Source: a virus
Lineage: Duplodnaviria > Caudoviricetes
IMG/VR virus record: IMGVR_UViG_3300046660_000364
Span: 2,201-66,200 of that record
Reading direction: 5' to 3' (one strand)
Length of the DNA stretch: 64,000 nt
Below, piece after piece: positions 1 to 64,000 of this stretch; positions within the stretch are counted from its first letter, which is position 1, and each line of letters opens with the position of its first letter. A program made the position numbers and the translations under genes. The notes below the pieces were generated by a model. It had not been told where the DNA came from, searched no databases, and saw nothing but the letters and a program-made list of their open reading frames with translations.

Positions 1-3000
1 TCCAGCAGGCGCAGGTATGCGTCACGCTCCTCGCCGCGCGGCCCGGACAAGATGGTCTGCTCGACCCGTTCCAGGCCCCGCTGCAGCAGCAGGTCGGCCA
101 GCCGCCCCGAGGTCACTTCGGTGTTGCCGGTGCCGAACTTGACGTACTTCTCGACCAGGCGCTCGTTGTCCGGCGGCGCGTACAGCATCGGCGTGATGGT
201 CTTCTTGACCGTCTTGTCGCCGCGCGCGCCGGCCAGGACCGCGTCGATCCCGTCGCCGTAGCGGTAGCCGCCGGTCGTGTGCAGGCGCGCGCCGCGCGTG
301 ACCACCTGGCCGGACTTGGCGTCGGTCGAGGTGCCGGTGCGCATCAGCGCGAACACTTTGTTCGTGCGCTCGTTACGGAAGAAGCCGAGGAACTTGTCGC
401 CCCAGCGGGCCGCCTCCTGCTGCGCCTGGCTGAACGGGTTGAAGTGGGTCGGGTGGGTCAGTTCCAGCTCGACATAGCGGGTGGTCGCGCCGGTGCGCTT
501 GTCCTCGTAGACGACCTCGTCACGCAGCTTGGCCACCTTGTCGGCGCGCAGCGTCTCCATGCCGGCGTCAAACGTCCCCTGCGCCTTGGCGCGCTCGATG
601 GTTTCCTCGAGGCGGCGGAAGAACTCGTCGAACACGACGTCCTGGCGGGTGGTCTCCAGCGACAGCAGGCGGTTCAGGAACTGCGGCACGGTCGGCAGCT
701 TGCTGTAGTTCAGCGCGCCGGTCTGGACGTCGATCAGGCCGTTCAGGCCGAGCGCCGCGGTCGTCTCGGTGAAGTTGAGCGAGGCCTGGCCGTTGTACAT
801 GTCGACGAACAGGTTGTGCAGGGCGTCGATGGCGTGCTGGGATTCCAGGTTGTCGGTGGCCGAGAACATGCCCTGGCCGCCGGTTTCCCGCTGGCCCTTG
901 GTCAGCGCGCCCAGCTGGTCCAGGCGCCGCGCGATCGAGGAAATGAAGCGCTTTTGCGCCTTCAAATTCGTGGTCGGCAGCACGTAGTGCGGCTGGTTCG
1001 CCTCGTTCGAGCGGTGGGTGCGGCCGAAACCCTGCACCGCGTTGTTGGCGCGCCAGCCCGGCTGCACCAGGTAGTGGACGCGGCGGCGCTGGTTCTTGAC
1101 GTTCAGGTCCGACTGGAACGAGTAGCCGGTGCCGCCGGCGTCGGAGAACACCAGCACGCGCTTCTTGTCGGCCATGAAGGCGTCGGCGTCGGCCGGCACG
1201 CTGGAGGCCGGGCGCTTTTCTTCGACCACCGTAAAACTGCCGGTCTTCTTGTCCTGCACCTGCACGAAGCGGCGGCCGCGGCCGGTGATCTCGGCGACGT
1301 TGCTGGTGCCGAACGCGCGCAGGATCATGTCGAGCGGGTTGTCCGGCACGCGGATCTGCTCGAGGTTCTTCACCAGCTGGTCGCGCAGCGCCACCATTTC
1401 GCGGTTGAACACCGGGTTGCCCTTGGCATCCACCACCGGGCGGGTCTGCTTGGCGCCGTTCTCGTCGGTGTATTCCTCGTGCTGCTGCACCGGGAACGAG
1501 TTGCGCACGTAGTTGATGAGGGTTTCGCGCGGGGTGAAGTCGAAATCCTCGGGCACGGCGTCGTCGTCGTCGGCGATCTTCGCCGCTTGCCGTTCCTGCT
1601 CGGCCTCGTTGGTGTTCACCAGCTGCATGACGACCGCGTGGCCGGCGTCCAGGTCGCGCTGGGCGGCCTCGACGATCGACGGCATCTGCATGGACGTGAT
1701 GACGTGGTTGAAGAAGCGCTGGTGGCTGCCCCAGAACTGGGCCAGCGCGGCGCTTTTCGCCTTCGGGTTCTTGTCCTGCAGGGTAGCCTTGAGGGCGGCG
1801 TCGATGTTCTGCAGCACGCCCTGCCAGGCGCGCGCCAGCTCGTTGTAGATGTCGGTCTGCAGCGGGGTCAGCTCGTGCTCGAGGCGGTCGTAGGTGACGC
1901 CGTCGAACGACAGCGAACGCGCCAGGTAGGAACCCTGCGCCTTCATGTCGCGCGAGACCAGTTCCATCGCCGCCACGCCGCCGGACTCGATGCCGCCGAT
2001 GAAATCCGTGACCTTGGCGAACGCCGAGCCTTCGCCCCACAGGCCCAGGCGGCTTGCATAGCCCAGGTTGTGGACTTCGGTGGCGCCGGTGGCCGAGACG
2101 TAGACGATGCGCGCGTTCGGCAGCGCCGCCTGCAGCGCCAGGCCGGCCAGCGCCTTGGCCGCCGGCTTGGTCTTGCCGCGCTTGCCCTTGCGCTCGACCA
2201 CGTTGCCCATGTTGTGGGCCTCGTCGAACGCGATCACGCCGTCGAAATCCTTGCCCAGCCAGTCGACGATCTGCTGCAGGCGCGACTTGCCGCCGGCCTT
2301 CTTGTCTTCCTTCAGGTGGCTGATGCCGCCCCAGCCGCTGTTGCCGCCGACCTTGCTCAGTTCGTCGAAGCGCACGGTGGTCTGCACGCCGTTGGCGAGC
2401 GCGATCTTGGCCTTGTGGCCGCGCGTCTCCCACGACACCAGGGTGCCGGGGCGACCGCGGAACTCGACCGCGGTGCCCGCCGGGTAGGTTTTCTTGAGCT
2501 GCTCGGCCGACATGGTGCCGTCGCCGGCCAGGCCGGCGCCGCCCTGCTGCAGGGTGCTGCCCGAGCGCAGCGTGTCGTAGGTCGTGAACAGGATGCCGCT
2601 CTTGGCGTCGATCGTGGCGTCGGCCTTGAACTTGTTGTGTGGCAGCAGCTGGTCGGGGTTGCCCGAGACGCCGCCGAAGTCGCGCTTGGCATCGCGCAGC
2701 AGGCCCTGCTTGGCCGACAGCCAGACCGCCTTGGTGCGGCCCTGGCGCTGGTTGTCGAGCAGGATGCCGGCGATCTCGCGGCCCTTGCCGACGCCGGTGC
2801 CGTCGCCGATGAAGAAGCCGCGCCGTTCCTTGTTCCCCGGCAGCATCTGGCTGTGCGCCTGGCCGGCGTACACCACCGCCTCGAGCTGGGCCAGCGACAG
2901 CATGCCCTGCTCGATCACGGCTTTCGGCAGGTTCGGGGCGTAGGATGGGGCCGGTGGCAGCACGGCCGCCATGGCCGAGGACTGGACCAGCTTGCCCGGG

Positions 3001-6000
3001 TGCGCCTTGGCGCCCGGGATCGAGAGGCGCTGCGGGGTGTAGTTCTCGAAGATCGCGTCGGACAGCTCGCCGGTGGCGGCGGCCTGGTCGGTCGACTCGA
3101 CCGTGACTTCGCCCTTTACGGGGCGTTCGCCACCATCGCGTTGTACAGGTTCTCGATCAGCAGTTCCGCTGCGTCCTCGGGTGTTTCCTGATCCGCCAGT
3201 TCCTCGGCCGTCAGCACCACGTCCTCCGGGCTTTCCGGGTTGGTCAGGAACCGCACCGCCTTTTTCGGCTCCCAGCTGGTTGCCATCGCGTTGACCTGCG
3301 CCATCATCCGGTCCTCGTCCGGGTCGCCCGGACTCGCCGGCACCGGATTGATCCCGTTCTCCAGACCCCAGCGGATCAGCGTCAGCACCGCCGGCTCGGT
3401 CGCCAGTGGTTTCTGGCCCGGCAGGAACGCGATCGCCGCCTTGTTGATCGGCAGCTGGTTCACCAGGAGCGTACGCGCCATCCGTATTTTGAGGAGCTTG
3501 TCGTTCATTGCGGATACCCTCCAGCAGTGCCGGCAGTTCGGCCAGCGTTTTGACCTGGCCGGTCACGACCGTGCCCGTGGTCGGGCCGGTCTTGTCGATG
3601 ACCAGGATCTGGTTGTCGAACGTGGTGCCGTACTTGGCATAGTTGCTGCCGTCGACACCAATGTTGACACGCACATTATAGTCCCGTCGGATCTGGGACC
3701 ACCATTTCTTGAACGCCGGCTTGTCGGCGGCCATGCCGTTGCCGACGATCGCCACCAGGCGCCCGCCCTCGCTCAGGCGTTTCAGGGCCTGCTCGATGTG
3801 CAGCGCGCCGTTCATGGTGTCGCGCGCGCCCTGGATGCGCCCGGCGGTCGCGGAGAACGGCGGGTTCATCAGGATCACGCCCGGCTTGACCTCGTCGGGC
3901 AGGATGTTGTGCAGCTGCTCGGCGTTCTCCTGGAACAGGCGCGCCTCGGGCAGCACCGTTTTCAGCACTTCGGCGCGGCGCGAGGACAGCTCGTTGACGA
4001 CGACGTCGGCTCCGGCCAGCTTGGCGTAGATCGCCAGGCTGCCGGTGCCGGCCGACGGCTCCAGCACCTGCTCGCCGGGCCGGATGTTGGCCAGCCAGGC
4101 GGCGGCGAACGCCTCCGAGGGCGGGGTCGAGAACTGCTGGTACTCGTCCATTTCCTCGGTGCGGCGGCTCTGGGTGGCCAGCATCTGGGTCCACTTGTCG
4201 AGCTGCTCGATCTTGTGGACCGCGTCGGTGGCGGACCCGTCCGGCGTCACCTGCTGGGCCATGATGTGGCGGTTCACGCCCGCTTCCATCGCGTCGTAGG
4301 CGTCCTTGACGCTGTACTTGCCCTCGGCCTGGGTGCCGCCGAAGGCCTTGTCGGCCGCCTCGAACAGCTGCTTGCTGCCGAAGGTCTGGCCGCTGGCCAG
4401 CCACTGCTGGACCTGCTGCGCGATCCGCTCGGTGCTGGACGCCGGCGCCGACAGGTTGGCCGACAGGCCCTGCTCCTTGGCGAACTGGATCGCGTACGGG
4501 CGGATGCCGGGGCCGAAGTGCTGGATCAGCATCTTGAACAGGTCGACCAGGGTTTTACCGGCCGCCTGGAACGCCACCAGCGCCTTCTCGAAGTGCGGCT
4601 TCGCGGCCTTGTACGAGTCCTCGTCGAAACCGGCCGGGAACGATTTCAGGGCGTTGCCGCCGAACAGCTGGATCAGGCCTTTCAGCGACTCCTCGATGCC
4701 GGTCACGCCGAGCTTGGCCGCCTCGCCGATCAGCTGCTTGGCGCTCTTTTCCTGCTCGGCCGACAGCGTCGGCGCGGCCTTCGGGCCAGTCTTGACGATG
4801 AGCTTGGCCTGCAGCTTGGTCTTGGCCTGGTCCCAGTTGATCGACTTGAGGAACGCTTCGCGCCCTTCCTTGATCGACACCAGCGTGTACGACTTGCCGC
4901 CCGGGGTCTGGCGCATTTCGCCGCCGCCGTCCCAGGTGACGTCGTACTCGGGGGTCTTGGTGTGGAACAGGCCGAAACCCTTGTGCTCGGTGTACTGGCC
5001 CGGCATGTCGTGGATGATCGACAGGCCGCGCGACGGATCGGCCAGCAGGAACACCTGGCCGTCGTCGATCAGCCCGATCAGGTGCTGGTAATCCTCCTGG
5101 GTCCAGTGGTCGGCTTTCGCGGCTTCGCCCGGGTCTTTCGCCTCGGGCTGCTCCTGCTGCTCCTCGGCCAGCTCGCTCTCGGCCTGGTCGAACAGGTTCT
5201 CGAGATCCGATTCGGACAGCGGGCCGGCGGCCGGTTCGGCGGCCTGCTGCTGCTGTTTCTCCAGTTCCTCGCGCAGGCGGGCCGCCTCGGCATCGCGCTC
5301 GGCCTGCTCGCGCGCCTGCTGCTCGGCGCGCGCCTGTTCCTGCCTGGCGCGCTCGGCCTCGTCCTTGGCGTACTGGTTGGCCAGCGCCGTCGCTTCCTTC
5401 TGCGCCAGGTGCGCGCGCACCATCGACGGGATCTGCGCTTTGAGCGACTCGATCGCTTCGCGGTACTGGCGGTCCTGGTCCGGGAATTCCTGGTTGAACT
5501 TCTCGATGTCGAGCGTGACGCCGCTGTCGGAGAACTGCAGCGCCTTCACCAGCGCCTGCACGCCGTCGTTGAACAGCTTGCGTTCCTCGCCCATCGGGTA
5601 CGGGGCGCCCTTGTATTGCGGCGCCTTGATCTTGCCTTCTCCGACCCAGTCCGGGTTGACCAGGTAGTTCGAGACGCCCCCGAGGGTGTCGTGGACCCAG
5701 CTCTCGGCCGCGCGCGCCAGCAGCTCCTTCGGGTTGCCCCAGTAGTCGGCGCCCATCGTGTCGGCTTCGCGCTTGTAGTCGGTCGGCATCGCGCTCTGCT
5801 GCCCGGTTTCATAGCGCAGCACGCCCTCGGCGTTCTGGATCAGGCCGGCCTCGCTCTTGAGGTCGTAGATCGGCGTGTTGCGGCGGCCGCGGCGCATGAA
5901 GCTGCGCCCGCGCACCGCCAGCTGCAGCTTGCCCGCCAGCGCCTCGACATCGCGGGCGGACGACAGCAGCTTGACCAGGCGCTGCACGGCCGTGTGCTGG

Positions 6001-9000
6001 ACCCAGCTGGTGCTCGTATAGCCCTGGTTCAGGGCGTGGTCGAGCGCGTGGAACCACTCGTGGGCCACGGTGCCGTCGCCCTTGGTGTTGGTGACGTTGA
6101 TGACGGGAACCGTGCCGCCGTCCGGGTGCGGCTGCTTGGCCTGGAAGTGCGCGGCGTGGCGGCCGTGGCCGAGCGCGCCGATGGCGAAGTGCAGCGTGCC
6201 GCCCAGGCCGATGTGCTTCGGGCTGATCCCGAGCAGGTTGGCCAGGTCCATGAAGGCGTCGAAGGCGTAGTTCAGGTGGTCCTGGTCCTGGCGCGCGGCG
6301 ACGTAGCGGCCGAAACCGACGTCGGCAAAGCCGAACGTCTCCTTCATCTGCTGCGGGGTGACGTTCTGGCCGTTGCGGTGGTCGGGCAGCTTCTCGCCCT
6401 CGCGCACCACGCGGTCCAGTTTCGGCACCAGCAGCGCCTGCTTGCGGTTGCTGGGGCCGTCCGGCTCGGCTTCGTTCTTGAGCAGCCCGGTGGTCTGGCG
6501 GCCTTCCGGCTCGAACCCGTACGACGAGCCGCGCATCATGCGGTGCAGCTGCTCGCCGGCCTCGCTCAGGCGGTTGTTGGACCAGTTGCGGGCGGTCTTG
6601 TCCTTGACCGTGTAGTCCTGGAAGCGCTGCGCCGCCTCGGCGATATTGGTAACGCCGGCCAGGGCTTCGGCCACGCCCTGCAGGCGGGCGTTGTAGGTGG
6701 CGGCGGCCTCCTGCAGCAGCTCGAGGCGGGCCTGGGCGTCGGCGTCCTCCATGCTGGTGCGCTTGCCGGTGGCGTCGTGGATGTACGGGTAGGCGCGGCC
6801 GTCGAGGAAGCGGGCGATCTTGCCCGAATCGCTCTCGCGGTAGCCGATCTCGCCATACAGGCTGGCCAGCGGCCCGGTGTCGAGCAGCCATTCCTGGAAC
6901 GGCTTGATGTCGTCGCGCAGCGCCGTGATGTAGCGCTTGACGCCCGGGGTGGCGCCCTCGCCGGCGACGTTGGCGAACGCCTCCACGCGCGAGGCCTGGT
7001 CCTTGATGATCTGGTAGGACCCGGTCATGTTGTCGGCCGTGACCTCCTTGATCCTGCGCTTGGACTCGTCGAACCAGCGGCGCAGCGCGGCGCCGGTGTT
7101 TTCCAGCTTCTTGCCGCGGCGCCCGGTGAACCAGGCTTGCCCCTCGTCCGACTTGATCCAGGCGGCGCCGGCCTCGTAGCCCTGCTGCAGCTGCGTGACC
7201 TGCGGCAGGGTCGACTTGGTCTTGCCGGCCAGCGCGTGGTCGAAGCCGGTCTTGAACAGCGCGATCATGTCCGGCGGGATGCCGACGGCCTGCGCGGCCT
7301 TGACCAGTTCGGCCTGGTAGACGGCCGGATCGCGGTCGATTTCCTTCTCGGCGCGTTTCTCCGCGCGCTTGAGGTATTTATACAGCGACTCGTAGAATTC
7401 CTTGGGCAGCGTGGGCTGGCCGTTGATGACCAGGTTGTCCAGCATCAGGCGGCGGTCGGCGTCGATCTCGCCGGCCTTTTCCCTGGCCACCCAGTCCTTG
7501 ATCGGGCCGCTGGCGACGCTGCCGAACTCGGTCGACAGGCGCCCATCCATTGTCTTCATCAGGGCCGCGTCCTTCGACAGCACGCCGAACAGCTCGCGCT
7601 GGCCGGCACGCACCAGTTTTTCGCGCTTCTTGGCGAACTCGGCCTCCTTGACGCGGCGGTTGTCCCACCAGTCGAACGCATCGCTGCGGGCGGCCTCGAC
7701 CGCCTGCTGCAGTGACAGGTTCTGCTGGAAGCCGATGACCTTGTTGCTGTACGGGTAGCTGACCTCGACAGTATAGGTGTCGGCCTGGATGCGGCCGAAC
7801 CCGCCGCGGCCGGCCGGCTTGACCTCGAACGTGGCATCGCCGAAGCGTACCTTGCCGTGGTCTTTCAGGTCGGTCTCGAACTGCTTGGGCGACATCGGGC
7901 GCGAACCGGCCAGGGCGCCTTCGTCCTCCGGTGCGGCTTCCGGCTTGTTCTCGGCTTCGTTCAGATCGTCGATGACGTCGTCGAGCACGCGGGCCTGCGG
8001 GCCGAACTTGCGCATCAGGCGGCTCGACGCCTCCTCCAGCAGATCCGCCAGGTCGATGACGGTCTTTTCCTTGCCCAGTTCCTCGATCACGCTGCGGATG
8101 CCCATGCGGGCGGCGCCTTCCGGGGTGTTGCGGTCGGCGTCGAAGCCGTCGAGCAGCTTCTGCAGGCGCTCGGCCACGGCGGTGCGGACGGTTTTCGGGT
8201 AGCGGCGGGTGCCAGGCGCATCCTGCTTGGCCCCGGCTTTCGGTTCGGCCTTGACCTCGGGCCTGGCTTCGGCCTTGACCTCGGCTTTCACCGCGTCGTT
8301 CAGGCGGCGTGCGGCATCTTCCAGCAGCGTGTCGACGCTGGCCGGGCTGCGGTGCACCTGGTAGTCGCGTCGGTAGCTGTTCCAGTTCGACAGGATCTGG
8401 TGGGTGTCGTGCTTGGCAGCGGCCAGCGCATCGGCGACGGTGTCGCCCATACCGATCCGGCGCAGCAGCGTGGCGATGCCTTCGCCGCGCGCAAAAGCGT
8501 CGACGTGGGCGCCGCCGGCCGGGATCTCTCCCTGGCGCGGGGCCAGCTTCTGGTACTCGCGCGAGTAGCCGTCGGACTGTTCGCGCAGCGCGCGCATGGC
8601 GGCCAGCACGTTCTCGCGCGGGCCGGCGTCCAGCGCGCCGAGCCAGCCTTTCAGGGCCGGGGCGTTCTTGGCGTTCTGCTCCAGCAGCTGGGCGAATAGC
8701 TCCTTGGTCAGCGGCTGCTGGCCGTCGTGCTGCTGGTGGTAGGCGGCGTACACCGACTCGAGGTCGGCCGGCAGCTTGCCGCGCACCAGCTCGGTCGCGC
8801 CCTTGAGCCAGTGCGTGTAGGTGTCGCTCTCGAACGGATTGAGGGCTTCGGTCTTGGGCTGCATACCCGGCGCCACCGTCGTCGACTGCAGGCGCAGGTC
8901 ACGCGCGCCAGCCGCGGTGACGCGCCCGGCCGGCAGCTTGCCCAGTTCGGCGCGGGCGCTCTTGATGCCCTTGTTGACGGCCCGGGTCTCGTCGGCGGTC

Positions 9001-12000
9001 AGCTTGGTGTGCAGGCGCTTCTCCAGGCTGGCGATATGCTGCAGCAGGGCGACCCGGCGCGTGTCCTGCTCGACCGACGCAAACCCCTTGACCAGGCGTT
9101 TGGCCTGCGCGGTGTCCTCGGCCAGCAGTGCCTGCTGGGCGGCCTCGGCTTCGCGCGCTCCCTTGACGGCGGTCAGGATGGCGCCGGTGGTGCGCAGCGA
9201 ATCCTTGCCGTGCTCGGACAGGTCTTGGCGGATCGCCTGGCCGGCAGCCTCGATCGCCAGCATGCGCGATGCGCTCGGCGTCGAGTCCAGCCGTGGCCTG
9301 AGCAGGGCACGGCCGGTGGCGTTGCCGCCCTTGCCGCCCTGCTGGTAGCCGAACGAATAGGCCCACTGCTGGTTTGGCGCCTGCGCGACCTGGATCTCGA
9401 ACGAGAACTGTTCCTTGCCGGTACGCTTGTTGTCGTATTTCAGCGCCGTCTCGTAGTCGGGGAAATAGCCGTCTTTCGGCGCGGTGTCCTCGGCATAGCC
9501 CCACTTGACGGCCAGGGTTTTGAGTTCCTCGTTGTGGGCGCCGTGGTGGTCGCTGATGAACTGGCGCGCGGCGCGGTCAAGATAGCCGGGCAGCTTGTCG
9601 AGGCTGTCGGTGAACACCTGCACGTCACGCGCCTCGATCTTCCCGTCCTTGGCCATCTGGCCCAGCGCCTTCTCGAACGCGGCCTTGTAGCTGTCCTTGA
9701 AGTCGACGAAGCGGTTGCCGGTGCCAGCCAGGTCGGCCTGCGCGACCAGCTGCTTGTCGGCGCCCAGCGCGGCCTCGACCTGCTCGCGGATCTGCGCCTT
9801 GCGCTTCTCGACGTCGTCGGCCAGCTCGCCCGGCGCGGCCTGCTCGGCCGGGGTCAGGACGTCGAGGAAGCCGCTGTGGAATTCCTGCTGGCGCTCGACC
9901 TTTTCCGGGGTGTCGTCCAGGTTGACGATAAAGTATCGGTTTTCGCCGACGATCATTTCGCGCTCGACCGTGCCCATGCGGCCGGCGAAGCGGTTGGCGT
10001 CTTTCAGCGACACGCCCGCGACCGGGGCCTTGGTCAGGCGCTTGATGCGCACGCGCACGCCCACCTCGAGCGGCGCCGGACGTTCCGGCAGGGTGCCCAG
10101 GCGCTCGTGCACGGTGCGCAGGTATTCGCCGAGCTGGCCGCGCTGCTGGCCGATGAAGCCGACCGTGCCCGCCACCTTGGCGTCGGGGCCGACGAAGCCG
10201 GCCGCGCGCAGCTGCTCGGTGTAGGCGGTCGCCACCGGCGCGTACAGCTGGCCGCCGGCGATATACACCTCGCTGAAATTCTTGTCCTTGAAGTCGCTCA
10301 CCATCACGCCTTCGGCGATCAGCTCCTGCTGGCGCGCGGGCGTCATCTTCTCGTCGTAGCTCGACAGGACGGCGCCGGCGCGCACCAGGCCGTGCTTGGC
10401 CGACAGGACGTAGACATCCATCGCGTTCTTCGGCATCCACTTGCGCAGGACGTCGAACATCGCGCCCTTGTACAGGTCGATCGCGGCGTGGCGGCCAGGC
10501 AGCTTTTCGTCGGTGCAGGCGATGATGAGCAGCGGCTTGGCTTCCTTCTCGTCGTAGACGTGGATGCGCTGCTGGTTCTGGACGACAGGCAGCGCCTCGG
10601 CGCGCTCGCGCTCGTAGCGGCGCACGGCGCCGTCGATGTACGGACGCACCTTGTCCGGGTCCATTCCCAGCAGTTTCTCGCGCAGCGCCGCGATCGTGTT
10701 CGGCCGGATGTGGTCGGGCAGACCCAGCTCGAGTTCCTTGTTGACCAGGTTGCCGGTGCCGAGCGAGATCCCGGCGATCGCGCGCTTTTCGTCCTCGGTG
10801 AAGGAGCGGGTCTTGCCCGGCTTGGCGGCTTCCTCGGTCTCGTCCTGCTTGCTGGCCAGCGCCTCGTCGATCCGGGCCTGCACCGCATCGGCGGTTTTCG
10901 CCACCTCGGCGGTGATCTGGACGTCGCGCGCCTTCTGTTCCTGATCGAACGCCTTGCGCTCTTTCTCGTCGAGCTGCTTGAGGGCGGCTTCCCTGGCCTT
11001 GCGGTGCTCGGCGGCGGCGCCCTTGTACTCGTCGGCCAGCGGCTGCAGGCGGGCGACGTCGGCGTCGTCGGTCAGCTTCTGGCTGGCCTGCTCCACCATG
11101 TCCCAGGCGAATTCAGCCTTGTCCTCCTCGAGCTTGGCGCGGTGCGCGGCGTCCCGTTGCTGGCCGGACGGCGGCGCTGCGGGTTCCTCTGGCTTCTGCT
11201 CCTGCTTGGCCGCCGGCACCAGGCCGCCGTCGCGCAGGTAGACGCTGCCGTTGCTGTCGACGTGTACGGCCGGATCGCGTTTCAGGATGTCGATCAGCGG
11301 ACGCGCCGGCTTCATGATGTTCTTGGCCTGCAGGTTTTCCACCACCAGCTGGCTGGCCAGGTCGCGCTTGAACTGGTCCCAGGCCACGCCGTCCGGGTTC
11401 AGGCTGCGCACCTTGCCGTCGGCATCCTTGAGTTTCAGGTTCTTGTCCGAGATCGACTCGACGCTCTGCTGCTTGCCGTTCAGCTCGAACTTGTCGCCGA
11501 CCTTCATGTTGGCGGCGGCGATGTTGGCCCAGGCGTGGTCGTTGTAGGCGTCCTGCTCGCTGGTGACGGCCTTCTGGAAGCCGAGCCGGCGGTTCGGGTA
11601 GTCGACCCCGGCCGGCTTGTCCTGCTGTGCATCAGGCGTGGCGGCCTTCGCTTCCGGCTTGGCCTTCTCCTCCTGCTGTGCGGCTGGCACCGGCCCGCCG
11701 TCGCGCAGGGACACCGCCTCGGCGCGCACGGCCTCGACGTACCTGGCCGAGTTGGCGTCGACCTGGTCGGCCTGCGCTTTCTCGCGCTCGGACAGTTCGT
11801 CGCCGCGACGGGCCAGGTTGCTGCGGTTCTTCGCGCTATGGAACAGGTTCATGTGCGCGGCCGACAGCTCGCCCTGCTTGTCCAGCAGCGGCTGCAGGCG
11901 GGCGCGCGCGGCGGCATCGGCCGGGTTCCACACGTCCAGCACCGCGTTGTAGGCGCGGCCGGCGGCGTGCCACCAGGCGCCGTGGTACAGCGCGGCCTCG

Positions 12001-15000
12001 ACCGGGTCCTTCGGCGCTTGCGGGTCCTTCGACTGGCGCTTGCCGTCGACGACCTTGCTGGTCGCCTTGGTGCCCACGCCCGAATTGACGTCGAACGCGG
12101 CGACCGGCGCCGGGGCCTGGTCCTTGGCCGGTTCGGCCGGCGGCTGCTCCTGGGCGGGCGCCGCGGGCGCCTGCTCCTGCTGGCCGGACGGCTTGCCCCA
12201 GTCCTTGGCCGAGACCGGCTTGTCGGTCAGCGCGACCGGCGTCAGGCGGTGCTTGCCGTCACCGATCGTGTCGCTCTCGTACAGCTTGCCCTCGTGCTCG
12301 ACGAACTGGCGCAGATCGGTGCCGAAGTTGCCGGCCGGGGCCTGCTCGCCTTCTGGCAGCGCCAGGCTCACCCACACGCTTTGCTTGCCCTGGGTGGAGC
12401 TGGTGACTTTGTAGGTGCGCCCGCCCATCTCGAAATACGGCGACTGCTGGATCTTCTCGGCGCCGGCCTTGAACTGCTCCGGGGTCGGATTCGGGACCTC
12501 GAGCGTGCCATCCTTCTGCTCGGGCGCGGCCGGGGCCTGCGGCTCGGGCTTGGCCGGCGCCTGCTGTTCCTGCGCCAGCTCGGCCTCGGCCTGGTCGAAC
12601 GCCGCGTGCAGCTGGTCCTCGCTGAGGGCGGCGTCGTGCGCCGGCTGCGCGCTGCCATCCTGCGCCAGCGTCTGCTGCGCCTGGCTGTACGGAATGAAGC
12701 GCACGTCCGGGAACCGCGCCTGCAGGGCCGGGATCGCGGCGGCGACCGGATCGGACACCAGTACCGACCTGATGCCGTCGGCCAGCGTCTTGTTCCTATC
12801 GGACAACAGGATGAACGGACCATCCTTGTAGGCGCCACCCGAGGCGGTGCCCAGGCCGGCGCCGACGCCGGCGGCGGCGTCCCTGGCGACCGTCAGCGGG
12901 GCGGTGTCGAACTGGCGGTTCGGGTTGATGCCGTTGGCGAGGATGTTCAGCAGCTGGCCCATCGGGTTGCTCTTGGCCAGGCCGTGGGCGTCGTACTGCG
13001 AACCGACGTCGGGGGTCACGCCGCCGGACTCGTTCCAGGCGTCGAAGTGGTCGTGGTGCTGGCGCGTGACGACGCCGTCGGCGCCGGGCGCGAACTGGGT
13101 GGCGTTCCATGCCTGCACGACGTCCTTGTTTTCCGGCGCGTACAGCGCGCGCAGGCCGTCGTGCATGACGTCGGCCGTGTGCGGGCTGGCCGGCTGGGCT
13201 GGGGCCGGGATCTGCATGGCCGGGAAATACGCCGGGTTGTAGGCGGTGGTCGTGTTGCCGCCCTTGAGCCACTGCTTGAGGCCGTCGACGGTGGTGGCGG
13301 TGATGTTCTCGCCGCCCTGCCAGCCCTGGGTATAGTGCGCGTCATACGCCTTGCGGGCCTGTTCCTGGCTGTTATAGCCCAGCATGACCTTGTGCTCGTC
13401 GAATTCGCCGGTGTCCTGGTTGATCTGGTCGACGATGAAGACGTGGTGGCTGGCCGGGTTCGGACCGATATACGTGTCGACCGCATCGCCGTCGGCGCCC
13501 TTGGTGCCACGGATGTAGCCGTAGTGGTCCTGCATCTGGGTCGACCATGGCGTGCCATCCGGGTCCTTGCCCTCGCGGGTAGTGCCGACCGGGTTCTCGA
13601 TCATCAGGTCGATGCCCTGCAGCTCGCCCTCGCCCTTCTTGTAGTTGCCGGCGTGCTTCTGCGCCTCGGACGGCGGCTTGCGGTCGTTCTGCTCGCTGGT
13701 GGCGGCCTGGTGCGCACCGGCGTCTAGCGCGGCGGCGGCGGCCGGGTCGATGCGGGTGATGTTCTCGATCGGGATGCCTGCGGTCGAGCCTTCGACCATT
13801 GCGTACCTGCCGCTGGGCGAGAACCCGGTGATGCGGGTGCCGCCCTCGAACATGTCCTCGCCGTTCAGCGTCACCTGCACCTGCTCGCCGACCTGCAGGC
13901 CGACCGGCGCGGCCGGGGCCTGCGCGGCGGCGGGATCGACGGCCGGGGTGGCGGCGTCGGCCGGCGGGGCTGCGGCGCCCTGCTCGAGCGCCGGGTCCTG
14001 GACCGGGCGCACACCGAACGCGCCGGCCTGGACCGGGTGCGGCACGACCTCGTGCGGGATGCCGGTGGTGCGGGTGCGGTCGTCGGCCTGCTTCTGCGCG
14101 GCCTCCTGGCGCATCGGCAGCATCGGGGTGGCCAGGCCGGCGGCGGTGGCCATCGGCCCGGCGGGCGGGGCGCCCATGTCGGCGCCGGCGTCGGGAGAGT
14201 CGAGCGGGTCGATGCCCGGCTGGGTGGCGGCCGGCGCGGCCGGGATCGCGGCCGGGTCGGCGAACAGCGAACCATCCAGCGTCAGCGGCCTGTTGGCCGA
14301 GATCGCGCGGGCGGCGTTGACGCGGAAATTCGTGGCGGCCTGCTGGTCGACCTTGGCGATCTCGGGCGCGATCTCGGCGGCAATGCGGGTGCGCTGCTGC
14401 TGGTCGGCGTCGGCCGAGGTCAGGACGTCGTTGCGCTGCTGCTGGCGGTGGGCGTTCACGCCCATGCCGGCCAGGCCGAACGGCGCCAGCAGCGCGGTCA
14501 TGCCGATGGTCGGCAGGATCGCCTCCTTGGCCGCGTCCCACGGCTTCTTGTCGTCGATGCCGTAGCGCGCCTCGGTGTAGGCCTCGGCGGCGTTCTGGCC
14601 CATTTCGGTGCCGACCTCGCCGATCATGGTCTCGGGCAGCTGGTGCAGCCAGGGTTTCAGCACCTTGGTGTTGGTGGCGCCCTGCAGCGCCTGCTCGGCG
14701 GCGGTGCCGGTGGTCTTGCCGATCGCGCGCCCGGCCAGGCCGAACATCTTGCCGCCGAGATAAGTGCCGGCCGTCTCGCCGAACCACTCCTCGGCGCCGG
14801 TCTCGCGTGCGGCGGCCAGGGCGTCCGCCTCGGGAAGCCCCTTGGCGCGCGCCTTTTCCAGCGTTTCCTGGGCCTGCGCCATGCCGGCCGGGGCCGAACC
14901 CAGCACGGAACCGGCCAGCAGGGCGGCGCCCTCGGGCGCACCGACCCCGGAGGCGATCAGGCCAACCCCGACCGCCGGCAGGATCGACTGCGGGATCATG

Positions 15001-15392
15001 CGCGCGCCCGAGGCGAGCGTGTTGGTCACGACACCGTGCTGGGCCTCCTGCGGCTGCAGGTCGGGCCGCTTTTCCTGCTCGCGCCCGTAGTCGGCGATGC
15101 TCTTGCCGATCTCGTAGACCTTGTTGCCGGGGTCCGAGGTCCACTGGATCGCCTGGCCCGCCATCTTCGGCAGGTCCGACACCGCGCCGGCCTTGAGCTG
15201 GTTCAGGACCTCGCCGACCGCCCCGCGCCGTTCGACACCCGCTGGCAGGTCGTACTTGTCGAAGTAGTTGCCCTTGGCGCTGTGCTGGTCGTACTTGTCG
15301 AAGTAGTTGGCCTTCGGCGCCGCGGCTGCCGGCGCGGGCGCGGCGGGGTCGAGCGGATTCGGGACCAGCGTCGGCTTGGTATCGTCGGACAT
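1..15392 (-). CDS. Giant polyvalent (DarB-like) virion/ejected protein, >=5130 aa, 3' end outside window; InPase-like, DUF6884-like, LPD1/HExxH, N6-adenine MTase and strawberry-notch SF2 helicase domains
   Basis: AGGAG RBS then ATG at 15392 (MSDDTKPTLVPNP). Frame read manually at several points down to position 3, and the track lists no terminated ORF in this frame. Motifs: HYGYIRGTKGADGDAVD/FDEHKVMLG (~13250-13710), IIACTDEK..LYKG..LSAKHGLV (~10120-10540), AHEWFHALD and ELLARAAESWV (~5540-6460), EPSAGTG and NPPF (~3590-4200), GDGTGVGKGRE, DEAH, QGFGRTHRSN (~620-3060). Confidence 0.9.
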   Translation of the reverse strand, partial: MSDDTKPTLVPNPLDPAAPAPAAAAPKANYFDKYDQHSAKGNYFDKYDLPAGVERRGAVGEVLNQLKAGAVSDLPKMAGQAIQWTSDPGNKVYEIGKSIADYGREQEKRPDLQPQEAQHGVVTNTLASGARMIPQSILPAVGVGLIASGVGAPEGAALLAGSVLGSAPAGMAQAQETLEKARAKGLPEADALAAARETGAEEWFGETAGTYLGGKMFGLAGRAIGKTTGTAAEQALQGATNTKVLKPWLHQLPETMIGEVGTEMGQNAAEAYTEARYGIDDKKPWDAAKEAILPTIGMTALLAPFGLAGMGVNAHRQQQRNDVLTSADADQQQRTRIAAEIAPEIAKVDQQAATNFRVNAARAISANRPLTLDGSLFADPAAIPAAPAATQPGIDPLDSPDAGADMGAPPAGPMATAAGLATPMLPMRQEAAQKQADDRTRTTGIPHEVVPHPVQAGAFGVRPVQDPALEQGAAAPPADAATPAVDPAAAQAPAAPVGLQVGEQVQVTLNGEDMFEGGTRITGFSPSGRYAMVEGSTAGIPIENITRIDPAAAAALDAGAHQAATSEQNDRKPPSEAQKHAGNYKKGEGELQGIDLMIENPVGTTREGKDPDGTPWSTQMQDHYGYIRGTKGADGDAVDTYIGPNPASHHVFIVDQINQDTGEFDEHKVMLGYNSQEQARKAYDAHYTQGWQGGENITATTVDGLKQWLKGGNTTTAYNPAYFPAMQIPAPAQPASPHTADVMHDGLRALYAPENKDVVQAWNATQFAPGADGVVTRQHHDHFDAWNESGGVTPDVGSQYDAHGLAKSNPMGQLLNILANGINPNRQFDTAPLTVARDAAAGVGAGLGTASGGAYKDGPFILLSDRNKTLADGIRSVLVSDPVAAAIPALQARFPDVRFIPYSQAQQTLAQDGSAQPAHDAALSEDQLHAAFDQAEAELAQEQQAPAKPEPQAPAAPEQKDGTLEVPNPTPEQFKAGAEKIQQSPYFEMGGRTYKVTSSTQGKQSVWVSLALPEGEQAPAGNFGTDLRQFVEHEGKLYESDTIGDGKHRLTPVALTDKPVSAKDWGKPSGQQEQAPAAPAQEQPPAEPAKDQAPAPVAAFDVNSGVGTKATSKVVDGKRQSKDPQAPKDPVEAALYHGAWWHAAGRAYNAVLDVWNPADAAARARLQPLLDKQGELSAAHMNLFHSAKNRSNLARRGDELSEREKAQADQVDANSARYVEAVRAEAVSLRDGGPVPAAQQEEKAKPEAKAATPDAQQDKPAGVDYPNRRLGFQKAVTSEQDAYNDHAWANIAAANMKVGDKFELNGKQQSVESISDKNLKLKDADGKVRSLNPDGVAWDQFKRDLASQLVVENLQAKNIMKPARPLIDILKRDPAVHVDSNGSVYLRDGGLVPAAKQEQKPEEPAAPPSGQQRDAAHRAKLEEDKAEFAWDMVEQASQKLTDDADVARLQPLADEYKGAAAEHRKAREAALKQLDEKERKAFDQEQKARDVQITAEVAKTADAVQARIDEALASKQDETEEAAKPGKTRSFTEDEKRAIAGISLGTGNLVNKELELGLPDHIRPNTIAALREKLLGMDPDKVRPYIDGAVRRYERERAEALPVVQNQQRIHVYDEKEAKPLLIIACTDEKLPGRHAAIDLYKGAMFDVLRKWMPKNAMDVYVLSAKHGLVRAGAVLSSYDEKMTPARQQELIAEGVMVSDFKDKNFSEVYIAGGQLYAPVATAYTEQLRAAGFVGPDAKVAGTVGFIGQQRGQLGEYLRTVHERLGTLPERPAPLEVGVRVRIKRLTKAPVAGVSLKDANRFAGRMGTVEREMIVGENRYFIVNLDDTPEKVERQQEFHSGFLDVLTPAEQAAPGELADDVEKRKAQIREQVEAALGADKQLVAQADLAGTGNRFVDFKDSYKAAFEKALGQMAKDGKIEARDVQVFTDSLDKLPGYLDRAARQFISDHHGAHNEELKTLAVKWGYAEDTAPKDGYFPDYETALKYDNKRTGKEQFSFEIQVAQAPNQQWAYSFGYQQGGKGGNATGRALLRPRLDSTPSASRMLAIEAAGQAIRQDLSEHGKDSLRTTGAILTAVKGAREAEAAQQALLAEDTAQAKRLVKGFASVEQDTRRVALLQHIASLEKRLHTKLTADETRAVNKGIKSARAELGKLPAGRVTAAGARDLRLQSTTVAPGMQPKTEALNPFESDTYTHWLKGATELVRGKLPADLESVYAAYHQQHDGQQPLTKELFAQLLEQNAKNAPALKGWLGALDAGPRENVLAAMRALREQSDGYSREYQKLAPRQGEIPAGGAHVDAFARGEGIATLLRRIGMGDTVADALAAAKHDTHQILSNWNSYRRDYQVHRSPASVDTLLEDAARRLNDAVKAEVKAEARPEVKAEPKAGAKQDAPGTRRYPKTVRTAVAERLQKLLDGFDADRNTPEGAARMGIRSVIEELGKEKTVIDLADLLEEASSRLMRKFGPQARVLDDVIDDLNEAENKPEAAPEDEGALAGSRPMSPKQFETDLKDHGKVRFGDATFEVKPAGRGGFGRIQADTYTVEVSYPYSNKVIGFQQNLSLQQAVEAARSDAFDWWDNRRVKEAEFAKKREKLVRAGQRELFGVLSKDAALMKTMDGRLSTEFGSVASGPIKDWVAREKAGEIDADRRLMLDNLVINGQPTLPKEFYESLYKYLKRAEKRAEKEIDRDPAVYQAELVKAAQAVGIPPDMIALFKTGFDHALAGKTKSTLPQVTQLQQGYEAGAAWIKSDEGQAWFTGRRGKKLENTGAALRRWFDESKRRIKEVTADNMTGSYQIIKDQASRVEAFANVAGEGATPGVKRYITALRDDIKPFQEWLLDTGPLASLYGEIGYRESDSGKIARFLDGRAYPYIHDATGKRTSMEDADAQARLELLQEAAATYNARLQGVAEALAGVTNIAEAAQRFQDYTVKDKTARNWSNNRLSEAGEQLHRMMRGSSYGFEPEGRQTTGLLKNEAEPDGPSNRKQALLVPKLDRVVREGEKLPDHRNGQNVTPQQMKETFGFADVGFGRYVAARQDQDHLNYAFDAFMDLANLLGISPKHIGLGGTLHFAIGALGHGRHAAHFQAKQPHPDGGTVPVINVTNTKGDGTVAHEWFHALDHALNQGYTSTSWVQHTAVQRLVKLLSSARDVEALAGKLQLAVRGRSFMRRGRRNTPIYDLKSEAGLIQNAEGVLRYETGQQSAMPTDYKREADTMGADYWGNPKELLARAAESWVHDTLGGVSNYLVNPDWVGEGKIKAPQYKGAPYPMGEERKLFNDGVQALVKALQFSDSGVTLDIEKFNQEFPDQDRQYREAIESLKAQIPSMVRAHLAQKEATALANQYAKDEAERARQEQARAEQQAREQAERDAEAARLREELEKQQQQAAEPAAGPLSESDLENLFDQAESELAEEQQEQPEAKDPGEAAKADHWTQEDYQHLIGLIDDGQVFLLADPSRGLSIIHDMPGQYTEHKGFGLFHTKTPEYDVTWDGGGEMRQTPGGKSYTLVSIKEGREAFLKSINWDQAKTKLQAKLIVKTGPKAAPTLSAEQEKSAKQLIGEAAKLGVTGIEESLKGLIQLFGGNALKSFPAGFDEDSYKAAKPHFEKALVAFQAAGKTLVDLFKMLIQHFGPGIRPYAIQFAKEQGLSANLSAPASSTERIAQQVQQWLASGQTFGSKQLFEAADKAFGGTQAEGKYSVKDAYDAMEAGVNRHIMAQQVTPDGSATDAVHKIEQLDKWTQMLATQSRRTEEMDEYQQFSTPPSEAFAAAWLANIRPGEQVLEPSAGTGSLAIYAKLAGADVVVNELSSRRAEVLKTVLPEARLFQENAEQLHNILPDEVKPGVILMNPPFSATAGRIQGARDTMNGALHIEQALKRLSEGGRLVAIVGNGMAADKPAFKKWWSQIRRDYNVRVNIGVDGSNYAKYGTTFDNQILVIDKTGPTTGTVVTGQVKTLAELPALLEGIRNERQAPQNTDGAYAPGEPAADQQGGDRVPAGPETTGDRAGGADADPLGSGERDQSGAGESGRPGRGPDDGAGQRDGNQLGAEKGGAVPDQPGKPGGRGADGRGTGGSGNTRGRSGTADREPVQRDGGERPVKGEVTVESTDQAAATGELSDAIFENYTPQRLSIPGAKAHPGKLVQSSAMAAVLPPAPSYAPNLPKAVIEQGMLSLAQLEAVVYAGQAHSQMLPGNKERRGFFIGDGTGVGKGREIAGILLDNQRQGRTKAVWLSAKQGLLRDAKRDFGGVSGNPDQLLPHNKFKADATIDAKSGILFTTYDTLRSGSTLQQGGAGLAGDGTMSAEQLKKTYPAGTAVEFRGRPGTLVSWETRGHKAKIALANGVQTTVRFDELSKVGGNSGWGGISHLKEDKKAGGKSRLQQIVDWLGKDFDGVIAFDEAHNMGNVVERKGKRGKTKPAAKALAGLALQAALPNARIVYVSATGATEVHNLGYASRLGLWGEGSAFAKVTDFIGGIESGGVAAMELVSRDMKAQGSYLARSLSFDGVTYDRLEHELTPLQTDIYNELARAWQGVLQNIDAALKATLQDKNPKAKSAALAQFWGSHQRFFNHVITSMQMPSIVEAAQRDLDAGHAVVMQLVNTNEAEQERQAAKIADDDDAVPEDFDFTPRETLINYVRNSFPVQQHEEYTDENGAKQTRPVVDAKGNPVFNREMVALRDQLVKNLEQIRVPDNPLDMILRAFGTSNVAEITGRGRRFVQVQDKKTGSFTVVEEKRPASSVPADADAFMADKKRVLVFSDAGGTGYSFQSDLNVKNQRRRVHYLVQPGWRANNAVQGFGRTHRSNEANQPHYVLPTTNLKAQKRFISSIARRLDQLGALTKGQRETGGQGMFSATDNLESQHAIDALHNLFVDMYNGQASLNFTETTAALGLNGLIDVQTGALNYSKLPTVPQFLNRLLSLETTRQDVVFDEFFRRLEETIERAKAQGTFDAGMETLRADKVAKLRDEVVYEDKRTGATTRYVELELTHPTHFNPFSQAQQEAARWGDKFLGFFRNERTNKVFALMRTGTSTDAKSGQVVTRGARLHTTGGYRYGDGIDAVLAGARGDKTVKKTITPMLYAPPDNERLVEKYVKFGTGNTEVTSGRLADLLLQRGLERVEQTILSGPRGEERDAYLRLL
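3116..3508 (-). CDS. Nested out-of-frame small acidic protein (130 aa) inside the giant ORF
   Basis: GGAGGG SD 8 nt before ATG; normal globular composition and GC3-rich codons in this frame, while the giant frame becomes a G/R/D/P-rich linker over the same interval. Confidence 0.75.
   Translation of the reverse strand: MNDKLLKIRMARTLLVNQLPINKAAIAFLPGQKPLATEPAVLTLIRWGLENGINPVPASPGDPDEDRMMAQVNAMATSWEPKKAVRFLTNPESPEDVVLTAEELADQETPEDAAELLIENLYNAMVANAP
15248..15309. repeat. 23-bp direct repeat encoding a duplicated NYFDKYD motif at the giant protein N-terminus
   Basis: ggtcgtacttgtcgaagtagttg at 15248-15270 and 15287-15309. Confidence 0.9.
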
Positions 15393-15554
15393 TGCGTATT
15401 TCTCCTAGATGGCGCGCGGGCGCGCCTGCGGATCGGTCATGGATACCATCGGCCACTGCTGGGTTCGGGTGCCGACAGCATAGCTCGCAGGGTGGCTCCA
15501 AGTCAGCGGGTTGACACGCCCCCCCTGGGCGAGGTAGGACAGCGCGCGCACGCC

Positions 15555-18500
15555 TTATTTCTTGTTGCTGGCGGCCGCGTAGGCAGCGGGGCCGTACTTG
15601 GCGAGGAACTCCGGGGCCAGCGCCGGGTTCGCCTTGAGATCGGCGATCGCCTGCGGGTCGGCCGGCGGGTAGACGCGGTCGGCCGGGTGCTCCAGCCACT
15701 CGTTGGTATCGCGCCGGTAGGCGCGCTGCGGGCGCTGCATGCCGGAGGCGTCGAAGCCGCCGCCGATAGTGACGAGGTTGTGGTCGAATTTCTGCGCCTC
15801 GGCCGCGATCTTGGCCGCCTCGACGCTGCCGCCAGCGGCGATCTGGTGGCCGCGGTTGGCGTACTCGCCCTGCAGCGCGGTCTTGGCCATGTCGGCGCCG
15901 TGCGGGTTCACGGCGAAGCGCTGGGCCTGCTGCGCATTGCGCAGGTACTGCGAGATCACGCCGTCGCCGCCGGCCAGCACGTTCGACGGCACGTAGTTGG
16001 TGCCGTCGAGCAGAAGGCCGTTGTTGTCGACCTGCACGCGCGAGGCCATGGCCGGGTTGGCCTGCACCACCGCCTGGTAGGCCTCGTAGTTGGTGCGCAT
16101 CCTGGCGGGGTCGGCCGCCTTGCCGTCCAGCGTCACGCCACTGGCGTTGTCCAGCGCCACGCGGTTCGTGAGTTCAGGGTGGCGCTCGAGGGTCCCGCGC
16201 AGGTTGTTATAGGCTGCCTGGGTAATGTCCGCCCCGCCGAAGCCTGGCACGACCATGTGGGTGGTGCCGTCCGGGTCGATCACCTGCACCATGCCGGCCA
16301 GCGGGTTGCGCACGTCGCGCGCCGGCCCGGCAGCAACCTGGGCCGGTGCAGACTGGGCGCCGCCACCGCCCATGCGTCCCGTCACCTGGGCGCCGTACTG
16401 CAGGGTATCCGGGGCGTTCGGGTTCCTCGGGTCGCGCACCGCGATGCCCTGGCGCGCCTTTGCCATGCCGCCCGGCCCGCCGTAGTAGCCGGCCGCCGCC
16501 AGCGCCGGGTCGCCACCGGCGGCGTCCCACATCTGCTTGGCGTAGCGGATGCCGGCGCGCATGTTGTGGTCGGTGTTCTTGATGTCCCAGCCGGCGTCGG
16601 CCATGTCCTTGAACGTGCCCGGCCGGACCTGCATCGGGCCGACCGCGCCGCGGTTGCTAGTCGGGGCGTTGGTGCGGCTGGTGTTTTCCTGTCCGTGCAG
16701 CGAGCGTGCGAAGTTGACAAAATTGGGATCGGCGGCGCCCTCGGCCGCCAGTGCCGCCTCGAACTTCGGATTGGCGGGCGCCACGCTGGCGCGGGCGGCG
16801 TCGGCCACCGGGCCGGCATTCTCCTGCTCGCCCTGCAGCTGGGACAGCATCTGCTGGTACTGCTGCTCGATGCCATCGCGCCGTTCCTGGCGGCCCTTGA
16901 AGGCGGTGATGCGCTCGCGGTCGGCGTCGGAGGGGCCATTGAAGCGGCTTTTCGCCTCGTCGTACTGGCGCACCAGGCTGGCGTCGTCGACCTGGGTCGA
17001 GGTATTCGCGGCGCCGTCGACCGAGACCGCGCGGATGATCGGCTTGCCGACCTCGTCCTTGCCGACGGTGACGTTCTTGTACACCTTGCCGTCCTGCTCG
17101 AAGGTGGCGCCGGCGTCCGGGCGGCCGTCGATCACGCTGACGCGGTCGAGCAGCTTGCGGTCGGCTTCGCTCGGCTGGTGGACCGTGATCTGGCCACGGT
17201 CGCGGGTTTCATAGGTGGTGGTGCCGTCCTTGTGGTTGTCGGTCTGGTAGTAGGCGGCGGTCGGGTCCTGCGCTTCCTCGTTGTCGATCGTGCCGAGCGC
17301 CTCGTCGCGCGCGTTGGCGGCCATCGCGCTCATGTTCGGGCGCGCCGGCGCGGCGGCGGTCCTGGCCGGTGCCGCAGCCGGTTTCTCGGCCGGCTTGGCG
17401 GTCTCGGCCGGCTTGGTGGCAGGGGTCGCAGCAGGCGCGGCAGCAGCAGGCGCGGCAGCGGCGGGCGCCGCGGCGGCGGCGGGCTTGGCCGGCGTGCCGG
17501 CGTTGGCGGCCCTGGCCTTCTCCAGTTCAGCGGCCAGCACCGGGTGGCGCACCAGCTGGTCGCCGAAGATTTCCTCCATCGACTTGTCATAGCCGAGCGC
17601 AGCCCGCGAGTGGCCAGGAATGAAGTGGTCGAAGAAGTGCGCGATGCCCGAGCCGGTGTCCATCAGCGCTTCCTTGCCGCCCTTGAGCAGGCTGCGGCCG
17701 GCCATCGACAGATCGCCATGCGCGAGCGCATCCAAGGTGCCGCCTGCGGACGAATCGACACCCGGCCCGCCAGTGACCTGGGAAGCGAGGGTCGGTTCCT
17801 TCAGTTTGTAATCGTTGAAGCTGTTGATGACCTGCGCGCCGGCGGCGGCGACGCCTGCACGGCCGAGCAATACCCGGTTCGTGCCGGCGAACTTGCCGAC
17901 GTTGTAGGCGGTGCGCGCCAGGCGCGAGGCGTTGGCGCCGGCCCCGGCCTCTGCGGCAGGTGCGACGGCACCGGCGGCGCGGCCGGCGGCACCGGCGACA
18001 CCGGCGCCCATGCGCTGCTGGGCGGCGGCATCGGCGATGGTGGCCGCTGGCGGCGGCGTGCCGGCGCCCGCTGGCGCACCTGCTGGCGCGGCGCTGCCCG
18101 CCGGGGTCGGGGGCAGGCCGACGCTCGCGCGCAGCGAACCGACGTCCGGTCGCGCGGTGGCGGGAATGCCGGTCGAGGTCGCGGCGGGCAGCTGGCCAGG
18201 TGGCGCGCCGGGAACCCGGGTCGGCACCGGGCGCCCGCTGGCGTCCCGGATGCCGGCGGCAGGCGGCTGGCCGGCGGCGGCCGGGGCCGCAGCGGGGCTG
18301 ACGGCCGGGGCGGCAGCAGCCGGGGCCGGTGCGCCGGCGCGGCCGCTGGCACCGGCGACACCGGCGCCGACGCGCTGCGCCGCGGCGGCCGGGTTGGCAG
18401 CGGCCGGGGCCGGCGCCACTGCCTGCTGGGCGGCCTGGGCAATGCTGCCGCCACCCATGCGGGCGCGCAAGGCCTGGTCGGCCGCGCTCGGGCCGGCGGC

Positions 18501-19121
18501 CGCGCGGGCGGCCAGTTGCTCGCGCAGCGGCGACGGGGCCGACGGGTTATTCACATTGGCGTTCAGGCGCTGGGCGACCGCCTGGGCGTCGGCCTGGGCC
18601 TGCGGGGCACCGGCGGTGATCTGCTGGCGCAGGTTCGGCCCGGGCGCGGCGGCCGGTGGTGCGCCGGCGTTCAGGCGCGCCTGCACGGCTTTCGCGTCGT
18701 TCTGGGCCTGCAGCGAGTTCTTCACCAGGTCGTCGCGCAGGGACGGGTTGATGTTGCCGGGCTGGACGACGTCGGTCAGGGTCGGCGGCGCCAGGCGCTG
18801 GGCGACGGCGCGGGCCTGCTCCTGCTGCTGCGGGGCGGCCGCGGTGAGCTGCTGGCGCAGCGGCGCTTCGGCCGGGGCGGCGCCGGCCGCCATGCGCTGG
18901 GACACCGCGCGCGCGGCGGCCTGCTGCTGGGGCGCGGCATTGGTGAGCTGCTGACGCAGGTCGGGCGCGGGCGCGGCCTGGCGCGCGGCGACGTCGGCGA
19001 TGCGCTGGCGCACGGCATCGGTGCTGGCCTGTGCCTGCGGCTGGGCGGCGCTGATGCGCTCGCGCAGGTTCGGCTGTTGCGGACGCTCGCTGGCTTCGAT
19101 CAGGTCATCGGGGTTCGGCAT
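15555..19121 (-). CDS. Putative internal virion/ejection protein with SLT lytic transglycosylase domain and N-terminal repeats
   Basis: QE..SNRGAVGPMQV..GIRY..AAGYYGGPG SLT motifs; LRQQLTAAAPQ..AVAQRL repeats; lies just upstream of the giant protein. Confidence 0.8.
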   Translation of the reverse strand: MPNPDDLIEASERPQQPNLRERISAAQPQAQASTDAVRQRIADVAARQAAPAPDLRQQLTNAAPQQQAAARAVSQRMAAGAAPAEAPLRQQLTAAAPQQQEQARAVAQRLAPPTLTDVVQPGNINPSLRDDLVKNSLQAQNDAKAVQARLNAGAPPAAAPGPNLRQQITAGAPQAQADAQAVAQRLNANVNNPSAPSPLREQLAARAAAGPSAADQALRARMGGGSIAQAAQQAVAPAPAAANPAAAAQRVGAGVAGASGRAGAPAPAAAAPAVSPAAAPAAAGQPPAAGIRDASGRPVPTRVPGAPPGQLPAATSTGIPATARPDVGSLRASVGLPPTPAGSAAPAGAPAGAGTPPPAATIADAAAQQRMGAGVAGAAGRAAGAVAPAAEAGAGANASRLARTAYNVGKFAGTNRVLLGRAGVAAAGAQVINSFNDYKLKEPTLASQVTGGPGVDSSAGGTLDALAHGDLSMAGRSLLKGGKEALMDTGSGIAHFFDHFIPGHSRAALGYDKSMEEIFGDQLVRHPVLAAELEKARAANAGTPAKPAAAAAPAAAAPAAAAPAATPATKPAETAKPAEKPAAAPARTAAAPARPNMSAMAANARDEALGTIDNEEAQDPTAAYYQTDNHKDGTTTYETRDRGQITVHQPSEADRKLLDRVSVIDGRPDAGATFEQDGKVYKNVTVGKDEVGKPIIRAVSVDGAANTSTQVDDASLVRQYDEAKSRFNGPSDADRERITAFKGRQERRDGIEQQYQQMLSQLQGEQENAGPVADAARASVAPANPKFEAALAAEGAADPNFVNFARSLHGQENTSRTNAPTSNRGAVGPMQVRPGTFKDMADAGWDIKNTDHNMRAGIRYAKQMWDAAGGDPALAAAGYYGGPGGMAKARQGIAVRDPRNPNAPDTLQYGAQVTGRMGGGGAQSAPAQVAAGPARDVRNPLAGMVQVIDPDGTTHMVVPGFGGADITQAAYNNLRGTLERHPELTNRVALDNASGVTLDGKAADPARMRTNYEAYQAVVQANPAMASRVQVDNNGLLLDGTNYVPSNVLAGGDGVISQYLRNAQQAQRFAVNPHGADMAKTALQGEYANRGHQIAAGGSVEAAKIAAEAQKFDHNLVTIGGGFDASGMQRPQRAYRRDTNEWLEHPADRVYPPADPQAIADLKANPALAPEFLAKYGPAAYAAASNKK

Positions 19122-19136
19122 GGTCGGGTCCTCGGT

Positions 19137-21368
19137 TTATGGTTTGTGGTTGAAGATGTGCTGGTTCGACACTTCAAACCGGGTGGAACTGCCCACCGAC
19201 AGCGAATTGCGCACCTCGGTGCGGCGGTCGTTCGTCATGGTCTGCGAATGGACGTTCGACACGCTGTTGTTAATCGACTCGCTGATGGTCTCGTTGTCGC
19301 TGAAGGTCTTGCTGTCGTTGTACGACGAGGTCCCGCCGGTGGTGTTCGCGAAGGTCGTCGAGTGATTGTTCGAGGCCGTGTTCGCCGTCGAGATACTGTT
19401 GGTGGTCGAGACCACCTTGTTCTGGCTGGTCGAGTCGCTGGTCGAGTCGCTGGTGCTGTGCGAGAACGAGTTCGACACGTGCACCGAACTGATGCGGGCG
19501 GCGGCGATCTGGGCGTCGGCCTGCGCCCCGGCCAGCTGCGCGGCTTGCGCGGCCTGCTGTCCCAGCAGCGTGGCGCGGGTCAGGATGCCGCCGCTGGCGA
19601 TGGCGGCCATCTGGATCGCGTTCTGGGCCTTGATGATGATGCCCTGCATGTCGGCCTGGATGCCGGTGCTTTTGGCGGCGACGTGGGCGCCGCTCGCGTA
19701 CTGCTCGGTCTGCGCCACCAGTCGCTCGCCGCTGGCGGTCAGGCTGGCGGCCTCGGTGCGGGTCTGGGCCGTCGCCTGCACGATCTGGCTCTTGTAGGTC
19801 TCGATCGAGAACTCCTGCTGGCGCACCTGCAGGCTGGCCGCGGCCGCCTTGTCCTGCACCAGCGCGCCGTAGGCCTGGATCTGCGAGGTATACCCGGCCA
19901 CCTCGGCGCCGAACAGGTCGAGCTTGGCGTGCTCGTTCTGCAGCTGCGCCAGGTAGCCCTGCACCGCCAGCGCCGATCCCTTGGCGCGCGCGGCGGCGCC
20001 CTCGACCTGGCTTTTGTACAGCTCGGTGCGGTTCTTGTTGTTGGCCACCGCCAGCGAGACCGCGGAGACGCGCGCCCGGTACACCTCGGCCAGCGCTTTC
20101 ACCCCATCCACCTGGGCCGTGTACTGCTGGGCCAGCTGGACGTTGAGCTGGCCGCGCGCCTTGACCGCTTCCAGTTCGGCCTTGTAGAGGTCGAGGCGGG
20201 ACAGGACGGCGGTCAAACGGGCCTTGAACACCTCGGCCTTGGCGCCGAAGGCCTGGACGTCGGCCTGGTACAGGTTGACGCGGGCGTCGAACAGCTGCAT
20301 CGCGGCCTCGATCCGGTAGCGGGCGGCGTCCAGGGCGCGCTGCTGGACCTGGTTGTACAGGGCGATCAGGTGGCCTTCGAGCTGCATCGCGTTGGCGAAC
20401 GCGAACGCGAAGTTCGACACCTGCATGCGGGCCTGCGCGACCATCAGCTCGCGGCTGGCGTCGCGGTCGTGCTCGATGCCGGCGTTGACGGCGCCCTGCA
20501 GCAGCCGCGCCAGCTCGCCGCCGGGCAGATTAAAGCCGCGCGCGGCGACCTGCGCGCTGGCCTCGTCGAACCCGCGGGCGCCGGCCGCGGCGGCCTCGTC
20601 GACGCTCTTGTCCCAGATGCGCTGCTCGACTTCAAGCGGCAGCGCCGACCAGGCGCCGTTCACCAGGCCGAGCAGGCGGCCGTTGAGGTCGGCCAGCAGG
20701 TCGGACTGGTACTCGATCTCGGCCCAGGTGAATTCCAGCTCGGGCGGCAGGATCGGCGCGGGGGCGTCGTCGGTAAAGGTCGGCACCTCGAAGGTGGGGG
20801 CGTCCGGCAGCGCCAGCGCGACCAGGTCCGGCACCGGCGGCAGCGTGAAGTCCGGTTCGACCGGGGCGCCGACGTCGGCCAGCTCGAGCGGGGCCGGCAC
20901 CGGCAGGTCGAACGGATCGGGCAGCGGCACGTCGATCAGCAGCGGCGGCACCAGGTCGTAGGGCGGCGGCGACACATCGCCCAGATTCAGCGGCGGCGGC
21001 GCCGGCGGCAGCACCGGCGGCGGCGGCAGCTGCACCGACATGTCGCCAGGGGCCGCCGGGCCAGTGCCGGCCTCCAGCGTCACCGGGGGGATGTCGAGGG
21101 TCGGGTGGACGATCGGTGGCAGCGACAGGTCGATCGCCGCCAGCGCCGCGATCGCGGCATGGCCGAGCGTCATCGCCTGGTTGGTCAGGTTGCCGGACGC
21201 CTCGCGCAGGGTGTCGCTGAGTTCGCGGACGGTGGTTTCCTGCGCCGGCGGCGGCGGCGGCGTGAACGGCGGCAGCGGCGGCAGCTGGTCCAGCGGCGAA
21301 GGGATCACCTCGATCGCGGTCGGGGCGTCGGTGGCGGTCGGGTCGACGGGAGTGGTGGTGTCGGTCAT
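19137..21368 (-). CDS. Putative ejection/tail protein: Pro-rich N-terminus, coiled coil, Ser/Thr/Asn-rich tail (paralog 2)
   Basis: GAGGA RBS before MTDTTTPVDP at 21368; the upstream part of track ORF 19137..22862 is a shadow frame; similar to 21380..23737 (LF[DN]ARVNL..ADV.AF..KAEVFKARL). Confidence 0.8.
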   Translation of the reverse strand: MTDTTTPVDPTATDAPTAIEVIPSPLDQLPPLPPFTPPPPPAQETTVRELSDTLREASGNLTNQAMTLGHAAIAALAAIDLSLPPIVHPTLDIPPVTLEAGTGPAAPGDMSVQLPPPPVLPPAPPPLNLGDVSPPPYDLVPPLLIDVPLPDPFDLPVPAPLELADVGAPVEPDFTLPPVPDLVALALPDAPTFEVPTFTDDAPAPILPPELEFTWAEIEYQSDLLADLNGRLLGLVNGAWSALPLEVEQRIWDKSVDEAAAAGARGFDEASAQVAARGFNLPGGELARLLQGAVNAGIEHDRDASRELMVAQARMQVSNFAFAFANAMQLEGHLIALYNQVQQRALDAARYRIEAAMQLFDARVNLYQADVQAFGAKAEVFKARLTAVLSRLDLYKAELEAVKARGQLNVQLAQQYTAQVDGVKALAEVYRARVSAVSLAVANNKNRTELYKSQVEGAAARAKGSALAVQGYLAQLQNEHAKLDLFGAEVAGYTSQIQAYGALVQDKAAAASLQVRQQEFSIETYKSQIVQATAQTRTEAASLTASGERLVAQTEQYASGAHVAAKSTGIQADMQGIIIKAQNAIQMAAIASGGILTRATLLGQQAAQAAQLAGAQADAQIAAARISSVHVSNSFSHSTSDSTSDSTSQNKVVSTTNSISTANTASNNHSTTFANTTGGTSSYNDSKTFSDNETISESINNSVSNVHSQTMTNDRRTEVRNSLSVGSSTRFEVSNQHIFNHKP

Positions 21369-21379
21369 GGGCGTCCTCG

Positions 21380-23737
21380 TCAGTCGCGGTGCGTGGTGCG
21401 GTCGACGCGCTCGAAGGAGCTGGCGAAGCCCCAGTTGTTGTTGGAGCTGGTGGTCGCGGTGTAGTGCAGCGCGGTCGAGTCGTTGTTGTTGGTGCTGTAG
21501 GCGGTGCTGATGGTGTTGCTGTGGCCGTGGTTGAAGTGGCGGCCGGCGACGTTGCTGATGACCTTGTTGAACGTGTTGCCCGAGACAATGCTCTGGCTGT
21601 CGTTGAGGCTGACGCCGGTGCTGGTCGAGTTGATCGAGCTGGTGCTGTTGACGGTACTGCTCGAGGTGTTGATGCTGTTGCTGCTCGAGCGCGAACTGGC
21701 TTTGCTGATCATGGTGTGGATGGTGGTCATCGAGGCCGAGGCGGCGCCGATCTGGCCGGCGATCTGGGCCGCCGAGCGGGCCGCCTGCTCGGTCATGCGG
21801 GTCTGGATCTCGGTCGCCGCCAGGTTCTCGCGGGCCGTCTCGACCCCGATCTGGGCCGCGCCGATCGCCGCCTCGGCAGTGACCTGGGCGACCTTGACCC
21901 CGGCCTCGGCGTTCTCGATCGCCGCGCCCTGGCCGATGACGAAGGCGCGCACCTGCGCGCTGTACAGGCTGGCGGTGGCGCGCAGCTGCTCGATGGCGGC
22001 GTCGGCGCTGGCGCGGTAGCCCTCGGTCTGGGCGCGCAGGTTCTCGATCGGCAGCTCGATGGTTTCCTTGACCGCCAGGTCGATCAGGCTGCTCTTGGCC
22101 CGCACCAGCGCCTCGAAGCCGCCCACGCGCGAACGGTAGGCGCCGACCTGCTTGTCGAACAGCGCCGCCTTCTCGGCCTGGCCGCGCACGCTGGCGGCGT
22201 AGCGCTCGTAGTCGTTCTGCATCGCCGCCACCTGCGCCTCGTAGGCCTGGATGCGCGCGTGGTACTGGTCGGCGCGGGCCTTGTTGGCGTCCGCCATCTG
22301 CTGGGCTGCCTCGACCTGGGTGCGGTAGGTGTCGGCGACCACCCGGACCCCGCCAATGCGGGCCTGGTAGATCGCCAGCATCTGGCCGTTGACCTCGCCG
22401 CGCACGAGTGCCGCCTCGATCTGGGCGCGGTACACGGTGACGCCGGCCAGCGCCTGCTGCAGGCGGGCCTTGAACACCTCGGCCTTCATGGCAAACGCGC
22501 TGACGTCGGCGCGCATCAGGTTGACGCGCGCGTTGAACAGCTGGATCTCGGTGGCGATCACGGCCTTGGCCGCTTCCAGCGCGCGCTGCTGGACCGCGTT
22601 GTGCTTGTCCAGCAGGCGCGCTTCGGCCGAGATCGTGCCCTCGATCGCAAAGCGCAGGTTCTGCTGGGCCAGGTTGGCGCGTTCGACGGCGACCGCGCGC
22701 GCCAGGCTGGCGCTGCGCAGCAGGCCGCCGTGGGTTGCCTGCTGCACCATGCGCGTGAGGGTGCCGTCTGGCATCGCAAACCCGCGCCGGCGCAGCATGC
22801 GCTGGGCCTCGCCGACGGCGCGCCGGGTCAGCAGCTGTTCGCGGGCGGCGCCGCGCTCCCACAGCGCCTGTTCCAGCTGCGGGTCGATGCCGGTTGCGGC
22901 CTCGTCCACCAGCAGCTGGCCGAGGCGCACGTTGATCGTGTTCAGCAGCTGCGAGTTGTACTCGACCTCGTGGTAGACCAGCGCGGCGTCGGGCGCGTCC
23001 GGGCGCGCGCCGAGGCTGGCGTCGAACTGCGGCAGCTCGATCGCCGGCGCGTCCGGGATCGCCAGTTCGAGCAGGGTCGGGGCTGGCGGCAGCACGAAGT
23101 CCGGCGGCGGCGGTGCGCTGACGTCGAGCAGCAGCGGCTCGTCCGGCATGATGACCGTGATCGGGTCGGGCAGCTCGAGGTCGGCGATCGCGGGCGCCAC
23201 CAGGTCGTACACCGGCAGCGGCGGCAGGGTCAGGAAGCTGCCGCCGCCGGCGCCGGTGGGCAGCGGCTCCGGCATCGGCGGGAAGTTGCCGGTGTCCAGC
23301 GCGCTGGACGGCGCCGCGGCCAGCGCCTGCTGCGACAGCGTCACCGACGACGTGGTCTGCTGGCCCATCGGGCTGAAAGCGTGCAACACCATGCCCAGGC
23401 TGCCGAGGGCGTCGAGGGCGGCGCCCTGGGCGTCCTGCGAGGCGGCCAGGAAACCGTCGACGATGCGGGTGGTCTCGGCGCTGTTGTCGGTGGCGGTCCA
23501 GTCGCCCGGGTCGTGCGGTTCGACGCCGACCGGGGTGATGCTGGCGCCGCCGCCGCTGTTGGTCTGGGTCGGCGGCGCCGGCGGGAACGCCGGCATGCCG
23601 GACAGGGAGGTCAGCGCGATCAGGGCTTCGAGCGGCGCCAGCGGCAGCGGCGCCGGCAGCGGCTGCGGCAGCGGCGCCTCCGGCGGGCTGTCGGGGTCGA
23701 GGCTGGTCGGGTCGAAGAGGGTCGGGTCGTACGTCAT
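21380..23737 (-). CDS. Putative ejection/tail protein: Pro-rich N-terminus, coiled coil, Ser/Thr/Asn-rich tail (paralog 1)
   Basis: 785-aa ORF with GGAG RBS; same architecture as its downstream neighbour. Confidence 0.8.
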   Translation of the reverse strand: MTYDPTLFDPTSLDPDSPPEAPLPQPLPAPLPLAPLEALIALTSLSGMPAFPPAPPTQTNSGGGASITPVGVEPHDPGDWTATDNSAETTRIVDGFLAASQDAQGAALDALGSLGMVLHAFSPMGQQTTSSVTLSQQALAAAPSSALDTGNFPPMPEPLPTGAGGGSFLTLPPLPVYDLVAPAIADLELPDPITVIMPDEPLLLDVSAPPPPDFVLPPAPTLLELAIPDAPAIELPQFDASLGARPDAPDAALVYHEVEYNSQLLNTINVRLGQLLVDEAATGIDPQLEQALWERGAAREQLLTRRAVGEAQRMLRRRGFAMPDGTLTRMVQQATHGGLLRSASLARAVAVERANLAQQNLRFAIEGTISAEARLLDKHNAVQQRALEAAKAVIATEIQLFNARVNLMRADVSAFAMKAEVFKARLQQALAGVTVYRAQIEAALVRGEVNGQMLAIYQARIGGVRVVADTYRTQVEAAQQMADANKARADQYHARIQAYEAQVAAMQNDYERYAASVRGQAEKAALFDKQVGAYRSRVGGFEALVRAKSSLIDLAVKETIELPIENLRAQTEGYRASADAAIEQLRATASLYSAQVRAFVIGQGAAIENAEAGVKVAQVTAEAAIGAAQIGVETARENLAATEIQTRMTEQAARSAAQIAGQIGAASASMTTIHTMISKASSRSSSNSINTSSSTVNSTSSINSTSTGVSLNDSQSIVSGNTFNKVISNVAGRHFNHGHSNTISTAYSTNNNDSTALHYTATTSSNNNWGFASSFERVDRTTHRD

Positions 23738-23758
23738 GGGCGCTCCGCGAAAAAAGGG

Positions 23759-25786
23759 TCAGCAGCAGCTGGTGGTTTGCGGCGGGTCGGCGAAATACAC
23801 GCCCTGGCCGTTGTCGAAGAAGAAGGTGCCCTTGACCGCGGTGATCGAGATCCCGACGCTCCTGCGGCAGGCGTCACGCGCCTGCACCCGGTACGGGTAG
23901 TACCAGAACAGTTCCGGCTGGTACGGGCTGGCGTAGGGGTTGCCGAACGAGTCGGTCTGGTCGGTGTAGTCGTAGTCGTCGACGCTGCTGACCAGCGGCA
24001 CCGCTTCGAGCGCCATGCCCATCGCGTCGAGGCACCAGATTTGCGACTTGCTGACGCCCCCCAGCATGTCCTGCAGGCCGCCCTCGCCGCCGGGGTCGCT
24101 GATCTTGACCTGGCCATACACCCCGGCGCTGGCCGCCTCGAACACCCGGAACAGCGCATACGCCATGTACTCGGCATACTCGGTCTGCTCGGGCTGGGAC
24201 GGGCCGTAGACGGTGAAGTAGATGTCGAACGGCAGGCGGTCGTCGCCCGGATTGCCGTAGGTGCCGCCGCCGAGGATCGGGGCCAGGTCGGCCTTGCCCT
24301 GGTCGATCCAGCGCGCGCTGCCGCCGAGCGGGTCGATCGCCAGGTACTGCGGCGCGAAGTTCGGCCCGACCGGGTTCGGCCCGCCGGCGTGGCTGCAGGG
24401 GTCGGGATCGTCGACGCCGTACGGGAGGTAGGCGTACTCGCGGTCGTCGGCGCTGGCCACGGTGGTGCTGAAATTGAGCGTGATGGCCTCGGTGCCGCGG
24501 CCCAGGCGCACCTCGATCTCGATGCTGGTGTTCAGGGTGGTGTCGACCGGCTTCATGTACTGGTCGTAGTCGCTGGTAGCGCTGCGCCGACCCAGCCCGC
24601 TGGGGTCGCCCGCGTACAGCGGGATCTCCTCGCCGGCGCGGGTCGAGCGCAGCTGCGGGGCGTCGTCGAAGATGTGCACGGCGAGCACGTAGTCGCCGGG
24701 CAGCAGGGTGTTGCGCATGCCGAGCTTTTCCAGCGCGCGGCGCGCCGCCAGCACATGCGGGCGGCTTTCGACCGGCTCCTCCTGGTCGTCCTCGTCGGGA
24801 TCGCAGACGTACACGATGTCCCACAGGCGCGGCGCGATCGGGTAGGAGCCGTGGATCTGGCGGTCGCCGTAGTTGCGCACCTGGGCGCCGGTCTGGTCGT
24901 CAGCCAGCGGGTCGTACGGCAGCCAGCGGGTCAGGTCCGGCTGGTTCTGCACCGTGGCCCAGGTGCTGAAACAGCGCAGGCCGTTGGCCGAGGTCTCGAA
25001 TTCGCCCTCGTCGACGTTTTCCGCCACCGAGATATGGTGGGTGCCGGGGATGATGTTCAGCTGCGAACCGCCGCTGGCGTACCAGAGGTCGTAGCTGCTC
25101 TGGACCGCGCCGTGGACGTCGTCGGAAAAGGTCAGCGGGAACGCGGTATCGGCCGTGTAGCTGCCGTCGTCGGACGAGACCAGGTTGATGCCCTTGCCGC
25201 ACCACACGGCGGTCGAGCTGATGATGCCGCGCAGCGGGTGCTCGCCGTCCCACAGCGGGCCGGAATCCGGCTCGACCATGATAGCATTCACGGCGTACCA
25301 GGGCACGTTGGCGTTGGTCGAGCGGATGCCGACCCACAGGTAGTCGCTGCGTTCCTTCTTGCGTTCCTCGTCCTCGTCCTCGACCTCGCGCAGCTTGACC
25401 GGCGGCAGCGGCGGCGGCTCGTCGACAAAGCCTCCCTCGGCGTCGATGTGGCGCCAGGAGAAGTTGGCGGGGGCCTCGGCGTGCGCGCTGTGGACGCCGG
25501 CCGGCGCGTCGGGCAGCGGCAGCGGGGTCTCGATGCGCACCGTGTGGGTGCCGTTGTTGGTGATCGCGGTCAGGCGGGTGCCGTCCTCGAGCATGTGGAC
25601 CTGCTGGTGAAAGCCGCCGTCCTCGCCGTTCCTGATGCGCTCCTCGACGCCGGAGGCGTTCAGCATCCGGCCCAGCAGCCGGCGGCCCTCCAGGCTGTAC
25701 GACATCGCCAGCTCGGGGTCGCCGGCCAGCTGCATCTGCACCAGGCCGCCGAACGGCCGGACGTCATCGGGGTCACGCTTGCTCAT
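23759..25786 (-). CDS. Putative tail protein, acidic, unknown function
   Basis: ATG at 25786 overlaps the upstream stop (MSKRDPDDVRPF); coding-like composition; lies in the tail operon. Confidence 0.7.
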   Translation of the reverse strand: MSKRDPDDVRPFGGLVQMQLAGDPELAMSYSLEGRRLLGRMLNASGVEERIRNGEDGGFHQQVHMLEDGTRLTAITNNGTHTVRIETPLPLPDAPAGVHSAHAEAPANFSWRHIDAEGGFVDEPPPLPPVKLREVEDEDEERKKERSDYLWVGIRSTNANVPWYAVNAIMVEPDSGPLWDGEHPLRGIISSTAVWCGKGINLVSSDDGSYTADTAFPLTFSDDVHGAVQSSYDLWYASGGSQLNIIPGTHHISVAENVDEGEFETSANGLRCFSTWATVQNQPDLTRWLPYDPLADDQTGAQVRNYGDRQIHGSYPIAPRLWDIVYVCDPDEDDQEEPVESRPHVLAARRALEKLGMRNTLLPGDYVLAVHIFDDAPQLRSTRAGEEIPLYAGDPSGLGRRSATSDYDQYMKPVDTTLNTSIEIEVRLGRGTEAITLNFSTTVASADDREYAYLPYGVDDPDPCSHAGGPNPVGPNFAPQYLAIDPLGGSARWIDQGKADLAPILGGGTYGNPGDDRLPFDIYFTVYGPSQPEQTEYAEYMAYALFRVFEAASAGVYGQVKISDPGGEGGLQDMLGGVSKSQIWCLDAMGMALEAVPLVSSVDDYDYTDQTDSFGNPYASPYQPELFWYYPYRVQARDACRRSVGISITAVKGTFFFDNGQGVYFADPPQTTSCC

Positions 25787-27072
25787 ACGCTGCGCGAGAG
25801 CGGCGCCACGTTCAGGCCGAGGCTGGCCAGCTCGAACTTGCCGCCATTCGTGTTGGCCAGGCGCCACTGCCAGTAGCGGCCGTCGACGCCGCGCCCGAAC
25901 TTCACACGCGTGCCATGCAGCGCCTCGCCGGCCTGGCGCGGCGCCAGCCGGTAGGTGTATTCGTGGTGTTCGTCGGTGACGAGCGTCATTTCCATCTCGC
26001 CGCCGGCGCGGTAGCCGACATAGGCCGCCTCGATCCGTTTCCGTTCGCTGCTGCCGAGGTCGCTGGTGCCGGACACGACCTGCGCGTCGATCGGCGCGCC
26101 CAGGTCGGTGTCGCCCATCAGGGCGACGATGCCCTCACTGGTGGCGGCCAGGGTCACGCCGGCGAACTGCGCAAAGCTGTTGGCGCTCAAGCCGTCGTAG
26201 CGGGTCACGCCTTTCAGGCGGGTGTTCAGCACCAGCGCGACGGTGTGCGGGCGCGTCAGGCGCACGGTCGACGCGCTCAGCGAGAACGCCGGCAGCAGCA
26301 GGTTGGCCGCGCCGATCAGCTCGCCGAAGCCGCTGCCGCCGGGGTCGCCCGCGCTGCCGTTGGCGCCGGCCGCGTACAGCGGCAGGGTCAGCAGGGCGTG
26401 CGCCACGGTGCCGCTGGCAGCGCTCGCCTGCAGGGTCAGCGGATTCAGGGTGATGCTGGCGGCAAGCACGCTGTCGGTGCTGCCGCGGGCGGCCAGCTGC
26501 AGCAGCGGCAGGCGCACATCGCCGGCGCTGCTGCCGTCCTGGTAGCTGGTGCCGGCCGCGTTCCACCGGGCCAGCGCCAGCAGGCCGTGCGACAGGCTGC
26601 CGGCCAGGCCGCCGGCGTCGGTCTGGAACGGCGGCAGCGCCAGCGCGGCGTGGTCGACACCGCGCGCGTCGAGCGAGAATGGCGCCAGCGCCAGGCTGCC
26701 CGCCTGGGCCAGGGCGCCGGTGATGGCGGTGCCGGCCAGCTGCAGCTGGGCCAGCTCGAGCGCCGCCTGCATCGCGCCGGTGCCGGTGAAGGCGGGCAGG
26801 TCGAGGCGGCCGTGGACGGCACTGCCGCCGACCGCCGTCGCGCTCAGCTGCAGGTGGCGCAGCGTCATGCCGTCGGCGCTGCCGCCGCTGGCGCTGAACG
26901 GTTCCAGCCACAGGACCAGGCCGAGCGGCTCGAACAGCTGGCCGGCGATGCCGGTGGCATTGGCCAGGTACGGCGGCAACGGCAGCGCCGACTCGAGTGA
27001 TCCTTCGAGGTGGAAAGGGGTCCTTTCCTTCGGGTTCAGGTCGCCCAGGTAGAGGTTGCCGTCGATCGCCAT
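25783..27072 (-). CDS. Putative tail/structural protein with ~20-aa LxLP repeats
   Basis: 429-aa ORF with GAGG RBS; C-terminal domain (YVGYR..RVKFGRGVDGRYWQ) typical of podophage tail-region proteins. Confidence 0.7.
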   Translation of the reverse strand: MAIDGNLYLGDLNPKERTPFHLEGSLESALPLPPYLANATGIAGQLFEPLGLVLWLEPFSASGGSADGMTLRHLQLSATAVGGSAVHGRLDLPAFTGTGAMQAALELAQLQLAGTAITGALAQAGSLALAPFSLDARGVDHAALALPPFQTDAGGLAGSLSHGLLALARWNAAGTSYQDGSSAGDVRLPLLQLAARGSTDSVLAASITLNPLTLQASAASGTVAHALLTLPLYAAGANGSAGDPGGSGFGELIGAANLLLPAFSLSASTVRLTRPHTVALVLNTRLKGVTRYDGLSANSFAQFAGVTLAATSEGIVALMGDTDLGAPIDAQVVSGTSDLGSSERKRIEAAYVGYRAGGEMEMTLVTDEHHEYTYRLAPRQAGEALHGTRVKFGRGVDGRYWQWRLANTNGGKFELASLGLNVAPLSRSV

Positions 27073-27084
27073 ACCGGCCTCGCC

Positions 27085-27855
27085 TTACGCGCTCGGCAGC
27101 GTGATCGGGAACGACGCGATGGTCTGCGTGGCGCCCGCGGTGAGGGTGGTGCTGGACATGTTCAGCTGGGCGCCCGAGGTGGCGATCGCACCGTCGATGC
27201 GGACCTGGGCGGCCAGCGAGTCGACCACGCCCGAGTCGGCGACCGAGCCGGTGAAGCGGAACCAGCCGGCGGTGCCGGACGCGACCGCGACCCCCGACCA
27301 TGCCTGGCTGTCGAGTTTGGAGACGACGCCGCCGCTGGACTCGCCGAATTTCAGGCCGTTCACGGCCGTGACGCCGCCGGACAGGGCGGCGACCGTGGCG
27401 GTCAGGGTGGTGACGCCGGCGGCGATGGTCAGCCCGTTGGCGCCGGCGCCCATGCCGCGCGGGGCGGTGATGGTGACGACCGCGCCGCTGCTGGTGGCGG
27501 TGTAGTCCGGCACCGAGCGGGCCGCGTTGATGGCGCTGGCCAGCGCCGCGGCGGTGGTATTCAGGTCCGTGTTGAACGCGACCGGGGCGTCGATGATGGC
27601 CACGCCGCCGACGGTCAGGCTGTCGACCGAGCCGCTTGATCCGGACAGGGTGACGGTGCCGGTCGCCAGCACCTCGGCGGTACGGGCGCCCGAGCTGGCG
27701 GTGACGGTGCACAGCAGGGTGCCGGTCGGGGCCGCATCGGCGCTGGCCGGCTGGGCGCCGGAATAGATCTGGATCTGGCCGTTCTGGAAGGCCCCTTTCA
27801 GGGAACCGGCCGCATTGATGAAGTCGCGCGCCGCAGTGCTGAGCCGCAATGTCAT
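27085..27855 (-). CDS. Virion structural protein (IYSGAQP family)
   Basis: AAGGAG RBS; MTLRLST..IQIYSGAQPASADAAPTGTLL..GTAGWFR..RIDG; paralog at 61805..62224. Confidence 0.75.
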   Translation of the reverse strand: MTLRLSTAARDFINAAGSLKGAFQNGQIQIYSGAQPASADAAPTGTLLCTVTASSGARTAEVLATGTVTLSGSSGSVDSLTVGGVAIIDAPVAFNTDLNTTAAALASAINAARSVPDYTATSSGAVVTITAPRGMGAGANGLTIAAGVTTLTATVAALSGGVTAVNGLKFGESSGGVVSKLDSQAWSGVAVASGTAGWFRFTGSVADSGVVDSLAAQVRIDGAIATSGAQLNMSSTTLTAGATQTIASFPITLPSA

Positions 27856-27889
27856 GGTGAATCTCCTTGGTAGACCCCTCAAGCGGGGC

Positions 27890-27917
27890 GAAAAAAAAGC
27901 CCCGCGGAGGCGGGGCT
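27890..27917 (-). terminator. Rho-independent terminator
   Basis: AGCCCCGC-ctcc-GCGGGGCT stem followed by a U8 tract on the minus strand. Confidence 0.8.
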
Positions 27918-27995
27918 AGGGGGGAAACGGGAAAGAATCCGGTACTGAACCCGGTTCAGTGCTGAATTGAGGGCTTGACAGCGTTGAACGCTGTG

Positions 27996-29201
27996 CTAGG
28001 AATCGAGCGCCAACAGGTAGTGGTGGGCCTGGCCGCTGCGCAGCAGGGCCGCGCCATGGCGGGCGGCGGGCAGCTGGTAGCTGTCGCTGGTGAGGTTGAG
28101 CAGGGTGCCGTCGGGCAGGCCGAGCAGGATGCCGGCGCCGGTGGCGAACATCACGGCGTGCTGGCCGCTCAGCTGCGCATTGCCGAGGATCTCGCCGGCA
28201 TCGCCGCTGGTGAGCGAGCCGGGCAGCACGACGGCGTCGATCTTCTTGACCAGGGCGTTGTCGGCGAAGCTGGCGCCGGACAGGAACCAGACGGCTTTTC
28301 TGGTGCCGACGAACAGGCCGCTGTCGACCGCGGCCAGCAGCAGGATCTCGCTGGCGTCGATCGCGCGGTAGTCGCGCAGGTCGCAGTGTTCATAGGACAG
28401 CGCGCTGGTGGCGAACAGGTGTTCGCCCTGCGCGATGTAGATCCGGCCGCGATGCAGCGCCAGGCTGGTGCCGCTCGGCGGCGCGTCGAGCCACTGGGTG
28501 GCCAGCGGCAGCGAGCGCGGCCCGCCGACGTAGGTGAACTCGGCGTCCTCGACGTTGACCTCGGCGGCCTGGAACAGCGTCTCGCCGTCGGCCTGGCTCA
28601 GGTACAGGACCGCGCGCACGATGGCCGGGTCCCTTGGCACCGACCAGGTGAAGCGGATGCCGCTGCCGGCTGGCAGGTCGATGCGCTGGGCCTGGCCGCA
28701 GCCGGACTCCTGGCCGTCCTCGCGCAGCAGCGTCATGGCGAACAGGTAGACGCCGGCGGGCAGCACCCCGGTGGTGGCGCTGGCGGCGACGTCGGTCAGC
28801 TTGAGGTCGATGCCCCAGCTGCGCACGTAACCGTCCTGGTAGACCGCCGAGGACAGCCCGTTGCTGTGGTAGACGCGGTTGCCGACCGTGACGTAGGCCA
28901 TCGGGGCGTCGTCCAGGCCCATCGCCACCGCGGTCGGGACCATTTCGCGGTCGAGCCGGTACATGGTCTCGTCCTGGATATACAGGCAGTGTTCGCCGTC
29001 CGCGTAGAGGGAGTGGGCGCTGCCTGGGATCATCAGGGTCTGGCCGCTGCGGCGCGCGATGCGGCCGCTGTCGTCGATGTCGACGTTGACGGCATCAACC
29101 AGGTCGACCAGCGGGTCGTCGCGGGTGGGCAGCGCCTGCAGGCGCTCGACGGCCTCGGTATTGACGATGCCCCGGAAGCCGGTCAGGAGGACGGGTTTCA
29201 C
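27996..29201 (-). CDS. Putative tail nozzle/tail tubular protein
   Basis: GTG start MKPVLLTGFRGIVN..LVDAVNVDIDDSGRIARRSG; follows the adaptor gene. Confidence 0.7.
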   Translation of the reverse strand: MKPVLLTGFRGIVNTEAVERLQALPTRDDPLVDLVDAVNVDIDDSGRIARRSGQTLMIPGSAHSLYADGEHCLYIQDETMYRLDREMVPTAVAMGLDDAPMAYVTVGNRVYHSNGLSSAVYQDGYVRSWGIDLKLTDVAASATTGVLPAGVYLFAMTLLREDGQESGCGQAQRIDLPAGSGIRFTWSVPRDPAIVRAVLYLSQADGETLFQAAEVNVEDAEFTYVGGPRSLPLATQWLDAPPSGTSLALHRGRIYIAQGEHLFATSALSYEHCDLRDYRAIDASEILLLAAVDSGLFVGTRKAVWFLSGASFADNALVKKIDAVVLPGSLTSGDAGEILGNAQLSGQHAVMFATGAGILLGLPDGTLLNLTSDSYQLPAARHGAALLRSGQAHHYLLALDS

Positions 29202-29368
29202 TGGACGGTCCAGAGCGCGACGAGGGACCACAGGACGGCGCCGAACAGGACCCCGCGCCAGAACGCGCACACCGGGCAGCGCGAGGACAACGGCAGGGTC
29301 ACGTCCCACAGGACGTCGAGGACCTTGTCGACCATGCGGTCCCAGGCCTTAGCGAGCCGCGCGTACAT
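29198..29368 (-). CDS. Small membrane protein (56 aa, CxxC plus hydrophobic helix)
   Basis: Manual translation MYARLAKAWDRMVDKVLDVLWDVTLPLSSRCPVCAFWRGVLFGAVLWSLVALWTVQ; GTGA overlap with the next gene. Confidence 0.55.
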   Translation of the reverse strand: MYARLAKAWDRMVDKVLDVLWDVTLPLSSRCPVCAFWRGVLFGAVLWSLVALWTVQ

Positions 29369-29450
29369 AGGCGTTCCACAGCAGGATGAGGAACACGGCC
29401 TGTTCCAGGGTGCAGCCGCAGTTTTTCTTGGGTCGCAGTACAGCTTGCAT
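29349..29450 (-). CDS. Possible 33-aa peptide
   Basis: Strong AAGGAGG SD before ATG; MQAVLRPKKNCGCTLEQAVFLILLWNAYVRAAR. Confidence 0.4.
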   Translation of the reverse strand: MQAVLRPKKNCGCTLEQAVFLILLWNAYVRAAR

Positions 29451-29525
29451 GGTGTTCCTCCTTGGGTGGTTTGAATGGTTCGAGGTGAACTCGACCCGGC
29501 TTGACTGTTAAATCCGCGCCAGCAA

Positions 29526-30182
29526 TCAGTAGGTGCCGTCGTCGTCCATCTGCTCGTGGGCGATCCAGTTCTCGTCGATCGCCGAGGATTTCTTGCCGAA
29601 CTCCTGCTCGAACAGGGCCAGGCTGTCGGCGGCCTTCTTCGGGTCGTTGGCCTGCGAGTCCTGCTTGCTGTACGCGCGGTACAGCATCCAGTGGCGCAGC
29701 GAGCGGTGGAAGCGCGGAGCGATCTCGGGGCTGTCCTCGAGGCTGCGCATCTCGACCAGCGGCGTGCGCACCACCGTCAGCCACAGGCTGTCGTCGACGG
29801 CGGGGGCCGGGTACAGCATCAGGGCGCCGGTCTGGTAGTCGGGCACGAAGCCGATCGGCTGGCCGGCGGCGGCGTCCTCCCAGTACGGGTTGTGGGCGTC
29901 GAGGTCGCGCAGGGTGATGCGGCGCAGCGGGCGGTGGCCGGGCATCTTGGCGCGCCGCACGAACACGACCGCCGGGTGCAGCTGGACGATGCCGCCATCG
30001 GCCGCCAGCATGTCGATCCGCGCCACCGCGCCGCTGGAGTCGACCAGCAGGCGGGCGCGGCGGCAGGCCTCGTTCTCGGCGTCGTTGGCGAACTCCGTGA
30101 CTTCCTCGTCGCTCCACAGGTACGGCTCGGTGGCGTCGTCGGCCTCGTTGCGAAACAGCGTGATGAGGTCCTGCAGCGTCAT
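29526..30182 (-). CDS. Phage head-tail adaptor protein
   Basis: MTLQDLITLFR..D..EPYLWSDEE..ANDAENEACRR..LYPAP..PEIAPRFHRSLRHWMLYRAYSKQD pattern. Confidence 0.75.
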   Translation of the reverse strand: MTLQDLITLFRNEADDATEPYLWSDEEVTEFANDAENEACRRARLLVDSSGAVARIDMLAADGGIVQLHPAVVFVRRAKMPGHRPLRRITLRDLDAHNPYWEDAAAGQPIGFVPDYQTGALMLYPAPAVDDSLWLTVVRTPLVEMRSLEDSPEIAPRFHRSLRHWMLYRAYSKQDSQANDPKKAADSLALFEQEFGKKSSAIDENWIAHEQMDDDGTY

Positions 30183-30186
30183 AGCG

Positions 30187-31788
30187 TCACTCCTTCCAGT
30201 CGTCGTAGACGGCCTTGATGGCGTCGAAGATCGCGCCCGGGGTGATGTCGACCTGGCACTGGGCCGCCCCCGTCGTGGCGTCGGTGCTGCAGTACGACTT
30301 TCCGTAATGCAACATGTGGCATGGGTAGCAGCTGGTTCCGGCCGGGGTCAGGCTGATCGTGTTGTCCCAGTGCTTGGTCAGGTTTTCCACGCTGCTGTGC
30401 GACAGCATGACGATCTTGGCCGGTTCCGGCTCGAAGGCGACCGCGTTGAGCACGCCGGTTTCCGGGCCGAGCACCAGGTCCATCCGCTGGGCCAGGGCCA
30501 GCGTCTCGCGGATGGTCTGTTTGCCGGACTCGCGGTAGACGCGCGGTTCCAGTTCCCAGCCGCACTCGAGGATCTGGCAGGCCTCGTCGCCGGCCAGGAT
30601 GATGACGGCCTCGGGCATTTCCAGCAGCACGCGCGCGATCACGGCATCCATGTGGGGGCTGAACTTGTGCACGCTCGATCCGGCCAGCGCCCACATGATG
30701 GTGAACACCTTCGGGTTGGGCATGCCGATCATCAGCTCCTGGGGTTTGCGGGCCAGCGCGATCGAGGTCAGGAAACCCTGGGCCTTGCCGGCTTCTTCCG
30801 GGGTGGCATAGAAGCGGGCCTCGGACAGGTACGGCAGCTCGGCGAGGAAACTGGTCCACTCCAGGTAGTTCTTGTTCAGGACCACCTGGCGCACGCCCTG
30901 CGGCCACATGTGGTTGGCGCGGCCCGGCATGGCGAGCAGGGTGCCCTCGACGGACTCGGACAGCTGGACGAACTTGTCGAAGCGGCGAGCCAGGGCTTCC
31001 CAGAAGGCGGGCAGCTCGTGGTTCGGCACCAGGTCCGGGTCGAGGATCAGCCAGTCGTCGATGTGCGGGTCGTTTTTGAGGATCTCCTGGCCGGCCGGGG
31101 TGGTGTTGATGGTGATCGTATAACCCTGGCGTTTCAGTTCGGGCAGGATGTTCGACATTTGCAGCATGTCGCCGAAGCCGCCGAAGCGCGAGATGCAGCA
31201 GGTCTTGTCCGGCTTCGGGTTGTTGCAGCTCAGGCGCCAGTCGAGGCCTCCGAGCTTTTGCACCACGAGCAGGAAACTGTATTCGTTGCCGCCGTCGCGG
31301 GTCTGGTTGACGATCACGTCGACGCCGGTGCCGCTGGCGGCGGCCACGCTGGCGATGTGGGTCAGCACGTCGTCGGGGGAGAAATCGTGCTTGTGGTCGG
31401 GGTTGCTGCCGGGGGTGCCGATGCGCGGGTAGTGGTCGCGGTGCGGCAGGTACAGCACCAGGTAGCCGTCCTTTTTCAGGACGCGCCACCATTCGCGCAG
31501 GGCGGCCTCGGTGTCGACGATGTGTTCCAGCAGGTGGCTGCTGAAAATGCTGTCGCAGGTGGCGCTGCCGAAGTCGGACAGGTCGGCGCAGTCGGCCACC
31601 TTGATGTCGGGGCGGATCTTGATGCCGAACAGTTCGGTGTCGGCGCAGCTGTCGACGCCCAGCACATGCGGCAGCACCTTGCGCGGACCGCACCCGAGAT
31701 CGAGCACGGTGCCGCGCAGGTACTGCACGACGTCCCAGACCACCTTGCGGGCTTCGTCGCCCATCGGGTCATCCGGGCGCCAGGTCAA
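30187..31788 (-). CDS. SAM methyltransferase - GT9 (heptosyltransferase-like) glycosyltransferase fusion
   Basis: AGGAG plus TTG start; LDLGCG, SHLLEH, EWWRVLKKDG (class I MTase); RFGGFGDML, DLVLGPETGVLNAVA, C..C (GT9). Confidence 0.85.
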   Translation of the reverse strand: MTWRPDDPMGDEARKVVWDVVQYLRGTVLDLGCGPRKVLPHVLGVDSCADTELFGIKIRPDIKVADCADLSDFGSATCDSIFSSHLLEHIVDTEAALREWWRVLKKDGYLVLYLPHRDHYPRIGTPGSNPDHKHDFSPDDVLTHIASVAAASGTGVDVIVNQTRDGGNEYSFLLVVQKLGGLDWRLSCNNPKPDKTCCISRFGGFGDMLQMSNILPELKRQGYTITINTTPAGQEILKNDPHIDDWLILDPDLVPNHELPAFWEALARRFDKFVQLSESVEGTLLAMPGRANHMWPQGVRQVVLNKNYLEWTSFLAELPYLSEARFYATPEEAGKAQGFLTSIALARKPQELMIGMPNPKVFTIMWALAGSSVHKFSPHMDAVIARVLLEMPEAVIILAGDEACQILECGWELEPRVYRESGKQTIRETLALAQRMDLVLGPETGVLNAVAFEPEPAKIVMLSHSSVENLTKHWDNTISLTPAGTSCYPCHMLHYGKSYCSTDATTGAAQCQVDITPGAIFDAIKAVYDDWKE

Positions 31789-31976
31789 GCTGGCTCCTGC
31801 AGCTGGGCGTCGAGCTGGTTGGCGGCGCCCTTCTTGGCCTTCGGCGCGGGGGCGGCGTCCTGCGCGACCCAGGGCTTGCCGTCGGCGGTGAAGAAGGCGC
31901 CGTCCTGCTCGTAGAAGCGGCCCTCGGTGTCGTTCACGACTTGCCCGTACGCCTTGTTGCGATCGAGGTCGGCCAT
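31785..31976 (-). CDS. Small hypothetical head-region protein
   Basis: GGAGG RBS; MADLDRNKAYGQVV..FYEQDGAFF; translationally coupled to neighbours. Confidence 0.7.
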   Translation of the reverse strand: MADLDRNKAYGQVVNDTEGRFYEQDGAFFTADGKPWVAQDAAPAPKAKKGAANQLDAQLQEPA

Positions 31977-32236
31977 CAGTAGCCCTCCTTCGCATCCTCG
32001 GCGCGGTCGCCGGGGGCCGGGCCGAAGGTCGGATCGTCGGCGTAGCACTCGTCCATCGGGTCGCTGCCGGTGCCGCTCATCTTGCCCAGGCTGTTGGTGG
32101 CGTCGACGTCGATGCTGTAGCCGCCGGTGTCGGTCTTGATGCCGGTCATGCCGGTGCTGGTGCCGCGGTCCGGGACCGGCTTGCGGTCGCCCATGACGAC
32201 GCCAGTACCATCCGGCTTGTAGTTCGATTCGGACAT
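31976..32236 (-). CDS. Small hypothetical protein
   Basis: AAGGAG RBS; MSESNYKPDG..EDAKEGY. Confidence 0.65.
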   Translation of the reverse strand: MSESNYKPDGTGVVMGDRKPVPDRGTSTGMTGIKTDTGGYSIDVDATNSLGKMSGTGSDPMDECYADDPTFGPAPGDRAEDAKEGY

Positions 32237-32261
32237 GTGGTTCTCCTTGGGGTGTGGTAAT

Positions 32262-32579
32262 TCAGGGTTCGTCGCCGTCGCGGCGCTGCAAGCTGGCGCG
32301 CCGGATAGCCGCCTCGGCCTCGACTTCGGCCCACAGGCGCATGGCGTTGGGTGCTGGTTCGCGGTACTGGATGCAGGCGTCGATGAACTCGTGCACTGCC
32401 CGCAGCACCTGCTTGGGCGAGGCTGGCAGCATTTCCTCTGCGATGAACCCGGCGTCGTAGTCACGGTACGCCTGGATGAAATAGATCGCTGCCAGGTGGT
32501 AGTGGTGATCGCGCTTGGTTTTCTCACGGTACAGCTTGAGGTCAGCGCGCACGCGCGCCAGCTCGTCGTCCTCGCTCAC
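32262..32579 (-). CDS. Hypothetical protein
   Basis: GTG start immediately after the upstream stop; globular composition. Confidence 0.55.
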   Translation of the reverse strand: MSEDDELARVRADLKLYREKTKRDHHYHLAAIYFIQAYRDYDAGFIAEEMLPASPKQVLRAVHEFIDACIQYREPAPNAMRLWAEVEAEAAIRRASLQRRDGDEP

Positions 32580-32580
32580 G

Positions 32581-32832
32581 TCAGCGTTCGCTGCCGCGCG
32601 GGCGGCCGGCGAAGCCGCCACGCTCGCCGAAGGTATCGCCGACGTAGTTCTCGCCGTCGTCGGCGTTCTGCGGCAGACAGTGCGAGATCTTCTCTGGCGC
32701 CGGGACGGTGCTGAACCCCTTGGCCAGGTCGGCCAGGCTCGGATCGTTGCCGCTGCCCGAAGCGCCGGTCAGGCCGTCGTTGGACGACTTGAGCGGGCCG
32801 CTCTTGTTCAGGTTGCTGTTCTCGATGGTCAT
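32581..32832 (-). CDS. Small hypothetical protein downstream of major capsid
   Basis: AGGAGG RBS; MTIENSNLNK. Confidence 0.6.
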   Translation of the reverse strand: MTIENSNLNKSGPLKSSNDGLTGASGSGNDPSLADLAKGFSTVPAPEKISHCLPQNADDGENYVGDTFGERGGFAGRPRGSER

Positions 32833-32912
32833 GCAGACCTCCTGTATTACTGTGATCGTCACGGGAAAACGCCCGCCCCGCCGTGAGGTGGGGGCAGGCG
32901 TTCAGGGGCCAC

Positions 32913-33857
32913 TTACGCGGCCGAGTCCCATTTCACGATGCGGGCGTTTTTGGCCTGGTTGTGAATCAGGCCAAAGCCACCGAGGTAGTACCACGCAATT
33001 CCGCGCGAACGGCCGTAGTCGCTCGGGATCGCACCGCGCATCTCCTCCGGGATCACGATGCCTTCTGCTACCGTGTCCGACCCGAAGAAATATGCCCAGT
33101 TCGACTGGCCGTTGCTCCAGGCCGCCTTGGCGATGTTGGTCTGCTCCACGAAGCGAACCGATTCATAACGGCCGATTTCGCCGTTAAGGATCATCTGGAA
33201 GCCGGCGTCCACGTACTGGTGCACGGCCTCCAGGTCGTTCTTCAGCTGGCGGAAGGTGGTCGGGTGCGCCAGGGAGATGTAGTCGTCGCCGGTATACGGC
33301 GGCACGTTACGTTCCTTCATGACGTCCACGATCGCCTTGACGTGGTTCTTGCCGAGGGCGACGTTGTTGGTGCCAGCGGCGGTGCCGTTGGTCGACAGCG
33401 TGACCGCGTTGGTGGAGGTGCCGCCGGTCGGGACCACGCGCAGCGGGGTCAGCGAGAACTGCGCTTCGGCCGCGATGTCGAAGGCCTTCTTCGCATCGTT
33501 TTTGAGGACCTTGGCGATGATCTCCTTGACCGGCTGCTCGGAGAGGTCATCCAGCTTGGAAGTGTACGGGACACTATTGCCAAATTCCGTCACCGTCATC
33601 GTGCCTTGCGTGATGACGAAGTTGGTAGTCGGCATAGCGGTGCCCTCGGTGAGGGTCGTGCCCTGGGTCGCTACATCGCTGTAAACGTTCCAGTGAAATG
33701 CCTCGCCGATGCCCTTGCCCTGCACCGCCGCGTCCTTGATGTCCGCGAACTGGCGGAATTTCGTGAGCGGCTGCACCGACATGCGCAGCACCTTCGAGAG
33801 GTTGGGGGACCACATGTAGCCTCCCAATGAGTTCGTCAACCAGACCTGACCTGCCAT
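32913..33857 (-). CDS. Major capsid protein (N4-gp56-like family)
   Basis: MAGQVW..KFRQFAD..EFGNSV..NGEIGRYESVRFVEQT..DYGRSRGIAWY; follows scaffold. Confidence 0.9.
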   Translation of the reverse strand: MAGQVWLTNSLGGYMWSPNLSKVLRMSVQPLTKFRQFADIKDAAVQGKGIGEAFHWNVYSDVATQGTTLTEGTAMPTTNFVITQGTMTVTEFGNSVPYTSKLDDLSEQPVKEIIAKVLKNDAKKAFDIAAEAQFSLTPLRVVPTGGTSTNAVTLSTNGTAAGTNNVALGKNHVKAIVDVMKERNVPPYTGDDYISLAHPTTFRQLKNDLEAVHQYVDAGFQMILNGEIGRYESVRFVEQTNIAKAAWSNGQSNWAYFFGSDTVAEGIVIPEEMRGAIPSDYGRSRGIAWYYLGGFGLIHNQAKNARIVKWDSAA

Positions 33858-33892
33858 GATAATGCTCCTTGAATGAAAAGATGGATTGCGCT

Positions 33893-34939
33893 TTAGACGC
33901 CGGCGCGCGCCGCCTTCATGGCGGCGATGATCGAGGACGCATCCTCGGCCTGCGGTTCGTTGGGCGCGGTTTTGGTGTTGATCGACGTGACGTTGTCGAT
34001 CGTTCGTTTCTGCTCCAGCTTTTGCGCTCGGACGGACGTGGTCGGTGCAGGATCTTCACGGCGGCCCGGTTCCTGTTGCGCGGTGCCCCAGCCGAATTTC
34101 GTTGCCAGCTCTCGGCTCACGTTGTCCAGCGCGGAGAAGAAGTCGATGCCTTCTTCTGCCTGCTTGCGCTGGATCTTGGCCAGGGCCAGAGACTCCATGT
34201 CGGGGTCCGCGTACATCTCGGGATAGTCGTTACGGTTCTGCGTCAATACACTCTCTACTGCGAGCTTTTGCTGCACGTGCTGCGTCACCGACTGGGCGAT
34301 CTGGTCGACGTCGAGGATGGGCGCAGGCGCTTGTGCCTGCTGCCGTCCAGCCAACATTTCATCCAGTTTGGCGAGCGCGTTATCCTCGTCGCCCTCGAAC
34401 AGGGCCTTGAGGAAGTCCTTGCGGGCGGCGACGGCGTCGACGTCCGCGGGGTTCGGGTCCATGACCTGCTGCTGCTGGAGCTGCTGCTGTTGCAGCTGGT
34501 CGTGGTACTGCTGCAGCTGCTGCTCGCGCAACAGCCGTGCCGCCTCGGCTTCCTGGGCCTCGCGCAACAGGCGCGTGGCTTCGGCGAGCCGTTTGTCGGC
34601 GGTCGAATTCTTCTGGTACTGGCGCACCAGGTCCTCCACCGGGACCTCGGCTTCCTCGCCGTCGATCTTGACCTTGACCTTGGCGGGCGCGCCGGCGCTG
34701 GCCGGGGCCGGATCAAGGGCCGGGTCGTTCAGCTGGGCGTCCAGCTGGTTCGGTGCGGGGGCGTTGGCCGGCTCGGCGATCGTCTCGGTCGGCAGTTCCC
34801 AGCCGTTCTGGGCGGCCATTTCGGCCTGGTGGCGTGCTTCCAGGGCCTCGAGGGCCTGGTCGCGCGCGGTGCGCTGCGTGGTTTCTTCTACTGCGGGTGC
34901 TGCTGCATCGTTTTGCACGTCCGATTGGATAGCGCTCAT
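33893..34939 (-). CDS. Capsid scaffolding protein
   Basis: KVKIDGEEAEVPVEDLVRQYQK motif; acidic coiled coil; immediately upstream of capsid. Confidence 0.8.
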   Translation of the reverse strand: MSAIQSDVQNDAAAPAVEETTQRTARDQALEALEARHQAEMAAQNGWELPTETIAEPANAPAPNQLDAQLNDPALDPAPASAGAPAKVKVKIDGEEAEVPVEDLVRQYQKNSTADKRLAEATRLLREAQEAEAARLLREQQLQQYHDQLQQQQLQQQQVMDPNPADVDAVAARKDFLKALFEGDEDNALAKLDEMLAGRQQAQAPAPILDVDQIAQSVTQHVQQKLAVESVLTQNRNDYPEMYADPDMESLALAKIQRKQAEEGIDFFSALDNVSRELATKFGWGTAQQEPGRREDPAPTTSVRAQKLEQKRTIDNVTSINTKTAPNEPQAEDASSIIAAMKAARAGV

Positions 34940-34977
34940 TGCTTGACTCCTGGGTAGGCGCCCGCAGGGTGCGGGCG

Positions 34978-35004
34978 AAAAAAAACCCGCCGGGGTGGCG
35001 GGTT
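34978..35004 (-). terminator. Rho-independent terminator (second hairpin at 34959-34977 before the scaffold RBS)
   Basis: AACCCGCC-accc-CGGCGGGTT followed by a U tract. Confidence 0.75.
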
Positions 35005-35026
35005 GATGCGGTGGGAGCGTGCGCGT

Positions 35027-35254
35027 CTAGCGCAGCACCCGGACCTCGCCCTCGGTCTCGATCCAGACGCGGGCGCCGCAGGAGAGCGGCTTGTCCGGGG
35101 AATACACGACGCGCGAGCTGCCGATGATCTCGACCTCGTGGGCGTAGGTGTTGGACTTGTAGGATTTCACCGTCAGCACCGGCTCCTGCTCGCCGGCCGG
35201 CTTGCCGATATTCGAGCGGATCTTGTGCTGGTTGACATGGACGATGGTTTTCAT
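35027..35254 (-). CDS. Small conserved phage protein
   Basis: HVNQHKIRSN..PVLTVK..VVYSPDKPLSCGARVWIET. Confidence 0.75.
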   Translation of the reverse strand: MKTIVHVNQHKIRSNIGKPAGEQEPVLTVKSYKSNTYAHEVEIIGSSRVVYSPDKPLSCGARVWIETEGEVRVLR

Positions 35255-35520
35255 TCGTCCTCGAACAGGTAAAGGAACACCGGGGAGCCTTCGCCGACCC
35301 AGCTGCCGGCGATGTTGAAGTCGAAGTATTCCTCGGCCTCGTCCTGCTCCATGCCCTGGTGGTCCATCAGCGCCTGGATCACTTTATTCGTGTCGTAGGC
35401 GGCCACGCGCAGGTTGATGCGCTCGGCGATCCCGATCACGCAGGCGTCGAAGACGTCGCGCGGCTCGAGCAGCATGGCGTCGTCGCCGTCCAGGATCTCG
35501 TCGATGTCCTCGCTCAGCAT
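35251..35520 (-). CDS. Small conserved phage protein
   Basis: FD.CVIG..AYD..EAEEYFDFNIAGSWVGEGSPVF. Confidence 0.75.
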   Translation of the reverse strand: MLSEDIDEILDGDDAMLLEPRDVFDACVIGIAERINLRVAAYDTNKVIQALMDHQGMEQDEAEEYFDFNIAGSWVGEGSPVFLYLFEDE

Positions 35521-35825
35521 CACTCGCCCTCCTGGCTTTGCAGTTCGGCCTCGGCCGCCTTGCCGGCCTGGATCGCTTCATCCAGCCAGTCGCGGAAGCT
35601 GGCGGCGCGGCGCACCACCAGCTGCAGTTCGCGCACGTAGTTGGCATCGCTGGCGTCGGCTTCGCCGAGCAGCTCGAGCGCGGCCTGCTTCTCCTGCTCG
35701 GCGCGGCCGATCAGGTACTGGCCGACGGCGCCCTCGACGAAGGCCTTGACGTCCAGGCTGAACTGCACGGTGTGCAGCAGCTCGCGCACTTCCGGCGGGA
35801 ACTGCGAGAAGTCGATTTCGATCAT
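35520..35825 (-). CDS. Hypothetical protein downstream of portal
   Basis: 101-aa helical ORF coupled to the portal stop. Confidence 0.7.
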   Translation of the reverse strand: MIEIDFSQFPPEVRELLHTVQFSLDVKAFVEGAVGQYLIGRAEQEKQAALELLGEADASDANYVRELQLVVRRAASFRDWLDEAIQAGKAAEAELQSQEGE

Positions 35826-38800
35826 GCGTTGAAGTGCTCCACAAGTTTGTCGAAGAAGTCGCGGCCCAGCTGCTCGACAACATCAGAAGGCACGATAAAA
35901 TCGCCGCCCTGCAGGCCGACGGGTTGCATGTCGGCCGGCGCGTCCGGTGCACCTTCGGCCGGGGTGTGGAAGTGCGCCACCAGCTCCTCGAGGTAGTCCT
36001 GGCCGATCACCTGCACCACCGCGGCCGGGATCAGGTACTCGCCGCTGGAGACCTGGGCCGGCTGGGCGCCGTCAATCGTGGCCGGGATCGCGTCGGCGGT
36101 CGGGCCGCCCGGACCCTGGATCAGGCCGCCGTCGGCGTAGGCCGGCGCCTCGGGCTGCTGGCGGTTCTGGTTCTGCATGCGCTCGGCGTACTCGGGGATC
36201 GAGTTGACCGAGGCGTCGAGCTTGCCGCGGTTGTCGCCGACGAACTTCATGGCGCGCTGGGCGGCGCTGTGGATCGGCGCCTTGGCCAGCTTGTAGGCGG
36301 GGATCAGGCCGATGGCGTCACCGGCGGCGGCGCCGTACTCGCCCTTGTACAGGTCGTTGGCCACATCCAGCGCCGAGGTCACGGTGCCGGTGCCGGGCAT
36401 CAGGTCGAGCGCCAGCTTGGCCTTCGGGTACTCGTTGGCCAGCTGGTCGTAGCCGCGCGACAGGCGGCCGGGCAGCGCAGCGGCCTGCTGGAGGCCGTTG
36501 TTCACCATGCTGGTGGCGCCGTTCCAGGTCTGCTGCAGCGGGTTGACCGGGTTGGCCGGGTCGACCAGGCCGCCGTTGGCGTAGCTGTCATCCGGGTACG
36601 GCAGGCGCGGGTAGCCGGCCAGCCCCATGTTGGTCTCGTCGGTCAGGCCGTTCAGGGTGCGCGAGACCGGGTCCGGCGCTTTCAGGCCCATCTCGGCGCC
36701 GTACAGGCGGCGGTTGTCCTGCATGATGCGCAGGTGGTCGGCCAGGTCGATGCGCTGGTCCATGTCGAGCGGGCCGTAGGCGCCCATGCTCGGGATCAGG
36801 CCGCCGTTGCGGTAGGCGGCCTGGCCGATCAGGCTGGCGCCGGCGCTGTCCGGGCGGGTGGTCTGGATGCCGGCGCGCTCGCCAGTTCCCGCGGTAGCGG
36901 GAATCGGCGGCAGCGGATTCAGGGTGGTCGATGCGCCCTGTCCCGGCATGAAGGCGACCCCGGTGCGGCGGTTTTTCACGGCCTCGATCCCCAGGCCGGC
37001 GCTTGGCGCGCCCGGCATCGGGAAATTCGGGTCGATCCCGGAGGGGGTGGGCGGGCGGTAGCCGGCGGCCTTCATCAGCTCGTCGGCGATCGGGGCCACG
37101 CCCGGCACGGCGGCGATGACCTCGGCGGTCTGCATGGCCGAGAACTGCGCCTCGGACCCCTTCTTGACCGCATCGGCCGCGGTGACGCGGTCCTTGACGG
37201 CGTAGCTGGCCACCTCGGCGTCGATCTTGCGGATCTGCGCGGCGATCAGGGCCGGGTCGGCCTTCTGCGCCAGCTGCTGCTGCAGCTGCTGGACCTGGTC
37301 CTGCAGGCGCTTGACCATCGGGTCGCTGCCGTCGAAGTTGAAGAAGCGGGCGCCGTCCTTGTAACCGAGCTTGCCGAACAGCTCCTTGACGATCTCCTCG
37401 ACGTTCAGGCCCAGGTTCACGAGGCCATCGTTGGCCAGCATGTTGCCGAGTGCCGTCATGCCGTCGACGAACTGGCGCACCTGGTCGGCCGGGTTGACGG
37501 CGCCCATGCCGACGTTCACGTTGAGCGTGAACTCGTTCATCAGCTGCTCGTCGGTGATCTGGTCCATCCCGAAGCGCTGCAGGTCGGCGGTCTTGCCGCA
37601 CAGCGCGATCAGGGCGTCGTCGGTCTCGTAATACTGCTCCAGCAGCACCAGCTGGCGCAGCACCGGCTCGACCCAGGTCTCGACGAAAGTGCGCAGCTGG
37701 TAGCCGCTCACCTGGTTGGCGCCGGCGTCCAGCATCTGCATGCCGCCGACCGTCTCGTTCAGCTTGCGGTTCGATTGCACCGAGGACCCGGAGAAGGTGC
37801 CGGCGACATCATCGAAGTCCAGGTTCAGGACCTCCTGCTCTTTATAGGAGGAGCCGGTGACGTCGTTGAATTCCACCACTTTCACATCGTCGATGTCCTG
37901 CACCAGGGTGACGGAGCCGGGCACGTTCCTCGTCACGCTGCGCAGGTCGACCTGCTTGTTGCGGCGCGCGAAGTATCGCTTGTTCATGGCCAGCTTGACG
38001 TTGTCGATGCGCTGGTTGGCGACCTCGTTGATCTCGGCCTGGACGTCGCGCGTCAGGCGCGGCACCGAAGACGGATACAGCTTGTGGGTCTCCAGCACGG
38101 CGGTGCCGACCACATACGGGCGGCGGCCGTGGAAGTAGACCTCGGTGAGCGGCACCGGGTCCGACAGCAGGTGCTCGCAGCCGAGGGTGTAGTAGCAGTA
38201 GTCGACCTCGTCGACCTCGACGATGTTCTTGTGGACCCAGACGATATTGAAGTTGCCGTTGGCCTGGGTCTGGTATTTGCTGTCGGTGCGCGGCGACTCG
38301 CGCTGCAGGCGGATGGTGTCGCCGTAGGTCTTGGTGGCGCCCTGGATCGTGGACTCGGGCAGGGTTTTCCACTTGGCCTCGCCGGTCTTGGCGTCGACGT
38401 TGCGCATGCGCGCCTTGACGTCCTTCACGTACATCGGGATCAGTTCGATCACGTAGGGGCTGGTGCCGACCGGGTCGGTCCAGTCCGCGCCCGGGTCGAA
38501 GCGCAGGTTCTCGATCGGCACCAGGCGGATCTGCGGGCGGTCGATGTTCTTCTTCTCGTTGTACTGCCAGTATTGGTACGACGCCACCACGCCCACGGTC
38601 TGGGCGTCCTGGTAGGCGCCGACCAGGGTCAGGAACCAGGGGATCGACTTGGTGAGCCGGTGCTGCAGCAGCGCGCCCATGACGGCGGCCGACCCCAGCT
38701 GCGTGGGGTCGTCCTCGTCCTGCGCCGTCACCTTGAGGACGTCGTTGCTGGCAAAGAAGGCCTGGGCCGCGGCGGCCTCGTTCTTGCGGATCGTGGTGCG

Positions 38801-39019
38801 GGTCTTGGGCCGGAACAGTTTACTTCTGCCCTTGTTGGCCTCGGCCAGGTACTTCGAGCCGGCCGGGTGCTGGCCCTGGAACTGGCGCAAATCTCCCTCG
38901 ATCTGGGCGCGCACCGAGCTGTCGAACCAGTTCGAGGAGGCGCTGAAGGCGTCCCGCGCGAGGGCCACCCAGTCGGGCGTGTCTTGCGCCGGCGCGGCGG
39001 TGTTGTTCTGGTCGTCCAT
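35822..39019 (-). CDS. Portal protein (P22-like) with ~400-aa C-terminal extension
   Basis: SKLFRPKTR, RFDP.A, QAEINE..NQRIDNV, ETVGGM, ETWVEPV portal motifs; lies between terminase and scaffold. Confidence 0.85.
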   Translation of the reverse strand: MDDQNNTAAPAQDTPDWVALARDAFSASSNWFDSSVRAQIEGDLRQFQGQHPAGSKYLAEANKGRSKLFRPKTRTTIRKNEAAAAQAFFASNDVLKVTAQDEDDPTQLGSAAVMGALLQHRLTKSIPWFLTLVGAYQDAQTVGVVASYQYWQYNEKKNIDRPQIRLVPIENLRFDPGADWTDPVGTSPYVIELIPMYVKDVKARMRNVDAKTGEAKWKTLPESTIQGATKTYGDTIRLQRESPRTDSKYQTQANGNFNIVWVHKNIVEVDEVDYCYYTLGCEHLLSDPVPLTEVYFHGRRPYVVGTAVLETHKLYPSSVPRLTRDVQAEINEVANQRIDNVKLAMNKRYFARRNKQVDLRSVTRNVPGSVTLVQDIDDVKVVEFNDVTGSSYKEQEVLNLDFDDVAGTFSGSSVQSNRKLNETVGGMQMLDAGANQVSGYQLRTFVETWVEPVLRQLVLLEQYYETDDALIALCGKTADLQRFGMDQITDEQLMNEFTLNVNVGMGAVNPADQVRQFVDGMTALGNMLANDGLVNLGLNVEEIVKELFGKLGYKDGARFFNFDGSDPMVKRLQDQVQQLQQQLAQKADPALIAAQIRKIDAEVASYAVKDRVTAADAVKKGSEAQFSAMQTAEVIAAVPGVAPIADELMKAAGYRPPTPSGIDPNFPMPGAPSAGLGIEAVKNRRTGVAFMPGQGASTTLNPLPPIPATAGTGERAGIQTTRPDSAGASLIGQAAYRNGGLIPSMGAYGPLDMDQRIDLADHLRIMQDNRRLYGAEMGLKAPDPVSRTLNGLTDETNMGLAGYPRLPYPDDSYANGGLVDPANPVNPLQQTWNGATSMVNNGLQQAAALPGRLSRGYDQLANEYPKAKLALDLMPGTGTVTSALDVANDLYKGEYGAAAGDAIGLIPAYKLAKAPIHSAAQRAMKFVGDNRGKLDASVNSIPEYAERMQNQNRQQPEAPAYADGGLIQGPGGPTADAIPATIDGAQPAQVSSGEYLIPAAVVQVIGQDYLEELVAHFHTPAEGAPDAPADMQPVGLQGGDFIVPSDVVEQLGRDFFDKLVEHFNA

Positions 39020-39037
39020 GTGCGGGCCTCGGGGTGG

Positions 39038-39394
39038 TTAGCGGTCGAACACGAAGTCGCCGATGGAATTGGTGCGCAGCTGCAGGTACTTGTTCTCGTC
39101 GAAGCGGCCGCGGTTGGCGCCGAAGCGCTCCAGGATCTCGCCGCCGGCCTTGATGACGTCGCGCTTGAAGTCGCTGGCCGAGTAGATGTTCACCAGTTTC
39201 AGCACATAGCCCATCTGGCCGTGCAGCATCAGGTTCTGGATGTTGGCCACGCCGTTCCTGCCGTCGACGTTCACCGCCCAGGCCCAGCCCGCGTAGTGGT
39301 TGGTCAGGGTGCTGGCGATCTCCTTGGCCAGGACCATGTCGTGCGCGCAGGTCTCTACGGCGCTGTCATCCAGGCCGACAAGGATTTTGCTCAT
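39038..39394 (-). CDS. Hypothetical protein upstream of portal
   Basis: AGGA RBS; L..HYAGWAWAV..VIKAGGEILERF pattern. Confidence 0.7.
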   Translation of the reverse strand: MSKILVGLDDSAVETCAHDMVLAKEIASTLTNHYAGWAWAVNVDGRNGVANIQNLMLHGQMGYVLKLVNIYSASDFKRDVIKAGGEILERFGANRGRFDENKYLQLRTNSIGDFVFDR

Positions 39395-39472
39395 GGGTGT
39401 CCTAAATGGTCGGCCGCGGGGGTAACTGCCCTTTCCATTCAGGCAGTTACCTGTTCGCGGCGTGAAAATTTG

Positions 39473-39631
39473 CTAGTCCGGGTAGAAGTCCGGCTCGGTT
39501 TCGGTCTGCACCAGGCGGTTCTTTTCGACGTCGGACAGCCAGAGGTACTGGTCGAACGAGTAGTAGGCGCGCACCGATTCGGGCAGCGCCTGGTACTCGC
39601 GGTAGACCAGGTTGTCGCGTTCGATCTGCAT
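39473..39631 (-). CDS. Small hypothetical protein (52 aa)
   Basis: GAGG RBS; MQIERDNLVYREYQALPES..YLWLSD..ETEPDFYPD. Confidence 0.6.
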   Translation of the reverse strand: MQIERDNLVYREYQALPESVRAYYSFDQYLWLSDVEKNRLVQTETEPDFYPD

Positions 39632-39639
39632 GGGCGGCC

Positions 39640-42054
39640 TCAGACGCTGCGCGGCAGGATGGCGAACTGGGGCGCCAGGCCGTAGTTCGGTTTCGTTGGG
39701 CGCGCCATGAACTTGGCCCAGGCGGTGGCGCCGCCCGGATAGCCGCTGTCGACCGCAAACGCCAGGCCCGGCTGGTAGTTGGCCGGGTAGCCGTCGGTGG
39801 AGGCGGGATAGCCGTCGATGTCGCCCGGCAGGCAGTTGGGGGAAAAGGCCAGGCGCTGCGGCGAGTTGCAGGGGTATTGCTGCTGGGCCGGGGCGACCGT
39901 GAACGCGAAGCACTCGGCCAGGGTGCCGAAGAACGGCGCGGTACTGGTGGTGCGCACGCCGAGCGCGTAGGTGCAGGCGTTCAGGTTGCAGACCGCCGGG
40001 TCGTTCATGCGGCCGACCTGGAACTTGGCCTTCCACGCAAGCAGGCGGCGCGCATCCGAATTCCCCAGCAGATCGACGCCGTGGCCGATGGCCTGGGTGA
40101 AGAAGTCGTCCATCCACGGCGCGATGCCGTTGCCGGTGCCGCCGTTGACCGGGTAGGCGATCGCGTAGCCGTTGGTGATGACGCCCAGCGCGTTGTCGTT
40201 GCCGTCGACGTAGCGGGCGACGAACCAGCTGATGTTGTTGGTGTACCAGGTCTGGAAATGCGACTTGAGCGGGTGGCCCTCGGGGGTGATGGCGGCGCAC
40301 TCGGCCAGCGTGCGCATGCTCCAGCCCTGGCCGCGCACCTGGTCGGCGCGCACATGCGCCTTCTCGAAGTCGCGGTAGTAGGGGTTGTCCTGGTAATGAT
40401 TGAAGGTGCACCAGAAGTGCAGGCCTTCCAGGTAGAAGAAATCGCCGGTGAGCAGGTACGGCAGGTAGTACAGGTCCGGCTGGTGCGAGCTGTCCGGGCC
40501 GCCCTGGGTCACGGTGGTCAGGTTCGGCAGCTTCTCGTTCTTGCCGGTGGCCGGGTTGATGCAGTCGCCGGGGTTGCCCAGCAGCGAGGAGTACGGGAAG
40601 TTGATGACCGACAGCGGGTAGCCGCGGCCCGGACCGGCGCTGTCGTCGCGCCGGCACATCGGCCAGCTGCCGCCGATGTCGGCGCTGGCCAGCATGATCG
40701 CCTTGGCCCGCTTGTCCATCGACAGCACGGTAGTGGCATGGATGTCCGGCATGATGCCGATGTCGGGGCGCCCGCCGGTGGTGCCCATGGCCGGCTGCAG
40801 GTTGCCGAAGCCCATCGGGTCGAAGCGGGTGCTGGCCATGGTCGTGACGTAGCCGTTCAGCACCGATTCCGGGATGACCACGCTCTGGTCGTAGTTCGGG
40901 ATCTGGCGGCTGCCGATCAGGTAGGCGGTGTCGTGGCGGATATGCAGGGTCGGCGCGCCGCCGGTCCAGAAGGTGCGCTTCCAGCGCGCGGTCGGGGTGT
41001 GGATCAGGCCGGTCTTGCTGTAGACCGTGGCGCCGGCGGCGTTCAGGGTGACGTCGTAGACGATGTCGGTGGTCGAGGTGTAGGCCTGGCAGTGCTCGAT
41101 CACGGCGTCGATGCGGGCCTGGCCGGTGCTGAACGCGCGCACCGAGAACTGCGCTGTCAATGTCGGGTGCCGGCCGCTCGGCCCGACGAAGGGCACGTTG
41201 AAGATGAAGTCGGAGGCCACCGGGCCGGCGAACCAGGTGTCGGGGACGACGCCGGCGCAGCTGGCGGTGTAGGTCACGCCGCTGATGACCACGCTGGCCG
41301 AGGGCAGCGATGCCGGCAGGCCGACGGCGGTCGCGCTGCCGGCGGCACTGGCGCGCTTGATCGACAGGGTCTGCGAGGCACTGGCGGCCAGGGTCGGCAG
41401 CACGCCGCAGATCATGGCGTGGCGCACCGAGCCGTCCGGGTGCAGGGCCTTGACGTTCAGCTGGGCGGCGATGCTGCTGCTGTCCGGCAGGGTCAATGTG
41501 ATCCCGGCGCCGGTCGACGGCAGGTGGCCGAGCGCGAACACGTGGCCGAGCGCGAACGGCGCATTGGCGACCGGAGTGGCCGCGGTGTTCTCGATCTTGA
41601 AGGTGGTGATCTGCGCGCCGATGGCGATCGGGGTGCCGGTGGCGGGCGGGTCGCCGGCGGCGCCGGTGGCGGCGAAGCCGATGCTGCGCTGGCCCTGGCG
41701 GCTGGCGACGGTGGCGAGCGTGGCCGGCAGGGCGCCGTTGACCGGCACGATCGCGCGGCTGACCTGGGCCTGGCTGGCGCTGGCCGTGGCGTCGGTATGG
41801 ATGCTCTGGTTCGAGAGCGCGGCTGCGGCGGCGAGGCGCTGGGCCTGGCGGGTGCCGGCGGTGACGTCCAGCAGCATCGGGATGTCGATGCGCGGGGCGT
41901 ACAGGGTCGTGTTGACGTCGCTGGTGAGCGTGCGGCCGCCGAAGCTGTAGCTCAATACCGGCGGGGCATTGAAATTCGCGCTCGGGTCAGCCATCCCGAC
42001 CTCTTCCGACCACAGGCGGTCGGAGAAGCGCGGGATGGTGCGGTCATCACTCAT
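39640..42054 (-). CDS. Putative carbohydrate-active (PcRGLX/YetA-like lyase fold) virion accessory protein
   Basis: PFALGHVFALG..Q...KALHPDGSVRHA N-terminal barrel motif; GGRPDIG, HQPDLYYLPYLLTGD.FYLE, QVRGQGW helical domain. Confidence 0.6.
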   Translation of the reverse strand: MSDDRTIPRFSDRLWSEEVGMADPSANFNAPPVLSYSFGGRTLTSDVNTTLYAPRIDIPMLLDVTAGTRQAQRLAAAAALSNQSIHTDATASASQAQVSRAIVPVNGALPATLATVASRQGQRSIGFAATGAAGDPPATGTPIAIGAQITTFKIENTAATPVANAPFALGHVFALGHLPSTGAGITLTLPDSSSIAAQLNVKALHPDGSVRHAMICGVLPTLAASASQTLSIKRASAAGSATAVGLPASLPSASVVISGVTYTASCAGVVPDTWFAGPVASDFIFNVPFVGPSGRHPTLTAQFSVRAFSTGQARIDAVIEHCQAYTSTTDIVYDVTLNAAGATVYSKTGLIHTPTARWKRTFWTGGAPTLHIRHDTAYLIGSRQIPNYDQSVVIPESVLNGYVTTMASTRFDPMGFGNLQPAMGTTGGRPDIGIMPDIHATTVLSMDKRAKAIMLASADIGGSWPMCRRDDSAGPGRGYPLSVINFPYSSLLGNPGDCINPATGKNEKLPNLTTVTQGGPDSSHQPDLYYLPYLLTGDFFYLEGLHFWCTFNHYQDNPYYRDFEKAHVRADQVRGQGWSMRTLAECAAITPEGHPLKSHFQTWYTNNISWFVARYVDGNDNALGVITNGYAIAYPVNGGTGNGIAPWMDDFFTQAIGHGVDLLGNSDARRLLAWKAKFQVGRMNDPAVCNLNACTYALGVRTTSTAPFFGTLAECFAFTVAPAQQQYPCNSPQRLAFSPNCLPGDIDGYPASTDGYPANYQPGLAFAVDSGYPGGATAWAKFMARPTKPNYGLAPQFAILPRSV

Positions 42055-42175
42055 CGGATTCCTCGGGAATGGGCAGCGGTTGCGGGTGCAGCGAAGTCGG
42101 CGGCATCTTGTCGAGCCAGGCCACGAAGTCGGGGGACGGCAGGAACGGCGCGGGCGGGAACGCGCCGCTCGCCAT
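42047..42175 (-). CDS. Possible 42-aa peptide
   Basis: TGATG coupling; MASGAFPPAPFLPSPDFVAWLDKM..EESDE with internal GAGGA RBS for the next gene. Confidence 0.4.
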   Translation of the reverse strand: MASGAFPPAPFLPSPDFVAWLDKMPPTSLHPQPLPIPEESDE

Positions 42176-42468
42176 CACACACCCCGGCCCTTGTGCTTGG
42201 CGTGGCTTGGCACCTGGTTCTCGACGTTGTGGGTGTCGGTACGCACCACGCCGCGGCCGGTCGGCACACTCGGCACGTGGCGGCTGGTCGGCGCCACCGG
42301 CGGGCGCGCCATCGGCGACGGCATCGGCGGGGGCGTCGTGGCCATGGCGGCACGCGGGGCCGGCACGGCAGGCGGCCGGGCAGCCTGCGGCGGGACTGGC
42401 GGTGCTGGCGGCGCCTTCATCGACGGCACCTGTTCCGGCTTCGCGACAGGCTGGACAAACTTCTTCAT
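42175..42468 (-). CDS. Pro-rich small protein
   Basis: GAGG RBS; MKKFVQPVAKPEQ. Confidence 0.55.
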   Translation of the reverse strand: MKKFVQPVAKPEQVPSMKAPPAPPVPPQAARPPAVPAPRAAMATTPPPMPSPMARPPVAPTSRHVPSVPTGRGVVRTDTHNVENQVPSHAKHKGRGV

Positions 42469-42521
42469 GGGGAACCTCGTGGGTCTTGACAGGTGGTAAC
42501 ACCAGACGACAAACTGGCGTG

Positions 42522-42893
42522 ATGGATAACCAAAAAGAAACAGAACAGCACAGCCCGCAGGCGGACACGGAGCTTGTGACCATGCAGGCCATGGCCGAGT
42601 GCATGGACATGGTCCGGCAGGAGCTGGTCGAGGCCGGAATCATCGACGAGAGGGTGCCGCCGATGTTCGTGGCCGAGGCAGTACGGAGCCGTGTGGGCAC
42701 GTTGCTGAGCGATATGCGCTCGGCGCTGGTCGAGCTGACCGCGGTGCAGCGCAAGCTGATCGACGCCAACGCCGAGATCGCGGCGCTGCTGCTGGCCCGA
42801 GACGCGGCGCGGAATTTCTGCGGCCGTTGCGGCAAGCGGCTCACCACTGACCTGGTTCACACCTGCACGCCACCAGCGGAGGCACCGGCATGA
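42522..42893 (+). CDS. Hypothetical protein with C-terminal CxRCGK..VHTCTP zinc finger
   Basis: C-terminal part of track ORF 42069..42893; ATGA-coupled to the next gene. Confidence 0.65.
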   Translation: MDNQKETEQHSPQADTELVTMQAMAECMDMVRQELVEAGIIDERVPPMFVAEAVRSRVGTLLSDMRSALVELTAVQRKLIDANAEIAALLLARDAARNFCGRCGKRLTTDLVHTCTPPAEAPA

Positions 42894-43558
42894 CCCAAGA
42901 CGCAGAAATCCTCGCCCTGCATCGCCAGCTCGCCTACCAGAAGCTGCGCGCCGACCTGGCCGAGGCCCGCGCCACGTCGAAGTCGCAGGAGTGCATCGAG
43001 CTGCGCGAGCGGATGGCCAATTCCCCCGAATTCGAGGGAACTAGCCCATTGCAGGAGGCGGTCAACCGGCTTGACGACATCCTGCAGGGCGACGACGGCC
43101 AGGCGTACAAGGAAGCCCGCAAGGCGCTGCCGAGGCTGCGCGCGGCACTGGAGCGTGAATCCGTGACCGTCACGGGAAATGGTCCGTGGCACGCCGAGGA
43201 AATCGCGCAACGGCTGCCCCCGCCCCGCGCCACGGTCGCTGCGGTGACGGCCGAACTACTGGCCGCCGGCAACGCGGTGGTCGAGCACTGGCACTCGCGC
43301 GACTGGAAAAAGCCGCCTACTGCGGATGTTATCGCTCGGCTGACGAGGGCGGTAGGCCGGGTCAAACGAGGCCGTGAGCTGTACACCTGCGTCGGCAAGG
43401 GCGGCGAATACGAACTGGTTGGCGAGGCAAAGGGCGCCGGGACGTTGAAGACTTATTCGGGCTTGATCGTCTACCAGGACAGCATGACCGGGCAGATGTA
43501 CTGCCGTTCGATGACGGACTTCGACAATCGCATGCTGCGGATCGGACACCAGCCATGA
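42890..43558 (+). CDS. Hypothetical mosaic phage protein
   Basis: 222 aa; C-terminal KGGEYELVG..IVYQD...G.MYCR...DF (DUF1653-like). Confidence 0.65.
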   Translation: MTQDAEILALHRQLAYQKLRADLAEARATSKSQECIELRERMANSPEFEGTSPLQEAVNRLDDILQGDDGQAYKEARKALPRLRAALERESVTVTGNGPWHAEEIAQRLPPPRATVAAVTAELLAAGNAVVEHWHSRDWKKPPTADVIARLTRAVGRVKRGRELYTCVGKGGEYELVGEAKGAGTLKTYSGLIVYQDSMTGQMYCRSMTDFDNRMLRIGHQP

Positions 43559-44019
43559 AGGTACTGATATTCGACATCGACGGCGTCATCAACAGCGAGC
43601 GGACCTGCGCCGCCTTCGACGGCTACCCGCACGATTTCAGCCCGGTCGACATGGCCCGCTTCGATCCGGTGGCGCTGGCCCTGGTGAGGAAGCTGTGCGC
43701 GAAGACCGATTGCGTGATCGTGCTGTCCTCGACCTGGCGCCTGACCTTCACGATCGAGGAAGTGGCGCACTACTTGGACCTGCCGGTGATGGCGGCCACG
43801 CCGGACCTGGGCGACACCAACTCGCGCAGCGACGAGATCGCGCTGTGGCTCAGGCGGCATCCGCAGATCACGACCTACGCCATTGTCGACGACCTGGCGT
43901 TGGACTTCGACGACCCCGAGCAGCAAGCCCGCTTCGTCAAGACCAACGAGGAGTTCGGCCTGTCGCTGCCCAACTACCGCGCCCTGCTGCGCATCCTGAA
44001 CCCTGGAGTAGCACCATGA
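43555..44019 (+). CDS. HAD-family protein (HAD_SAK_2, RNA-repair-associated type)
   Basis: IFDIDGVIN, IVLSSTWR, R.DEI..WL, YAIVDD motifs. Confidence 0.8.
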   Translation: MKVLIFDIDGVINSERTCAAFDGYPHDFSPVDMARFDPVALALVRKLCAKTDCVIVLSSTWRLTFTIEEVAHYLDLPVMAATPDLGDTNSRSDEIALWLRRHPQITTYAIVDDLALDFDDPEQQARFVKTNEEFGLSLPNYRALLRILNPGVAP

Positions 44020-44228
44020 CCAGTCGCAACCAACGAGAGGGCCGCTACGCCGGCCAGGTCCTCACCTTCCACATGCGCAGCAGGATTGCCCGCCGCGTCT
44101 CGACGTGGAACGCCGAGCAGGCGCTGATCGACCACAGCGACCGGCAAGTGCAGCGCCTGCGCAATCGCAGGGTCCGCATCGAGGCGGCCACGCTTGCCGT
44201 GCTGCCGAACGACCGCAGCCAGGGATGA
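44016..44228 (+). CDS. SRNQREGRY-leader small protein 1 (70 aa)
   Basis: GGAG RBS, ATGA coupling; MTSRNQREGRYAGQVLTF. Confidence 0.7.
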   Translation: MTSRNQREGRYAGQVLTFHMRSRIARRVSTWNAEQALIDHSDRQVQRLRNRRVRIEAATLAVLPNDRSQG

Positions 44229-44362
44229 CTAACCCGACCGCCCGCGCGATTGCCAGCGTGGCCTGCTGCGCAGCCTGCTGCGCCATCGCCTTCGCCGAAC
44301 CTGTCTATGGTGTGCTGTGCATCATCGGCATGATCGGCGGCCTTTACACTATCTGGAGCTAG
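44225..44362 (+). CDS. Small membrane protein (45 aa)
   Basis: MTNPTARAIASVACCAACCAIAFAEPVYGVLCIIGMIGGLYTIWS. Confidence 0.55.
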   Translation: MTNPTARAIASVACCAACCAIAFAEPVYGVLCIIGMIGGLYTIWS

Positions 44363-44365
44363 ACC

Positions 44366-44581
44366 ATGACCGACACCAACGACAAGATCGAATTCGACCA
44401 GGACGAGGTCGCCAAGCTGGAACCGTGGAGAGCGGCCGACCACCTGTCCACCGACGAGGACATCGCCGGCTATCTGGTGGCCGTCCTGGACGAGCCGGAC
44501 GCCGACCCGGAAAAAGAGGTGGAGGTGCTGTGCAGCGCGATCCGCGACGTCATCACCGCACTCAGGAAGCGCGCCGCGTGA
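44366..44581 (+). CDS. HI1420-family antitoxin-like N-terminal fragment, no HTH
   Basis: PWRAADHLSTDEDIAGYLVAVLDE..AIRDVITA resembles the addiction-module antidote N-terminus. Confidence 0.55.
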   Translation: MTDTNDKIEFDQDEVAKLEPWRAADHLSTDEDIAGYLVAVLDEPDADPEKEVEVLCSAIRDVITALRKRAA

Positions 44582-44814
44582 AGCCGGACGAACGCCAGCT
44601 CCATGAGGGCGATGTCGTCCAGCTCTCGCCCGACGTCGGCAATCCCATGTTCGCCTGCTGCATGATGACCGTGACCGAGCCGAAGTCGTTCGGGGCGCAG
44701 GGCTATGTCCAGATGACCGGCGAGGACGGCAAGCCCGGTGGCGCGGCGTTCTACCGTGCCAAGTGGGAGGAAATGGAGTACGTCGGCCAGGCCGCATGGG
44801 TGATCAACCGATGA
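44578..44814 (+). CDS. Hypothetical phage protein
   Basis: GDVVQL..VTEPKSFGAQGYV..EYVG.A.W. Confidence 0.65.
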   Translation: MKPDERQLHEGDVVQLSPDVGNPMFACCMMTVTEPKSFGAQGYVQMTGEDGKPGGAAFYRAKWEEMEYVGQAAWVINR

Positions 44815-44999
44815 TGTACTACAGCGCCCTGCCACGCCGCTTCTGCACCCCCGAGCAGCCGATGCAGCACGAGTTCAGGGACCACTACCAGTGGAGCCAT
44901 CCCGATGCTGCCGAGGTCATGCCGTTCTTCAACCTGGTGGTCTACACCTGCCCGCACTGCAAGCACACGTTCCACGCCGAACCGAGGAAGCCCGAATGA
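44811..44999 (+). CDS. Small Zn-ribbon protein
   Basis: CT...M..W.HPDA..YTCPHCKH. Confidence 0.6.
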   Translation: MMYYSALPRRFCTPEQPMQHEFRDHYQWSHPDAAEVMPFFNLVVYTCPHCKHTFHAEPRKPE

Positions 45000-45226
45000 G
45001 TACCTGGAACTACCGCGTGGCACGCACCACGCAGACCGTGAACGGCGAGGAGTATGTGTCCTTCGCCATCCACGAAGCGCACTACGACAAGCCGGAATCG
45101 GCTCCGCGCGTGATCTCGCGGGACGCGATGACCACCAGCTTCGAGAGTGTCGAGGAGCTGCGCGCCGGACTGACCCGGATGCTGGCCAGCCTGGACAAGC
45201 CGGTGCTGAACTACGAGGACTTCTGA
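44996..45226 (+). CDS. Hypothetical phage protein
   Basis: WNYRV..AIHEAHYD..ESVEEL..M...LDKPVL. Confidence 0.7.
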   Translation: MSTWNYRVARTTQTVNGEEYVSFAIHEAHYDKPESAPRVISRDAMTTSFESVEELRAGLTRMLASLDKPVLNYEDF

Positions 45227-45227
45227 C

Positions 45228-45443
45228 ATGGCCCATCACCACGTCTCGGCAAGCTGCGAGGGCGAACGCTGCACGGCCTGCGGCGCACCGGCCAGCCACA
45301 AGGTGGGCGAGGAAATCCAGTGGGACGATCCGCAGCCGAACCGCCACAACCTGACGGCCTACTTGTGCTGCTTCCACTTCGCCAAGGTGTTCGGGCCTGC
45401 CGCGCCGTGCGCAGTGCTGGCCGACCACCAGGGGGCGCAGTGA
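45228..45443 (+). CDS. Small Cys/His-rich protein
   Basis: C..CG.PA.HKVGEEI..RHNLTAYLCC.HF. Confidence 0.65.
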   Translation: MAHHHVSASCEGERCTACGAPASHKVGEEIQWDDPQPNRHNLTAYLCCFHFAKVFGPAAPCAVLADHQGAQ

Positions 45444-45634
45444 AGCTCAAGCCCGACACCATCCTGCCGACGCCCGAGGAAGATGCCGCGATCACGGCTG
45501 CTGCCCTGGCCGACCCTGATAATCCACCGCTGACCGACGCCGAGCTGGCGCAGTTCCGTCCATCCCGCTGCCAGCGTTGCGGCAAGATGCTGGCCCTGAC
45601 TGGCCCGCACGTTCACACCTGCACCCCAGCATGA
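45440..45634 (+). CDS. BrnA-type antitoxin N-terminal fragment fused to a CxRCGK..VHTCTP finger
   Basis: PTPEEDAAITAAALADPDNPPLTDAELAQFRP then CQRCGK..HVHTCTP. Confidence 0.6.
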   Translation: MKLKPDTILPTPEEDAAITAAALADPDNPPLTDAELAQFRPSRCQRCGKMLALTGPHVHTCTPA

Positions 45635-45891
45635 GCCGCAATCAACGAGAGGGCCGGTACGTCGGGACCTTCCGGGGCAAGCAAGTGCGGCGCCGTGCGC
45701 TGCTGCCTGCCCTGATGGTTGGCGATGCGGAGCTGTTCCCGCCGTCCGTGCCCTTCCCCGACAACGGGATCGCCTGGCTGACCATGAACCAGCGCAGCCC
45801 GGTGGAGCCAGTCCTGCCGCTGCGCATCCGCTACCGCAGCAAGGACAGGACCGCCGAGGTGGTGCTGGAGAGGGCCGGGCATGACGACTAG
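45631..45891 (+). CDS. SRNQREGRY-leader small protein 2 (86 aa)
   Basis: ATGA coupling; MSRNQREGRYVGTF. Confidence 0.7.
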   Translation: MSRNQREGRYVGTFRGKQVRRRALLPALMVGDAELFPPSVPFPDNGIAWLTMNQRSPVEPVLPLRIRYRSKDRTAEVVLERAGHDD

Positions 45892-46036
45892 CCGGAACCA
45901 GAGGGAAGGTCGCTACGCCGGCAAGCTGTACGGGCAGCACTGGCGCAGCCGGTTCTATCATGGCCCTGGTCACTACAACGCGGTGATGACGCCGTACGTC
46001 GAGGCGGTCATGCGCAGCAAGCGGAAGTGGCGATGA
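45881..46036 (+). CDS. SRNQREGRY-leader small protein 3 (51 aa)
   Basis: Manual translation MTTSRNQREGRYAGKLYGQHWRSRFYHGPGHYNAVMTPYVEAVMRSKRKWR. Confidence 0.65.
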   Translation: MTTSRNQREGRYAGKLYGQHWRSRFYHGPGHYNAVMTPYVEAVMRSKRKWR

Positions 46037-46206
46037 CCAGCCGGAACCAGCGCGAGGGCTACTACGTCGGCCACAGTGAGGGCCGTGCGGTGCGCTGGCG
46101 TCTCGCCCTGGTCAGGCGGGTGCGCAGTGCCAAGGCCAGGGCGATCCTGCGCCGCCGCAGCTACGCTGCCTACGGCCTGGTGATCCGGGCCGAGAGCATC
46201 GGGTAG
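46033..46206 (+). CDS. SRNQREGYY-leader small protein 4 (57 aa)
   Basis: Manual translation MTSRNQREGYYVGHSEGRAVRWRLALVRRVRSAKARAILRRRSYAAYGLVIRAESIG; ATGA coupling. Confidence 0.65.
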   Translation: MTSRNQREGYYVGHSEGRAVRWRLALVRRVRSAKARAILRRRSYAAYGLVIRAESIG

Positions 46207-46335
46207 CTCGGCTGGTGGAGGCGGCATCTACCGAACCCGAACCCTGGTCCCCCTATGACAGCAGGGTCTCGGGACGGTTCGCACTGGCACCGATACCCAC
46301 AACGATACCCCCGCTGCGCCGGCCGGACGTAGAAA

Positions 46336-46366
46336 CGCCCTCGGCACTGGGTAAGTACCGAGGGCG
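46336..46366. terminator. Hairpin between convergent transcription units
   Basis: cgccctcggcact-gggta-agtaccgagggcg stem; only a short U tract on the minus strand. Confidence 0.45.
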
Positions 46367-46408
46367 CTTGCCGCTCCCCCCGAAGCAGTGGAGCCAGTAT
46401 AGCGCCTG

Positions 46409-46981
46409 TCAGGCGTGGCCGTCGAGGTATCGGTAGAGGGTCATGCGGCTGATCCCGTACTCCCTGGCCAGCGCGGCCTTGGAGATCGCCGGATCGGCAG
46501 CGCGCTGGCGCAGCTCCTGCACGGTCGCTCCGTCGAGGGTGGGCTTCCTGCCCTTGTACTTGCCCTTGCGCTTGGCGATGGCGATCCCTTCGGCCTGCCG
46601 CTCGCGGATCATGGCCCTCTCGAACTGTGCGACAGCACCCAGCAGCCCGAGCAGCAGCTCGTTCATCGGGTTGGCCTCACCCGAGAAGGTCAGGTTCTGC
46701 GCGGTGAACGTCACGGTGACACCATCCTCGGTCAGGCGGTGCACCATCAGCAGCAGATCGTGCAGGTTCCTGGCCAGGCGGTCCATGCTGTGCACGAACA
46801 GCGTGTCGCCGTCCCGCACGTAGTCCAGCATCGCCTTCAACTGCGGCCTGTTCGTCGTGCCGCCGCTGCACTTGTCCTCGAACACCTTGTCCAGCTCGAC
46901 GCCGTCCAGCTGGCGCTCCGTGTTCTGGTCCGTGGTCGACACCCGCACGTACCCGATCCGCTTCCCTGGTCCCTTGCTCAT
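46409..46981 (-). CDS. Serine recombinase (resolvase/invertase family)
   Basis: IGYVRVST.DQ, SMDRLAR, AQFER.MIRERQ.EG, GRKP, C-terminal HTH; GAGGAGG RBS. Confidence 0.95.
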   Translation of the reverse strand: MSKGPGKRIGYVRVSTTDQNTERQLDGVELDKVFEDKCSGGTTNRPQLKAMLDYVRDGDTLFVHSMDRLARNLHDLLLMVHRLTEDGVTVTFTAQNLTFSGEANPMNELLLGLLGAVAQFERAMIRERQAEGIAIAKRKGKYKGRKPTLDGATVQELRQRAADPAISKAALAREYGISRMTLYRYLDGHA

Positions 46982-46999
46982 GGCTACCCTCCTCGGTGG

Positions 47000-47120
47000 T
47001 TGTGTACCACTAGAGTGTAGACCACAAGCGCATAGTGTCAAGCTAGGCGGAACACCATCCTATTGTTACTGGTCGAGTCCTGGCCTGCGCCCCGTAACAC
47101 ATGAATGTACCCATGTGTTA
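47000..47120. promoter_or_regulatory. Candidate res-like binding region upstream of the recombinase
   Basis: AT-richer segment with inverted repeat taacacatg-N8-catgtgtta (47095-47120) and weaker imperfect repeats. Confidence 0.5.
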
Positions 47121-48734
47121 TACCCCGTCCGCGTAGGTTTCCGGTTCCAGGGCACGCTCGTCGATGATGATCGGCGGGACCGGGGACATGTCGTACAGGC
47201 GGCTGGTCGCGTCGATGAGATCCTTCTTGGAGGAGAAGGGATAGGTCAGGTATTCCTCAAGGAAACCTTTGTTGAGCGAGTACAGGTTGCCTTCGTGGTC
47301 GCGGCGCATGATCGGTTTGAAGATGCGGAAGGCCTGCCCCTGTTCCTTGATGCGGCGCTGGTTCGCGGTCTCGCCCTGCACCACCGCGGCCAAGTAGAAC
47401 CTGCGCGAGATGAAGTCGGGCTGGAGCCTTTGCACCCTGTCGTCCTTGGCCTGGGCACCGTCGGAGGTCCAGGCCAGCTCGACGATCTCGAAGGCTTCCT
47501 TGTCGCGTTGCATCTGCTCCTCGAAATACTCCAGGTCGCTCTGCATGCCATATCGCTCGTAGCCGATGTAGACGGCCTGCACACCGGGCTGGGCCGTCCA
47601 GTACCGCCGCAGCCCTTTGAGCGCCTCCCAGCGTTCCCGGAGGCCCATTTTGTGCCGGTATCCGTCCAGCAGGTAGCGGTTGCCGCCGCTGTCGACGCCG
47701 ACCACGGCCATGGCGGTGTTGTCCGACCCCTTCTTCTTCGAGTTGGCCGGGTCGCACATGATGTACACGTTCAATGTGGCCGGCCTGATGTCGATGAACG
47801 AGAGCCATTCCTTCTTGAACATGGCCTCGTTGCCGGCGGCAGGATTCATCAGCTGCTGGCAGGCAATCGTCGCGGGACCCTGGGCCAGCTTCTTCGCCTC
47901 CCACGCCTCCTGGTTGAGGAACACCGGCGTGCCGTTCGGCGTGCCGTCCACCGTGGCAGGGTACAGGCGCACCGTCAGGATCTTGCGGTCGATGATCTCC
48001 TGATATGTATCCTGGAAACTGTAACGTGTCCCAACGTGCCATGCACGGACCTTGCCGTCCTCGCCCCTCGCGCCCAGGTTGTCGCTGAGTTCCCACGCGC
48101 TGGTGGTTTTGTTGACCTGATCCGGCGTGCTGACGGACTCGCGGGTGACGACGTCGTCATAGACGCGCAGCAGAAAGTGCGCGCCGGTGGGTTGCCCATC
48201 GACAAGGCCGTGGCTCTCGACAGTCGCTTCTTTGGGATTTGATTTCCTGCATACAACAATCCCTTTCTCCTCACTCCACTTGGGGGATTGCGCCCTGGGG
48301 TCAGCGTAGAAGATGTTGGGGTAGGTCGCCTGTAGATCCTTGTTGGCCTCAAGCTCCTGCTTGATCTGCAACATGAATTTCCGGGCCACCGGCTTGGTAT
48401 GCGAGAAGATCCCGATCGTGATCTCGGGGTCCTTGATGATCTCCTGGATGATGCCGGCGAAGGTAATGATCGTGCTCTTGTAATGCTCGCGTGCCCATAG
48501 ATCCAGGCATCCATCGGGCTTGGCCTCGACCTCGCGGCAGCGTGCGTACAGCCAGGGGTGGATCGCGTCGAGCCGGTGCAGCAGGCGCGTGAGCAGGTAG
48601 AAGCGGTCATGCCTGCCGAGCCACGCCTTGCCCTCCATGCCGTACTGGCTCTCGATCACCTCCCACAGGTCCGCCACGGCCTCGAAGGGGGCGGCGTGCA
48701 GGGTGGTGCTGAATTCGTCAGGCAGGGACAGCAC
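47118..48734 (-). CDS. terL: Terminase large subunit
   Basis: AREHYKST Walker A, YDDVV Walker B, GTRY coupling motif, CDPA..SD nuclease motif, C-terminal DLIDA. Confidence 0.9.
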
Positions 48735-49263
48735 TGGTCCCCACCGGCTGTTGCAGACGCTTCTTGAACGCGGCCCGCAGCTCGTCGAATCCATCGCTCA
48801 CGGCGACGGTGACATTGGTGCTGCTGTCCTCGGGTTCGTCCAGCTCGCGGATCTTGCGGATCGTCTCGACGGCCAGCTTGTTCGCCTCGCAGATGGTCTT
48901 GACATCTTTGGGGTGGTCGACGCTGTCCACCATCGTGAGCAGCTTGTCCATCGCCTTGCGGGCCACCGCGAGACCAGTCGTCATGTCCTTCACATCCTGG
49001 CTGGCCTCATCCACCTGGATCTGACGAATCGCCTCGTCACTCGTCAGTGCGTTCGTCACCTGTTCGTCAAGCGATACGCCCGACATTGCTTCCCGGACAA
49101 GTTCGCGCTTAATATCGCTGGTGCCTTTGATCCAGCCCTGCTTCTTGGCGTACCTGCGCAGGGTCGGTTCGGGGATCGCGTGCTTGGTGGCCAGGGCGTT
49201 GATGCTGTACCCGCCTGCCGCGTAGTCGATCTCCGCAGCGGCGAAATCGTATGGGGTGGTCAT
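48718..49263 (-). CDS. terS: Putative terminase small subunit
   Basis: N-terminal HTH (Y..G..S...LA....I...TLRR.AKKQGW); directly upstream of terL. Confidence 0.7.
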
Positions 49264-49308
49264 GAGCTGTCCTTTGTGCGCGAGGGGCTACGCAATCGTG
49301 TGCCTATG

Positions 49309-49325
49309 TATAGCATCATGCTATA
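49309..49325. promoter_or_regulatory. Palindromic operator-like site in the divergent terS/radC intergenic region
   Basis: tatagcat-c-atgctata, perfect 8-bp arms. Confidence 0.55.
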
Positions 49326-49380
49326 TACTGTGCATGTGGGTGTGTGTGCCCGCGTCCCCCTACTTGAACGGAGCCAACTT

Positions 49381-49884
49381 ATGAGTGTTCACAACAATGT
49401 CGTGCAGCTTGCGCCGGTGCCACCGCGCCCGGACACCCGCCGGCAGCGCGAGGATGCAACCATCCGGCGCGCCCTGTCGATCCTGTCGAACCGCATGCGC
49501 GCACCCGGCACGCTGCTGACCAGCCCGGCCACGGCGCGCGACTATGTGCGCCTCTACGCGGGGGAGCTGGAGCATGAGGTCTTTCTGGTGCTGTTCCTCG
49601 ACCCGCAGCACCGCCTGATCGCGCGGGAGGAGCTGTTCCGGGGCACCCTGACGCAGACCAGCGTGCACCCGCGCGAGGTGGTCAAGGCCACGCTGCACTA
49701 CAACGCGGCTGCGGTCCTGCTGGCGCATAACCACCCGTCCGGCTGCATCGACCCAAGCGAAGCGGACAAGCGGATCACCAATGCGCTGTCGCAGGCGCTT
49801 GCACTGATCGACGCCCGCGTGCTGGACCACATCATCGTCACCGCTAACCAGTCGTACTCGTTCGCCGACCACGGCCTTATCTGA
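49381..49884 (+). CDS. radC: RadC-like JAB domain protein
   Basis: [39 protein letters not shown]. Confidence 0.92.
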
Positions 49885-49901
49885 CTGAGAGGAGATCCAC
49901 C

Positions 49902-50105
49902 ATGAAATCGCACCGCGAAACCTATCCTGACCAGTACCGCCACCCCTTCTGCGGCAAGGCGGTCGTTGTCGATACCGGCAAGTTCCGCACGGAGGGCATC
50001 TTCGAGCGCAGCGTCATGACGCGCTTTGGCACCCTGGCGATCCTTGAAGGCTCGACCGACGGCTACCTGTTGGCCCATGTGAAGCTCAAGGACAACCCGG
50101 CCTGA
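49902..50105 (+). CDS. Hypothetical protein
   Basis: GAGGAG RBS, 67 aa. Confidence 0.65.
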   Translation: MKSHRETYPDQYRHPFCGKAVVVDTGKFRTEGIFERSVMTRFGTLAILEGSTDGYLLAHVKLKDNPA

Positions 50106-50110
50106 CGGCA

Positions 50111-50170
50111 CCAGTGTCAGCACCTCTCGCGGGGTGTTGACGCGGGGATCGTCCCGGCAACCATGAGGGG
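50111..50170 (+). ncRNA. Repeated double-hairpin cis element, copy 1
   Basis: CCA-GTGTCAGCACCTC/tcgc/GGGGTGTTGACGC-GGGGATCGTCCCG-GCAACC-RBS. Confidence 0.65.
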
Positions 50171-50177
50171 AAACGTC

Positions 50178-51104
50178 ATGCTTGAGAAACGACTTGTCGC
50201 TGCCGTGCGCGACATCATCAGGAGTTCCGACGCCGACGACGGCGCGGCGCTCGCCAACGCGATCCAGCAGGCCCGCACGCTGGTCGAGAACCCGCCCGCC
50301 TACGACACCGATCAGGCGGTACTCGACAACTTCCTCACCGCCCTGGCCGATCTCGGGTTCGGCGACGAGGACACGCCGGTCAACGGCGGCGACTGTGTGG
50401 ACTACATCTGCGAGTATTGGGACCGTCTCGCGCCCCTCGCCTCGGAATGGCCGCTCCCGCCCGAATTGGCCCAGGTGCGCACCCGGCTGAACGTGGGCAC
50501 CCGCGTGCTGTCGGTCGAGGGCGAGACCTCCGACACCGACCAGGGCGAACAGGCCACCGGCCCGCACGCCATCGGCACCATCACCGGGATCGACGACACC
50601 GTCGAGCATGGGATCTGCGTGGCGTTCGAGCCGTCCGGCGTTTCGGTGCTGCTGTCCTGCGCCGAGCTGGCCGACGATCTGAAGTACGAGATCGACCCGG
50701 AGGCCTACTACCCCAGCCGCGAGGCCGTGGTCGAAGCGGTCGAACGCATGCTGGCCCATGAGGGGAATTACGAGCTGGCCGTGCGCGTGGTGGCGAACAT
50801 GATCGAACAGGGGCAGGTCGAGCACACCGAGCACGGTTACATGATCGAGCGCGACACCAACGTGTTCGAGATTGCGGCCGACCTGTCGCGGGAGGATCTG
50901 CCCGACTCCTACCCGCCCGAGCTGGCGATCTCTGACCGCCACCTGACCGCCGACCAGTTGTTCACGAAGTACAGCACCAAGCGGGACAACGGCGAGCATC
51001 CGCAGTACCTGCGCCGCGACTGGCGGCACGATGTGGCCGAGGACAACACGCTCCTGGGCTACTGGCAATGGGTCGAGCACCAGCTTGAACAGGACCGCGA
51101 CTGA
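50178..51104 (+). CDS. Hypothetical acidic mosaic protein
   Basis: Coding-like; C-terminal GEHP.Y.R.DW...V....TLLGYWQWV motif. Confidence 0.7.
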   Translation: MLEKRLVAAVRDIIRSSDADDGAALANAIQQARTLVENPPAYDTDQAVLDNFLTALADLGFGDEDTPVNGGDCVDYICEYWDRLAPLASEWPLPPELAQVRTRLNVGTRVLSVEGETSDTDQGEQATGPHAIGTITGIDDTVEHGICVAFEPSGVSVLLSCAELADDLKYEIDPEAYYPSREAVVEAVERMLAHEGNYELAVRVVANMIEQGQVEHTEHGYMIERDTNVFEIAADLSREDLPDSYPPELAISDRHLTADQLFTKYSTKRDNGEHPQYLRRDWRHDVAEDNTLLGYWQWVEHQLEQDRD

Positions 51105-51105
51105 A

Positions 51106-51166
51106 CCAGTCTGAGCGCCTTGTCCGCAGGGCGCTCAGGCGGGGGCCGTCCCCGTCAACCGAGGAG
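51106..51166 (+). ncRNA. Repeated double-hairpin cis element, copy 2
   Basis: CCA-GTCTGAGCGCCTTG/tccg/CAGGGCGCTCAGGC-GGGGGCCGTCCCCG-TCAACC-GAGGAG. Confidence 0.65.
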
Positions 51167-51172
51167 AACAAC

Positions 51173-51664
51173 ATGCCTGTCTACAGCTTCATCACCACCA
51201 TCACAGCGCCAGACCGCGAGGCTGCGGAGGCCGCAGCATCGGAAATCCGCGTCTCTGCCGAAGAAGGGATCGAGGCCGCGATCCAAGACGAGGAGGTGCC
51301 CGAGGGCGTCGAAGTCGAGCACGGCGAACTGGTCGGCGACAGCCTGTTCGGCTATCTGGACCTGTCCACCGCCCACCTGACGCCGGGCACGCGCGAGCGC
51401 CTGAACTTCTACGGCGACGATCCGGGCCGCAGCGTTGACGGCCTGCGCCTGCGTCTGGCGAACTCTGGCTGGCCCGCCATGAGCATCGCCCCCTACGAGC
51501 ACGGCTGGTTCGTGACCGTGCCCGACAAGAAGGAACAGGACCTGTCCGGCCTGCCCGAGGATCTGGCCGCTGTCATGCACTACGCCCAGGTCGCCGGTGC
51601 GTATGTCGTCCGCTTCGACAGCGATGGCCACACCGTGGACGATCTGTCCGTCTACGAGGAGTGA
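51173..51664 (+). CDS. DUF5983-like protein
   Basis: LDLSTAHL..YEHGWFV..LPEDL..V..YA...G...VRFDSDG. Confidence 0.7.
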   Translation: MPVYSFITTITAPDREAAEAAASEIRVSAEEGIEAAIQDEEVPEGVEVEHGELVGDSLFGYLDLSTAHLTPGTRERLNFYGDDPGRSVDGLRLRLANSGWPAMSIAPYEHGWFVTVPDKKEQDLSGLPEDLAAVMHYAQVAGAYVVRFDSDGHTVDDLSVYEE

Positions 51665-51666
51665 CC

Positions 51667-52113
51667 ATGCCCAAGAAAACTTACCGCGTCGTCTACAACG
51701 GCGTCGAGTACACCCGCCAGACCGAGCGCATCTACACGCACATCGTGCTGGTGCGGCGCGACTACGAAACCGAGCTGGCTCAGAGCATCAAGACTGCCCG
51801 CGAGCGTGCCAGGGCCAGCCACGGCTATGCGGTCGAGCACGCCAACCAGCCCATCACCGCGAAAAGCTGGGCCACGGCGGACGAGCTGGCCGAGAGTGCG
51901 CGTGTCGCCGGCATGACGCCCGAGCAGTACGAGGCCGAGTGCGTCGAGAAGGCCCGCGCCTACGTCGAGAAGCGCCGCGCCGCAGGGGTGTTCGACAACC
52001 CCGGCCCGCTCACATGGTGCGGCAGGCCGGATCTGGCCGCGAAGGAGGAAGCCAGGGCGCGCAGCAGCGGGTATTGGGCCGAGGTCGTCACCGTGCCGGT
52101 GCCGCAACCCTGA
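51667..52113 (+). CDS. Hypothetical protein
   Basis: GAGGAG RBS; TR.T.R.YTH.V..WCGR.DLA. Confidence 0.7.
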   Translation: MPKKTYRVVYNGVEYTRQTERIYTHIVLVRRDYETELAQSIKTARERARASHGYAVEHANQPITAKSWATADELAESARVAGMTPEQYEAECVEKARAYVEKRRAAGVFDNPGPLTWCGRPDLAAKEEARARSSGYWAEVVTVPVPQP

Positions 52114-52118
52114 CCATG

Positions 52119-52177
52119 CCAGTCTCAGCGTCTCCGCAAGGGGGCGCTCAGGCGGGAATGGTCCCGACTACAGGAGG
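52119..52177 (+). ncRNA. Repeated double-hairpin cis element, copy 3
   Basis: CCA-GTCTCAGCGTCTCC/gcaa/GGGGGCGCTCAGGC-GGGAATGGTCCCG-ACTAC-AGGAGG. Confidence 0.65.
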
Positions 52178-52182
52178 ATGCG

Positions 52183-52914
52183 ATGACGACACCGAAAGAT
52201 CCGCTGGCCCGGCTGGTCCAAGCCGCGCTGGCCTACGACAAGAAGATCATGGACGCCGAGGCCGTGCCGACCGCCGACGACTACAACGAACTGCTCGACA
52301 TGGTGAAGGCCTACGCGCCGCTGCCGATCACCGCGCCCGAGCAGGAACCGCGCGTATCGACCGTCTACGAGTGCCAGGAGTGCGACTGGACCGGCACCCT
52401 GGACGACGTCAACGGCATCCACCATATCCACCACATTGAGGAGTACCTCGAACCGGGCGATCTGACGCCGGCTGGCGTGTGCCCGGAGTGCAGGGCCGTG
52501 ATCGGGGTCGAGGACCCGGACATTCCGCACCACACCCTGTATCACGTCGGCGTCACCATGCGCATGCGCGGCTGGACCGTGATCCCGCCCGCCGACTGTC
52601 CACCGCTGCCCTCGCCCACCGTACCTGCTGGCGGGTTCACCGAAGGGCCGTGGCATGTCGAGCCGACCGAGGGCAACCCGAACAGCCTGTCGATCTGCAA
52701 GGCGGGCTACGGCATCATCGCCGAGATCAACCGCGACGATGAGCCGCTGGTCGATCTCGACCACCACGACGCGGCCCTGATCGCCGCTGCGCCGGGCCTC
52801 GCCAACGCCGTGCGCGACTGCCTGAACGCCTACGACAAGTTCCGCGACCTGCCCTGGGGCACGCTGCGCCGGGCCTATGCCGCTATCTTCCCCCAACCGA
52901 AACAAGGAGCCTGA
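52183..52914 (+). CDS. Mosaic early-type protein with Zn ribbon and TxGPW..LIAAAP domain
   Basis: CQEC..PAGVCPEC; FTEGPW..AALIAAAPGL. Confidence 0.7.
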   Translation: MTTPKDPLARLVQAALAYDKKIMDAEAVPTADDYNELLDMVKAYAPLPITAPEQEPRVSTVYECQECDWTGTLDDVNGIHHIHHIEEYLEPGDLTPAGVCPECRAVIGVEDPDIPHHTLYHVGVTMRMRGWTVIPPADCPPLPSPTVPAGGFTEGPWHVEPTEGNPNSLSICKAGYGIIAEINRDDEPLVDLDHHDAALIAAAPGLANAVRDCLNAYDKFRDLPWGTLRRAYAAIFPQPKQGA

Positions 52915-52916
52915 GC

Positions 52917-53219
52917 ATGAGCAATCAATTCAACCTCGCCTGCCCGGAGTGCGGCAGCACCGACGAGCTGGACATCGCCGCGACCGTATGGGTCCGCCTG
53001 ACCGCTGACGGCACGGACGCCGACGAGTCGCACGACGGCAGCCACGAATGGGGCGACAGCAGCGCCTGCCACTGCAACCAGTGCGGCTGGGATGGGACCG
53101 CAGGGCAAGCGGACGCGGACTGTGCCGAGGGCACGCACTCGTGGATCGACGAGACCGGCCTACTGCCGCCCGACACCGCCTGCACCCGCTGCGGCGCGCT
53201 GTACGGCCACCCGGACTGA
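52917..53219 (+). CDS. Multi-CxxC zinc-binding protein
   Basis: CPECGS, CNQCGW, CTRCG; AAGGAG RBS. Confidence 0.7.
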   Translation: MSNQFNLACPECGSTDELDIAATVWVRLTADGTDADESHDGSHEWGDSSACHCNQCGWDGTAGQADADCAEGTHSWIDETGLLPPDTACTRCGALYGHPD

Positions 53220-53224
53220 CAGGG

Positions 53225-53285
53225 CCAGTGCCAGCGCCTGCCGCGTGCGGGCGCTGGTGCGGGAATTGTCCCGGCAACCAAGGAG
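53225..53285 (+). ncRNA. Repeated double-hairpin cis element, copy 4
   Basis: CCA-GTGCCAGCGCCTGC/cgcgt/GCGGGCGCTGGTGC-GGGAATTGTCCCG-GCAACC-AAGGAG. Confidence 0.65.
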
Positions 53286-53291
53286 AGAGCA

Positions 53292-53717
53292 ATGGACCTG
53301 CACCAGACCGCGATCACGGCGGCATTCGTGATGGATGGGCTGCACCAAGCCGACCTGAAAGAGGTCATGTCCCACTACATCGGCGACGGTGGCCTGCTCG
53401 AAGTGGTCGACGACGTCATGCAGTGGGTCCCGGCGATCACGGCGCTGCGTGCCGCTGCCGACCGGCTGCGCCCCGACTATCCCGGCGTGTTCGAGTACGA
53501 GGTGTCCAGCGAGTTCGGCAAGTGGCTGGGCAACAACATCATCGACGAAGGCGACCTGCCCGACCGTGGGCACGCCATGAGCATGCTGATCGACGCCGTG
53601 GAGTCGTTCTATCGCCTGAACGGGCCGGAGCACCGCGACCAGCGCCGCCGCCTGCGTGCCAACCTGGACGCCGCCGCCGACCTCATCATGGCACCTGCCG
53701 CCAGCGAGGGGACCTGA
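53292..53717 (+). CDS. Hypothetical protein
   Basis: 141 aa; PGVFEYEV..FGKWL motif. Confidence 0.7.
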   Translation: MDLHQTAITAAFVMDGLHQADLKEVMSHYIGDGGLLEVVDDVMQWVPAITALRAAADRLRPDYPGVFEYEVSSEFGKWLGNNIIDEGDLPDRGHAMSMLIDAVESFYRLNGPEHRDQRRRLRANLDAAADLIMAPAASEGT

Positions 53718-53720
53718 CCC

Positions 53721-54035
53721 ATGAACCGCTCTGACGAAGTTCGTCACATTGTGACGAAACCTGACGAGCGGTTCGTCACCCGCGATCCGTGGGTGATGAC
53801 CGCTGCCGAGCGCCAGTGGCTGCGCGACCGGCCCACCGCCACCGTGGTGCGGGCCGAGCAAGCCACATGGCCGCTGCTGCTGGCCGCTGTGGTCCTGCTG
53901 CTGTCAGCCTATACGCTCGACGCCTACCCGATGGTGCGCGGAGCACTGGCCGACATTCCGTGGGCCAGGATCTTCCACTACCAGCCCGTCTCGCCGATTG
54001 ACCCAGGCGACCGCAACGGGCTATTGCATAAATGA
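53721..54035 (+). CDS. Hypothetical membrane protein
   Basis: WPLLLAAVVLLLSAY hydrophobic segment. Confidence 0.55.
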   Translation: MNRSDEVRHIVTKPDERFVTRDPWVMTAAERQWLRDRPTATVVRAEQATWPLLLAAVVLLLSAYTLDAYPMVRGALADIPWARIFHYQPVSPIDPGDRNGLLHK

Positions 54036-54049
54036 AAGGAGTCTTAACC

Positions 54050-54391
54050 ATGACCGACCGCTACAAGGGCAGCAACATCAGCCCGTTCGCCTGCGGCCCC
54101 GACAAGGTGTGCATGGACTGCATGGCCGCGCTGCCCGAGGCCAGCATGACCCTCGTGCAGCGCACGCCGGGCCTGACCATGTACCGCTGCCCTGCCTGCG
54201 CCGCGCAGCGCCCGACGACGCTGGCTGCGATCCTGGCCTACGCCAAGGCGCGCTGGTGCTGGGATGACCGCACCATGCTGGAGGAGCTGTTCGACACCTA
54301 CGCCATGAGCGGCACGCCCGAGGAGTTCGTCGATATGTGGGCGCACAAGTACGACCTGACGGACCCGCGCGACCTGGGGATCAACCCATGA
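54050..54391 (+). CDS. Hypothetical Zn-ribbon protein
   Basis: AAGGAG RBS; CMDC..CPAC; PEEFV...A.KYDL. Confidence 0.65.
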   Translation: MTDRYKGSNISPFACGPDKVCMDCMAALPEASMTLVQRTPGLTMYRCPACAAQRPTTLAAILAYAKARWCWDDRTMLEELFDTYAMSGTPEEFVDMWAHKYDLTDPRDLGINP

Positions 54392-54579
54392 GCGGGCGTC
54401 CATCCGACGCCGTCGTCATAGCCGTCGCCCTGCTGCGCAAGAGCGGCGGCACGATGTCGGCCTATGCCGCCGCCAAGCAGGTCGGCATCGCCCTGTCCAC
54501 GATCTACCGCTCGGCGTTGTACAAGGCGTACAAGGCCGAGCAGAAACCCACCCCCAACCGCAAGGAGAAGAACCAATGA
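54388..54579 (+). CDS. Small HTH protein
   Basis: AYAAAKQVGIALSTIYR helix-turn-helix. Confidence 0.7.
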   Translation: MSGRPSDAVVIAVALLRKSGGTMSAYAAAKQVGIALSTIYRSALYKAYKAEQKPTPNRKEKNQ

Positions 54580-55067
54580 GACACAACGGAACCATCCAGG
54601 CCAGCATGGACGACATGATCGCCAAGTACGGCTGGGCCGTGCAGGCCGTGTTCGGCGTGCACGGCGAGCACGGAAACCCCCCGTTCAGCTACACCGTGGG
54701 CCTGGCCGCGAAGAACCTGCCGGAAATCATCGTGTTCGGCATTCCCCACCGCGTGGCGCACACGTTCCTGAACGCCCTGGCCCGGCGCTTCACCACGACC
54801 GGCGTGCCGCCCTTCGACACCGACCTGCACGACGTCGCCGAGGGCTACCCGGCGCGCCTGATACTGGCACCGCGCGAGGAATCGGACCAGTACATGTTCG
54901 CCACCAAGAACCGTTACCCGGACTACGCGGCGGTGCAACTGGTGTGGCCCGACGACAAGGGCCGCTATCCGTGGGTTGACGGCTTCAACCCGAAACTGGT
55001 CAGGCAGCAGCCGGTGCTGCGCGACATCTACATGGAGAGAAAATTGTCTAAGGAGAACCAGCCATGA
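54576..55067 (+). CDS. DUF4262-like protein
   Basis: GWAV..PFSYTVGL..PEIIVFG..QLVWPD..GRYPW. Confidence 0.8.
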   Translation: MRHNGTIQASMDDMIAKYGWAVQAVFGVHGEHGNPPFSYTVGLAAKNLPEIIVFGIPHRVAHTFLNALARRFTTTGVPPFDTDLHDVAEGYPARLILAPREESDQYMFATKNRYPDYAAVQLVWPDDKGRYPWVDGFNPKLVRQQPVLRDIYMERKLSKENQP

Positions 55068-55468
55068 GAACCACCCGCCATCACGCGCGGCATCAGACCG
55101 CGCTGCCGCCCGGCGACAACAGCGACGAGATCACGCTGCTGGACTACTTCGCCGCCCGCGCGCCGCAGGACATCCCCGACTGGTTCCAGCCGAGCTACCC
55201 CGAGTACGAGGGGCCTGCGTACCCAGCCATCCCCGAAGGCATCCCCGAGGAGGACCGCAAGATGCTCGCAAGCTGGACCAAAGACGGCTGCTGGGATCTG
55301 GAAGGCGAGTACGCCTGGTTCCAGGAGGCCGCAGAGACGTACCGGCAGGCGCGCGAGAACCACGACTACATGTGCAAGATGGGTGCCTACTACGAATGGC
55401 GCTGGGAGTACGCTGAGTCCATGGTGACATTTCGCAAAGCGGTCGTAGGCGATGAGGTGACATCATGA
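55064..55468 (+). CDS. Phage protein of the 'LRDYFAA' family
   Basis: TLLDYFAARAP..WRWEYAESM. Confidence 0.7.
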   Translation: MRTTRHHARHQTALPPGDNSDEITLLDYFAARAPQDIPDWFQPSYPEYEGPAYPAIPEGIPEEDRKMLASWTKDGCWDLEGEYAWFQEAAETYRQARENHDYMCKMGAYYEWRWEYAESMVTFRKAVVGDEVTS

Positions 55469-55680
55469 GCCACGATCCCGTCACCATCACCGCCGTCATG
55501 GACGACGATGTCGCTTGGGAGCTGGCGCAGTTCTGCAAGCGCAGCACGTTCAGCACGTTCTACGAGTTCACCGAGGCGCACCTGCCCCCGGACGAGCGCA
55601 CCGCGCTGGCCTACCGCATGATCCGCGGCATCGAGGCCGTCCATGCCGCCCTCGCCCAGCAGGGCTACGCACCACGCTGA
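55465..55680 (+). CDS. Hypothetical protein
   Basis: AWELAQFCKR..AY.M..ALAQQGYAPR. Confidence 0.7.
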   Translation: MSHDPVTITAVMDDDVAWELAQFCKRSTFSTFYEFTEAHLPPDERTALAYRMIRGIEAVHAALAQQGYAPR

Positions 55681-55704
55681 CCAACCACAACCAAGGAGAA
55701 AATC

Positions 55705-56022
55705 ATGAGTCTGATTCTGACCATCAAGGCATCGACCACCACGCAGCAGATCGAGGACGCGATCCGCTACCTCGACATGCGCAAGCACGCCATCGAGCGC
55801 CGCGACGACGCCGCCGCCGTGATCGCGGAGCAGGGAGACCAGGAAGTGCTGGAGCTGCACCATATCGACGGACTGGATGTGCTCTACTCGCCGACCTGGG
55901 GCTACGCCTACGTCAACCATCCGACCGGCGGCATTGGCGACAGCATGGTGCTGGACAACGGCGAAGCCGACTCTGCCGAACATGCCGCCCGCGTGTGGCG
56001 CGAACAGAACGGGCCACACTGA
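55705..56022 (+). CDS. Hypothetical protein
   Basis: AAGGAG RBS, 105 aa. Confidence 0.65.
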   Translation: MSLILTIKASTTTQQIEDAIRYLDMRKHAIERRDDAAAVIAEQGDQEVLELHHIDGLDVLYSPTWGYAYVNHPTGGIGDSMVLDNGEADSAEHAARVWREQNGPH

Positions 56023-56040
56023 ACCTGCCCGCGCCGCGCC

Positions 56041-56063
56041 AGCCGCCTTCGGGCGGCTTTTTT
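56041..56063 (+). terminator. Rho-independent terminator ending the plus-strand island
   Basis: AGCCGCC-TTCG-GGCGGCT followed by a T tract. Confidence 0.85.
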
Positions 56064-56385
56064 ACGTCCTGACGCGCCCCACGCAGGGCATGTCCCACTG
56101 CGCGCGCAGGCCGTCGCCGGCATCGGCGATGATCCGCGCCACGTAGCGCGCCCCTTCGCTCAGCGCGAGCGTGAACGGCAACGTCGCCCGATACACCCCG
56201 TTCGAGTCGGCCAGGTAGTCCATGGCGAGCGGCCAGTCGGTGCCGGGCACTGGCAGGCCGGCGCCGTCGTACAGCGCGACCGACACCCGCGCATCGCTGA
56301 CGAACATGCCGCTGTTCTCGTCGCGCAGGCCGGTCACGTCCACGATGGAGTTGTTGCCAATATAGAGAATATGGATGGTGCTCAT
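56062..56385 (-). CDS. Small beta-rich virion accessory protein
   Basis: 107 aa Ig-like pattern (WPL.M.Y...SNGVYRA). Confidence 0.6.
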   Translation of the reverse strand: MSTIHILYIGNNSIVDVTGLRDENSGMFVSDARVSVALYDGAGLPVPGTDWPLAMDYLADSNGVYRATLPFTLALSEGARYVARIIADAGDGLRAQWDMPCVGRVRT

Positions 56386-58484
56386 CGGTCGGGCCTCAGA
56401 TCAACGCGCCCGCTCAGGGCGGCGCGCATGCGGTTCGGCGCTTCCAGCGCGGGCTGGGCCTGCACCGTGCCACTCAGGTCCGGGTGCAGGCGCTTGGTGC
56501 CCGCCGTCAGCGTGCCGGGCTGCGGCAGGTACTGCGCCAGCACGCCCTTCGTGTGTTGCCGCTCCTGCGCCGTGGTGACGAGGGCATCGACGCCAACCAC
56601 CAGCAGGTTGCCGTCGCCGATGTGCTGCGCCTGGCCGGTCGTCAGCGCCATATCGACCGCCACGCCGGCCAGCAGATCCGCGTGCTGGCCCTGGCGGGTC
56701 GCGGTCGGCGCATCCGAGGACAGCCCGAACAGGCCGGCGACATGCTGCACCTGGCCGCTTTCAGTCGTGTTGACGCTCTCGGCGCGGACCTGGGCGCGCA
56801 CGCGCTGCTTCTGGTCGGTGGCGGCACTCGTATCCGCCGCGATCCCGGCCACGGCGCTGCTGCCCTGCCCCTGCGCGGTGGTCGCCTGCGCGACGGCAGA
56901 GACGCCGGCCTGTGCCTCGCTGGACTGGCCCTGGTAGGTCGCCACGTCCACCACGTAGGCGCTTGCCAGCTCGCCGGTCGCCTGCTGGGCGCTGGCGGTC
57001 GAGGCGGATGCCTCCACCACGCTATCGAGCTGGCCGCTGGCGGTCTGGGCCTGCGCGAGCTGGGCGCTGGTGTCGAGGCTGACCCCGGCCTCGGCGCTGC
57101 CGGCCTGCGCCTGCGCCGTGCTGGCCCCGGTATCGCTGGCGACTCCGACCTGCGCGCTGCTGGTTTGCGCCTGGGCGCTGCTGGCCGCGCTGCTGGCCGA
57201 CAGGGTGGCGGAAGCTGCCGCCTGCTGGGCCTGCGCGGTCGCGCCCTGGCCTGCTGCCGAGGTGGCGGCACTGGCCGCGCTGTGCTGCGCCTGCGAGGTG
57301 GTGGCGCTGACCGTGCTGGTGCCGAAGCTGGCGGTGGCTGCCGCGCTGCTGGTCTGGCCCTGCCGGGTGCCGACGCTGGCGCCGGGCACGCCCTCGACGA
57401 TGGACACCGCCGACAGCAGGCGGCGCGAGCTGACCGTGGTGCCGGTGATGCCGACGCTGGTCGCGCTCTGCGCGGCGCTGGTGATGCGGGTGCCGGTCCC
57501 GTAGAAATAGGTGCCGCGCGGGGTGGTGAACGCCATCCCGTTGGTCCAGGTCGCCTCGGTGTCGTAGCTGACGGAGACGACGGCGGCGGCGATGAAGCCC
57601 GCTGCTGCGGTATTGAACGGCCCCGCCGAGATCGAGGTGCTGGCGGTGTCGGTGACGTTCTGCGCCAGGTGGTCGAACACGGCTGGCCCCGGCGACTGCA
57701 CATGCAGCGCGGTGAGCACGCGCTGGCCGGTGGACACGTCCGCATCCCAGCTGACCGTGATGGCGTTGGCGCTGTGGCCGAGCGCGTTCAGGCAGTAGAA
57801 CCAGCGCAGGTGCCGGTTGCCGGTGGCCAGCCCGACCTCGCTGGTCGCCACATAGGTGTTGCCGGCGGTGTCGGTGACGCTCGCGGTGGCCGGCACGTCG
57901 TGCTGGACCGCCAGCAGGATATGGTTGCCGGCGATGACCTCGGCGGCCGGCAGCGCATCGCTGAACCCGTCGGCGCCGCTGGGGCCGTAGGTGACGTCGA
58001 GCAGGTCGCGCCGCACCAAGGCCCACGGCGTGGCCGTGGTTGCCGCCGCGCTGCTGCCCTGCGCCTGGCTGGTGGCGATGCCGACGGCGGTCCTGACACT
58101 GGCGGCGGCTGCCGCACTCTGGGCCTGCGCGGTCGCGGCACTGGCGGCGATCCCGACGCTGGCGGCGGCAGCGATGTGCTGCGCCTGCGCGCTGCTGGCG
58201 CTGTCCGCGTCCTGCACGAGCGCGGTGGCCGATGCGCTCTGGCCCTGCGCTGCGGTAACAGTGGCGGCAATCGCGGTGCCAGCCTGCGCGCTGCCGCTCT
58301 GGGCCTGGCTGGTGCTGGCGGTGCTGTCGGTAGTGAGCGCGCCAGTCCCAGTCGTGCCAATTGGCTCGGCCAGGTAGACGATGTCGAGGCTGGTGTTGTC
58401 CGAGCTGGAAGCGGCGTCCACATCGGCGAACACCTGGCCGAGGTAGACGATGTCGAGCGCCTTGCGGTCGTCGGCGGCGCTCAC
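56382..58484 (-). CDS. Fibre-like protein with ~19 20-aa TxQAQ repeats and an inserted beta domain
   Basis: ASTSQAQSGSAQAGT-type repeats with ~20-aa period flanking a ~200-aa non-repeat domain. Confidence 0.7.
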   Translation of the reverse strand: MSAADDRKALDIVYLGQVFADVDAASSSDNTSLDIVYLAEPIGTTGTGALTTDSTASTSQAQSGSAQAGTAIAATVTAAQGQSASATALVQDADSASSAQAQHIAAAASVGIAASAATAQAQSAAAAASVRTAVGIATSQAQGSSAAATTATPWALVRRDLLDVTYGPSGADGFSDALPAAEVIAGNHILLAVQHDVPATASVTDTAGNTYVATSEVGLATGNRHLRWFYCLNALGHSANAITVSWDADVSTGQRVLTALHVQSPGPAVFDHLAQNVTDTASTSISAGPFNTAAAGFIAAAVVSVSYDTEATWTNGMAFTTPRGTYFYGTGTRITSAAQSATSVGITGTTVSSRRLLSAVSIVEGVPGASVGTRQGQTSSAAATASFGTSTVSATTSQAQHSAASAATSAAGQGATAQAQQAAASATLSASSAASSAQAQTSSAQVGVASDTGASTAQAQAGSAEAGVSLDTSAQLAQAQTASGQLDSVVEASASTASAQQATGELASAYVVDVATYQGQSSEAQAGVSAVAQATTAQGQGSSAVAGIAADTSAATDQKQRVRAQVRAESVNTTESGQVQHVAGLFGLSSDAPTATRQGQHADLLAGVAVDMALTTGQAQHIGDGNLLVVGVDALVTTAQERQHTKGVLAQYLPQPGTLTAGTKRLHPDLSGTVQAQPALEAPNRMRAALSGRVDLRPDR

Positions 58485-58485
58485 G

Positions 58486-61329
58486 TCACGTCACCGTCAG
58501 GTCGTCGATCCAGTAGTTGCCGGTGGTGCCGACGCCATCCCACCAGAGCATCCAGAGTTCGACCACGCCGGATTCCAGCGGGGTCACGGTCAGGCCGGCG
58601 GCTTGCTCCCAGGTGTTGAGGGCGACCGGGTCGACCGAGGCGGTGGCATCAGCGTCGATCCCGGCCAGCGCGCCGCCGTAGATCAGCAGCGCGCCCTTGA
58701 TGCTGGCGAGGTCACGGCGACTCCAGACCTTGAAGGTCTTCGCCACGTTCGCCTGCAGCAGGTAGCGCCCGAGCGAGAAGCGCACCGGATAATTCGGCGT
58801 GCGGTAAGTACCGTTGATCGAGCACTTCCAGCTCAAGCCGGACGCGGTGTGGCGCGTCGTGATGTCGCTGCGGATCGTCCCCTCTTGGAAATAGATGCGG
58901 TGGTCGAGCGGATCGTTGCCATGCTTGTGGGAGTACAGCATGGCGTCAACAGGCTGAGTCGCGCCCATCGCGGCTTGGTTGACGAAGGTCGCCTCGGTAG
59001 AAAGCCCATTGACGAAGCAGACCGGAGTGAAATCACTGTTGCCACCAGACACGGACTGTAAGTTGTTGACGGTGACGTAGTTGCTGATGATGGCGTCGTA
59101 CACATTGGAATTGCCTGGACCGATGCCAGTACCGCTATTATTCCTTGCCACCACATAGTTCAGGCGGGTACGGTACTTGGCGGGCTGGATGCCACCCGAG
59201 CCGTTGTTTGACGCCTGAAGCGCCTTACCAAGCGCCTGTGAAGAATTTTGCGCAGCGATGCCGTAGGAACCGCAATTGAAACCATGAATGCCACTCAGCG
59301 TGTAGTGGCTGTTGGACGTGTTCAGAAGGAAACCATCGGAGCAGGCCACCGCATGGCAATTGGTGATGGTCGCGACAGCAGCACCGGCAGCGATGCCACT
59401 AGCGAAACGAGTTACATTGAAATAGCTAACTCCGATGAACTTGAATCCGGAAAGGTACACCCCATTGCCGTTCCAGTTGAGGCCATCCCACCACGTTTCT
59501 CCGCCATCCTGCGCACTCATGTCGGTGCGGTTCCAGCCGCCACTGTAGGTGATCGGGTTTCCGCTGGCACCGCTCTTGTTGATAAAGTTGTTATTCGTGT
59601 TGTTCACGATCGGGTACATCTGCGTCGTTTCGCGCTTGTAGGTCGCCACGGTCTCAGTCGCACCGTGGTAGCCACGCAAGGTGGTCACGGAAGCACTGCC
59701 GATGTTGTCGAGAGTGACCGCAGTTCCATTGATGCTAGAGATGGCGAACCAGCTATCCTCCAGCTCGGCGTTGATGCAGGTCCAGACCACGGTGCCGTCA
59801 GTGACAGTCTTGCTCCATGCAGCAGGCCACGTCGGTTCGGCAGAACCAGAAGTGCCAGCGGTGGTGACTTGGTACAGGAAGCCGTTTCGGTTGACCTGAG
59901 TCGGGCGGCGGCGGTCGCCAAGCGCATAAGCGGTCGATGCGGCCCAGCTCTTGTTGTGGACCTTGCCGATCAGCGAGCGGTGCGTGAGCGAATCTGGCGA
60001 AGACGATGCCTTGCCGGCGATGATGTTGTCGAGCCAGATGTTGACGGTGCCGGGGTCTGCGTCCGCGTACAGTGCCACCGAGGCCACGTTCGACGGCAGG
60101 GCCGCGCCAGTGTCGATCACCATCGGGTGCCAGTTGTTGGCAGCCGGGTAGTCGGGCAGGTAGACCGACTGGATCGGCACGTCGCCGGTCGTGTCCGAGC
60201 ACAGCACGAGGCGCATGGTGCCGCCCAGCAGGACATTGTTGGCCTGAAGCCAGAACGATACCTGCTGGTAGCTGGAGAGGTCGAGCGCGCCAGTGGCCCT
60301 GTACGCGATCTTGCCGGTGGTGAATGCGGCAGCGACGGTGATTATCTGGAAGCCGGTGCCCTCGCGGCGTGCCGTGCCGGTGCTCGCCGAGGCAGTGACG
60401 TTGGTCGCTGCCGTCCATGCGCTGTCGCAGGTGTCGATGTTGGCCGTGACGGCAGCGGCGAGAGTGACGGTCTTGCTGTACTGTGTCCACGTCGCATTCC
60501 CGACCAGCGTGTCGTCAGGAGTGGCGCGTAGACGGATCGTATCACCAGCCGCATGGCGTGCTGCGGTCGGGCCGTTGGCGATGGTGCGCCAGCGGTTGGC
60601 GAACGAGCTTCCGCTGCCGTCGCCGCGACCGGGAACCAGCAGCATGACATTATGAAACCACGGGTCATCCTTATACGTGCTTGGCAGCGCGGCGGCTGGC
60701 GGGGTGAATGCGCCAGCATAGCGCGCCACGCCACGAGTCAGGCGGAAGTCCTGGATGTAGCCGGGGAAGTGTTTCGACGGCGAATTGTCATTGCCGATGA
60801 CGACATTGCTGGTCTGTGCCGACAGCACGCTGGTGTCGGCCACCGAGTTCTGCGGCGCACCATCGAGGTACAGGCGCGCCGTGCTGGCATCGCGGTCGAC
60901 CGCGATGTGATACCACTGGAGCAGGGTTGGCGTGAAGGCAACGGTCAACGCGCCTGCGGCGGCGGTGCCGGAGGTCGACCACTGGTACTGCAGCTGGCCG
61001 GAGGCGTTCATGCCCACGCGCCAGCTCAGGCCGCTGGTCGCACCGTCGGCCCACTGGCCGAACATCGTCTCGACCGTGGTGGCGGAGTGGCTGGTGAAGT
61101 AGACCCAGGCCTCTGCGGTGAACTTGTTCGCGCCGAGCTGCAGGCCGTTGCTTGCAGTGACCGGGAACGTGATGCGCGACGCCGCGGCCGAAGAAAAGTC
61201 AAGCGAGCGCGAACCGTACTTGGCGACGGCAACGCTGGACACCGAAGTCAAGGTCTGCGTGCGCCCGAACACGGAAAAGTCGGAGCCGAGATCGTCACCG
61301 CCCTCCGGGTCCAGGTAGAGCGTGGTCAT
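58486..61329 (-). CDS. Tail fibre/spike-like protein: LamG-like domain, carbohydrate-binding repeat, beta-helix
   Basis: FTAEAWVY..WYHIAV.R..LYLDG..GYIQDFRLT.GVARY (LamG); WAASTAY..GTSGSAEPTW..TDGTVVW; Asn/Gly beta-helix. Confidence 0.75.
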   Translation of the reverse strand: MTTLYLDPEGGDDLGSDFSVFGRTQTLTSVSSVAVAKYGSRSLDFSSAAASRITFPVTASNGLQLGANKFTAEAWVYFTSHSATTVETMFGQWADGATSGLSWRVGMNASGQLQYQWSTSGTAAAGALTVAFTPTLLQWYHIAVDRDASTARLYLDGAPQNSVADTSVLSAQTSNVVIGNDNSPSKHFPGYIQDFRLTRGVARYAGAFTPPAAALPSTYKDDPWFHNVMLLVPGRGDGSGSSFANRWRTIANGPTAARHAAGDTIRLRATPDDTLVGNATWTQYSKTVTLAAAVTANIDTCDSAWTAATNVTASASTGTARREGTGFQIITVAAAFTTGKIAYRATGALDLSSYQQVSFWLQANNVLLGGTMRLVLCSDTTGDVPIQSVYLPDYPAANNWHPMVIDTGAALPSNVASVALYADADPGTVNIWLDNIIAGKASSSPDSLTHRSLIGKVHNKSWAASTAYALGDRRRPTQVNRNGFLYQVTTAGTSGSAEPTWPAAWSKTVTDGTVVWTCINAELEDSWFAISSINGTAVTLDNIGSASVTTLRGYHGATETVATYKRETTQMYPIVNNTNNNFINKSGASGNPITYSGGWNRTDMSAQDGGETWWDGLNWNGNGVYLSGFKFIGVSYFNVTRFASGIAAGAAVATITNCHAVACSDGFLLNTSNSHYTLSGIHGFNCGSYGIAAQNSSQALGKALQASNNGSGGIQPAKYRTRLNYVVARNNSGTGIGPGNSNVYDAIISNYVTVNNLQSVSGGNSDFTPVCFVNGLSTEATFVNQAAMGATQPVDAMLYSHKHGNDPLDHRIYFQEGTIRSDITTRHTASGLSWKCSINGTYRTPNYPVRFSLGRYLLQANVAKTFKVWSRRDLASIKGALLIYGGALAGIDADATASVDPVALNTWEQAAGLTVTPLESGVVELWMLWWDGVGTTGNYWIDDLTVT

Positions 61330-61796
61330 TACTCACCTGCCGCGTACTGGATCGCCAGCCACATGTCGTGCAGGGTCTGGAGGCGGCCCAGCAGGGCCGT
61401 GTAGTCGTCCGTTCCCATCTCGAACGCCGCGCTCACCTGGGCGTCCGTCAGCTCGGCGTTCGCCAGGCGCTCGACGATCCAGAACGCCAGCCGGGCCGTA
61501 TCGCTGCCGGAGGTGGGGCGGTAGGCGGCGCGAAAGCGCACGGCCAGCGCGGGCGCGTCCTGGTAATTGAGCGTGAACGGGCCGCCTTGCAGCATGTCGC
61601 GCAGCTCGCGGTCGGCCGCCGCCGCATTCAGCATGTCGGTCACGCTGGTGGCGGCGGCGACGATCTCGGTGTCGTCCGGTTCGTGGTCGAACTCCAGCTG
61701 CTGGCCGGACTCGTTGCCGTCGTCGGACAGCACCACGACCACGCTCCAGCTGCCGAAGGATGGTTCGACGCTGGCGGTGCGCACGTAGGCGTACAT
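61329..61796 (-). CDS. Hypothetical protein in the fibre module
   Basis: AGGA RBS, 155 aa, coupled to the next gene. Confidence 0.6.
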   Translation of the reverse strand: MYAYVRTASVEPSFGSWSVVVVLSDDGNESGQQLEFDHEPDDTEIVAAATSVTDMLNAAAADRELRDMLQGGPFTLNYQDAPALAVRFRAAYRPTSGSDTARLAFWIVERLANAELTDAQVSAAFEMGTDDYTALLGRLQTLHDMWLAIQYAAGE

Positions 61797-61804
61797 AATG
61801 TTTC

Positions 61805-62224
61805 CTACAGGCCAGAACTTGCGTTCAGGACATCATGCGTGAAGGAACTACAGGAGACAGTCTGACCGGCGGCCACGCTCGTCGTCGCAATGATCATGTT
61901 CGCCGCGGTGGTGCCGACCGAGCCGTCCATCACGACGGTGGTGCCGTCGGATTTGAACGCGCGGAAAAAAGTCGCGGTGCCGGTGTTGTCGGCGCTGGAG
62001 TCGGCGGTGATCGCGTTGAAGGTGATCAGGCCGCCCGAGGCCGCCGGCGCGGCGGTGGCCGAAAAGCGCAGTTCGGCCAGCAACGTGTTGCCCGACAGCG
62101 CGGTATTCGCGGTGGCCGGCTGGGTGCCGCTGTAGATGCGCAGGTAGCCGTTGTTCAGCAGGGCCGACAGGGCGTCCGCCTGGGCGTTGACGGTGGCGTC
62201 GGCAAGCTGGGTGTTCATGGTCAT
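61805..62224 (-). CDS. Virion structural protein (IYSGxQP family), paralog of 27085..27855
   Basis: LRIYSGTQPATA..LLAEL..GTATFFR..DGSVG. Confidence 0.75.
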   Translation of the reverse strand: MTMNTQLADATVNAQADALSALLNNGYLRIYSGTQPATANTALSGNTLLAELRFSATAAPAASGGLITFNAITADSSADNTGTATFFRAFKSDGTTVVMDGSVGTTAANMIIATTSVAAGQTVSCSSFTHDVLNASSGL

Positions 62225-62274
62225 GGTAGGTCTCCTTGCCAGGCGTTGACGCTGACAGACAGGTGGTCAAGACG

Positions 62275-62301
62275 AAAAAAAACCCGCCGGAGGGGCGGGT
62301 T
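62275..62301 (-). terminator. Rho-independent terminator
   Basis: AACCCGCC-cctcc-GGCGGGTT followed by a U tract. Confidence 0.8.
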
Positions 62302-62366
62302 CGATGGGGTTGCGGGTGGCAGGACGGGTTACGGCGCATGCGCCGGCGCCCTGCACTCCCGCAGAA

Positions 62367-62642
62367 TCAGTCGGGTGCTTCGGTGAAGGTGACGTAATAC
62401 TTCTTGCCGACCACGAGCTGGTCGACCACGTGCTGGTTCAGGATCGTGGCGCTGAACTCGGCGCAGGGGGTCCAGTGGCCGAAGATGGCGTTCTCGCTCA
62501 TCGCCTGCTTTTCGGTGGTGCCTTCCCAGACGGCGCCGAATTTCACGTAAGCGCCGGTCAGTTCGCCGCCGGTGTTGCTGCTCGATCGGGACGGGGTGGT
62601 GCTGTGCAGTTGCAGTTTGCAGACCATGATGGCGTCGTTCAT
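62367..62642 (-). CDS. Small conserved phage protein
   Basis: CK..EN..F..WTP....I.N......G..YYV.F; AGGAG RBS. Confidence 0.7.
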   Translation of the reverse strand: MNDAIMVCKLQLHSTTPSRSSSNTGGELTGAYVKFGAVWEGTTEKQAMSENAIFGHWTPCAEFSATILNQHVVDQLVVGKKYYVTFTEAPD

Positions 62643-62908
62643 GACGTTCTCCTATAGGGTGCCCGTTGCCGGGCCGGTATAGGGGGTGGCCTTACAGTGT
62701 TGCGCCCCTGCTGGAATTGGAGTTTGGTAACTAGAGGGCGGGTGGTCATCAGCGAGGGGGTCGCCGTCCGCTGCTGCACGGTTTGTCGCTGACACCCGAG
62801 AACACCGGGTATTCGCCCGAGTTATGCACACCGAAAGGGCCAGGTTTCAGCCACGACAACCCAATGGGCTATGCAGTGCCGTCAGGATACGGATTTGTTG
62901 AGCAGAAT

Positions 62909-63427
62909 TCAAGCCAATTTTGCGTCGGCGTCCTCGCGGTCGCTTCGCAGCTTCTTGTTGGCTCGGAACATACCGCGCCGCACATAGGCGTCCAGCTCCT
63001 CGACCATGTCGAGCACGTAGTCGCGCAGCCGGAACTCGCAGCGCAGCTCGGTCTTACCGCTGCCACTGCACAGCGGGCAATCCTTCTCCGACAGCACCGG
63101 CGCGCCCAGCACCTTGACCTTGCCGTGGCCGGTGCAGGCCGGGCAGACGGAGTTGAGCCAGTAGCGCAGCGACTGGTAGGCCACGCGGTCCGGCGAGATG
63201 TGGTCCGGCCAGGTGCGGCGCACGGCCTTGCCCGACACCAGCCAGGTCCATTCCTCGAGCACGCGGCGGTAGCTGGGCGCCTCGATGCCGAACTTCAACC
63301 GGATGAGCTGCGAACTGAACCCGCCGGCCAGGGCCACCGCCATCAGCACTTCGGGCGCGGTATGCAGCGCGTCGTTGCGCAGGTTGCCCGACAGGGTGGC
63401 GCGGGCGTAGCGTTCGGCAAGGAGCAT
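62909..63427 (-). CDS. Late antitermination protein Q-like (zinc finger)
   Basis: ERYARA..S.NL; W....CPACTGHG..CPLCSGSG; lies upstream of the structural genes. Confidence 0.6.
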   Translation of the reverse strand: MLLAERYARATLSGNLRNDALHTAPEVLMAVALAGGFSSQLIRLKFGIEAPSYRRVLEEWTWLVSGKAVRRTWPDHISPDRVAYQSLRYWLNSVCPACTGHGKVKVLGAPVLSEKDCPLCSGSGKTELRCEFRLRDYVLDMVEELDAYVRRGMFRANKKLRSDREDADAKLA

Positions 63428-63434
63428 GGGAACC

Positions 63435-63623
63435 TCAGACGAGTTTCAGGGTGTTCAGGACATGGTCGATGGCGCGGTCGACCTGCTGCGGAGTCGGGGT
63501 GGCGCCGATGATCGGGTCGATCAGCGCCGCGAGCTGGTCCTGGCGGGCCTCGCTGGCGCACAGCATTTCGCGCACCAGGCGGTAGCGCTTGGCATCCTGC
63601 TCGTTCACTTCGAGTTGGTTCAT
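63435..63623 (-). CDS. Hypothetical protein
   Basis: DAKRYR..VDRAID motif. Confidence 0.65.
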   Translation of the reverse strand: MNQLEVNEQDAKRYRLVREMLCASEARQDQLAALIDPIIGATPTPQQVDRAIDHVLNTLKLV

Positions 63624-63955
63624 GTGGTCTCCAGGATGTCGATGTTGAAAACGTATTTCATGAGGTGGCGCTTGATCTTGTAGACCGGGGTCAATATTCC
63701 CTTGACGTCCTCGACCACGGTCTTGCCGTCCACCTCGTAGACGAAGTCGGCGATGTAGCGCAGCGCCGGGGTGGCGCGCCGGCTGCCGAGGATGCGCACC
63801 GGCGGCACCAGCTCGAACTTGACCTGGCGGCGCAGGTTCGTGATCTCGCCGGTCTGCTCCATCTCCACCAGCACCAGGTAGCGGCGCGCCTCGGCCCGCG
63901 AGTCGAACGGGATGCCGCCGATCACGGTCTTGACGTTGTGGAACTTGCGGCCCAT
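63620..63955 (-). CDS. DUF1064-family PD-(D/E)xK protein
   Basis: FDS.AEA.RY..L.RQVKFEL..Y.ADFVY..VVEDVKG..YK.KR.LM. Confidence 0.85.
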   Translation of the reverse strand: MGRKFHNVKTVIGGIPFDSRAEARRYLVLVEMEQTGEITNLRRQVKFELVPPVRILGSRRATPALRYIADFVYEVDGKTVVEDVKGILTPVYKIKRHLMKYVFNIDILETT

Positions 63956-64000
63956 CAGTAATCCTTCGGCGCGGCGCGCACGGTCAGGCGGGTTGGCAGG

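Follow-up and report, generated by a model that had tools for sequence, protein, structure and literature searches.

A probable 130-codon gene nested in the methyltransferase-helicase tether of a giant phage polyvalent-protein gene

Results

A small gene lies in the +1 frame of a giant polyvalent-protein gene

We analyzed a 64,000-nucleotide stretch of a Caudoviricetes virus record (hereafter, the window). Its minus strand carries a giant polyvalent-protein gene that hosts a second, much smaller reading frame (Table 1). From position 15392 on, the giant frame is stop-free for 5130 aa, as far as the window edge, and it continues beyond the window to the end of the record without a stop, giving at least 5864 aa. 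In translation, the end of the methyltransferase (MTase) region (LAELPALLEGIRNER) is followed by a G/R/P/D-rich low-complexity stretch and then by the start of the helicase (VKGEVTVES...DAIFENYTPQRL). Thus, the giant frame stays open but turns low-complexity precisely between the MTase and strawberry-notch domains, as the initial annotation had stated. The same DNA is read twice, as a tether in the giant frame and as the nested gene in the +1 frame. Reading the sequence, we located the nested ATG at 3508-3506 and the nested TAA at 3118-3116; each element that had been described, from GGAGGG-N8-ATG to the TAA at 3116, is in place. The MTase region stops just short of an LLEG motif, which carries the nested Shine-Dalgarno (SD) sequence, and the N-terminal helicase lobe starts immediately past the nested stop codon.

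Table 1. Features of the locus in the window
Feature	Coordinates	Strand	Remarks
Nested gene, 130 codons + TAA	3116..3508	-	+1 frame of the giant gene; ORF and translation
GGAGGG, Shine-Dalgarno-like	3517..3522	-	8 nt 5' of the nested ATG; giant-frame codons L-E-G
Giant-frame tether, MTase to helicase	3120..3527	-	Giant residues 3955-4090; low-complexity, predicted disordered
N6-adenine-type MTase region of the giant protein	3528..4511	-	Contains ILMNPPFSATAG; translation
N-terminal lobe, strawberry-notch-type helicase	1803..3119	-	Pfam AAA_34, 9.6e-113; alignment A7
Giant polyvalent-protein gene, host of the nested gene	3..15392	-	Open to record end, at least 5864 aa

Besides the AAA_34 P-loop lobe, the host protein has a Sno C-terminal helicase domain farther downstream (Helicase_C_4, 2.6e-84), both behind the adenine-MTase-type region, and it includes an LPD1 domain. 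The Pfam models for the MTase were weak, MTS (0.0021) and UPF0020 both falling below the cut-off; the translation holds NPPF, which we take to be an MTase motif. The junction region matches 588 plasmid records, many annotated "strawberry notch family protein"; three of these plasmid loci were examined. The sole cultured phage matched by the junction query is Vibrio phage 1.232.O, in which the MTase is present and both the Sno helicase and the nested family are absent. A promoter scan of 2900-4200 returned no minus-strand promoter upstream of the nested start. Two plus-strand sites were seen in the same scan.

Codon bias switches to the nested frame

Over the whole giant gene, the GC content at positions 1/2/3 of the giant frame is 0.69/0.45/0.92. 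From about 3520 to about 3120, these values become roughly 0.88/0.66/0.45, which is the normal coding pattern of the nested frame. Performing a frame-wise scan of the entire 15.4-kb giant gene, we find a bias shift flagged at 3602-3063 only. We also checked the 32 stretches of 90 aa or more that are open off-frame in the giant gene. Coding-like GC1/2/3 values (0.64/0.45/0.86) occur only in the stretch at 3562..3119, and the remaining 31 are shadow-like. Codon adaptation (CAI), measured against the codon usage of the giant gene itself, follows the same pattern. The linker scores 0.124 in the giant frame, compared with 0.616-0.858 for 157 other giant-frame windows, while the nested frame scores 0.540, compared with 0.102-0.298 for +1-frame windows elsewhere in the gene. 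The switch of codon bias to the nested frame and the shadow-like character of the other off-frame ORFs, both proposed from the sequence at the outset, are upheld by these data.

The genome has a GC content of 68%. By synonymous reshuffling, a giant frame that stays open across the nested ORF is unremarkable here (P = 0.56), and so the proof of dual openness rests on relatives of lower GC.

Both frames are conserved in relatives

For the survey, loci were fetched by the helicase N-lobe only, yielding 80 viral loci, 78 of them with upstream DNA. An HMM of the nested family matched 56 of the 78 loci at first; a single rebuild raised this to 70 and the converged model to 71, leaving seven loci without the nested gene. 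All family matches sit in the relative frame +1, with none in frame 0 or +2 at any of the 78 loci. The loci carrying the nested gene range in GC from 0.37 to 0.70. The close relatives of the window (L004/L055, L005/L019, L006/L018 and L007/L020) carry it in 4 of 4 distinct cases, with 74-82% amino-acid identity to the window's nested protein.

The giant frame stays open over the nested gene. Computing the expectation by synonymous reshuffling of the nested protein, we expected about 338 giant-frame stops (172.7 + 97.6 + 67.6) in 64 distinct loci and observed none. Reshuffling the linker in turn, about 108 nested-frame stops would be expected in these loci. The probability of an open giant frame is 0.013 in L008, 0.013 in L012, and below 0.0002 in the plasmid L015 with 46% GC. 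L012 belongs to an element of Rugamonas apoptosis LX47W, in which the nested gene lies within an intact host frame of 2236 codons, and L015 is plasmid CP157007.1 of Methylomonas sp. AM2-LC. The conservation of both frames, which the initial annotation had put forward for checking in relatives, is hence established by the 71 loci in the +1 frame and the missing stops.

These counts bear on whether the giant frame is translated across the interval at all. There might be three genes (N-terminus to MTase, the small gene, and the helicase) that are only seemingly fused; the openness in the window genome could be due to chance, and in locus L013 the MTase and helicase parts lie in different frames. 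Against this, wherever both the MTase and the helicase are present (78 loci), they share one frame, giant-frame stops are absent where hundreds were expected, and the window sequence offers no giant-frame ATG, GTG or TTG from the nested stop to the point where the conserved helicase begins. We consider three separate genes very unlikely.

Purifying selection acts on the protein that the nested frame encodes. In eight disjoint pairs (1072 codons), differences at nested positions 1/2/3 number 136/128/236. Run X2 contains a variant strain whose copy of the ORF differs by 15 substitutions, and nested position 3 accounts for 10 of them. The MTase region shows 45% mean column identity across 60 loci. 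The nested gene co-diverges with its host domains: the identities of the nested protein and the helicase correlate with rho 0.34, and those of the MTase and the helicase with rho 0.35 (Mantel, 0/500). There were no pairs with nested proteins more than 50% identical and helicases less than 60% identical.

Start signals argue for separate initiation

Across 60 distinct start regions of the relatives, the start codon is ATG in 56 and GTG in four. An SD-like motif is present in 48 and absent in 12. In a few of these loci, the automatic choice of the start codon took an internal Met. The start signals fall mostly within the giant-frame motif LLEG(I/V)R(N/D)(D/E/A)R. Judged by these motifs, the nested gene carries its own signals for starting translation.

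Could the helical domain instead be reached by a programmed +1 ribosomal frameshift near the MTase end? The product would be a truncated protein running from the N-terminus to the MTase with the helical domain at its C-terminus, made instead of or besides the free protein. The nested frame is indeed open for 18 codons upstream of the ATG in the window and for about 100 codons in L012, and one database protein (P0009) joins the C-terminal residues of the MTase in frame to the nested protein. However, P0009 is a single metagenome-derived sequence that may contain an indel, and in the window a nested-frame stop closes the frame 18 codons upstream of the ATG. An ATG or GTG stands at the equivalent position in every one of the 60 start regions, mostly with the SD-like motif, and free-standing homologs begin at the equivalent Met. 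We regard frameshifting as improbable.

The nested frame encodes a predicted globular helical protein

The nested protein (P0001) is small, acidic and all-helical (pI 4.46, net charge -8.5). Performing phmmer searches against 1.84 billion representatives, we find 58 clusters at E ≤ 1e-3 and 16 at E ≤ 1e-10, so that the possible objection of a +1 frame without homologs is overturned. Members are about 125 aa long; 55 of the 58 span 59-184 aa with the same end as P0001, and none of the 58 matches is a long protein with the family domain in frame. Motifs are conserved in the nested protein across 39-60 sequences.

AlphaFold2 (AF2) predicted seven helices for the nested protein with pLDDT 94.2 and pTM 0.88 (alignment A1), while the giant-frame reading gave pLDDT 58.9, pTM 0.14 and no secondary structure (alignment A9). 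The two models come from unmatched alignments, A1 holding 39 database proteins and A9 holding 60 locus translations. The window row of A9 covers 3120-3509, that is, the tether minus its first six codons. The pI and the pLDDT of 94 are in line with the globular acidic protein that had been envisaged.

The family has no detectable relative in sequence or fold, and these searches do not establish a new fold. For P0001, Pfam gave no family at E ≤ 0.1, and PHROGs, NCBIfam and PADLOC gave no family match. The best E value of a PDB profile search was 0.17. Foldseek of the nested model against PDB and BFVD returned nothing under E 1, and the best VIA-align wide match (Z 3.9) lies under the stated noise level for helical models. 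In the ESM Atlas, the best score was 0.80, to unnamed clusters. The Pfam TnpV model, accordingly, gave no match to P0001 at E ≤ 0.1. One PHROG matched 1 of 39 family members (E 0.0058).

A GC-rich genome can leave chance or shadow ORFs, and two compensating assembly indels could imitate a nested frame. The 68% GC of the window genome and the 31 further off-frame open stretches in the same gene speak for such an origin. However, among the off-frame stretches only the nested ORF is coding-like in composition, relatives with a GC as low as 0.37 retain it and keep both frames open, and its product folds confidently. Contigs of three metagenome runs tile the nested ORF and cross both boundaries with no indel, which overturns the assembly-error doubt raised in the initial annotation. 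On the homolog family, the AF2 fold, the 71 of 78 loci, the stop counts and the indel-free contigs, we reject the chance-ORF and assembly-error reading and give it next to no chance.

In summary, the interval is very probably dual-coding in the genuine sense, with a tether in the giant frame and a separately started nested protein. The comparative loci, the pLDDT values (94 vs 59) and the substitution pattern all favor this core proposal of the initial annotation.

The nested gene probably entered a shorter tether

Where the nested gene is present (71 loci), the tether measures a median of 168 aa from anchor to anchor (152-300). In 5 of the 7 loci lacking it, the tether spans 85-93 aa, i.e. 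it is about 80 aa shorter. Most likely, the nested stretch already existed as a gene when it moved into a shorter tether or lengthened it.

Free-standing copies of the gene also exist. In L010, the family gene stands alone, in a locus that does not resemble the giant protein and in which the giant frame is closed. L102 is another free-standing copy, found as the one short contig returned by a metagenome scan with the free-standing forms (A8). In L011 and L014, the nested gene is intact within decayed host-gene remnants. The retention of free-standing copies argues against a strict dependence of the nested protein on the giant protein. A quick tree (SH-aLRT support, midpoint-rooted for drawing) places the free-standing copies inside the nested clade. 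This is suggestive of free forms derived from nested forms, and only suggestive, given the midpoint rooting and the many open forks. Elsewhere, a tblastn search of plasmids and cultured phages with P0001 gave no match at 1e-3, and among 400 genomes of the class of G003 (one unscored) the family was found in G003 alone.

The suggestion that a captured gene is read through by the polyprotein is consistent with these data. The constrained and codon-adapted nested frame and the shorter gene-less tethers fit it; the direction of the event may still be the reverse, the free copies lying inside the nested clade of the quick tree.

A selfish element offers another route into the tether. The ShiLan element, as described in the available part of its report, is a complete out-of-frame ORF inside a phage methylase-bearing gene that is read through by the host frame (PMC11855218). 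A similar mobile gene, homing into a tolerant loop or tether of such a gene, might be merely tolerated here. The layouts agree to the extent that this part of the report shows: an own start near the 5' edge, a TAA that closes the insert at its 3' edge, a host frame that reads through without stops, and a host-frame product forming a loop that is compatible with an undisturbed enzyme. The shorter tethers of relatives without the gene, and the codon adaptation of the nested frame, would fit as well. Unlike ShiLan, a homing-endonuclease insertion, the nested protein shows no nuclease signature, neither HNH nor another nuclease family among Pfam matches of P0001 (E ≤ 0.1) nor a nuclease among the VIA fold matches of its model, the best of which (Z 3.9) is within noise. 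The nested gene also occupies a tether between domains and leaves the methylase fold itself uninterrupted. Nearly all loci have it (71 of 78, and all four distinct close relatives) where an actively homing element would be sporadic, and it co-diverges with the host domains, with no recent transfer visible. We see only a slim chance for a selfish insertion.

Discussion

A model of dual reading

Under our model, giant-frame ribosomes would translate the MTase domain, about 136 tether codons and the helicase domain into one tethered polypeptide. These codons have no conserved sequence and very poor adaptation, and the segment that they encode is predicted to be disordered. Other ribosomes would initiate at the ATG at 3508 via the GGAGGG 8 nt upstream, both signals being contained in the giant-frame stretch that encodes LLEGIRNE at the border of the MTase domain; the first two bases of the ATG come from the Asn codon. 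Translation in the +1 frame would then end at the TAA at 3116, yielding a second, independent product of 130 aa that is acidic and all-helical. Selection would act on the amino-acid sequence in the nested frame, and in the giant frame on openness and length only. In that case, the tether is essentially the off-frame shadow of the gene that it hosts. Our best guess is that the nested protein is kept as a free polypeptide and not as a fused domain.

Possible functions of the nested protein

Small antirestriction or anti-defence proteins such as Ocr, ArdA, ArdB/KlcA and DarA are known. We tentatively suggest that the nested protein may be a trans-acting accessory or anti-defence factor, sharing its late mRNA with the MTase-helicase module, which is of the antirestriction type; we hold this possible rather than likely. 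The initial annotation had thought of an inhibitor, chaperone or immunity partner of a neighboring domain. Co-folding of the nested protein (A5) with the MTase region (A6) and the helicase N-lobe (A7) scored 0.00 in one job run without controls, which speaks neither for nor against binding.

A more elaborate proposal, which we find somewhat more doubtful, assigns a role to the tether codons too. The tether would be the off-frame reading of a captured small gene that is kept obligatorily separate, and the passage through poor codons could gate the nested start, so that translation may couple the two products. A pre-existing small gene would have been taken into a short tether and never fused in frame in any of the 58 database clusters. 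Such an uptake would be easy at high GC, where the relevant frame is almost stop-free. Giant-frame ribosomes would then cross about 130 poorly adapted codons (CAI 0.12), and this crossing could set the ratio of the small to the giant protein. The small, acidic and fast-evolving protein may serve as a new anti-defence factor, or as a cis-encoded regulator that restrains the MTase-helicase until packaging. If the proposal is true, the tether is not a linker that was overprinted later.

Comparison with known nested genes

The available text of PMC2200642 describes mobB of plasmid RSF1010 as a small other-frame gene inside mobA/repB, whose product works with the host protein in mobilisation. The host product is a fusion of two domains, an N-terminal MobA relaxase and a C-terminal RepB' primase (PMC2200642). 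So far as that text goes, the layout resembles ours, with a small different-frame gene within the gene of a two-domain fusion protein, and the cooperation of MobB with its host protein provides a precedent for an accessory partner. In contrast to mobB, the host here is a phage polyvalent MTase-helicase, and the likeness is one of layout.

Among phages, the spanin gene Rz1 is embedded in Rz, and an embedded class is present in Bcep22-like phages too, according to the accessible sections of PMC9144972. As in the Rz1 case outlined there, a same-strand gene with its own start lies wholly inside another frame of a phage gene. Unlike Rz1, a lipoprotein paired with Rz in lysis, the product of our nested gene looks cytoplasmic, acidic and helical, and unlike in Rz/Rz1 the host stretch is a disordered tether.

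The MTase-helicase dyad of polyvalent proteins has P1 DarB as its archetype, and Sno-like versions are mentioned (PMC5512222, available portion). Our host protein resembles the DarB-type dyad as presented in that portion, with LPD1, an adenine-MTase-type domain and a strawberry-notch-type SWI2/SNF2 ATPase. The same portion reports no nested gene, and the words overlapping, frameshift and linker are absent from it.

Implications

In bacteria and phages, few long genes are fully nested on the same strand, and such cases usually meet with doubt. The nested gene described here is a long same-strand case with strong comparative proof, spanning GC contents from 0.37 to 0.70. It shows that what passes for a "disordered linker" in a giant polyvalent protein can in fact be another gene's shadow, which changes the reading of such linkers and of their composition. 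Mutations that are synonymous in the giant frame can remove the nested start or add a nested stop, and the role of the hidden partner in a phage antirestriction-type module is thereby addressable.

A full-text search of mostly open-access literature found no description of the nested gene. The records of two annotated relatives list no nested gene inside the host gene, and neither relative carries one. CP157007.1 does carry the nested gene, in a record that is wholly unannotated.

A nested gene in the tether of the polyvalent protein

The 130-aa ORF at 3116..3508 (minus strand) is a real and widespread gene, lying in the +1 frame of the tether that joins the MTase and helicase parts of a polyvalent protein. 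The initial annotation had claimed true dual coding here, and this holds: across many loci this frame of the tether carries a gene for a folded protein. The gene is unannotated in the records examined. Its host, the giant gene, occupies a minus-strand frame that stays open for 5130 aa between 15392 and the window edge. The window comes from a 66.2-kb IMG/VR virus record; adding the 2200 bases that precede it there (L104) extends the stop-free frame to the record end, at least 5864 aa in all, and the giant gene is thus incomplete at its 3' end. Within the last 2000 residues of the giant protein, Pfam detects LPD1, weak MTase models, AAA_34 (9.6e-113) and the strawberry-notch C-terminal helicase domain (2.6e-84). 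The elements described earlier, namely a low-complexity giant frame overlain by GGAGGG-N8-ATG...TAA in the +1 frame, are each in place.

Features of the tether and the nested gene
Feature	Position or reading	Strand	Basis
MTase end of giant protein	reads ...LAELPALLEGIRNER	-	translation
Helicase start of giant protein	reads VKGEVTVES...DAIFENYTPQRL	-	translation
Tether, giant frame	between MTase end and helicase start, ~136 residues	-	G/R/P/D-rich low complexity (translation)
Nested-gene SD-like motif, GGAGGG	3522-3517	-	sequence; 8 bases 5' of ATG
Nested ATG	3508	-	+1 frame; opens 130 codons
Nested stop, TAA	3118-3116	-	+1 frame

The nested ORF is neither an assembly artefact nor a chance reading frame

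Two compensating indel errors at the boundaries could have mimicked such an ORF. Contigs of three rhizosphere metagenome runs (three studies listed; one run may be the source sample) cover 2800-3800, and we found no indel between them and the window over that interval; identical pieces span both ORF boundaries. The nested ORF is not an assembly artefact. A variant strain in one of the metagenome runs (X2) differs by substitutions only. Fifteen of these fall within the nested ORF, 3, 2 and 10 of them at nested codon positions 1, 2 and 3 by a hand count from the contig table.

Composition shows that the ORF is more than chance in this genome. Over the whole giant gene, GC at codon positions 1/2/3 is 0.69/0.45/0.92, while from ~3520 to 3120 the giant frame reads ~0.88/0.66/0.45, which is the normal pattern moved into the nested frame. 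Scanning the entire 15.4-kb gene for such a shift flagged a single stretch, 3602-3063. The codon adaptation index (CAI, referenced to the giant gene's own codon usage) agrees: the tether scores 0.124 in the giant frame against 0.616-0.858 in 157 other windows, and the nested frame scores 0.540 against 0.102-0.298 for +1-frame windows elsewhere. The codon-bias switch proposed earlier is therefore borne out, as is the view that the other off-frame ORFs are shadow-like. The giant gene contains 32 off-frame stretches that stay open for 90 aa or more; coding-like GC1/2/3 is confined to one of them, 3562..3119 (0.64/0.45/0.86), and the other 31 lack it. On its own, an open giant frame over the nested ORF is unsurprising at 68% GC, because giant codon position 1 is nested position 3, which seldom holds T; when the nested protein was synonymously reshuffled, the giant frame stayed open in 56% of trials.

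The layout is conserved across viral loci

Searches with the nested protein returned viral relatives at 74-82% and 33% identity, with both frames open. To avoid circularity, we fetched 80 viral loci by the helicase N-lobe alone (alignment A4) and ran a family HMM (E<=1e-3) over all open stretches of 50 aa or more in the three forward frames of the 1.5 kb upstream. Two loci had no upstream DNA, leaving 78 assessed. The first pass matched 56 loci (GC 0.37 to 0.70); rebuilding the HMM once raised this to 70, and the converged model to 71. Every one of the 71 matches lies in the +1 frame, with 0 in frame 0 and 0 in frame +2. The MTase and helicase parts share one stop-free frame in 78/78 loci. Over the nested interval, 64 distinct loci contain 0 giant-frame stops, where synonymous reshuffling predicts 172.7 (GC<0.5, n=18), 97.6 (0.5-0.6, n=21) and 67.6 (>0.6, n=25); likewise, the nested frame has none against ~108 expected when the tether codons are reshuffled. 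The arrangement is also found outside viruses, in Rugamonas apoptosis (L012) and in a Methylomonas plasmid of 46% GC (L015), for which the probability of a giant frame open by chance is <0.0002. Two alphaproteobacterial plasmid Sno proteins (L016 and L017; 2/2 examined, 588 matching records) have shorter tethers and no family member.

As a separate observation, the cultured Vibrio phage 1.232.O._10N.261.51.E11 (MG592596.1; GC 45%) carries a protein-like, 135-aa +1-frame open stretch (L103:3680-4084) in a 3292-aa giant gene annotated 'N-6 adenine-specific DNA methylase'. The stretch is not matched by the family HMM and may represent a distinct nested gene.

The nested frame encodes a folded protein under selection

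A phmmer search with the nested product (P0001) against 1.84 billion representative proteins answered the call for homologs with 58 matches at E<=1e-3, 16 of them at <=1e-10. In 55 of the 58 (59-184 aa) the alignment reaches the protein's own C-terminus, as it does in P0001, and none of the 58 is an in-frame fusion of the nested domain to a long MTase/helicase protein. Of the three longer proteins, P0030 (252 aa) holds two copies in a tandem duplication and starts with an off-frame reading of the MTase end, and P0047 (289 aa) has an unrelated N-terminal extension; P0044, a 1663-aa repeat protein, is regarded as spurious. Conserved motifs include N-x-x-P-(L/I)-N-x-x-A, L-x-L-M-R-W-G-L and (T/S)-P-E-x-A-A-x-x-L-L-E. 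The family is acidic (median pI 4.72 in 39 members; P0001 has pI 4.46 and net charge -8.5). AlphaFold2 folds the nested protein into seven helices (39-row alignment; pLDDT 94.2, pTM 0.88), whereas giant-frame translations of the same DNA give no secondary structure (60 loci; pLDDT 58.9, pTM 0.14), a comparison that rests on different alignment rows.

In a comparison of 8 disjoint pairs covering 1072 codons, nested positions 1, 2 and 3 differ 136, 128 and 236 times. Giant-frame position 3, which is nested position 2, is constrained like a second codon position; selection thus acts on the nested protein, and on the tether only by keeping it free of stops. Tether composition tracks the genome, being G/R/P/D-rich in the window and S/T/G/N-rich in the 46% GC plasmid. 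The nested protein evolves faster than the host domains: its mean pairwise identity is 0.22, while the MTase averages 0.50 and the helicase 0.55. Even so, it co-diverges with both as closely as the two do with one another: Spearman rho between nested and helicase identity is 0.34, and between MTase and helicase identity 0.35 (Mantel test 0 of 500). In no pair is a nested protein >50% identical accompanied by a helicase <60% identical.

Start signals point to internal initiation

Among 60 distinct start regions, the equivalent position holds ATG in 56 and GTG in 4, and an SD-like motif lies 5-20 nt 5' of the start in 48. Both signals are embedded in the giant-frame motif LLEG(I/V)R(N/D)(D/E/A)R at the MTase-domain edge, where GGAGG falls in L-E-G and ATG spans (N/D) and the codon after it; both plasmid proteins without the nested gene lack the motif. 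No sigma-70-like site was found on the coding strand upstream of the nested gene, which is therefore most likely read from the giant-gene mRNA. The nested stop immediately precedes the conserved helicase start, and the giant frame offers no start codon after it for a helicase gene of its own. Judged from these signals, independent internal initiation is the best-supported route: ribosomes would initiate at the nested ATG on the giant-gene mRNA, independent of giant-frame translation. A +1 frameshift is a minor alternative, favored by a nested frame that is open for 18 codons 5' of the ATG in the window and by P0009, a database protein in which MTase C-terminal residues are joined in frame to the nested protein, suggesting a frameshift or an indel. 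On the + strand, antisense to the giant gene, two sigma-70-like matches (3280-3307 and 3652-3679; 0.1 expected from shuffles) lie in or next to the nested interval.

Origin of the nested gene

Conserved anchors lie a median of 168 aa apart (152-300) in the 71 loci that carry the nested gene; among the 7 loci without it, the distance is 85-93 aa in 5, and 145 and 328 aa in the other two. In viral overprinting, the codon-adapted, constrained frame is usually the older one; here it is the nested frame. Free-standing copies also occur. L010 adjoins a DUF3987 primase, an Eco57I-type MTase and a T5orf172-ResIII gene, shows no similarity to the giant protein and has a closed giant frame; L102 has a GDSL-like gene and an IS3-type transposase as neighbours (motifs read by eye). 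Intact nested genes persist in short giant-gene remnants of Rugamonas fusca (L011, 3553-4536; window-protein residues 3819-4146), next to a large serine recombinase, and of an Aromatoleum MAG (L014, 3651-4260; residues 3858-4070). L013 has a frameshifted host gene and a truncated nested ORF. The free forms L010, L102, P0047, P0056 and P0052 fall within a clade (SH-aLRT 98) with the window protein and nested forms, in a quick-method tree whose root is arbitrary and many of whose forks are open. Tether lengths, codon adaptation, free copies and tree together fit a hosted gene able to escape, and are compatible with either capture or escape.

Known systems and possible function

Several described systems offer partial parallels. 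In RSF1010, mobB is read in another frame within mobA/repB and acts with MobA (PMC2200642); this out-of-frame partner is a lead, not evidence for nested-gene function. Rz1 embedded in Rz is the classic phage nested gene (PMC9144972). Unlike the ShiLan element, an out-of-frame homing-endonuclease insert in a phage methylase gene (PMC11855218), the present gene has no nuclease signature, is near-universal and is co-divergent. The paper defining polyvalent proteins describes the MTase-helicase dyad (PMC5512222), and its text contains none of the words 'overlapping', 'frameshift' and 'linker'. We found no description of this nested gene in the full-text literature, whose coverage leaves out most subscription journals.

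No known relatives were found in Pfam, PHROGs, NCBIfam, PADLOC or PDB sequences, and no known fold relatives in Foldseek PDB/BFVD, VIA-align or ESM Atlas. The best guess, at low confidence, is that the protein works in trans for the antirestriction-type MTase-helicase module, as an accessory or anti-defence factor. This guess draws on a protein that is junction-bound in 71/78 loci, small, acidic and fast-evolving, never fused in frame, and persistent without the host gene.

Length variation in the helicase N-lobe

In the window and its closest relatives, the helicase N-lobe contains an extra ~75-100 aa segment (window 2223-2556 region; giant residues ~4280-4370) that is absent in most of 60 aligned relatives (438-439 aa versus ~335-375 aa). 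Relative to the window, L004:4719-5743 (the L055 contig, IMGVR_UViG_3300046506_000204) and L077 carry an in-frame insert of ~1 kb, open throughout, which brings the N-lobe segment to 785 aa (L055) and 681 aa (L077) against 439 aa in the window. The insert could be an intein or an inserted domain.

Follow-up and report, generated by a model that had tools for sequence, protein, structure and literature searches.

The N proteins of phages lambda and P22 and the Nun protein of HK022 are small, basic early phage proteins in which nucleic acid is bound by a short Arg-rich segment at the N-terminus, the remainder varying by phage and contacting other partners. These lambdoid Arg-rich motifs vary between phages with their RNA targets and bind as helices. 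The T4-type leader is a short, conserved N-terminal peptide found on small, basic, otherwise unrelated proteins that are often encoded in tandem; it occurs in related phages only, whose own head machinery recognizes and cleaves it. In Arc/CopG ribbon-helix-helix (RHH) proteins and in AbrB/SpoVT, N-terminal β-structure with basic contacts is combined with a variable C-terminal part that makes the dimer or multimer. More generally, no other part of phage genomes is as poorly understood as the small proteins, many of which turn out to be host-takeover or anti-defence factors.

The stretch of phage DNA analyzed here, 64 kb in length and referred to as the window, encodes four small proteins that all open with M(T)(T)SRNQREG[RY]Y[AV]G and then diverge. 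Like the lambdoid proteins, their shared module is Arg-rich, mostly N-terminal and located in nin-like early regions; unlike the lambdoid motifs, it is near-invariant across unrelated phages and is predicted to form a helical turn followed by a β-hairpin. As in T4-type internal proteins, a conserved head is carried by small, basic, unrelated bodies, here encoded in tandem. In contrast with the T4-type leader, however, the module spans phages without a detectable shared capsid protein or terminase, belongs to a predicted fold and is sometimes internal. Its predicted N-terminal β-element and the modelled dimer made by the ORF2 tail are reminiscent of Arc/CopG and AbrB/SpoVT, from which it differs in that each chain has its own hairpin, the modelled dimer is tail-made, and sequence, profile and fold searches yielded no match to those families.

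The shared module and its family

The four ORFs are real genes. They were found, as originally described, all on the + strand, within a cluster of tightly packed small genes:

42069..46206, + strand: cluster of about 14 tightly packed small genes, including all four module genes
44016-44228, + strand: ORF1, module protein of 70 aa, start MTSRNQREGRYAG
44022..44084, + strand: module copy 1, 21 codons, S-R-N-Q-R-E-G-R-Y-A-G ... H-x-R
45631-45891, + strand: ORF2, module protein of 86 aa, largest body class, start MSRNQREGRYVG
45634..45696, + strand: module copy 2, in ORF2, from sequence and model (predicted helix 3-7, strands 9-14 and 17-21)
45881-46036, + strand: ORF3, module protein of 51 aa, start MTTSRNQREGRYAG
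45890..45952, + strand: module copy 3, in ORF3, from sequence
46033-46206, + strand: ORF4, module protein of 57 aa, start MTSRNQREGYYVG
46039..46101, + strand: module copy 4, in ORF4, from sequence and model (predicted helix 4-8, strands 10-15 and 18-22)

The ATG of ORF1 overlaps the stop codon of a HAD phosphatase gene (ATGA), and ORF2 overlaps the stop of the gene upstream in the same manner; ORF2 and ORF3 overlap by 11 nt, and ORF3 and ORF4 by ATGA. Codon-position GC, scored over ORF2-4, is consistent with coding on the + strand. ORF4 is the final gene of the cluster, which runs toward invertase and terminase genes on the - strand. A six-frame search of the 64 kb for RNQREG returned four occurrences, exclusively at the four ORF starts, and a degenerate DNA pattern run on the whole 66.2-kb record gave four forward, zero reverse and zero control matches. 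All four genes have relatives. ORF1 is 60% identical over its full length to a 70-aa protein (P0015), and ORF2 has relatives at 75-80% identity in L010, L015, L018, L019, L022 and L026. Residues 3-51 of ORF3 are identical in L026 and 63-68% identical in L033, L009, L019 and L010, and ORF4 is 93% identical in L026.

The shared peptide of the original prediction is thus real, but it is not limited to 11-13 residues, as it continues to about residue 21 as x3-G-x-[H/Q/A]-x-R. What the proteins have in common is a module, structural and presumably functional, that comprises about 21 residues and is wider than a short leader peptide. Its consensus is S-R-N-[Q/K]-R-E-G-x-Y-[A/V]-G and, after a loop that varies from 3 to about 20 residues, [K/R]-[H]-x-R. 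Ten of the 11 core residues are common to the four window copies, and His17 is replaced by Q in ORF2 and by A in ORF4. Among 204 proteins, the conserved residues were counted as S1 203, R2 204, N3 197, R5 201, E6 204, G7 204, Y9 192 (F in the other 12), G11 204 and R19 170, figures that are inflated by the use of motif-built words, patterns and profiles to find the members, the regular expression itself fixing several positions. With R2, R5 and R19 and a median net charge of +5, the module is, like the motif of lambda N-type antiterminators, an Arg-rich N-terminal peptide; no Pfam or PHROG profile matched it.

Judged from the codons, selection acts on the peptide and not on the DNA, as had been proposed. 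In 102 unique copies, serine is encoded by both AGY (79) and TCN (23) and arginine by both CGN and AGR; pairwise identity is 0.42 at third positions, which are nearly random, vs 0.83 for residues. The possibility that a DNA-level site in another frame explains the conservation was not borne out, the remaining five frames being interrupted by stops in 34-75 of the 102 copies. The suggested comparison of leader and body gave nine synonymous and one non-synonymous difference over the 11 core codons relative to L016, and a dN/dS of 0.25-0.60 for the ORF2 body.

The motif recurs well beyond the window. The first viral pattern, which required neither Ser nor a start codon, found 29 loci in IMG/VR contigs vs none with the reversed control pattern; Ser nevertheless precedes the motif in 29/29 loci and an ATG lies 1-11 codons before that Ser in 28/29, so that the motif is not a chance occurrence and stands at ORF N-termini elsewhere too, as anticipated. 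A Lys variant added 28 further viral loci, and a metagenome scan found 42. A profile search of 1.84 billion representatives gave 134 protein clusters, all of small proteins (36-222 aa), a size range that makes the mimicry of a host protein, one of the roles first envisaged, look unlikely. The median length is 66 aa; many members have 42-66 aa, and the shortest has 36. Copy number varies from 1 to 4; the family has undergone expansion in the phage clade of the window, where 2-4 copies stand in tandem and are translationally coupled. Naming the family would annotate well over 100 metagenomic ORF clusters, many of whose members are short.

Module-bearing phages span 38-68% GC. The near-invariance of the head over this range speaks against sequence-specific operator binding. 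The window's major capsid protein and large terminase found no match in any of five other module-bearing records, four of them rated 100% complete. No gene family was common to more than three of six such records; the target of the module is therefore probably not a phage-specific partner. Across phages with no other gene common to all, the 21-residue head hardly varies, and everything behind it changes. This singles out a very small surface that is very strongly constrained.

Searches for known relatives bear out the initial statement that this is not a known family. At E up to 10, no Pfam family matched the four ORFs; in PHROGs v4 nothing went beyond E 0.15 and 0.29, both to families of unknown function, and the best NCBIfam r20 match had an E of 0.16. 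None of these three collections revealed any likeness to toxin families. When 44 members of the ORF2 class were scanned singly, no family was matched by more than two, the best match to Pfam HicB (2/44 members) having an E of 0.011. Sequence comparison with the PDB gave E 1.1 and 0.3 at best, Foldseek 4.9 against the PDB and 2.0 against BFVD, and VIA-align no chain at Z >=2 for either model. Nucleic-acid-binding families or folds were not matched in sequence, profile or fold searches, nor known sponge or inhibitor folds in the fold searches. One module protein used as query was not found in 50,697 GenBank phage records, and a full-text literature search for the motif returned no paper. The family of small basic phage proteins with this head is apparently undescribed.

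Predicted fold, tails and domain fusions

Structure prediction (AF2) used shallow alignments of our own, of 44 and 25 rows, as did the dimer runs. The model of the ORF2 class (mean pLDDT 85, and 94-96 over residues 1-50) comprises a helix (3-7), four strands (9-14, 17-21, 28-30 and 33-36) and a second helix (45-55). That of the ORF4 class (mean pLDDT 72) has the same helix and hairpin, followed by a helix. The module is thus predicted to form one helical turn and a β-hairpin that are built into the fold and do not make up a detachable tag. The order of secondary structures in ORF2 is compatible with a β-β-β-α domain of the AP2 / integrase-arm type, a DNA-binding domain that we took to be a candidate for the module. 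This three-stranded-sheet domain was set aside, as it gave no Pfam match at E up to 5-10 and no fold match, the latter counting for little since small models score poorly.

A homodimer model of ORF2 reached an ipSAE of 0.58, vs 0.02 for the best control. The ORF2 mark was attained by 20 of 30 proteins solved as pairs of one chain and, among proteins solved as single chains, by 1 of 23. The runs share at least 88% of their contacts, and partner pLDDT is at least 81. The confident interface consists of residues 26-36, 50, 53-54, 64, 66 and 69-83; it uses the tail, and module residues 2-22 are absent from it and remain free. Two free heads on a symmetric dimer would correspond to the usual layout of small DNA-binding proteins.

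The tails fall into about 96 classes without detectable likeness. In agreement with the unrelated bodies first reported, 36 hhalign comparisons of body classes beyond residue 21 gave a probability of 8% at best. The tail of ORF2 carries a second motif, PD..(I/V)AW...R...P...R.RY..K, and several tails harbor CxxC...CxxC motifs. The Arg-rich character noted for most of the window's proteins corresponds to a computed pI of 10.7-11.9 for ORF1, ORF2 and ORF3. Among the 159 proteins with an N-terminal module, the median pI is 10.8 and 147 exceed 9; the median net charge of the tail is +4. A basic charge would also suit acidic proteins or nucleotides as ligands, a consideration against binding to nucleic acid.

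The module starts within 10 residues of the N-terminus in 159/204 proteins and more than 30 residues from it in 36/204, where it follows HicB-like, Arc-like or Cys-rich domains. Thus, the module domain of P0146 comes after a HicB-like antitoxin N-domain (phrog_9151, E 3e-17, profile positions 6-76 of 119), and P0156 likewise opens with a HicB-like N-domain. In this respect both resemble HicB antitoxins; in contrast, the window's four proteins have no HicB part, and the module domain of P0146 occupies the place where canonical HicB has its DNA-binding domain, an arrangement that would fit the replacement of one by the other and hence a nucleic-acid-binding role. In P0139, an Arc-like RHH domain (phrog_582, E 4e-4) precedes the module. 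A second DNA-binding domain behind such an RHH domain would be odd if the module also bound nucleic acid.

Possible ligands of the module

Tentatively, we favor a role of the module as a conserved head that binds nucleic acid, carried on variable tails that would dimerise or determine specificity. The side chains of the near-invariant Ser, Arg, Asn, Arg, Glu, Tyr and Arg residues would together make up a single conserved binding surface with positive charge, which might bind DNA or structured RNA. The target would either be read through its shape or its backbone or be one that many hosts share. The tails, which evolve fast, would complete the small fold and supply dimerisation, as modelled for ORF2, and probably also provide partners or targets specific to a lineage. 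Conservation at the protein level, the extent of the family, its lack of known relatives, the predicted shape of the module and the basic charge are results of the analysis; what the module binds, how head and tail share the work and when the genes are expressed are what we infer.

It is possible, if unlikely, that the module is a minimal, portable effector head of about 21 residues with one target that is constant across very different bacteria. Candidates would be structured nucleic acids, conserved host factors and immune nucleotides. Phages would attach the head to dozens of unrelated tails, or insert it after antitoxin-like domains, in order to position or regulate it. If so, these proteins would represent a new modular class of small phage effectors, with the four tandem copies as a diversified battery, and a portable head could double as a compact binding tag.

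We similarly regard as unlikely, albeit credible, that the module is a conserved 'warhead' for a host protein (for instance one acting in replication, transcription or translation) or a small nucleotide ligand (for instance in immune signalling) widespread in bacteria, the family then being host-takeover or anti-defence factors and the tandem copies the product of arms-race diversification. The near-invariance of the head in unrelated phages with no shared phage partner suits a target common to hosts. The accessory small-gene setting and the variable copy number are also in keeping with this reading; the conserved Arg, Tyr, His, Ser and Glu might fit a phosphate or nucleotide pocket. Among 60 upstream neighbours scanned with Pfam, in which neighbouring ORFs were called by a crude rule, one was Tad2-like and one Acb2/Tad1-like. 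Two in 60 is thin, however, and the remaining named neighbours are ordinary early-region genes, including RusA in 4/60 downstream positions, DUF551, Ead/Ea22 and HTH. Module genes generally lie in early or accessory small-gene clusters, in nin-like early regions outside the virion module, and no neighbour was found to recur across lineages. The very high pI of head and tail also suits polyanions better than a discrete pocket, and known sponge and inhibitor folds are unmatched.

Toxin, tag, leader and DNA-site explanations

Improbable, in our view, is that the module proteins inhibit growth or act as small basic toxins, each paired with an antitoxin-like partner whose gene lies just upstream and is sometimes fused to theirs. 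Small genes, 4-bp overlaps and small genes upstream are compatible with it, as are the fusions to HicB-like and Arc-like domains, which Pfam matched weakly, and a weak 'antidote' match of the 71-aa gene at 44366-44581 (E 0.0034, under Pfam's cutoff). Against it, the 60 upstream neighbours are heterogeneous, with HTH_31 in just two and no recurring antitoxin family, no toxin family is matched, and the window's 76-aa upstream ORF has no BLAST likeness to the fused HicB-like domains. In addition, known type II toxins are larger than many module proteins (42-66 aa).

The original prediction favored a short tag on variable payloads, such as a packaging or targeting signal or a ribosome-acting leader. 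Its description as a shared motif on variable bodies, with putative binding, is a fair one; the short, detachable tag was not supported. That an N-terminal targeting or processing signal delivers unrelated cargoes to one machine and is perhaps then removed, on the model of the T4 capsid-targeting leader or of a degradation or secretion signal, is very improbable. The prevalent N-terminal position of the module and the resemblance of the small, basic, unrelated bodies to internal proteins are in its favor, and the window's phage also encodes a giant polyvalent protein, of a kind presumably delivered with the DNA. However, in ORF2 the module is integrated into a fold predicted with confidence, and its shape recurs in the ORF4 class; 36 proteins have it in an internal position, the bodies are under purifying selection, and the genes lie outside the virion module. 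A signal for the phage's own head machinery should moreover be lineage-bound, so that the lack of capsid and terminase relatives in all five other lineages, and of any gene common to all, counts against it; the T4-type leader was disfavored on this ground. A twin-arginine or other secretion signal was likewise discarded, as the residues following the motif in the listed sequences are polar or basic, with no hydrophobic stretch after the arginines.

It is still harder to believe that the peptide works in cis, either on the ribosome, as a leader or nascent-chain element, or as a RiPP-type leader recognized by a modifying enzyme, the rest of the ORF being minor. A conserved head with free-running tails would be expected, and a universal target such as the ribosome tunnel might account for invariance across hosts, but the bodies are conserved among orthologues, under purifying selection and predicted to fold. 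RiPP precursors were rejected, since Pfam revealed no leader-recognising or modifying enzyme among the 60 upstream and 60 downstream neighbours and no other gene co-occurs across lineages; the tails are generally not Cys/Ser/Thr-rich cores.

Finally, the codon and reading-frame data above contradict the idea that the conservation stems from an overlapping gene in a different frame or from the DNA itself, for example from recombination sites for the DNA invertase whose gene lies 200 nt downstream of ORF4. Although they rank first among the direct-repeat families of the region, the four copies are only 70-74% identical over 47 nt and all in direct orientation, no clean inverted pair of serine invertase sites surrounds the gene, relatives L015, L018 and L022 of the window's clade have no invertase match within the available stretches, and five other lineages carry one copy each.

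Features of the module locus

The peptide RNQREG occurs four times in a six-frame search of the window, in each case at the start of one of four small ORFs (ORF1-ORF4) and nowhere else. A degenerate DNA pattern run across the whole source record (66,200 bases, IMG/VR, rated 66% complete; window 64,000 bases, GC 67.8%) gave four forward matches, no reverse match and none for the control, which confirms the shared N-terminal peptide reported in the original prediction. ORF1-ORF4 belong to a series of about 14 densely packed plus-strand genes (42069-46206) whose overlaps are ATGA or GTGA, and the codon-position GC of ORF2-ORF4 follows the pattern of plus-strand coding. A promoter and terminator scan of 41900-46500 yielded no signal exceeding those of shuffled sequences.

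Features of the locus in the window
43555-44019, plus strand: 'Swiss Army Knife RNA repair'-type HAD phosphatase (PF18143, E 2.5e-27)
44016-44228, plus strand: ORF1, 70 aa, product opening MTSRNQREGRYAG
44225-44362, plus strand: 45-aa hydrophobic, Cys-rich peptide immediately 3' of ORF1, no family match
44811-44999, plus strand: small Cys/His-rich ORF, no family match
45228-45443, plus strand: small Cys/His-rich ORF, no family match
45440-45634, plus strand: small Cys/His-rich ORF, no family match
45631-45891, plus strand: ORF2, 86 aa, product opening MSRNQREGRYVG
45881-46036, plus strand: ORF3, 51 aa, product opening MTTSRNQREGRYAG
46033-46206, plus strand: ORF4, 57 aa, product opening MTSRNQREGYYVG
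46409-47041, minus strand: serine DNA invertase (phrog_125, E 4e-61), flanked by the module array and the terminase

The stop codon of the HAD phosphatase gene overlaps the ATG of ORF1, and this upstream gene recurs in L015, L022 and L024, three of the loci found by module-pattern scans. The Cys-rich peptide that follows ORF1 has counterparts in L022 (91% identity) and L015 (73% identity), and in a relative (P0006) an ORF2-like module protein carries the N-terminal part of the 45440-45634 product as an in-frame fusion. On the 3' side of ORF4, the opposite strand carries the serine DNA invertase and two terminase genes, one large and one small. The invertase was matched in L010, L019, L024, L026 and L031, and no match was found over the available stretches of L015, L018 and L022. 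Read-through translations of these last three loci show a near-identical stretch after the last module gene, where the window has the invertase.

A conserved head on divergent tails

Conservation of the head, a segment of about 21 residues whose first 11 form the core (S-R-N-Q-R-E-G-x-Y-[A/V]-G), operates on the peptide rather than on the DNA, as originally proposed. At the DNA level the four copies share 70-74% identity across 47 nt, and differences between the 11 core codons and those of orthologues are numerous at synonymous sites but nearly absent at non-synonymous ones; in the comparison with L016, there are nine synonymous differences for eight synonymous sites and one non-synonymous difference for 25 sites. 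The dN/dS of the ORF2 body is 0.25-0.60, indicating that the bodies are constrained as well, though less than the core. Among 102 unique module copies pooled from all scans, serine is encoded by AGY in 79 and TCN in 23, and arginine by both CGN and AGR. Pairwise identity averages 0.83 between the peptides, 0.69 when all bases are compared and 0.42 when only third positions are. Since the loci were gathered with peptide-derived patterns, the residue invariance is partly built in, which does not hold for codon usage or for stop codons in other frames. Depending on which of the five alternative frames is read, between 34 and 75 of the 102 copies contain a stop within 63 nt, and a gene in another frame was therefore set aside, as were recombination sites of the invertase, around which no clean inverted-repeat pair marking an invertible segment was found. 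That a DNA-level site explains the conservation is thus exceedingly improbable. These data establish a real, translated-looking gene family whose head is under very strong protein-level constraint.

The motif is also found at ORF N-termini elsewhere. The pattern RNQREG-x-Y-[AV]-G, which demands neither the serine nor a start codon, matched 29 IMG/VR contig stretches (GC 38-66%), and the reversed control pattern matched none. Serine immediately precedes the match in all 29 loci, and an ATG lies 1-11 codons ahead of the serine, with no intervening stop, in 28. The L019 module is an in-frame fusion to 41 residues encoded ahead of it; the unfused complete ORFs of this first scan encode 44-86 aa. 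A variant pattern with Lys for Gln added 28 viral loci (ATG within 12 codons in 22), and a metagenome scan gave 42 loci. Six loci were obtained from 185,579 prokaryote genomes, one per species: three are convincing, each a small ORF with the module at its N terminus (Undibacterium, Massilia and a Pseudomonadota MAG), one match is without a start codon and two do not fit the module pattern. A word-seeded protein search collected 112 proteins, and a profile of the first 32 residues retrieved, from 1.84 billion representatives, 134 clusters (E up to 0.001), all of 36-222 aa. Sequencing runs containing the locus are DNA runs from rhizosphere and soil metagenomes, with no RNA run among those listed.

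Conservation across the 204 collected proteins extends beyond the core. Column by column, the core has S (203), R (204), N (197), Q (138) or K (32), R (201), E (204), G (204), any residue, Y (192) or F (12), A (97) or V (65) and G (204), and is followed by three variable residues, G (152), R or K, H (125), any residue and R (170). In many members the loop between the two halves is longer, with 3 to about 20 residues separating YxG from [K/R]-H-x-R, so that the conserved unit appears to be two strands and a variable loop rather than an 11-mer. The 159 proteins in which the module starts within 10 residues of the N terminus are short and very basic (medians 66 aa and pI 10.8; pI above 9 in 147); in 36 of the 204, more than 30 residues precede it. 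BLAST clustering divides the post-core bodies into 96 groups, and the nine largest body classes, compared after removal of the first 21 residues, gave probabilities of at most 8% in all 36 profile-profile pairs, a comparison whose power is limited by the short sequences. The bodies, described as unrelated in the original prediction, thus differ beyond recognition.

The family has no known relative, in line with the earlier reading. Pfam, PHROGs and NCBIfam did not recognize the ORF1-ORF4 proteins. DNA comparison with isolated phages gave eight short matches, none of which spans more than 7% of the query or falls inside ORF1-ORF4, and tblastn of ORF3, the one protein of the four used, with the low-complexity filter on, gave a single irrelevant match (E 3) in 50,697 GenBank phage records; neither search found an isolate bearing the family. 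The ESM Atlas returned nothing usable, and the best PDB sequence matches, DprE1 (E 1.1) and a 12-residue stretch of Cas1 (E 0.3), were taken as chance. Fold searches with models of module proteins matched no solved or predicted viral structure, which is weak evidence, as such small models may not reach thresholds. A protein-cluster look-up of four members gave neither names nor accessions, and a full-text literature search found no paper with RNQREG as a substring. The family therefore appears to be undescribed, and to be built into modular small phage proteins.

Predicted structure and possible function

AlphaFold2 models were built from shallow alignments (44 rows for ORF2, 25 for ORF4), and all structural statements are predictions. 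The ORF2 model (mean pLDDT 85; 94-96 for residues 1-50) has a helix at 3-7, strands at 9-14, 17-21, 28-30 and 33-36, and a helix at 45-55; that of ORF4 (mean pLDDT 72) has a helix at 4-8 and strands at 10-15 and 18-22, followed by a helix. As the helical turn and hairpin are alike in both, the head probably belongs to the fold. A two-copy model of ORF2 reached an ipSAE of 0.58 (best control 0.02), passing the mark of the tool. In calibration, 20 of 30 proteins with solved structures as pairs of one chain attained that mark, as did 1 of 23 with single-chain structures, counts that apply only roughly here because of the custom alignment. The dimer runs agreed in at least 88% of contacts, with a partner pLDDT of at least 81. 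The confident predicted interface lies in the tail (residues 26-36, 50, 53-54, 64, 66 and 69-83) and includes no module residue, which does not prove that the head makes no contact.

From sequence and models, the module proteins look most like nucleic-acid binders, a reading that we favor tentatively. A small, symmetric, very basic protein would show two copies of an Arg/Asn/Tyr-rich hairpin. The head is near-constant among phages of very different hosts, and it would therefore be expected to read shape or backbone, or to bind some universally conserved molecule, rather than a phage-specific operator. Closest in working are the N-terminal Arg-rich motifs of the lambdoid N and Nun proteins, and small regulators with a conserved N-terminal β element and a variable multimerizing tail, although membership tests assigned the module proteins to neither group. 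The N-terminal extension of P0146 is a HicB-like antitoxin N-domain (phrog_9151, E 3e-17), and Arc-like ribbon-helix-helix domains also occur (in P0139, E 4e-4); a Cys-rich domain is a further extension ahead of the module. In two fusion proteins the head stands where HicB has its DNA-binding end, for which it may substitute, and CxxC pairs occur in several tails; both features would suit a nucleic-acid binder. Some of these 'fusions' may reflect gene-caller starts placed too far upstream. P0146 as a query found only five proteins, one a stand-alone HicB-like protein, and a 76-aa ORF of the window has no likeness to the fused HicB-like domains.

The main rival to nucleic-acid binding, that the head binds a conserved host protein or a signaling nucleotide, is unlikely but deserves weight, in view of the varying copy number and of anti-defence genes next to 2 of 60 module genes. 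That the proteins are toxins paired with antitoxin-like partners is improbable. Ranking just behind is the short docking, targeting or mimicry tag on variable payloads originally proposed; if detachable, such a tag is contradicted by the module lying inside the predicted fold, by its internal copies and by the lack of shared head genes across lineages. A cis-acting or RiPP-type leader is very improbable. In the membership tests the proteins fitted none of RiPP precursors, secretion signals, T4-type capsid-targeting leaders and AP2-like domains, and RiPP leaders and secretion signals were set aside.

Lineages and gene neighborhoods

Eight IMG/VR loci are close relatives of the window phage (terminase identity 85-92%), with two to four module genes in the same position. 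Five other lineages, examined over nearly the full length of their records (four rated 100% complete), showed one module gene each; these lineages have no relative of the capsid protein or terminase of the window phage, and no gene family is common to more than three of the six module-bearing records.

Immediate neighbors were called by a crude rule, and the scan covered all 60 upstream candidate ORFs and 60 of 75 downstream candidates, the other 15 being from the clade of the window phage. Upstream, HTH_31 was matched twice, and Tad2-like, Acb2/Tad1-like, HAD_SAK_2, DUF551, RyR, gp49/66 and DUF6475 once each; downstream, RusA was matched four times, along with DUF551, Ead/Ea22 and a helicase. 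The Tad2-like gene (E 4e-23) and the Acb2/Tad1-hairpin gene (E 4e-15) each lie directly 5' of the module gene at one of the 60 loci (among L005-L127). We take the neighborhood to be an accessory, nin-like early region of temperate phages rather than a virion module.

Elsewhere in the window, a reading frame longer than 5,130 aa (3-15392, minus strand), which continues past the window edge, encodes a 'large polyvalent protein' with InPase, DUF6884, LPD1 and a strawberry-notch-type helicase (AAA_34 and Helicase_C_4). The portal protein (35822-39019, minus strand; 1,065 aa) is spanned by PHROG portal and adaptor profiles only over residues 37-625 or so, which points to a long C-terminal extension.

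What the first reader, a model, noticed from the sequence alone, without database searches (positions are those of the whole stretch)
50111..53285. Covarying double-hairpin + RBS element repeated four times at ~1 kb spacing in the radC island
Seen: four intergenic copies (starts 50111, 51106, 52119, 53225; spacings 995, 1013, 1106 nt). Each lies a few nt after a stop codon and shares CCA-[13-14 bp stem GT...GC, 4-5 nt loop]-GGG(A/G)NNNGTCCC(C)G-short linker (AACC in three copies)-SD-ATG. Stem sequences differ but pairing is kept by compensatory changes (GTCAGCACC/GGTGTTGAC, CTGAGCGCC/GGCGCTCAG, GCCAGCGCC/GGCGCTGGT), and frequent G-U pairs point to a plus-strand single-stranded structure. There are no U tracts, so these are not terminators. 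Inference: possibly an undescribed cis-acting system that divides the island into ~1 kb units of one or two genes. Options are mRNA processing/stabilising sites (cf. T7 early RNase III sites), put-like antitermination RNAs, a protein-bound translational switch, ssDNA hairpin promoters, or recombination boundaries for cassette shuffling.
Basis: partly seen in the sequence, partly recalled or inferred. Interest (0 to 1): 0.88.

Follow-up and report, generated by a model that had tools for sequence, protein, structure and literature searches.

The report
Hairpin linkers between swappable phage genes
Four copies of a conserved hairpin of about 60 bases, absent from the RNA family database searched, sit exactly between the stop of one gene and the start signal of the next in a phage accessory-gene operon, and related phages have swapped and reordered genes at these hairpins.

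Summary
A covariance model built from the four copies finds only them in the window, at 69-78 bits; the next best unrelated site scores 14 bits. It finds 72 more copies in 44 viral-contig loci. No Rfam 15 family matches.

The structure is better read as one long bulged hairpin than as two hairpins. It has a lower stem GACNN/NNGUC, a 2x3 internal loop, CC/GG, a bulged A and a variable upper stem of 11-14 bp. Twelve of 19 pairs show changes on both sides. G.U outnumbers A.C by 73 to 3, so the sense strand folds.

The upstream stop codon starts within -4 to +4 of element base 1 in 56 of 58 contexts. The next start codon lies 17-32 nt beyond the element. The elements lie inside one operon that ends in a canonical terminator. 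Each complete genome checked has a single cluster.

Neighbouring genes are exchanged and reordered at the elements. Exchange points are spread across the element, and no tyrosine recombinase or Y1 transposase was found.

Best reading (0.45): a portable intercistronic RNA module for processing, stability or insulation that also serves as a homology patch for cassette exchange. Its biochemical function is untested.

The parts
50104..50162 (+). Element copy 1. GAC overlaps the TGA stop of the 67-aa gene. It is followed by an SD and by ATG at 50163 and 50178, both in frame.
   Evidence: R1 hit of 75.1 bits; sequence.
51099..51160 (+). Element copy 2. GAC is the last codon of the 308-aa gene and TGA lies inside the lower stem. 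SD, then ATG at 51173.
   Evidence: R1 hit of 75.1 bits. A metagenome variant lacks 51155-51665, starting right after this copy.
52112..52172 (+). Element copy 3. GAC overlaps the TGA stop of the 150-aa gene. SD, then ATG at 52183.
   Evidence: R1 hit of 69.2 bits. Identical copies occur in L010, L023 and L033 although the flanks have diverged.
53218..53279 (+). Element copy 4. GAC overlaps the TGA stop of the 100-aa gene. SD, then ATG at 53292.
   Evidence: R1 hit of 78 bits.
49264..49380 (.). Divergent intergenic region between the HTH gene beside the TerL-like gene (- strand) and radC (+ strand). It holds an AT-rich palindrome at about 49310-49335. Presumed start of the operon (inferred).
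   Evidence: Sequence; GC3 frame plot; TerL-like matches of the neighbouring 558-aa gene.
49381..49884 (+). radC (RadC-like JAB domain), first gene of the operon.
   Evidence: PF04002, E 5e-43.
49902..50105 (+). 67-aa gene upstream of copy 1.
   Evidence: GC3 0.85; no Pfam match.
50178..51104 (+). 308-aa gene between copies 1 and 2, with a conserved C-terminal tail.
   Evidence: phrog_11556 on residues 273-306; shared tails.
51173..52113 (+). Two-gene unit between copies 2 and 3: a DUF5983 gene (51173-51664) and a 148/150-aa gene (ATG 51667).
   Evidence: PF19419, E 1.7e-20; variant without the first gene.
52183..53219 (+). Two-gene unit between copies 3 and 4: a 243-aa gene and a 100-aa gene.
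   Evidence: GC3 0.88 and 0.90; phrog_1273.
53292..56022 (+). Remaining tightly packed genes of the same operon. No element lies between them.
   Evidence: ORF and GC3 calls; no R1 hit of 20 bits or more there.
56041..56066 (+). Canonical intrinsic terminator (7-bp GC-rich stem, then a T run) that ends the operon.

Best explanation
The four copies belong to a family of sense-strand structured elements of about 60 nt. They are transcribed inside a long accessory-gene operon (radC, DUF5983 and unknown genes; relatives carry ArdC- and DUF932-type genes). Each element is a complete gene junction. Its first bases supply or abut the stop codon of the upstream gene. A long bulged hairpin of 18-21 bp follows, then an A/C-rich linker of 6-12 nt, the Shine-Dalgarno sequence and the start codon.

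I infer that the hairpin acts in the mRNA as a cistron boundary. It could be a double-strand-specific processing site, like the RNase III sites between phage T7 early genes. It could also act as a 3' cap that protects the upstream message. Either way it keeps the ribosome-binding site of the downstream gene free whatever gene lies upstream.

Because all copies share the conserved blocks GAC..CCAGU and GCGGG..GUCCCG, they also serve as homology patches. Phages exchange, delete, insert and reorder the genes in between at these patches.

Shown: the fold, the folding strand, the position rules, conservation above that of the flanking genes, and the coincidence with mosaic junctions. Inferred: that the active form is RNA, that it is cut or protective, and which host factor reads the conserved base of the hairpin.
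For: Structure and strand:
- 76 hits (67 distinct) form standard pairs in 94.9% of cells, against 81.3% after shuffling and 34-48% with slid partners. Twelve of 19 pairs changed on both sides.
- In the variable upper stem G.U outnumbers A.C by 73 to 3.
- The + strand folds 3.6-12.3 kcal/mol better than the - strand.

Position:
- The stop codon starts at -4 to +4 relative to element base 1 in 56 of 58 distinct contexts.
- A start codon preceded by an SD lies 17-32 nt after TCCC in 58 of 58 contexts.
- 74 of 76 hits have co-oriented ORFs on both sides.

One transcription unit: there are no sigma-70-like sites and no + strand terminator-like site between 49000 and 56040, and a canonical terminator lies at 56041.

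Selection: in 33 syntenic pairs the element is 93% identical while both coding flanks are 81% identical.

Helix size fits a dsRNA substrate. The upper hairpin has 11-14 pairs in 64 of 67 sequences, with a mean of -21.5 kcal/mol. The lower part adds 2 + 5 pairs.

Junction role:
- 38 upstream families combine with 33 downstream families in 51 combinations. The order 3->0 seen in six loci is reversed to 0->6->3 in L007.
- Identical elements carry unrelated genes on one side only.
- One metagenome contig lacks 51155-51665, starting right after copy 2. Another joins the 5' half of copy 3 to the 3' half of copy 4.
Against: - No RNA data exist, so no cleavage, RNA end or bound protein has been seen.
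- The conserved bases at the foot of the hairpin are not explained by a need for a stable hairpin. RNase III, as I recall it, needs little sequence.
- The elements are confined to one cluster per genome: 3 within 3.1 kb of a complete 98-kb genome, and 2 within 1.6 kb of a complete 60.6-kb genome. A general expression device would be expected at other junctions too. This pattern fits a cassette-linked or mobile element equally well.
- A complete phage that carries two elements shares no detectable protein with this one, apart from a 55-aa portal stretch. The element therefore spreads, or is kept, independently of its genes.
- If genes run with the replication fork, the sense strand is also the lagging-strand template. 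G.T asymmetry therefore does not exclude single-stranded DNA.
- Only 6 of 26 tetraloops are of the RNA-stabilising UNCG or GNRA types, and four of them are the same UACG.
Confidence: 0.45

Rival explanations
1. The hairpin is an operator for a trans-acting RNA-binding protein, from the host or the phage. The protein would read the conserved foot of the hairpin (GAC/GUC stem, internal loop, CC/GG, bulged A) and time or shut off translation of the gene that follows.
For: - Sequence is conserved at the base of the helix while the apex is free to vary. That pattern is typical of a protein-recognised helix.
- The distance to the SD is fixed.
Against: - The SRNQREG family was found in 2 of 5 element-bearing records. 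It is missing from a 100%-complete record that has two elements.
- That record shares no detectable protein with this phage apart from a 55-aa portal stretch, so a common phage-encoded partner is unlikely.
- No host partner is known.
- The SD itself is not inside the structure.
Confidence: 0.2
2. The element folds in single-stranded DNA, on the lagging-strand template or during recombination. It would then be a structure-specific recombination site, analogous to integron attC or to REP sequences, that an unidentified enzyme uses to cut out and insert gene cassettes.
For: - The architecture resembles attC: a conserved paired foot, an unpaired spacer, an extrahelical base and a variable apex.
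- The element occurs only in the variable array.
- Gene order is permuted, not only replaced.
- The same element occurs in phages that share no genes.
- One contig joins the 5' half of copy 3 to the 3' half of copy 4.
Against: - No tyrosine recombinase (PF00589) and no Y1 HUH transposase (PF01797) was found in this record or in two complete element-bearing genomes: 0 of 3 for each.
- The nearest genes on the other strand are an HTH gene and a TerL-like gene, not recombinase genes.
- The small serine resolvase at 46409-47041 acts on duplex sites (recalled knowledge). Its family F29 was called in only 3 of the 34 mapped sources.
- Exchange points lie at the 5' edge, after CCAGT, at GCGGG or at the 3' edge, not at one fixed position.
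- The tight link to the stop codon and the SD is not needed for a DNA site.
Confidence: 0.12
3. The elements have no biochemical role of their own. They would be selfish or hitch-hiking linker sequences, like miniature mobile elements. They would persist because recombination keeps copying them, with the hairpin tolerated rather than selected.
For: - Restriction to the most mosaic part of the genome.
- Presence in unrelated phages.
- Breakpoints inside and at the edges of the element.
Against: - Copies within one genome are not near-identical. Mean column identity is 78%, and the stems differ by compensatory changes. This indicates long-term selection for pairing, not recent copying.
- The element is more conserved than the flanking coding DNA.
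- Orientation is strict: 74 of 76 hits have co-oriented ORFs on both sides.
Confidence: 0.1
4. The elements are transcription signals: a terminator or attenuator, a put-like antiterminator, or a hairpin promoter for a phage RNA polymerase.
For: They are GC-rich hairpins between genes, repeated along an early-type operon.
Against: - No T run follows any copy, whereas the operon ends in a canonical terminator.
- There are no promoter-like sites, and no internal terminator to read through.
- Stems of 11-14 bp with loops of 3-5 nt on the sense strand do not fit the short template-strand hairpins of N4-type promoters, whose features I recall from memory.
Confidence: 0.03

Closest known systems
PeSL cassettes (promoter-early stem-loops) of T4-type phages (PMC2839356 and PMC4122927; abstracts and outlines read)
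   Same: Both are small conserved intergenic motifs with a stem-loop. Both are concentrated in the variable region of non-essential genes. Both mark the points where genes are inserted, deleted and replaced between related phages, by recombination between the motifs.
   Different: A PeSL is a strong sigma-70-like promoter plus a working terminator. These elements have no promoter-like site and no T run, and they lie inside one transcription unit. They show a conserved foot, a variable apex and compensatory changes. They overlap the stop codon. They also occur in phages that share no genes.
RNase III processing sites between the early genes of phage T7 (recalled knowledge; no paper read)
   Same: Both are irregular hairpins of about 60 nt, with an internal loop and no U tract. 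Both lie between cistrons of a polycistronic early transcript, and copies within one phage share sequence.
   Different: Cleavage is not shown here. The lower stem has only 5 + 2 bp. The foot is conserved across unrelated phages, and the elements are limited to one array.
Integron attC sites (consensus and mechanism recalled)
   Same: Both are defined by structure rather than sequence. Both fold on one strand, with a conserved paired foot, an unpaired spacer, an extrahelical base and a variable apex. Both sit at the end of each gene cassette in a co-oriented array.
   Different: There is no integrase. There are no RYYYAAC/GTTRRRY boxes; the ends are GAC...GTC. There is no single crossover point. 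The folding strand is the sense strand.
REP/BIME extragenic palindromes of bacteria (recalled)
   Same: Both are imperfect palindromes placed just after stop codons, often inside operons, with reported effects on mRNA stability. I recall a report that a REP within about 15 nt of a stop codon lowers output of the upstream gene. I could not find that paper in the library.
   Different: REPs are host-chromosome repeats present in both orientations and tied to RAYT transposases. This motif was found in 1 of 151 Burkholderiales genomes sampled, and that one was the seed genome itself. It has one orientation only, and no Y1 transposase was found.
Rfam radC (RF01754) and STAXI (RF01728) motifs (table and STAXI passage of PMC2864571 read)
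   Same: Both are candidate structured RNAs, or single-stranded DNAs, next to radC, antirestriction and other DNA-handling genes of mobile elements.
   Different: cmscan against all 4227 Rfam 15 families gives no match at the gathering threshold, in the window or in 12 related loci. Nothing relevant appears at E up to 10.

Membership tests
Any Rfam 15 family (including radC RF01754 and STAXI RF01728) | cmscan score at or above the family's gathering threshold | tested here: not met
   There were 0 matches in the window and 0 in 12 related loci totalling 135 kb. At E up to 10, only three chance-level matches appeared in 49000-54500. The one at an element is Guanidine-II on the - strand, 16.6 bits against a threshold of 32.
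Intrinsic (Rho-independent) terminator | GC-rich hairpin followed directly by a run of U | tested here: not met
   The scan of 49000-56500 finds none at the four elements on the + strand. The only + strand site is 56041-56058, at the end of the operon.
T4-type PeSL cassette | Strong sigma-70-like early promoter within the motif | tested here: not met
   There are 0 promoter-like sites in 49000-56500.
T4-type PeSL cassette | Lies in the variable region and marks points of gene exchange | tested here: met
Integron attC / gene cassette array | Tyrosine recombinase (IntI) encoded beside the array | tested here: not met
   PF00589 gave 0 matches in this record and in two complete element-bearing genomes. 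This record is estimated 66% complete.
Integron attC / gene cassette array | One fixed crossover position near the foot of the hairpin | tested here: not met
   Similarity breaks at the 5' edge, after CCAGT, at GCGGG or at the 3' edge in different pairs.
Integron attC / gene cassette array | Single-strand fold with paired foot, unpaired spacer, extrahelical base and variable apex | tested here: met
   The one-long-hairpin structure is supported by pair counts and by strand asymmetry. This is a resemblance in shape only.
RNase III processing site (T7 type) | About 20 bp of interrupted double helix between cistrons | tested here: met
   5 + 2 lower pairs plus 11-14 upper pairs; strictly intercistronic.
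RNase III processing site (T7 type) | Cleavage by RNase III | not testable with these tools
   No RNA run holds the region.
REP / RAYT system | Many copies in the host chromosome and a Y1 (RAYT) transposase | tested here: not met
   The model matched 1 of 151 Burkholderiales genomes, the seed itself, and only 36 candidates per genome were scored. PF01797 gave 0 of 3 phage records.
N4-type hairpin promoter | Short hairpin (5-7 bp stem, 3-nt loop; recalled) on the template strand | tested here: not met
   The stem has 11-14 bp and the folding strand is the sense strand.

The most novel reading that the evidence does not exclude
The hairpins are the recombination sites of a phage-borne gene-cassette system that works without an integron integrase. 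They would fold on single-stranded DNA (or act through the transcript) and be recognised by a host or still unrecognised enzyme. Accessory or anti-defence genes could then be excised, inserted and reordered, and passed between otherwise unrelated phages of the same hosts.
Probability: 0.1. Interest if true: 0.9.

Novelty: new variant of a known kind. Interest (0 to 1): 0.62.

Why it matters
The element is a well-supported structured motif that matches no Rfam 15 family. I found 76 copies (67 distinct sequences) with compensatory changes. It has an unusually strict grammar: a stop codon in its foot and the ribosome-binding site just behind it.

It is tied to the part of phage genomes where accessory genes of the radC, ArdC, DUF932 and DUF5983 kind turn over. 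That gives a concrete, testable handle on two open questions. One is how phages keep newly acquired genes expressed in any neighbourhood. The other is how such genes move between unrelated phages.

The element can also serve as a search flag for variable accessory-gene arrays in metagenomic phage contigs. As a natural junction between cistrons, it may interest people who build synthetic operons.

Tried and rejected
Stop-codon readthrough or fusion. The distance from stop to next start is in frame in 23 of 56 contexts, against 18 and 15 for the other two frames. That is no enrichment, so I rejected this.

Guanidine-II riboswitch on the - strand. The match scores 16.6 bits against a threshold of 32, and the ACGR loop is absent in copies 3 and 4. 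Rejected.

Sigma-54 promoter and Chi-like readings of parts of copy 4. The relevant bases are not conserved in the other copies when the alignment is read by eye. Rejected.

A regex found them in 3 of the 45 loci scanned, L001-L043 plus L071 and L164. A profile found them in 2 of 5 whole records, and not in a complete record that has two elements. They are not a required partner, and the question is left open for the main group.

A phage protein shared by all element-bearing phages. tblastn of all ORFs of this record against 60,000 of the 60,628 bases of record G154 gave one 55-aa portal match. No candidate emerged.

Cultured relatives. A near-identity DNA search of plasmids gave none. A distant DNA search of phages gave only a 109-bp stretch in two Brevundimonas phages. 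Protein searches with the TerL-like and portal proteins gave only remote relatives below 60% identity. My guess from memory that this is a Bcep22-like phage is therefore not supported.

Expression data. No RNA holder is listed for 49300-54000.

Weak joints from laid contigs. Several joints have short sides (21-47 letters) at 85% likeness: 49086->52845, 50601->54352 and 'goes back 517' at 52876->52360. I treated these as unreliable and did not use them.

Bacterial genomes. Only 1 of those 120 matches has a paired stem, at 10 of 10 positions, and the rest have 7 or fewer. The scan says little about true frequency in bacteria.

Viral contigs. A regex with a stem-pairing score run over the new loci gave 102 pattern matches, 14 of them with 9 or more of 10 stem positions paired. 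The covariance model was then run on 100 of the 102 new loci; L268 and L269 were left out of that model search. Thirteen of the first 43 pattern loci had no model hit at E up to 2e-5, and I dropped them as chance matches.

Literature. Searches found no description of this motif. This is not an exhaustive search.

Full report
WHAT IS THERE.

The window is bases 2201-66200 of a single 66.2-kb virus record with 68% G+C, estimated 66% complete. It is a tailed phage. It has an SU10-type portal and a TerL-like large terminase. On the - strand it encodes a polyvalent protein of at least 5864 aa that runs off the record. No close cultured relative turned up.

The finding lies in a + strand operon. The operon starts after a divergent intergenic region (49264-49380) and opens with radC (49381-49884; PF04002). 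It runs through about 16 genes to 56022 and ends in a canonical hairpin-plus-T-run terminator at 56041-56058. Neither a sigma-70-like site nor a + strand terminator-like site lies inside it.

Most junctions in the operon are overlapping or very tight. Four are wider, about 60-75 nt from stop codon to start codon. Each of those four is filled by one copy of the reported element.

A covariance model built from the four copies and run over the whole window without filters returns the four sites at 69-78 bits. The next hits, at 15-20 bits, are their own reverse strands. The best unrelated site scores 14 bits.

The short core CGGGRNNNGTCCC is not significant on its own once one mismatch is allowed: 11 found against 22.7 expected. 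The whole element carries the signal.

IT IS A FAMILY.

A pattern scan of viral contigs returned 43 loci, many with two or three matches. The model confirmed 57 sense-strand copies in 30 of those loci. It added 15 copies in 14 of the 100 new loci that were searched with the model.

Altogether there are 76 copies, 67 of them distinct, in the window plus 44 loci.

Random pattern matches behave differently. In bacterial genomes only 1 of 120 pattern matches has a paired stem. In the second viral scan the stem scores are bimodal, with 14 real hits against 88 at 7 or fewer paired positions.

The one bacterial hit is a contig of a Burkholderiales metagenome-assembled genome. Its element is identical, flanks included, to the one in viral locus L213. 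The model found no copy in 150 other sampled genomes of that order, although only 36 candidates per genome were scored. No Rfam 15 family matches the window or 12 related loci.

STRUCTURE.

The long stem is strongly supported. On 67 distinct sequences, 10 of the 14 pairs of the upper helix show changes on both sides. Across the whole structure 94.9% of cells form standard pairs, against 81.3% after shuffling and 34-48% when partners are slid.

Instead, the invariant GAC that begins the element, plus the next two bases, pairs with NNGUC on the 3' side. Pair 4-74 occurs as A-U 34, U-A 7, C-G 4, U-G 3 and G-C 2, with 15 unpaired. On the first set of 54 distinct sequences it was paired in 38 of 52, against 22 expected by permutation. 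That test is not corrected for relatedness, and I count only about five independent pair types.

The best-supported drawing is therefore one long hairpin:
- a lower stem GACNN/NNGUC;
- a 2x3 internal loop;
- CC/GG;
- a bulged A;
- an upper stem of 11-14 bp (64 of 67 sequences) with a loop of 3-5 nt.

This drawing leaves the conserved CCCG tail unexplained. A competing GGG/CCC pairing, perhaps while a ribosome occupies the stop codon, cannot be excluded.

The fold belongs to the sense strand. In the variable part of the stem G.U pairs outnumber A.C by 73 to 3. The four + strands also fold better than their complements.

POSITION RULES.

In 56 of 58 distinct contexts the stop codon of the upstream gene starts between -4 and +4 relative to the first base of the element. 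In 24 contexts it is tGAc, so that G and A of the element are part of the stop. In 23 it is GAC followed by TGA, TAG or TAA, so that the protein ends in Asp and the stop lies inside the lower stem.

A start codon preceded by an SD follows 17-32 nt after TCCC in all 58 contexts. Co-oriented ORFs were found on both sides of 74 of 76 hits. The stop-to-start distance shows no preference for being in frame (23/18/15), so readthrough fusion is not the point.

In 33 pairs of syntenic junctions the element is 93% identical while the coding flanks are 81% identical. The non-coding element is therefore under stronger constraint than the genes around it.

MOSAIC JUNCTIONS.

The genes around the elements are the variable part of these genomes. 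Across the 74 copies with both flanks, 38 upstream families meet 33 downstream families in 51 combinations. One downstream family, the 141-aa gene after copy 4, is preceded by six different families. One upstream family is followed by seven.

Order is not only interrupted but also permuted. Family 3 precedes family 0 in the window and in five other loci, whereas L007 has 0, 6, 3.

Where two loci share only one flank, the element shares the side next to that flank. Individual pairs show the break at the 5' edge, just after CCAGT, at GCGGG or at the 3' edge.

Contigs of four rhizosphere metagenome runs laid on the region show the same thing in near-identical genomes:
- One variant lacks 51155-51665, which holds the DUF5983 gene, starting immediately after copy 2.
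- One contig joins the 5' half of copy 3 to the 3' half of copy 4.
- One replaces 52563-53213, up to the 5' edge of copy 4.
- Several exact contigs end inside or at the edges of copies 3 and 4.

In two complete genomes the elements form a single cluster: 3 within 3.1 kb of 98 kb, and 2 within 1.6 kb of 60.6 kb.

The flanking genes that can be named are of the kind found in entry and anti-restriction islands of mobile elements. They are RadC and DUF5983, RadC and DUF932 in relatives, and ArdC-like, GP88 and a clamp-like protein in more distant phages. That these act against host defence is inference from family names only.

WHAT IT IS NOT.

- Not a terminator, promoter or antiterminator.
- Not a template-strand hairpin promoter. 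The strand and the size are both wrong.
- Not an integron-like site served by a phage enzyme. PF00589 and PF01797 gave no match in this record or in two complete genomes. The divergent neighbours are an HTH gene and a TerL-like gene, not recombinase genes. There is also no single crossover point.
- Not dependent on a phage protein shared by all carriers. A complete phage with two elements shares nothing detectable with this one apart from a 55-aa portal stretch.

MOST LIKELY MECHANISM (inference).

The element is a portable gene junction that works in the mRNA. A stable local hairpin begins at the stop codon. It is followed by a short A/C-rich linker and the SD. This arrangement isolates the downstream ribosome-binding site from whatever lies upstream.

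With 18-21 bp of interrupted helix, the hairpin is also a plausible substrate for a double-strand-specific nuclease. A cut there would leave a protective hairpin on the upstream message, as at the RNase III sites of the T7 early region (recalled knowledge).

The conserved blocks at the foot point to a specific reader.

The same conserved blocks give about 60 nt of homology between otherwise unrelated segments. That explains the exchange, deletion and reordering of the genes between copies, much as shown for PeSL cassettes in T4-type phages (abstracts of PMC2839356 and PMC4122927).

I put this reading at 0.45. The rivals are a protein operator at 0.2, a single-stranded-DNA recombination site at 0.12, inert or selfish linkers at 0.1, and transcription signals at 0.03.

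The restriction of the elements to one array per genome, and their presence in unrelated phages, are the facts that fit the main reading least well. They keep the cassette-system reading alive.

VERDICT.

I class it as a new variant of a known kind, namely intercistronic stem-loop cassettes of phage variable regions. Interest 0.62.

Noticed in passing
window 3-15392 (- strand), running off the record: Giant polyvalent protein of at least 5864 aa (GC3 0.92). It has InPase, DUF6884, LPD1 and strawberry-notch helicase domains. The record is estimated 66% complete.
   Followed up: partly
window 49290-49345: AT-rich stretch with a near-perfect palindrome (TATAGCATCATGCTATA) in the divergent region between the HTH gene beside the TerL-like gene and radC. 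It looks like an operator or promoter region. Its only Rfam match is a chance-level miRNA model.
   Followed up: no
window 51020-51104 and the ends of upstream genes in L004, L010, L016, L023, L024, L030: Seven different proteins that end at an element share a C-terminal tail of about 28 aa (..GYWQWVExQ[LI]EQ..D). In the window protein it matches phrog_11556. Homology therefore extends from the element into the end of the upstream gene in this subgroup.
   Followed up: partly
Relatives occur in two other records of the main phage group, but not in a complete unrelated phage that carries the element.
   Followed up: partly
window 46409-47041 (- strand): Small serine recombinase (Resolvase + HTH_7) two genes from the TerL-like gene. 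Its role is unknown. The family was called in only 3 of the mapped loci.
   Followed up: no
window 43555-44019: Gene with the HAD domain of 'Swiss Army Knife' RNA repair proteins (PF18143, E 2.5e-27), in the + strand operon upstream.
   Followed up: no
L007 6460-6539: One family member has an upper stem extended by about 20 nt. A similar long apex appears in the hybrid copy-3/copy-4 contig of run X3. The apex tolerates large insertions.
   Followed up: no
G153 and G154 (records behind L001 and L021): Both complete element-bearing genomes have direct terminal repeats and no tyrosine integrase, which suggests virulent phages with fixed ends.
   Followed up: no
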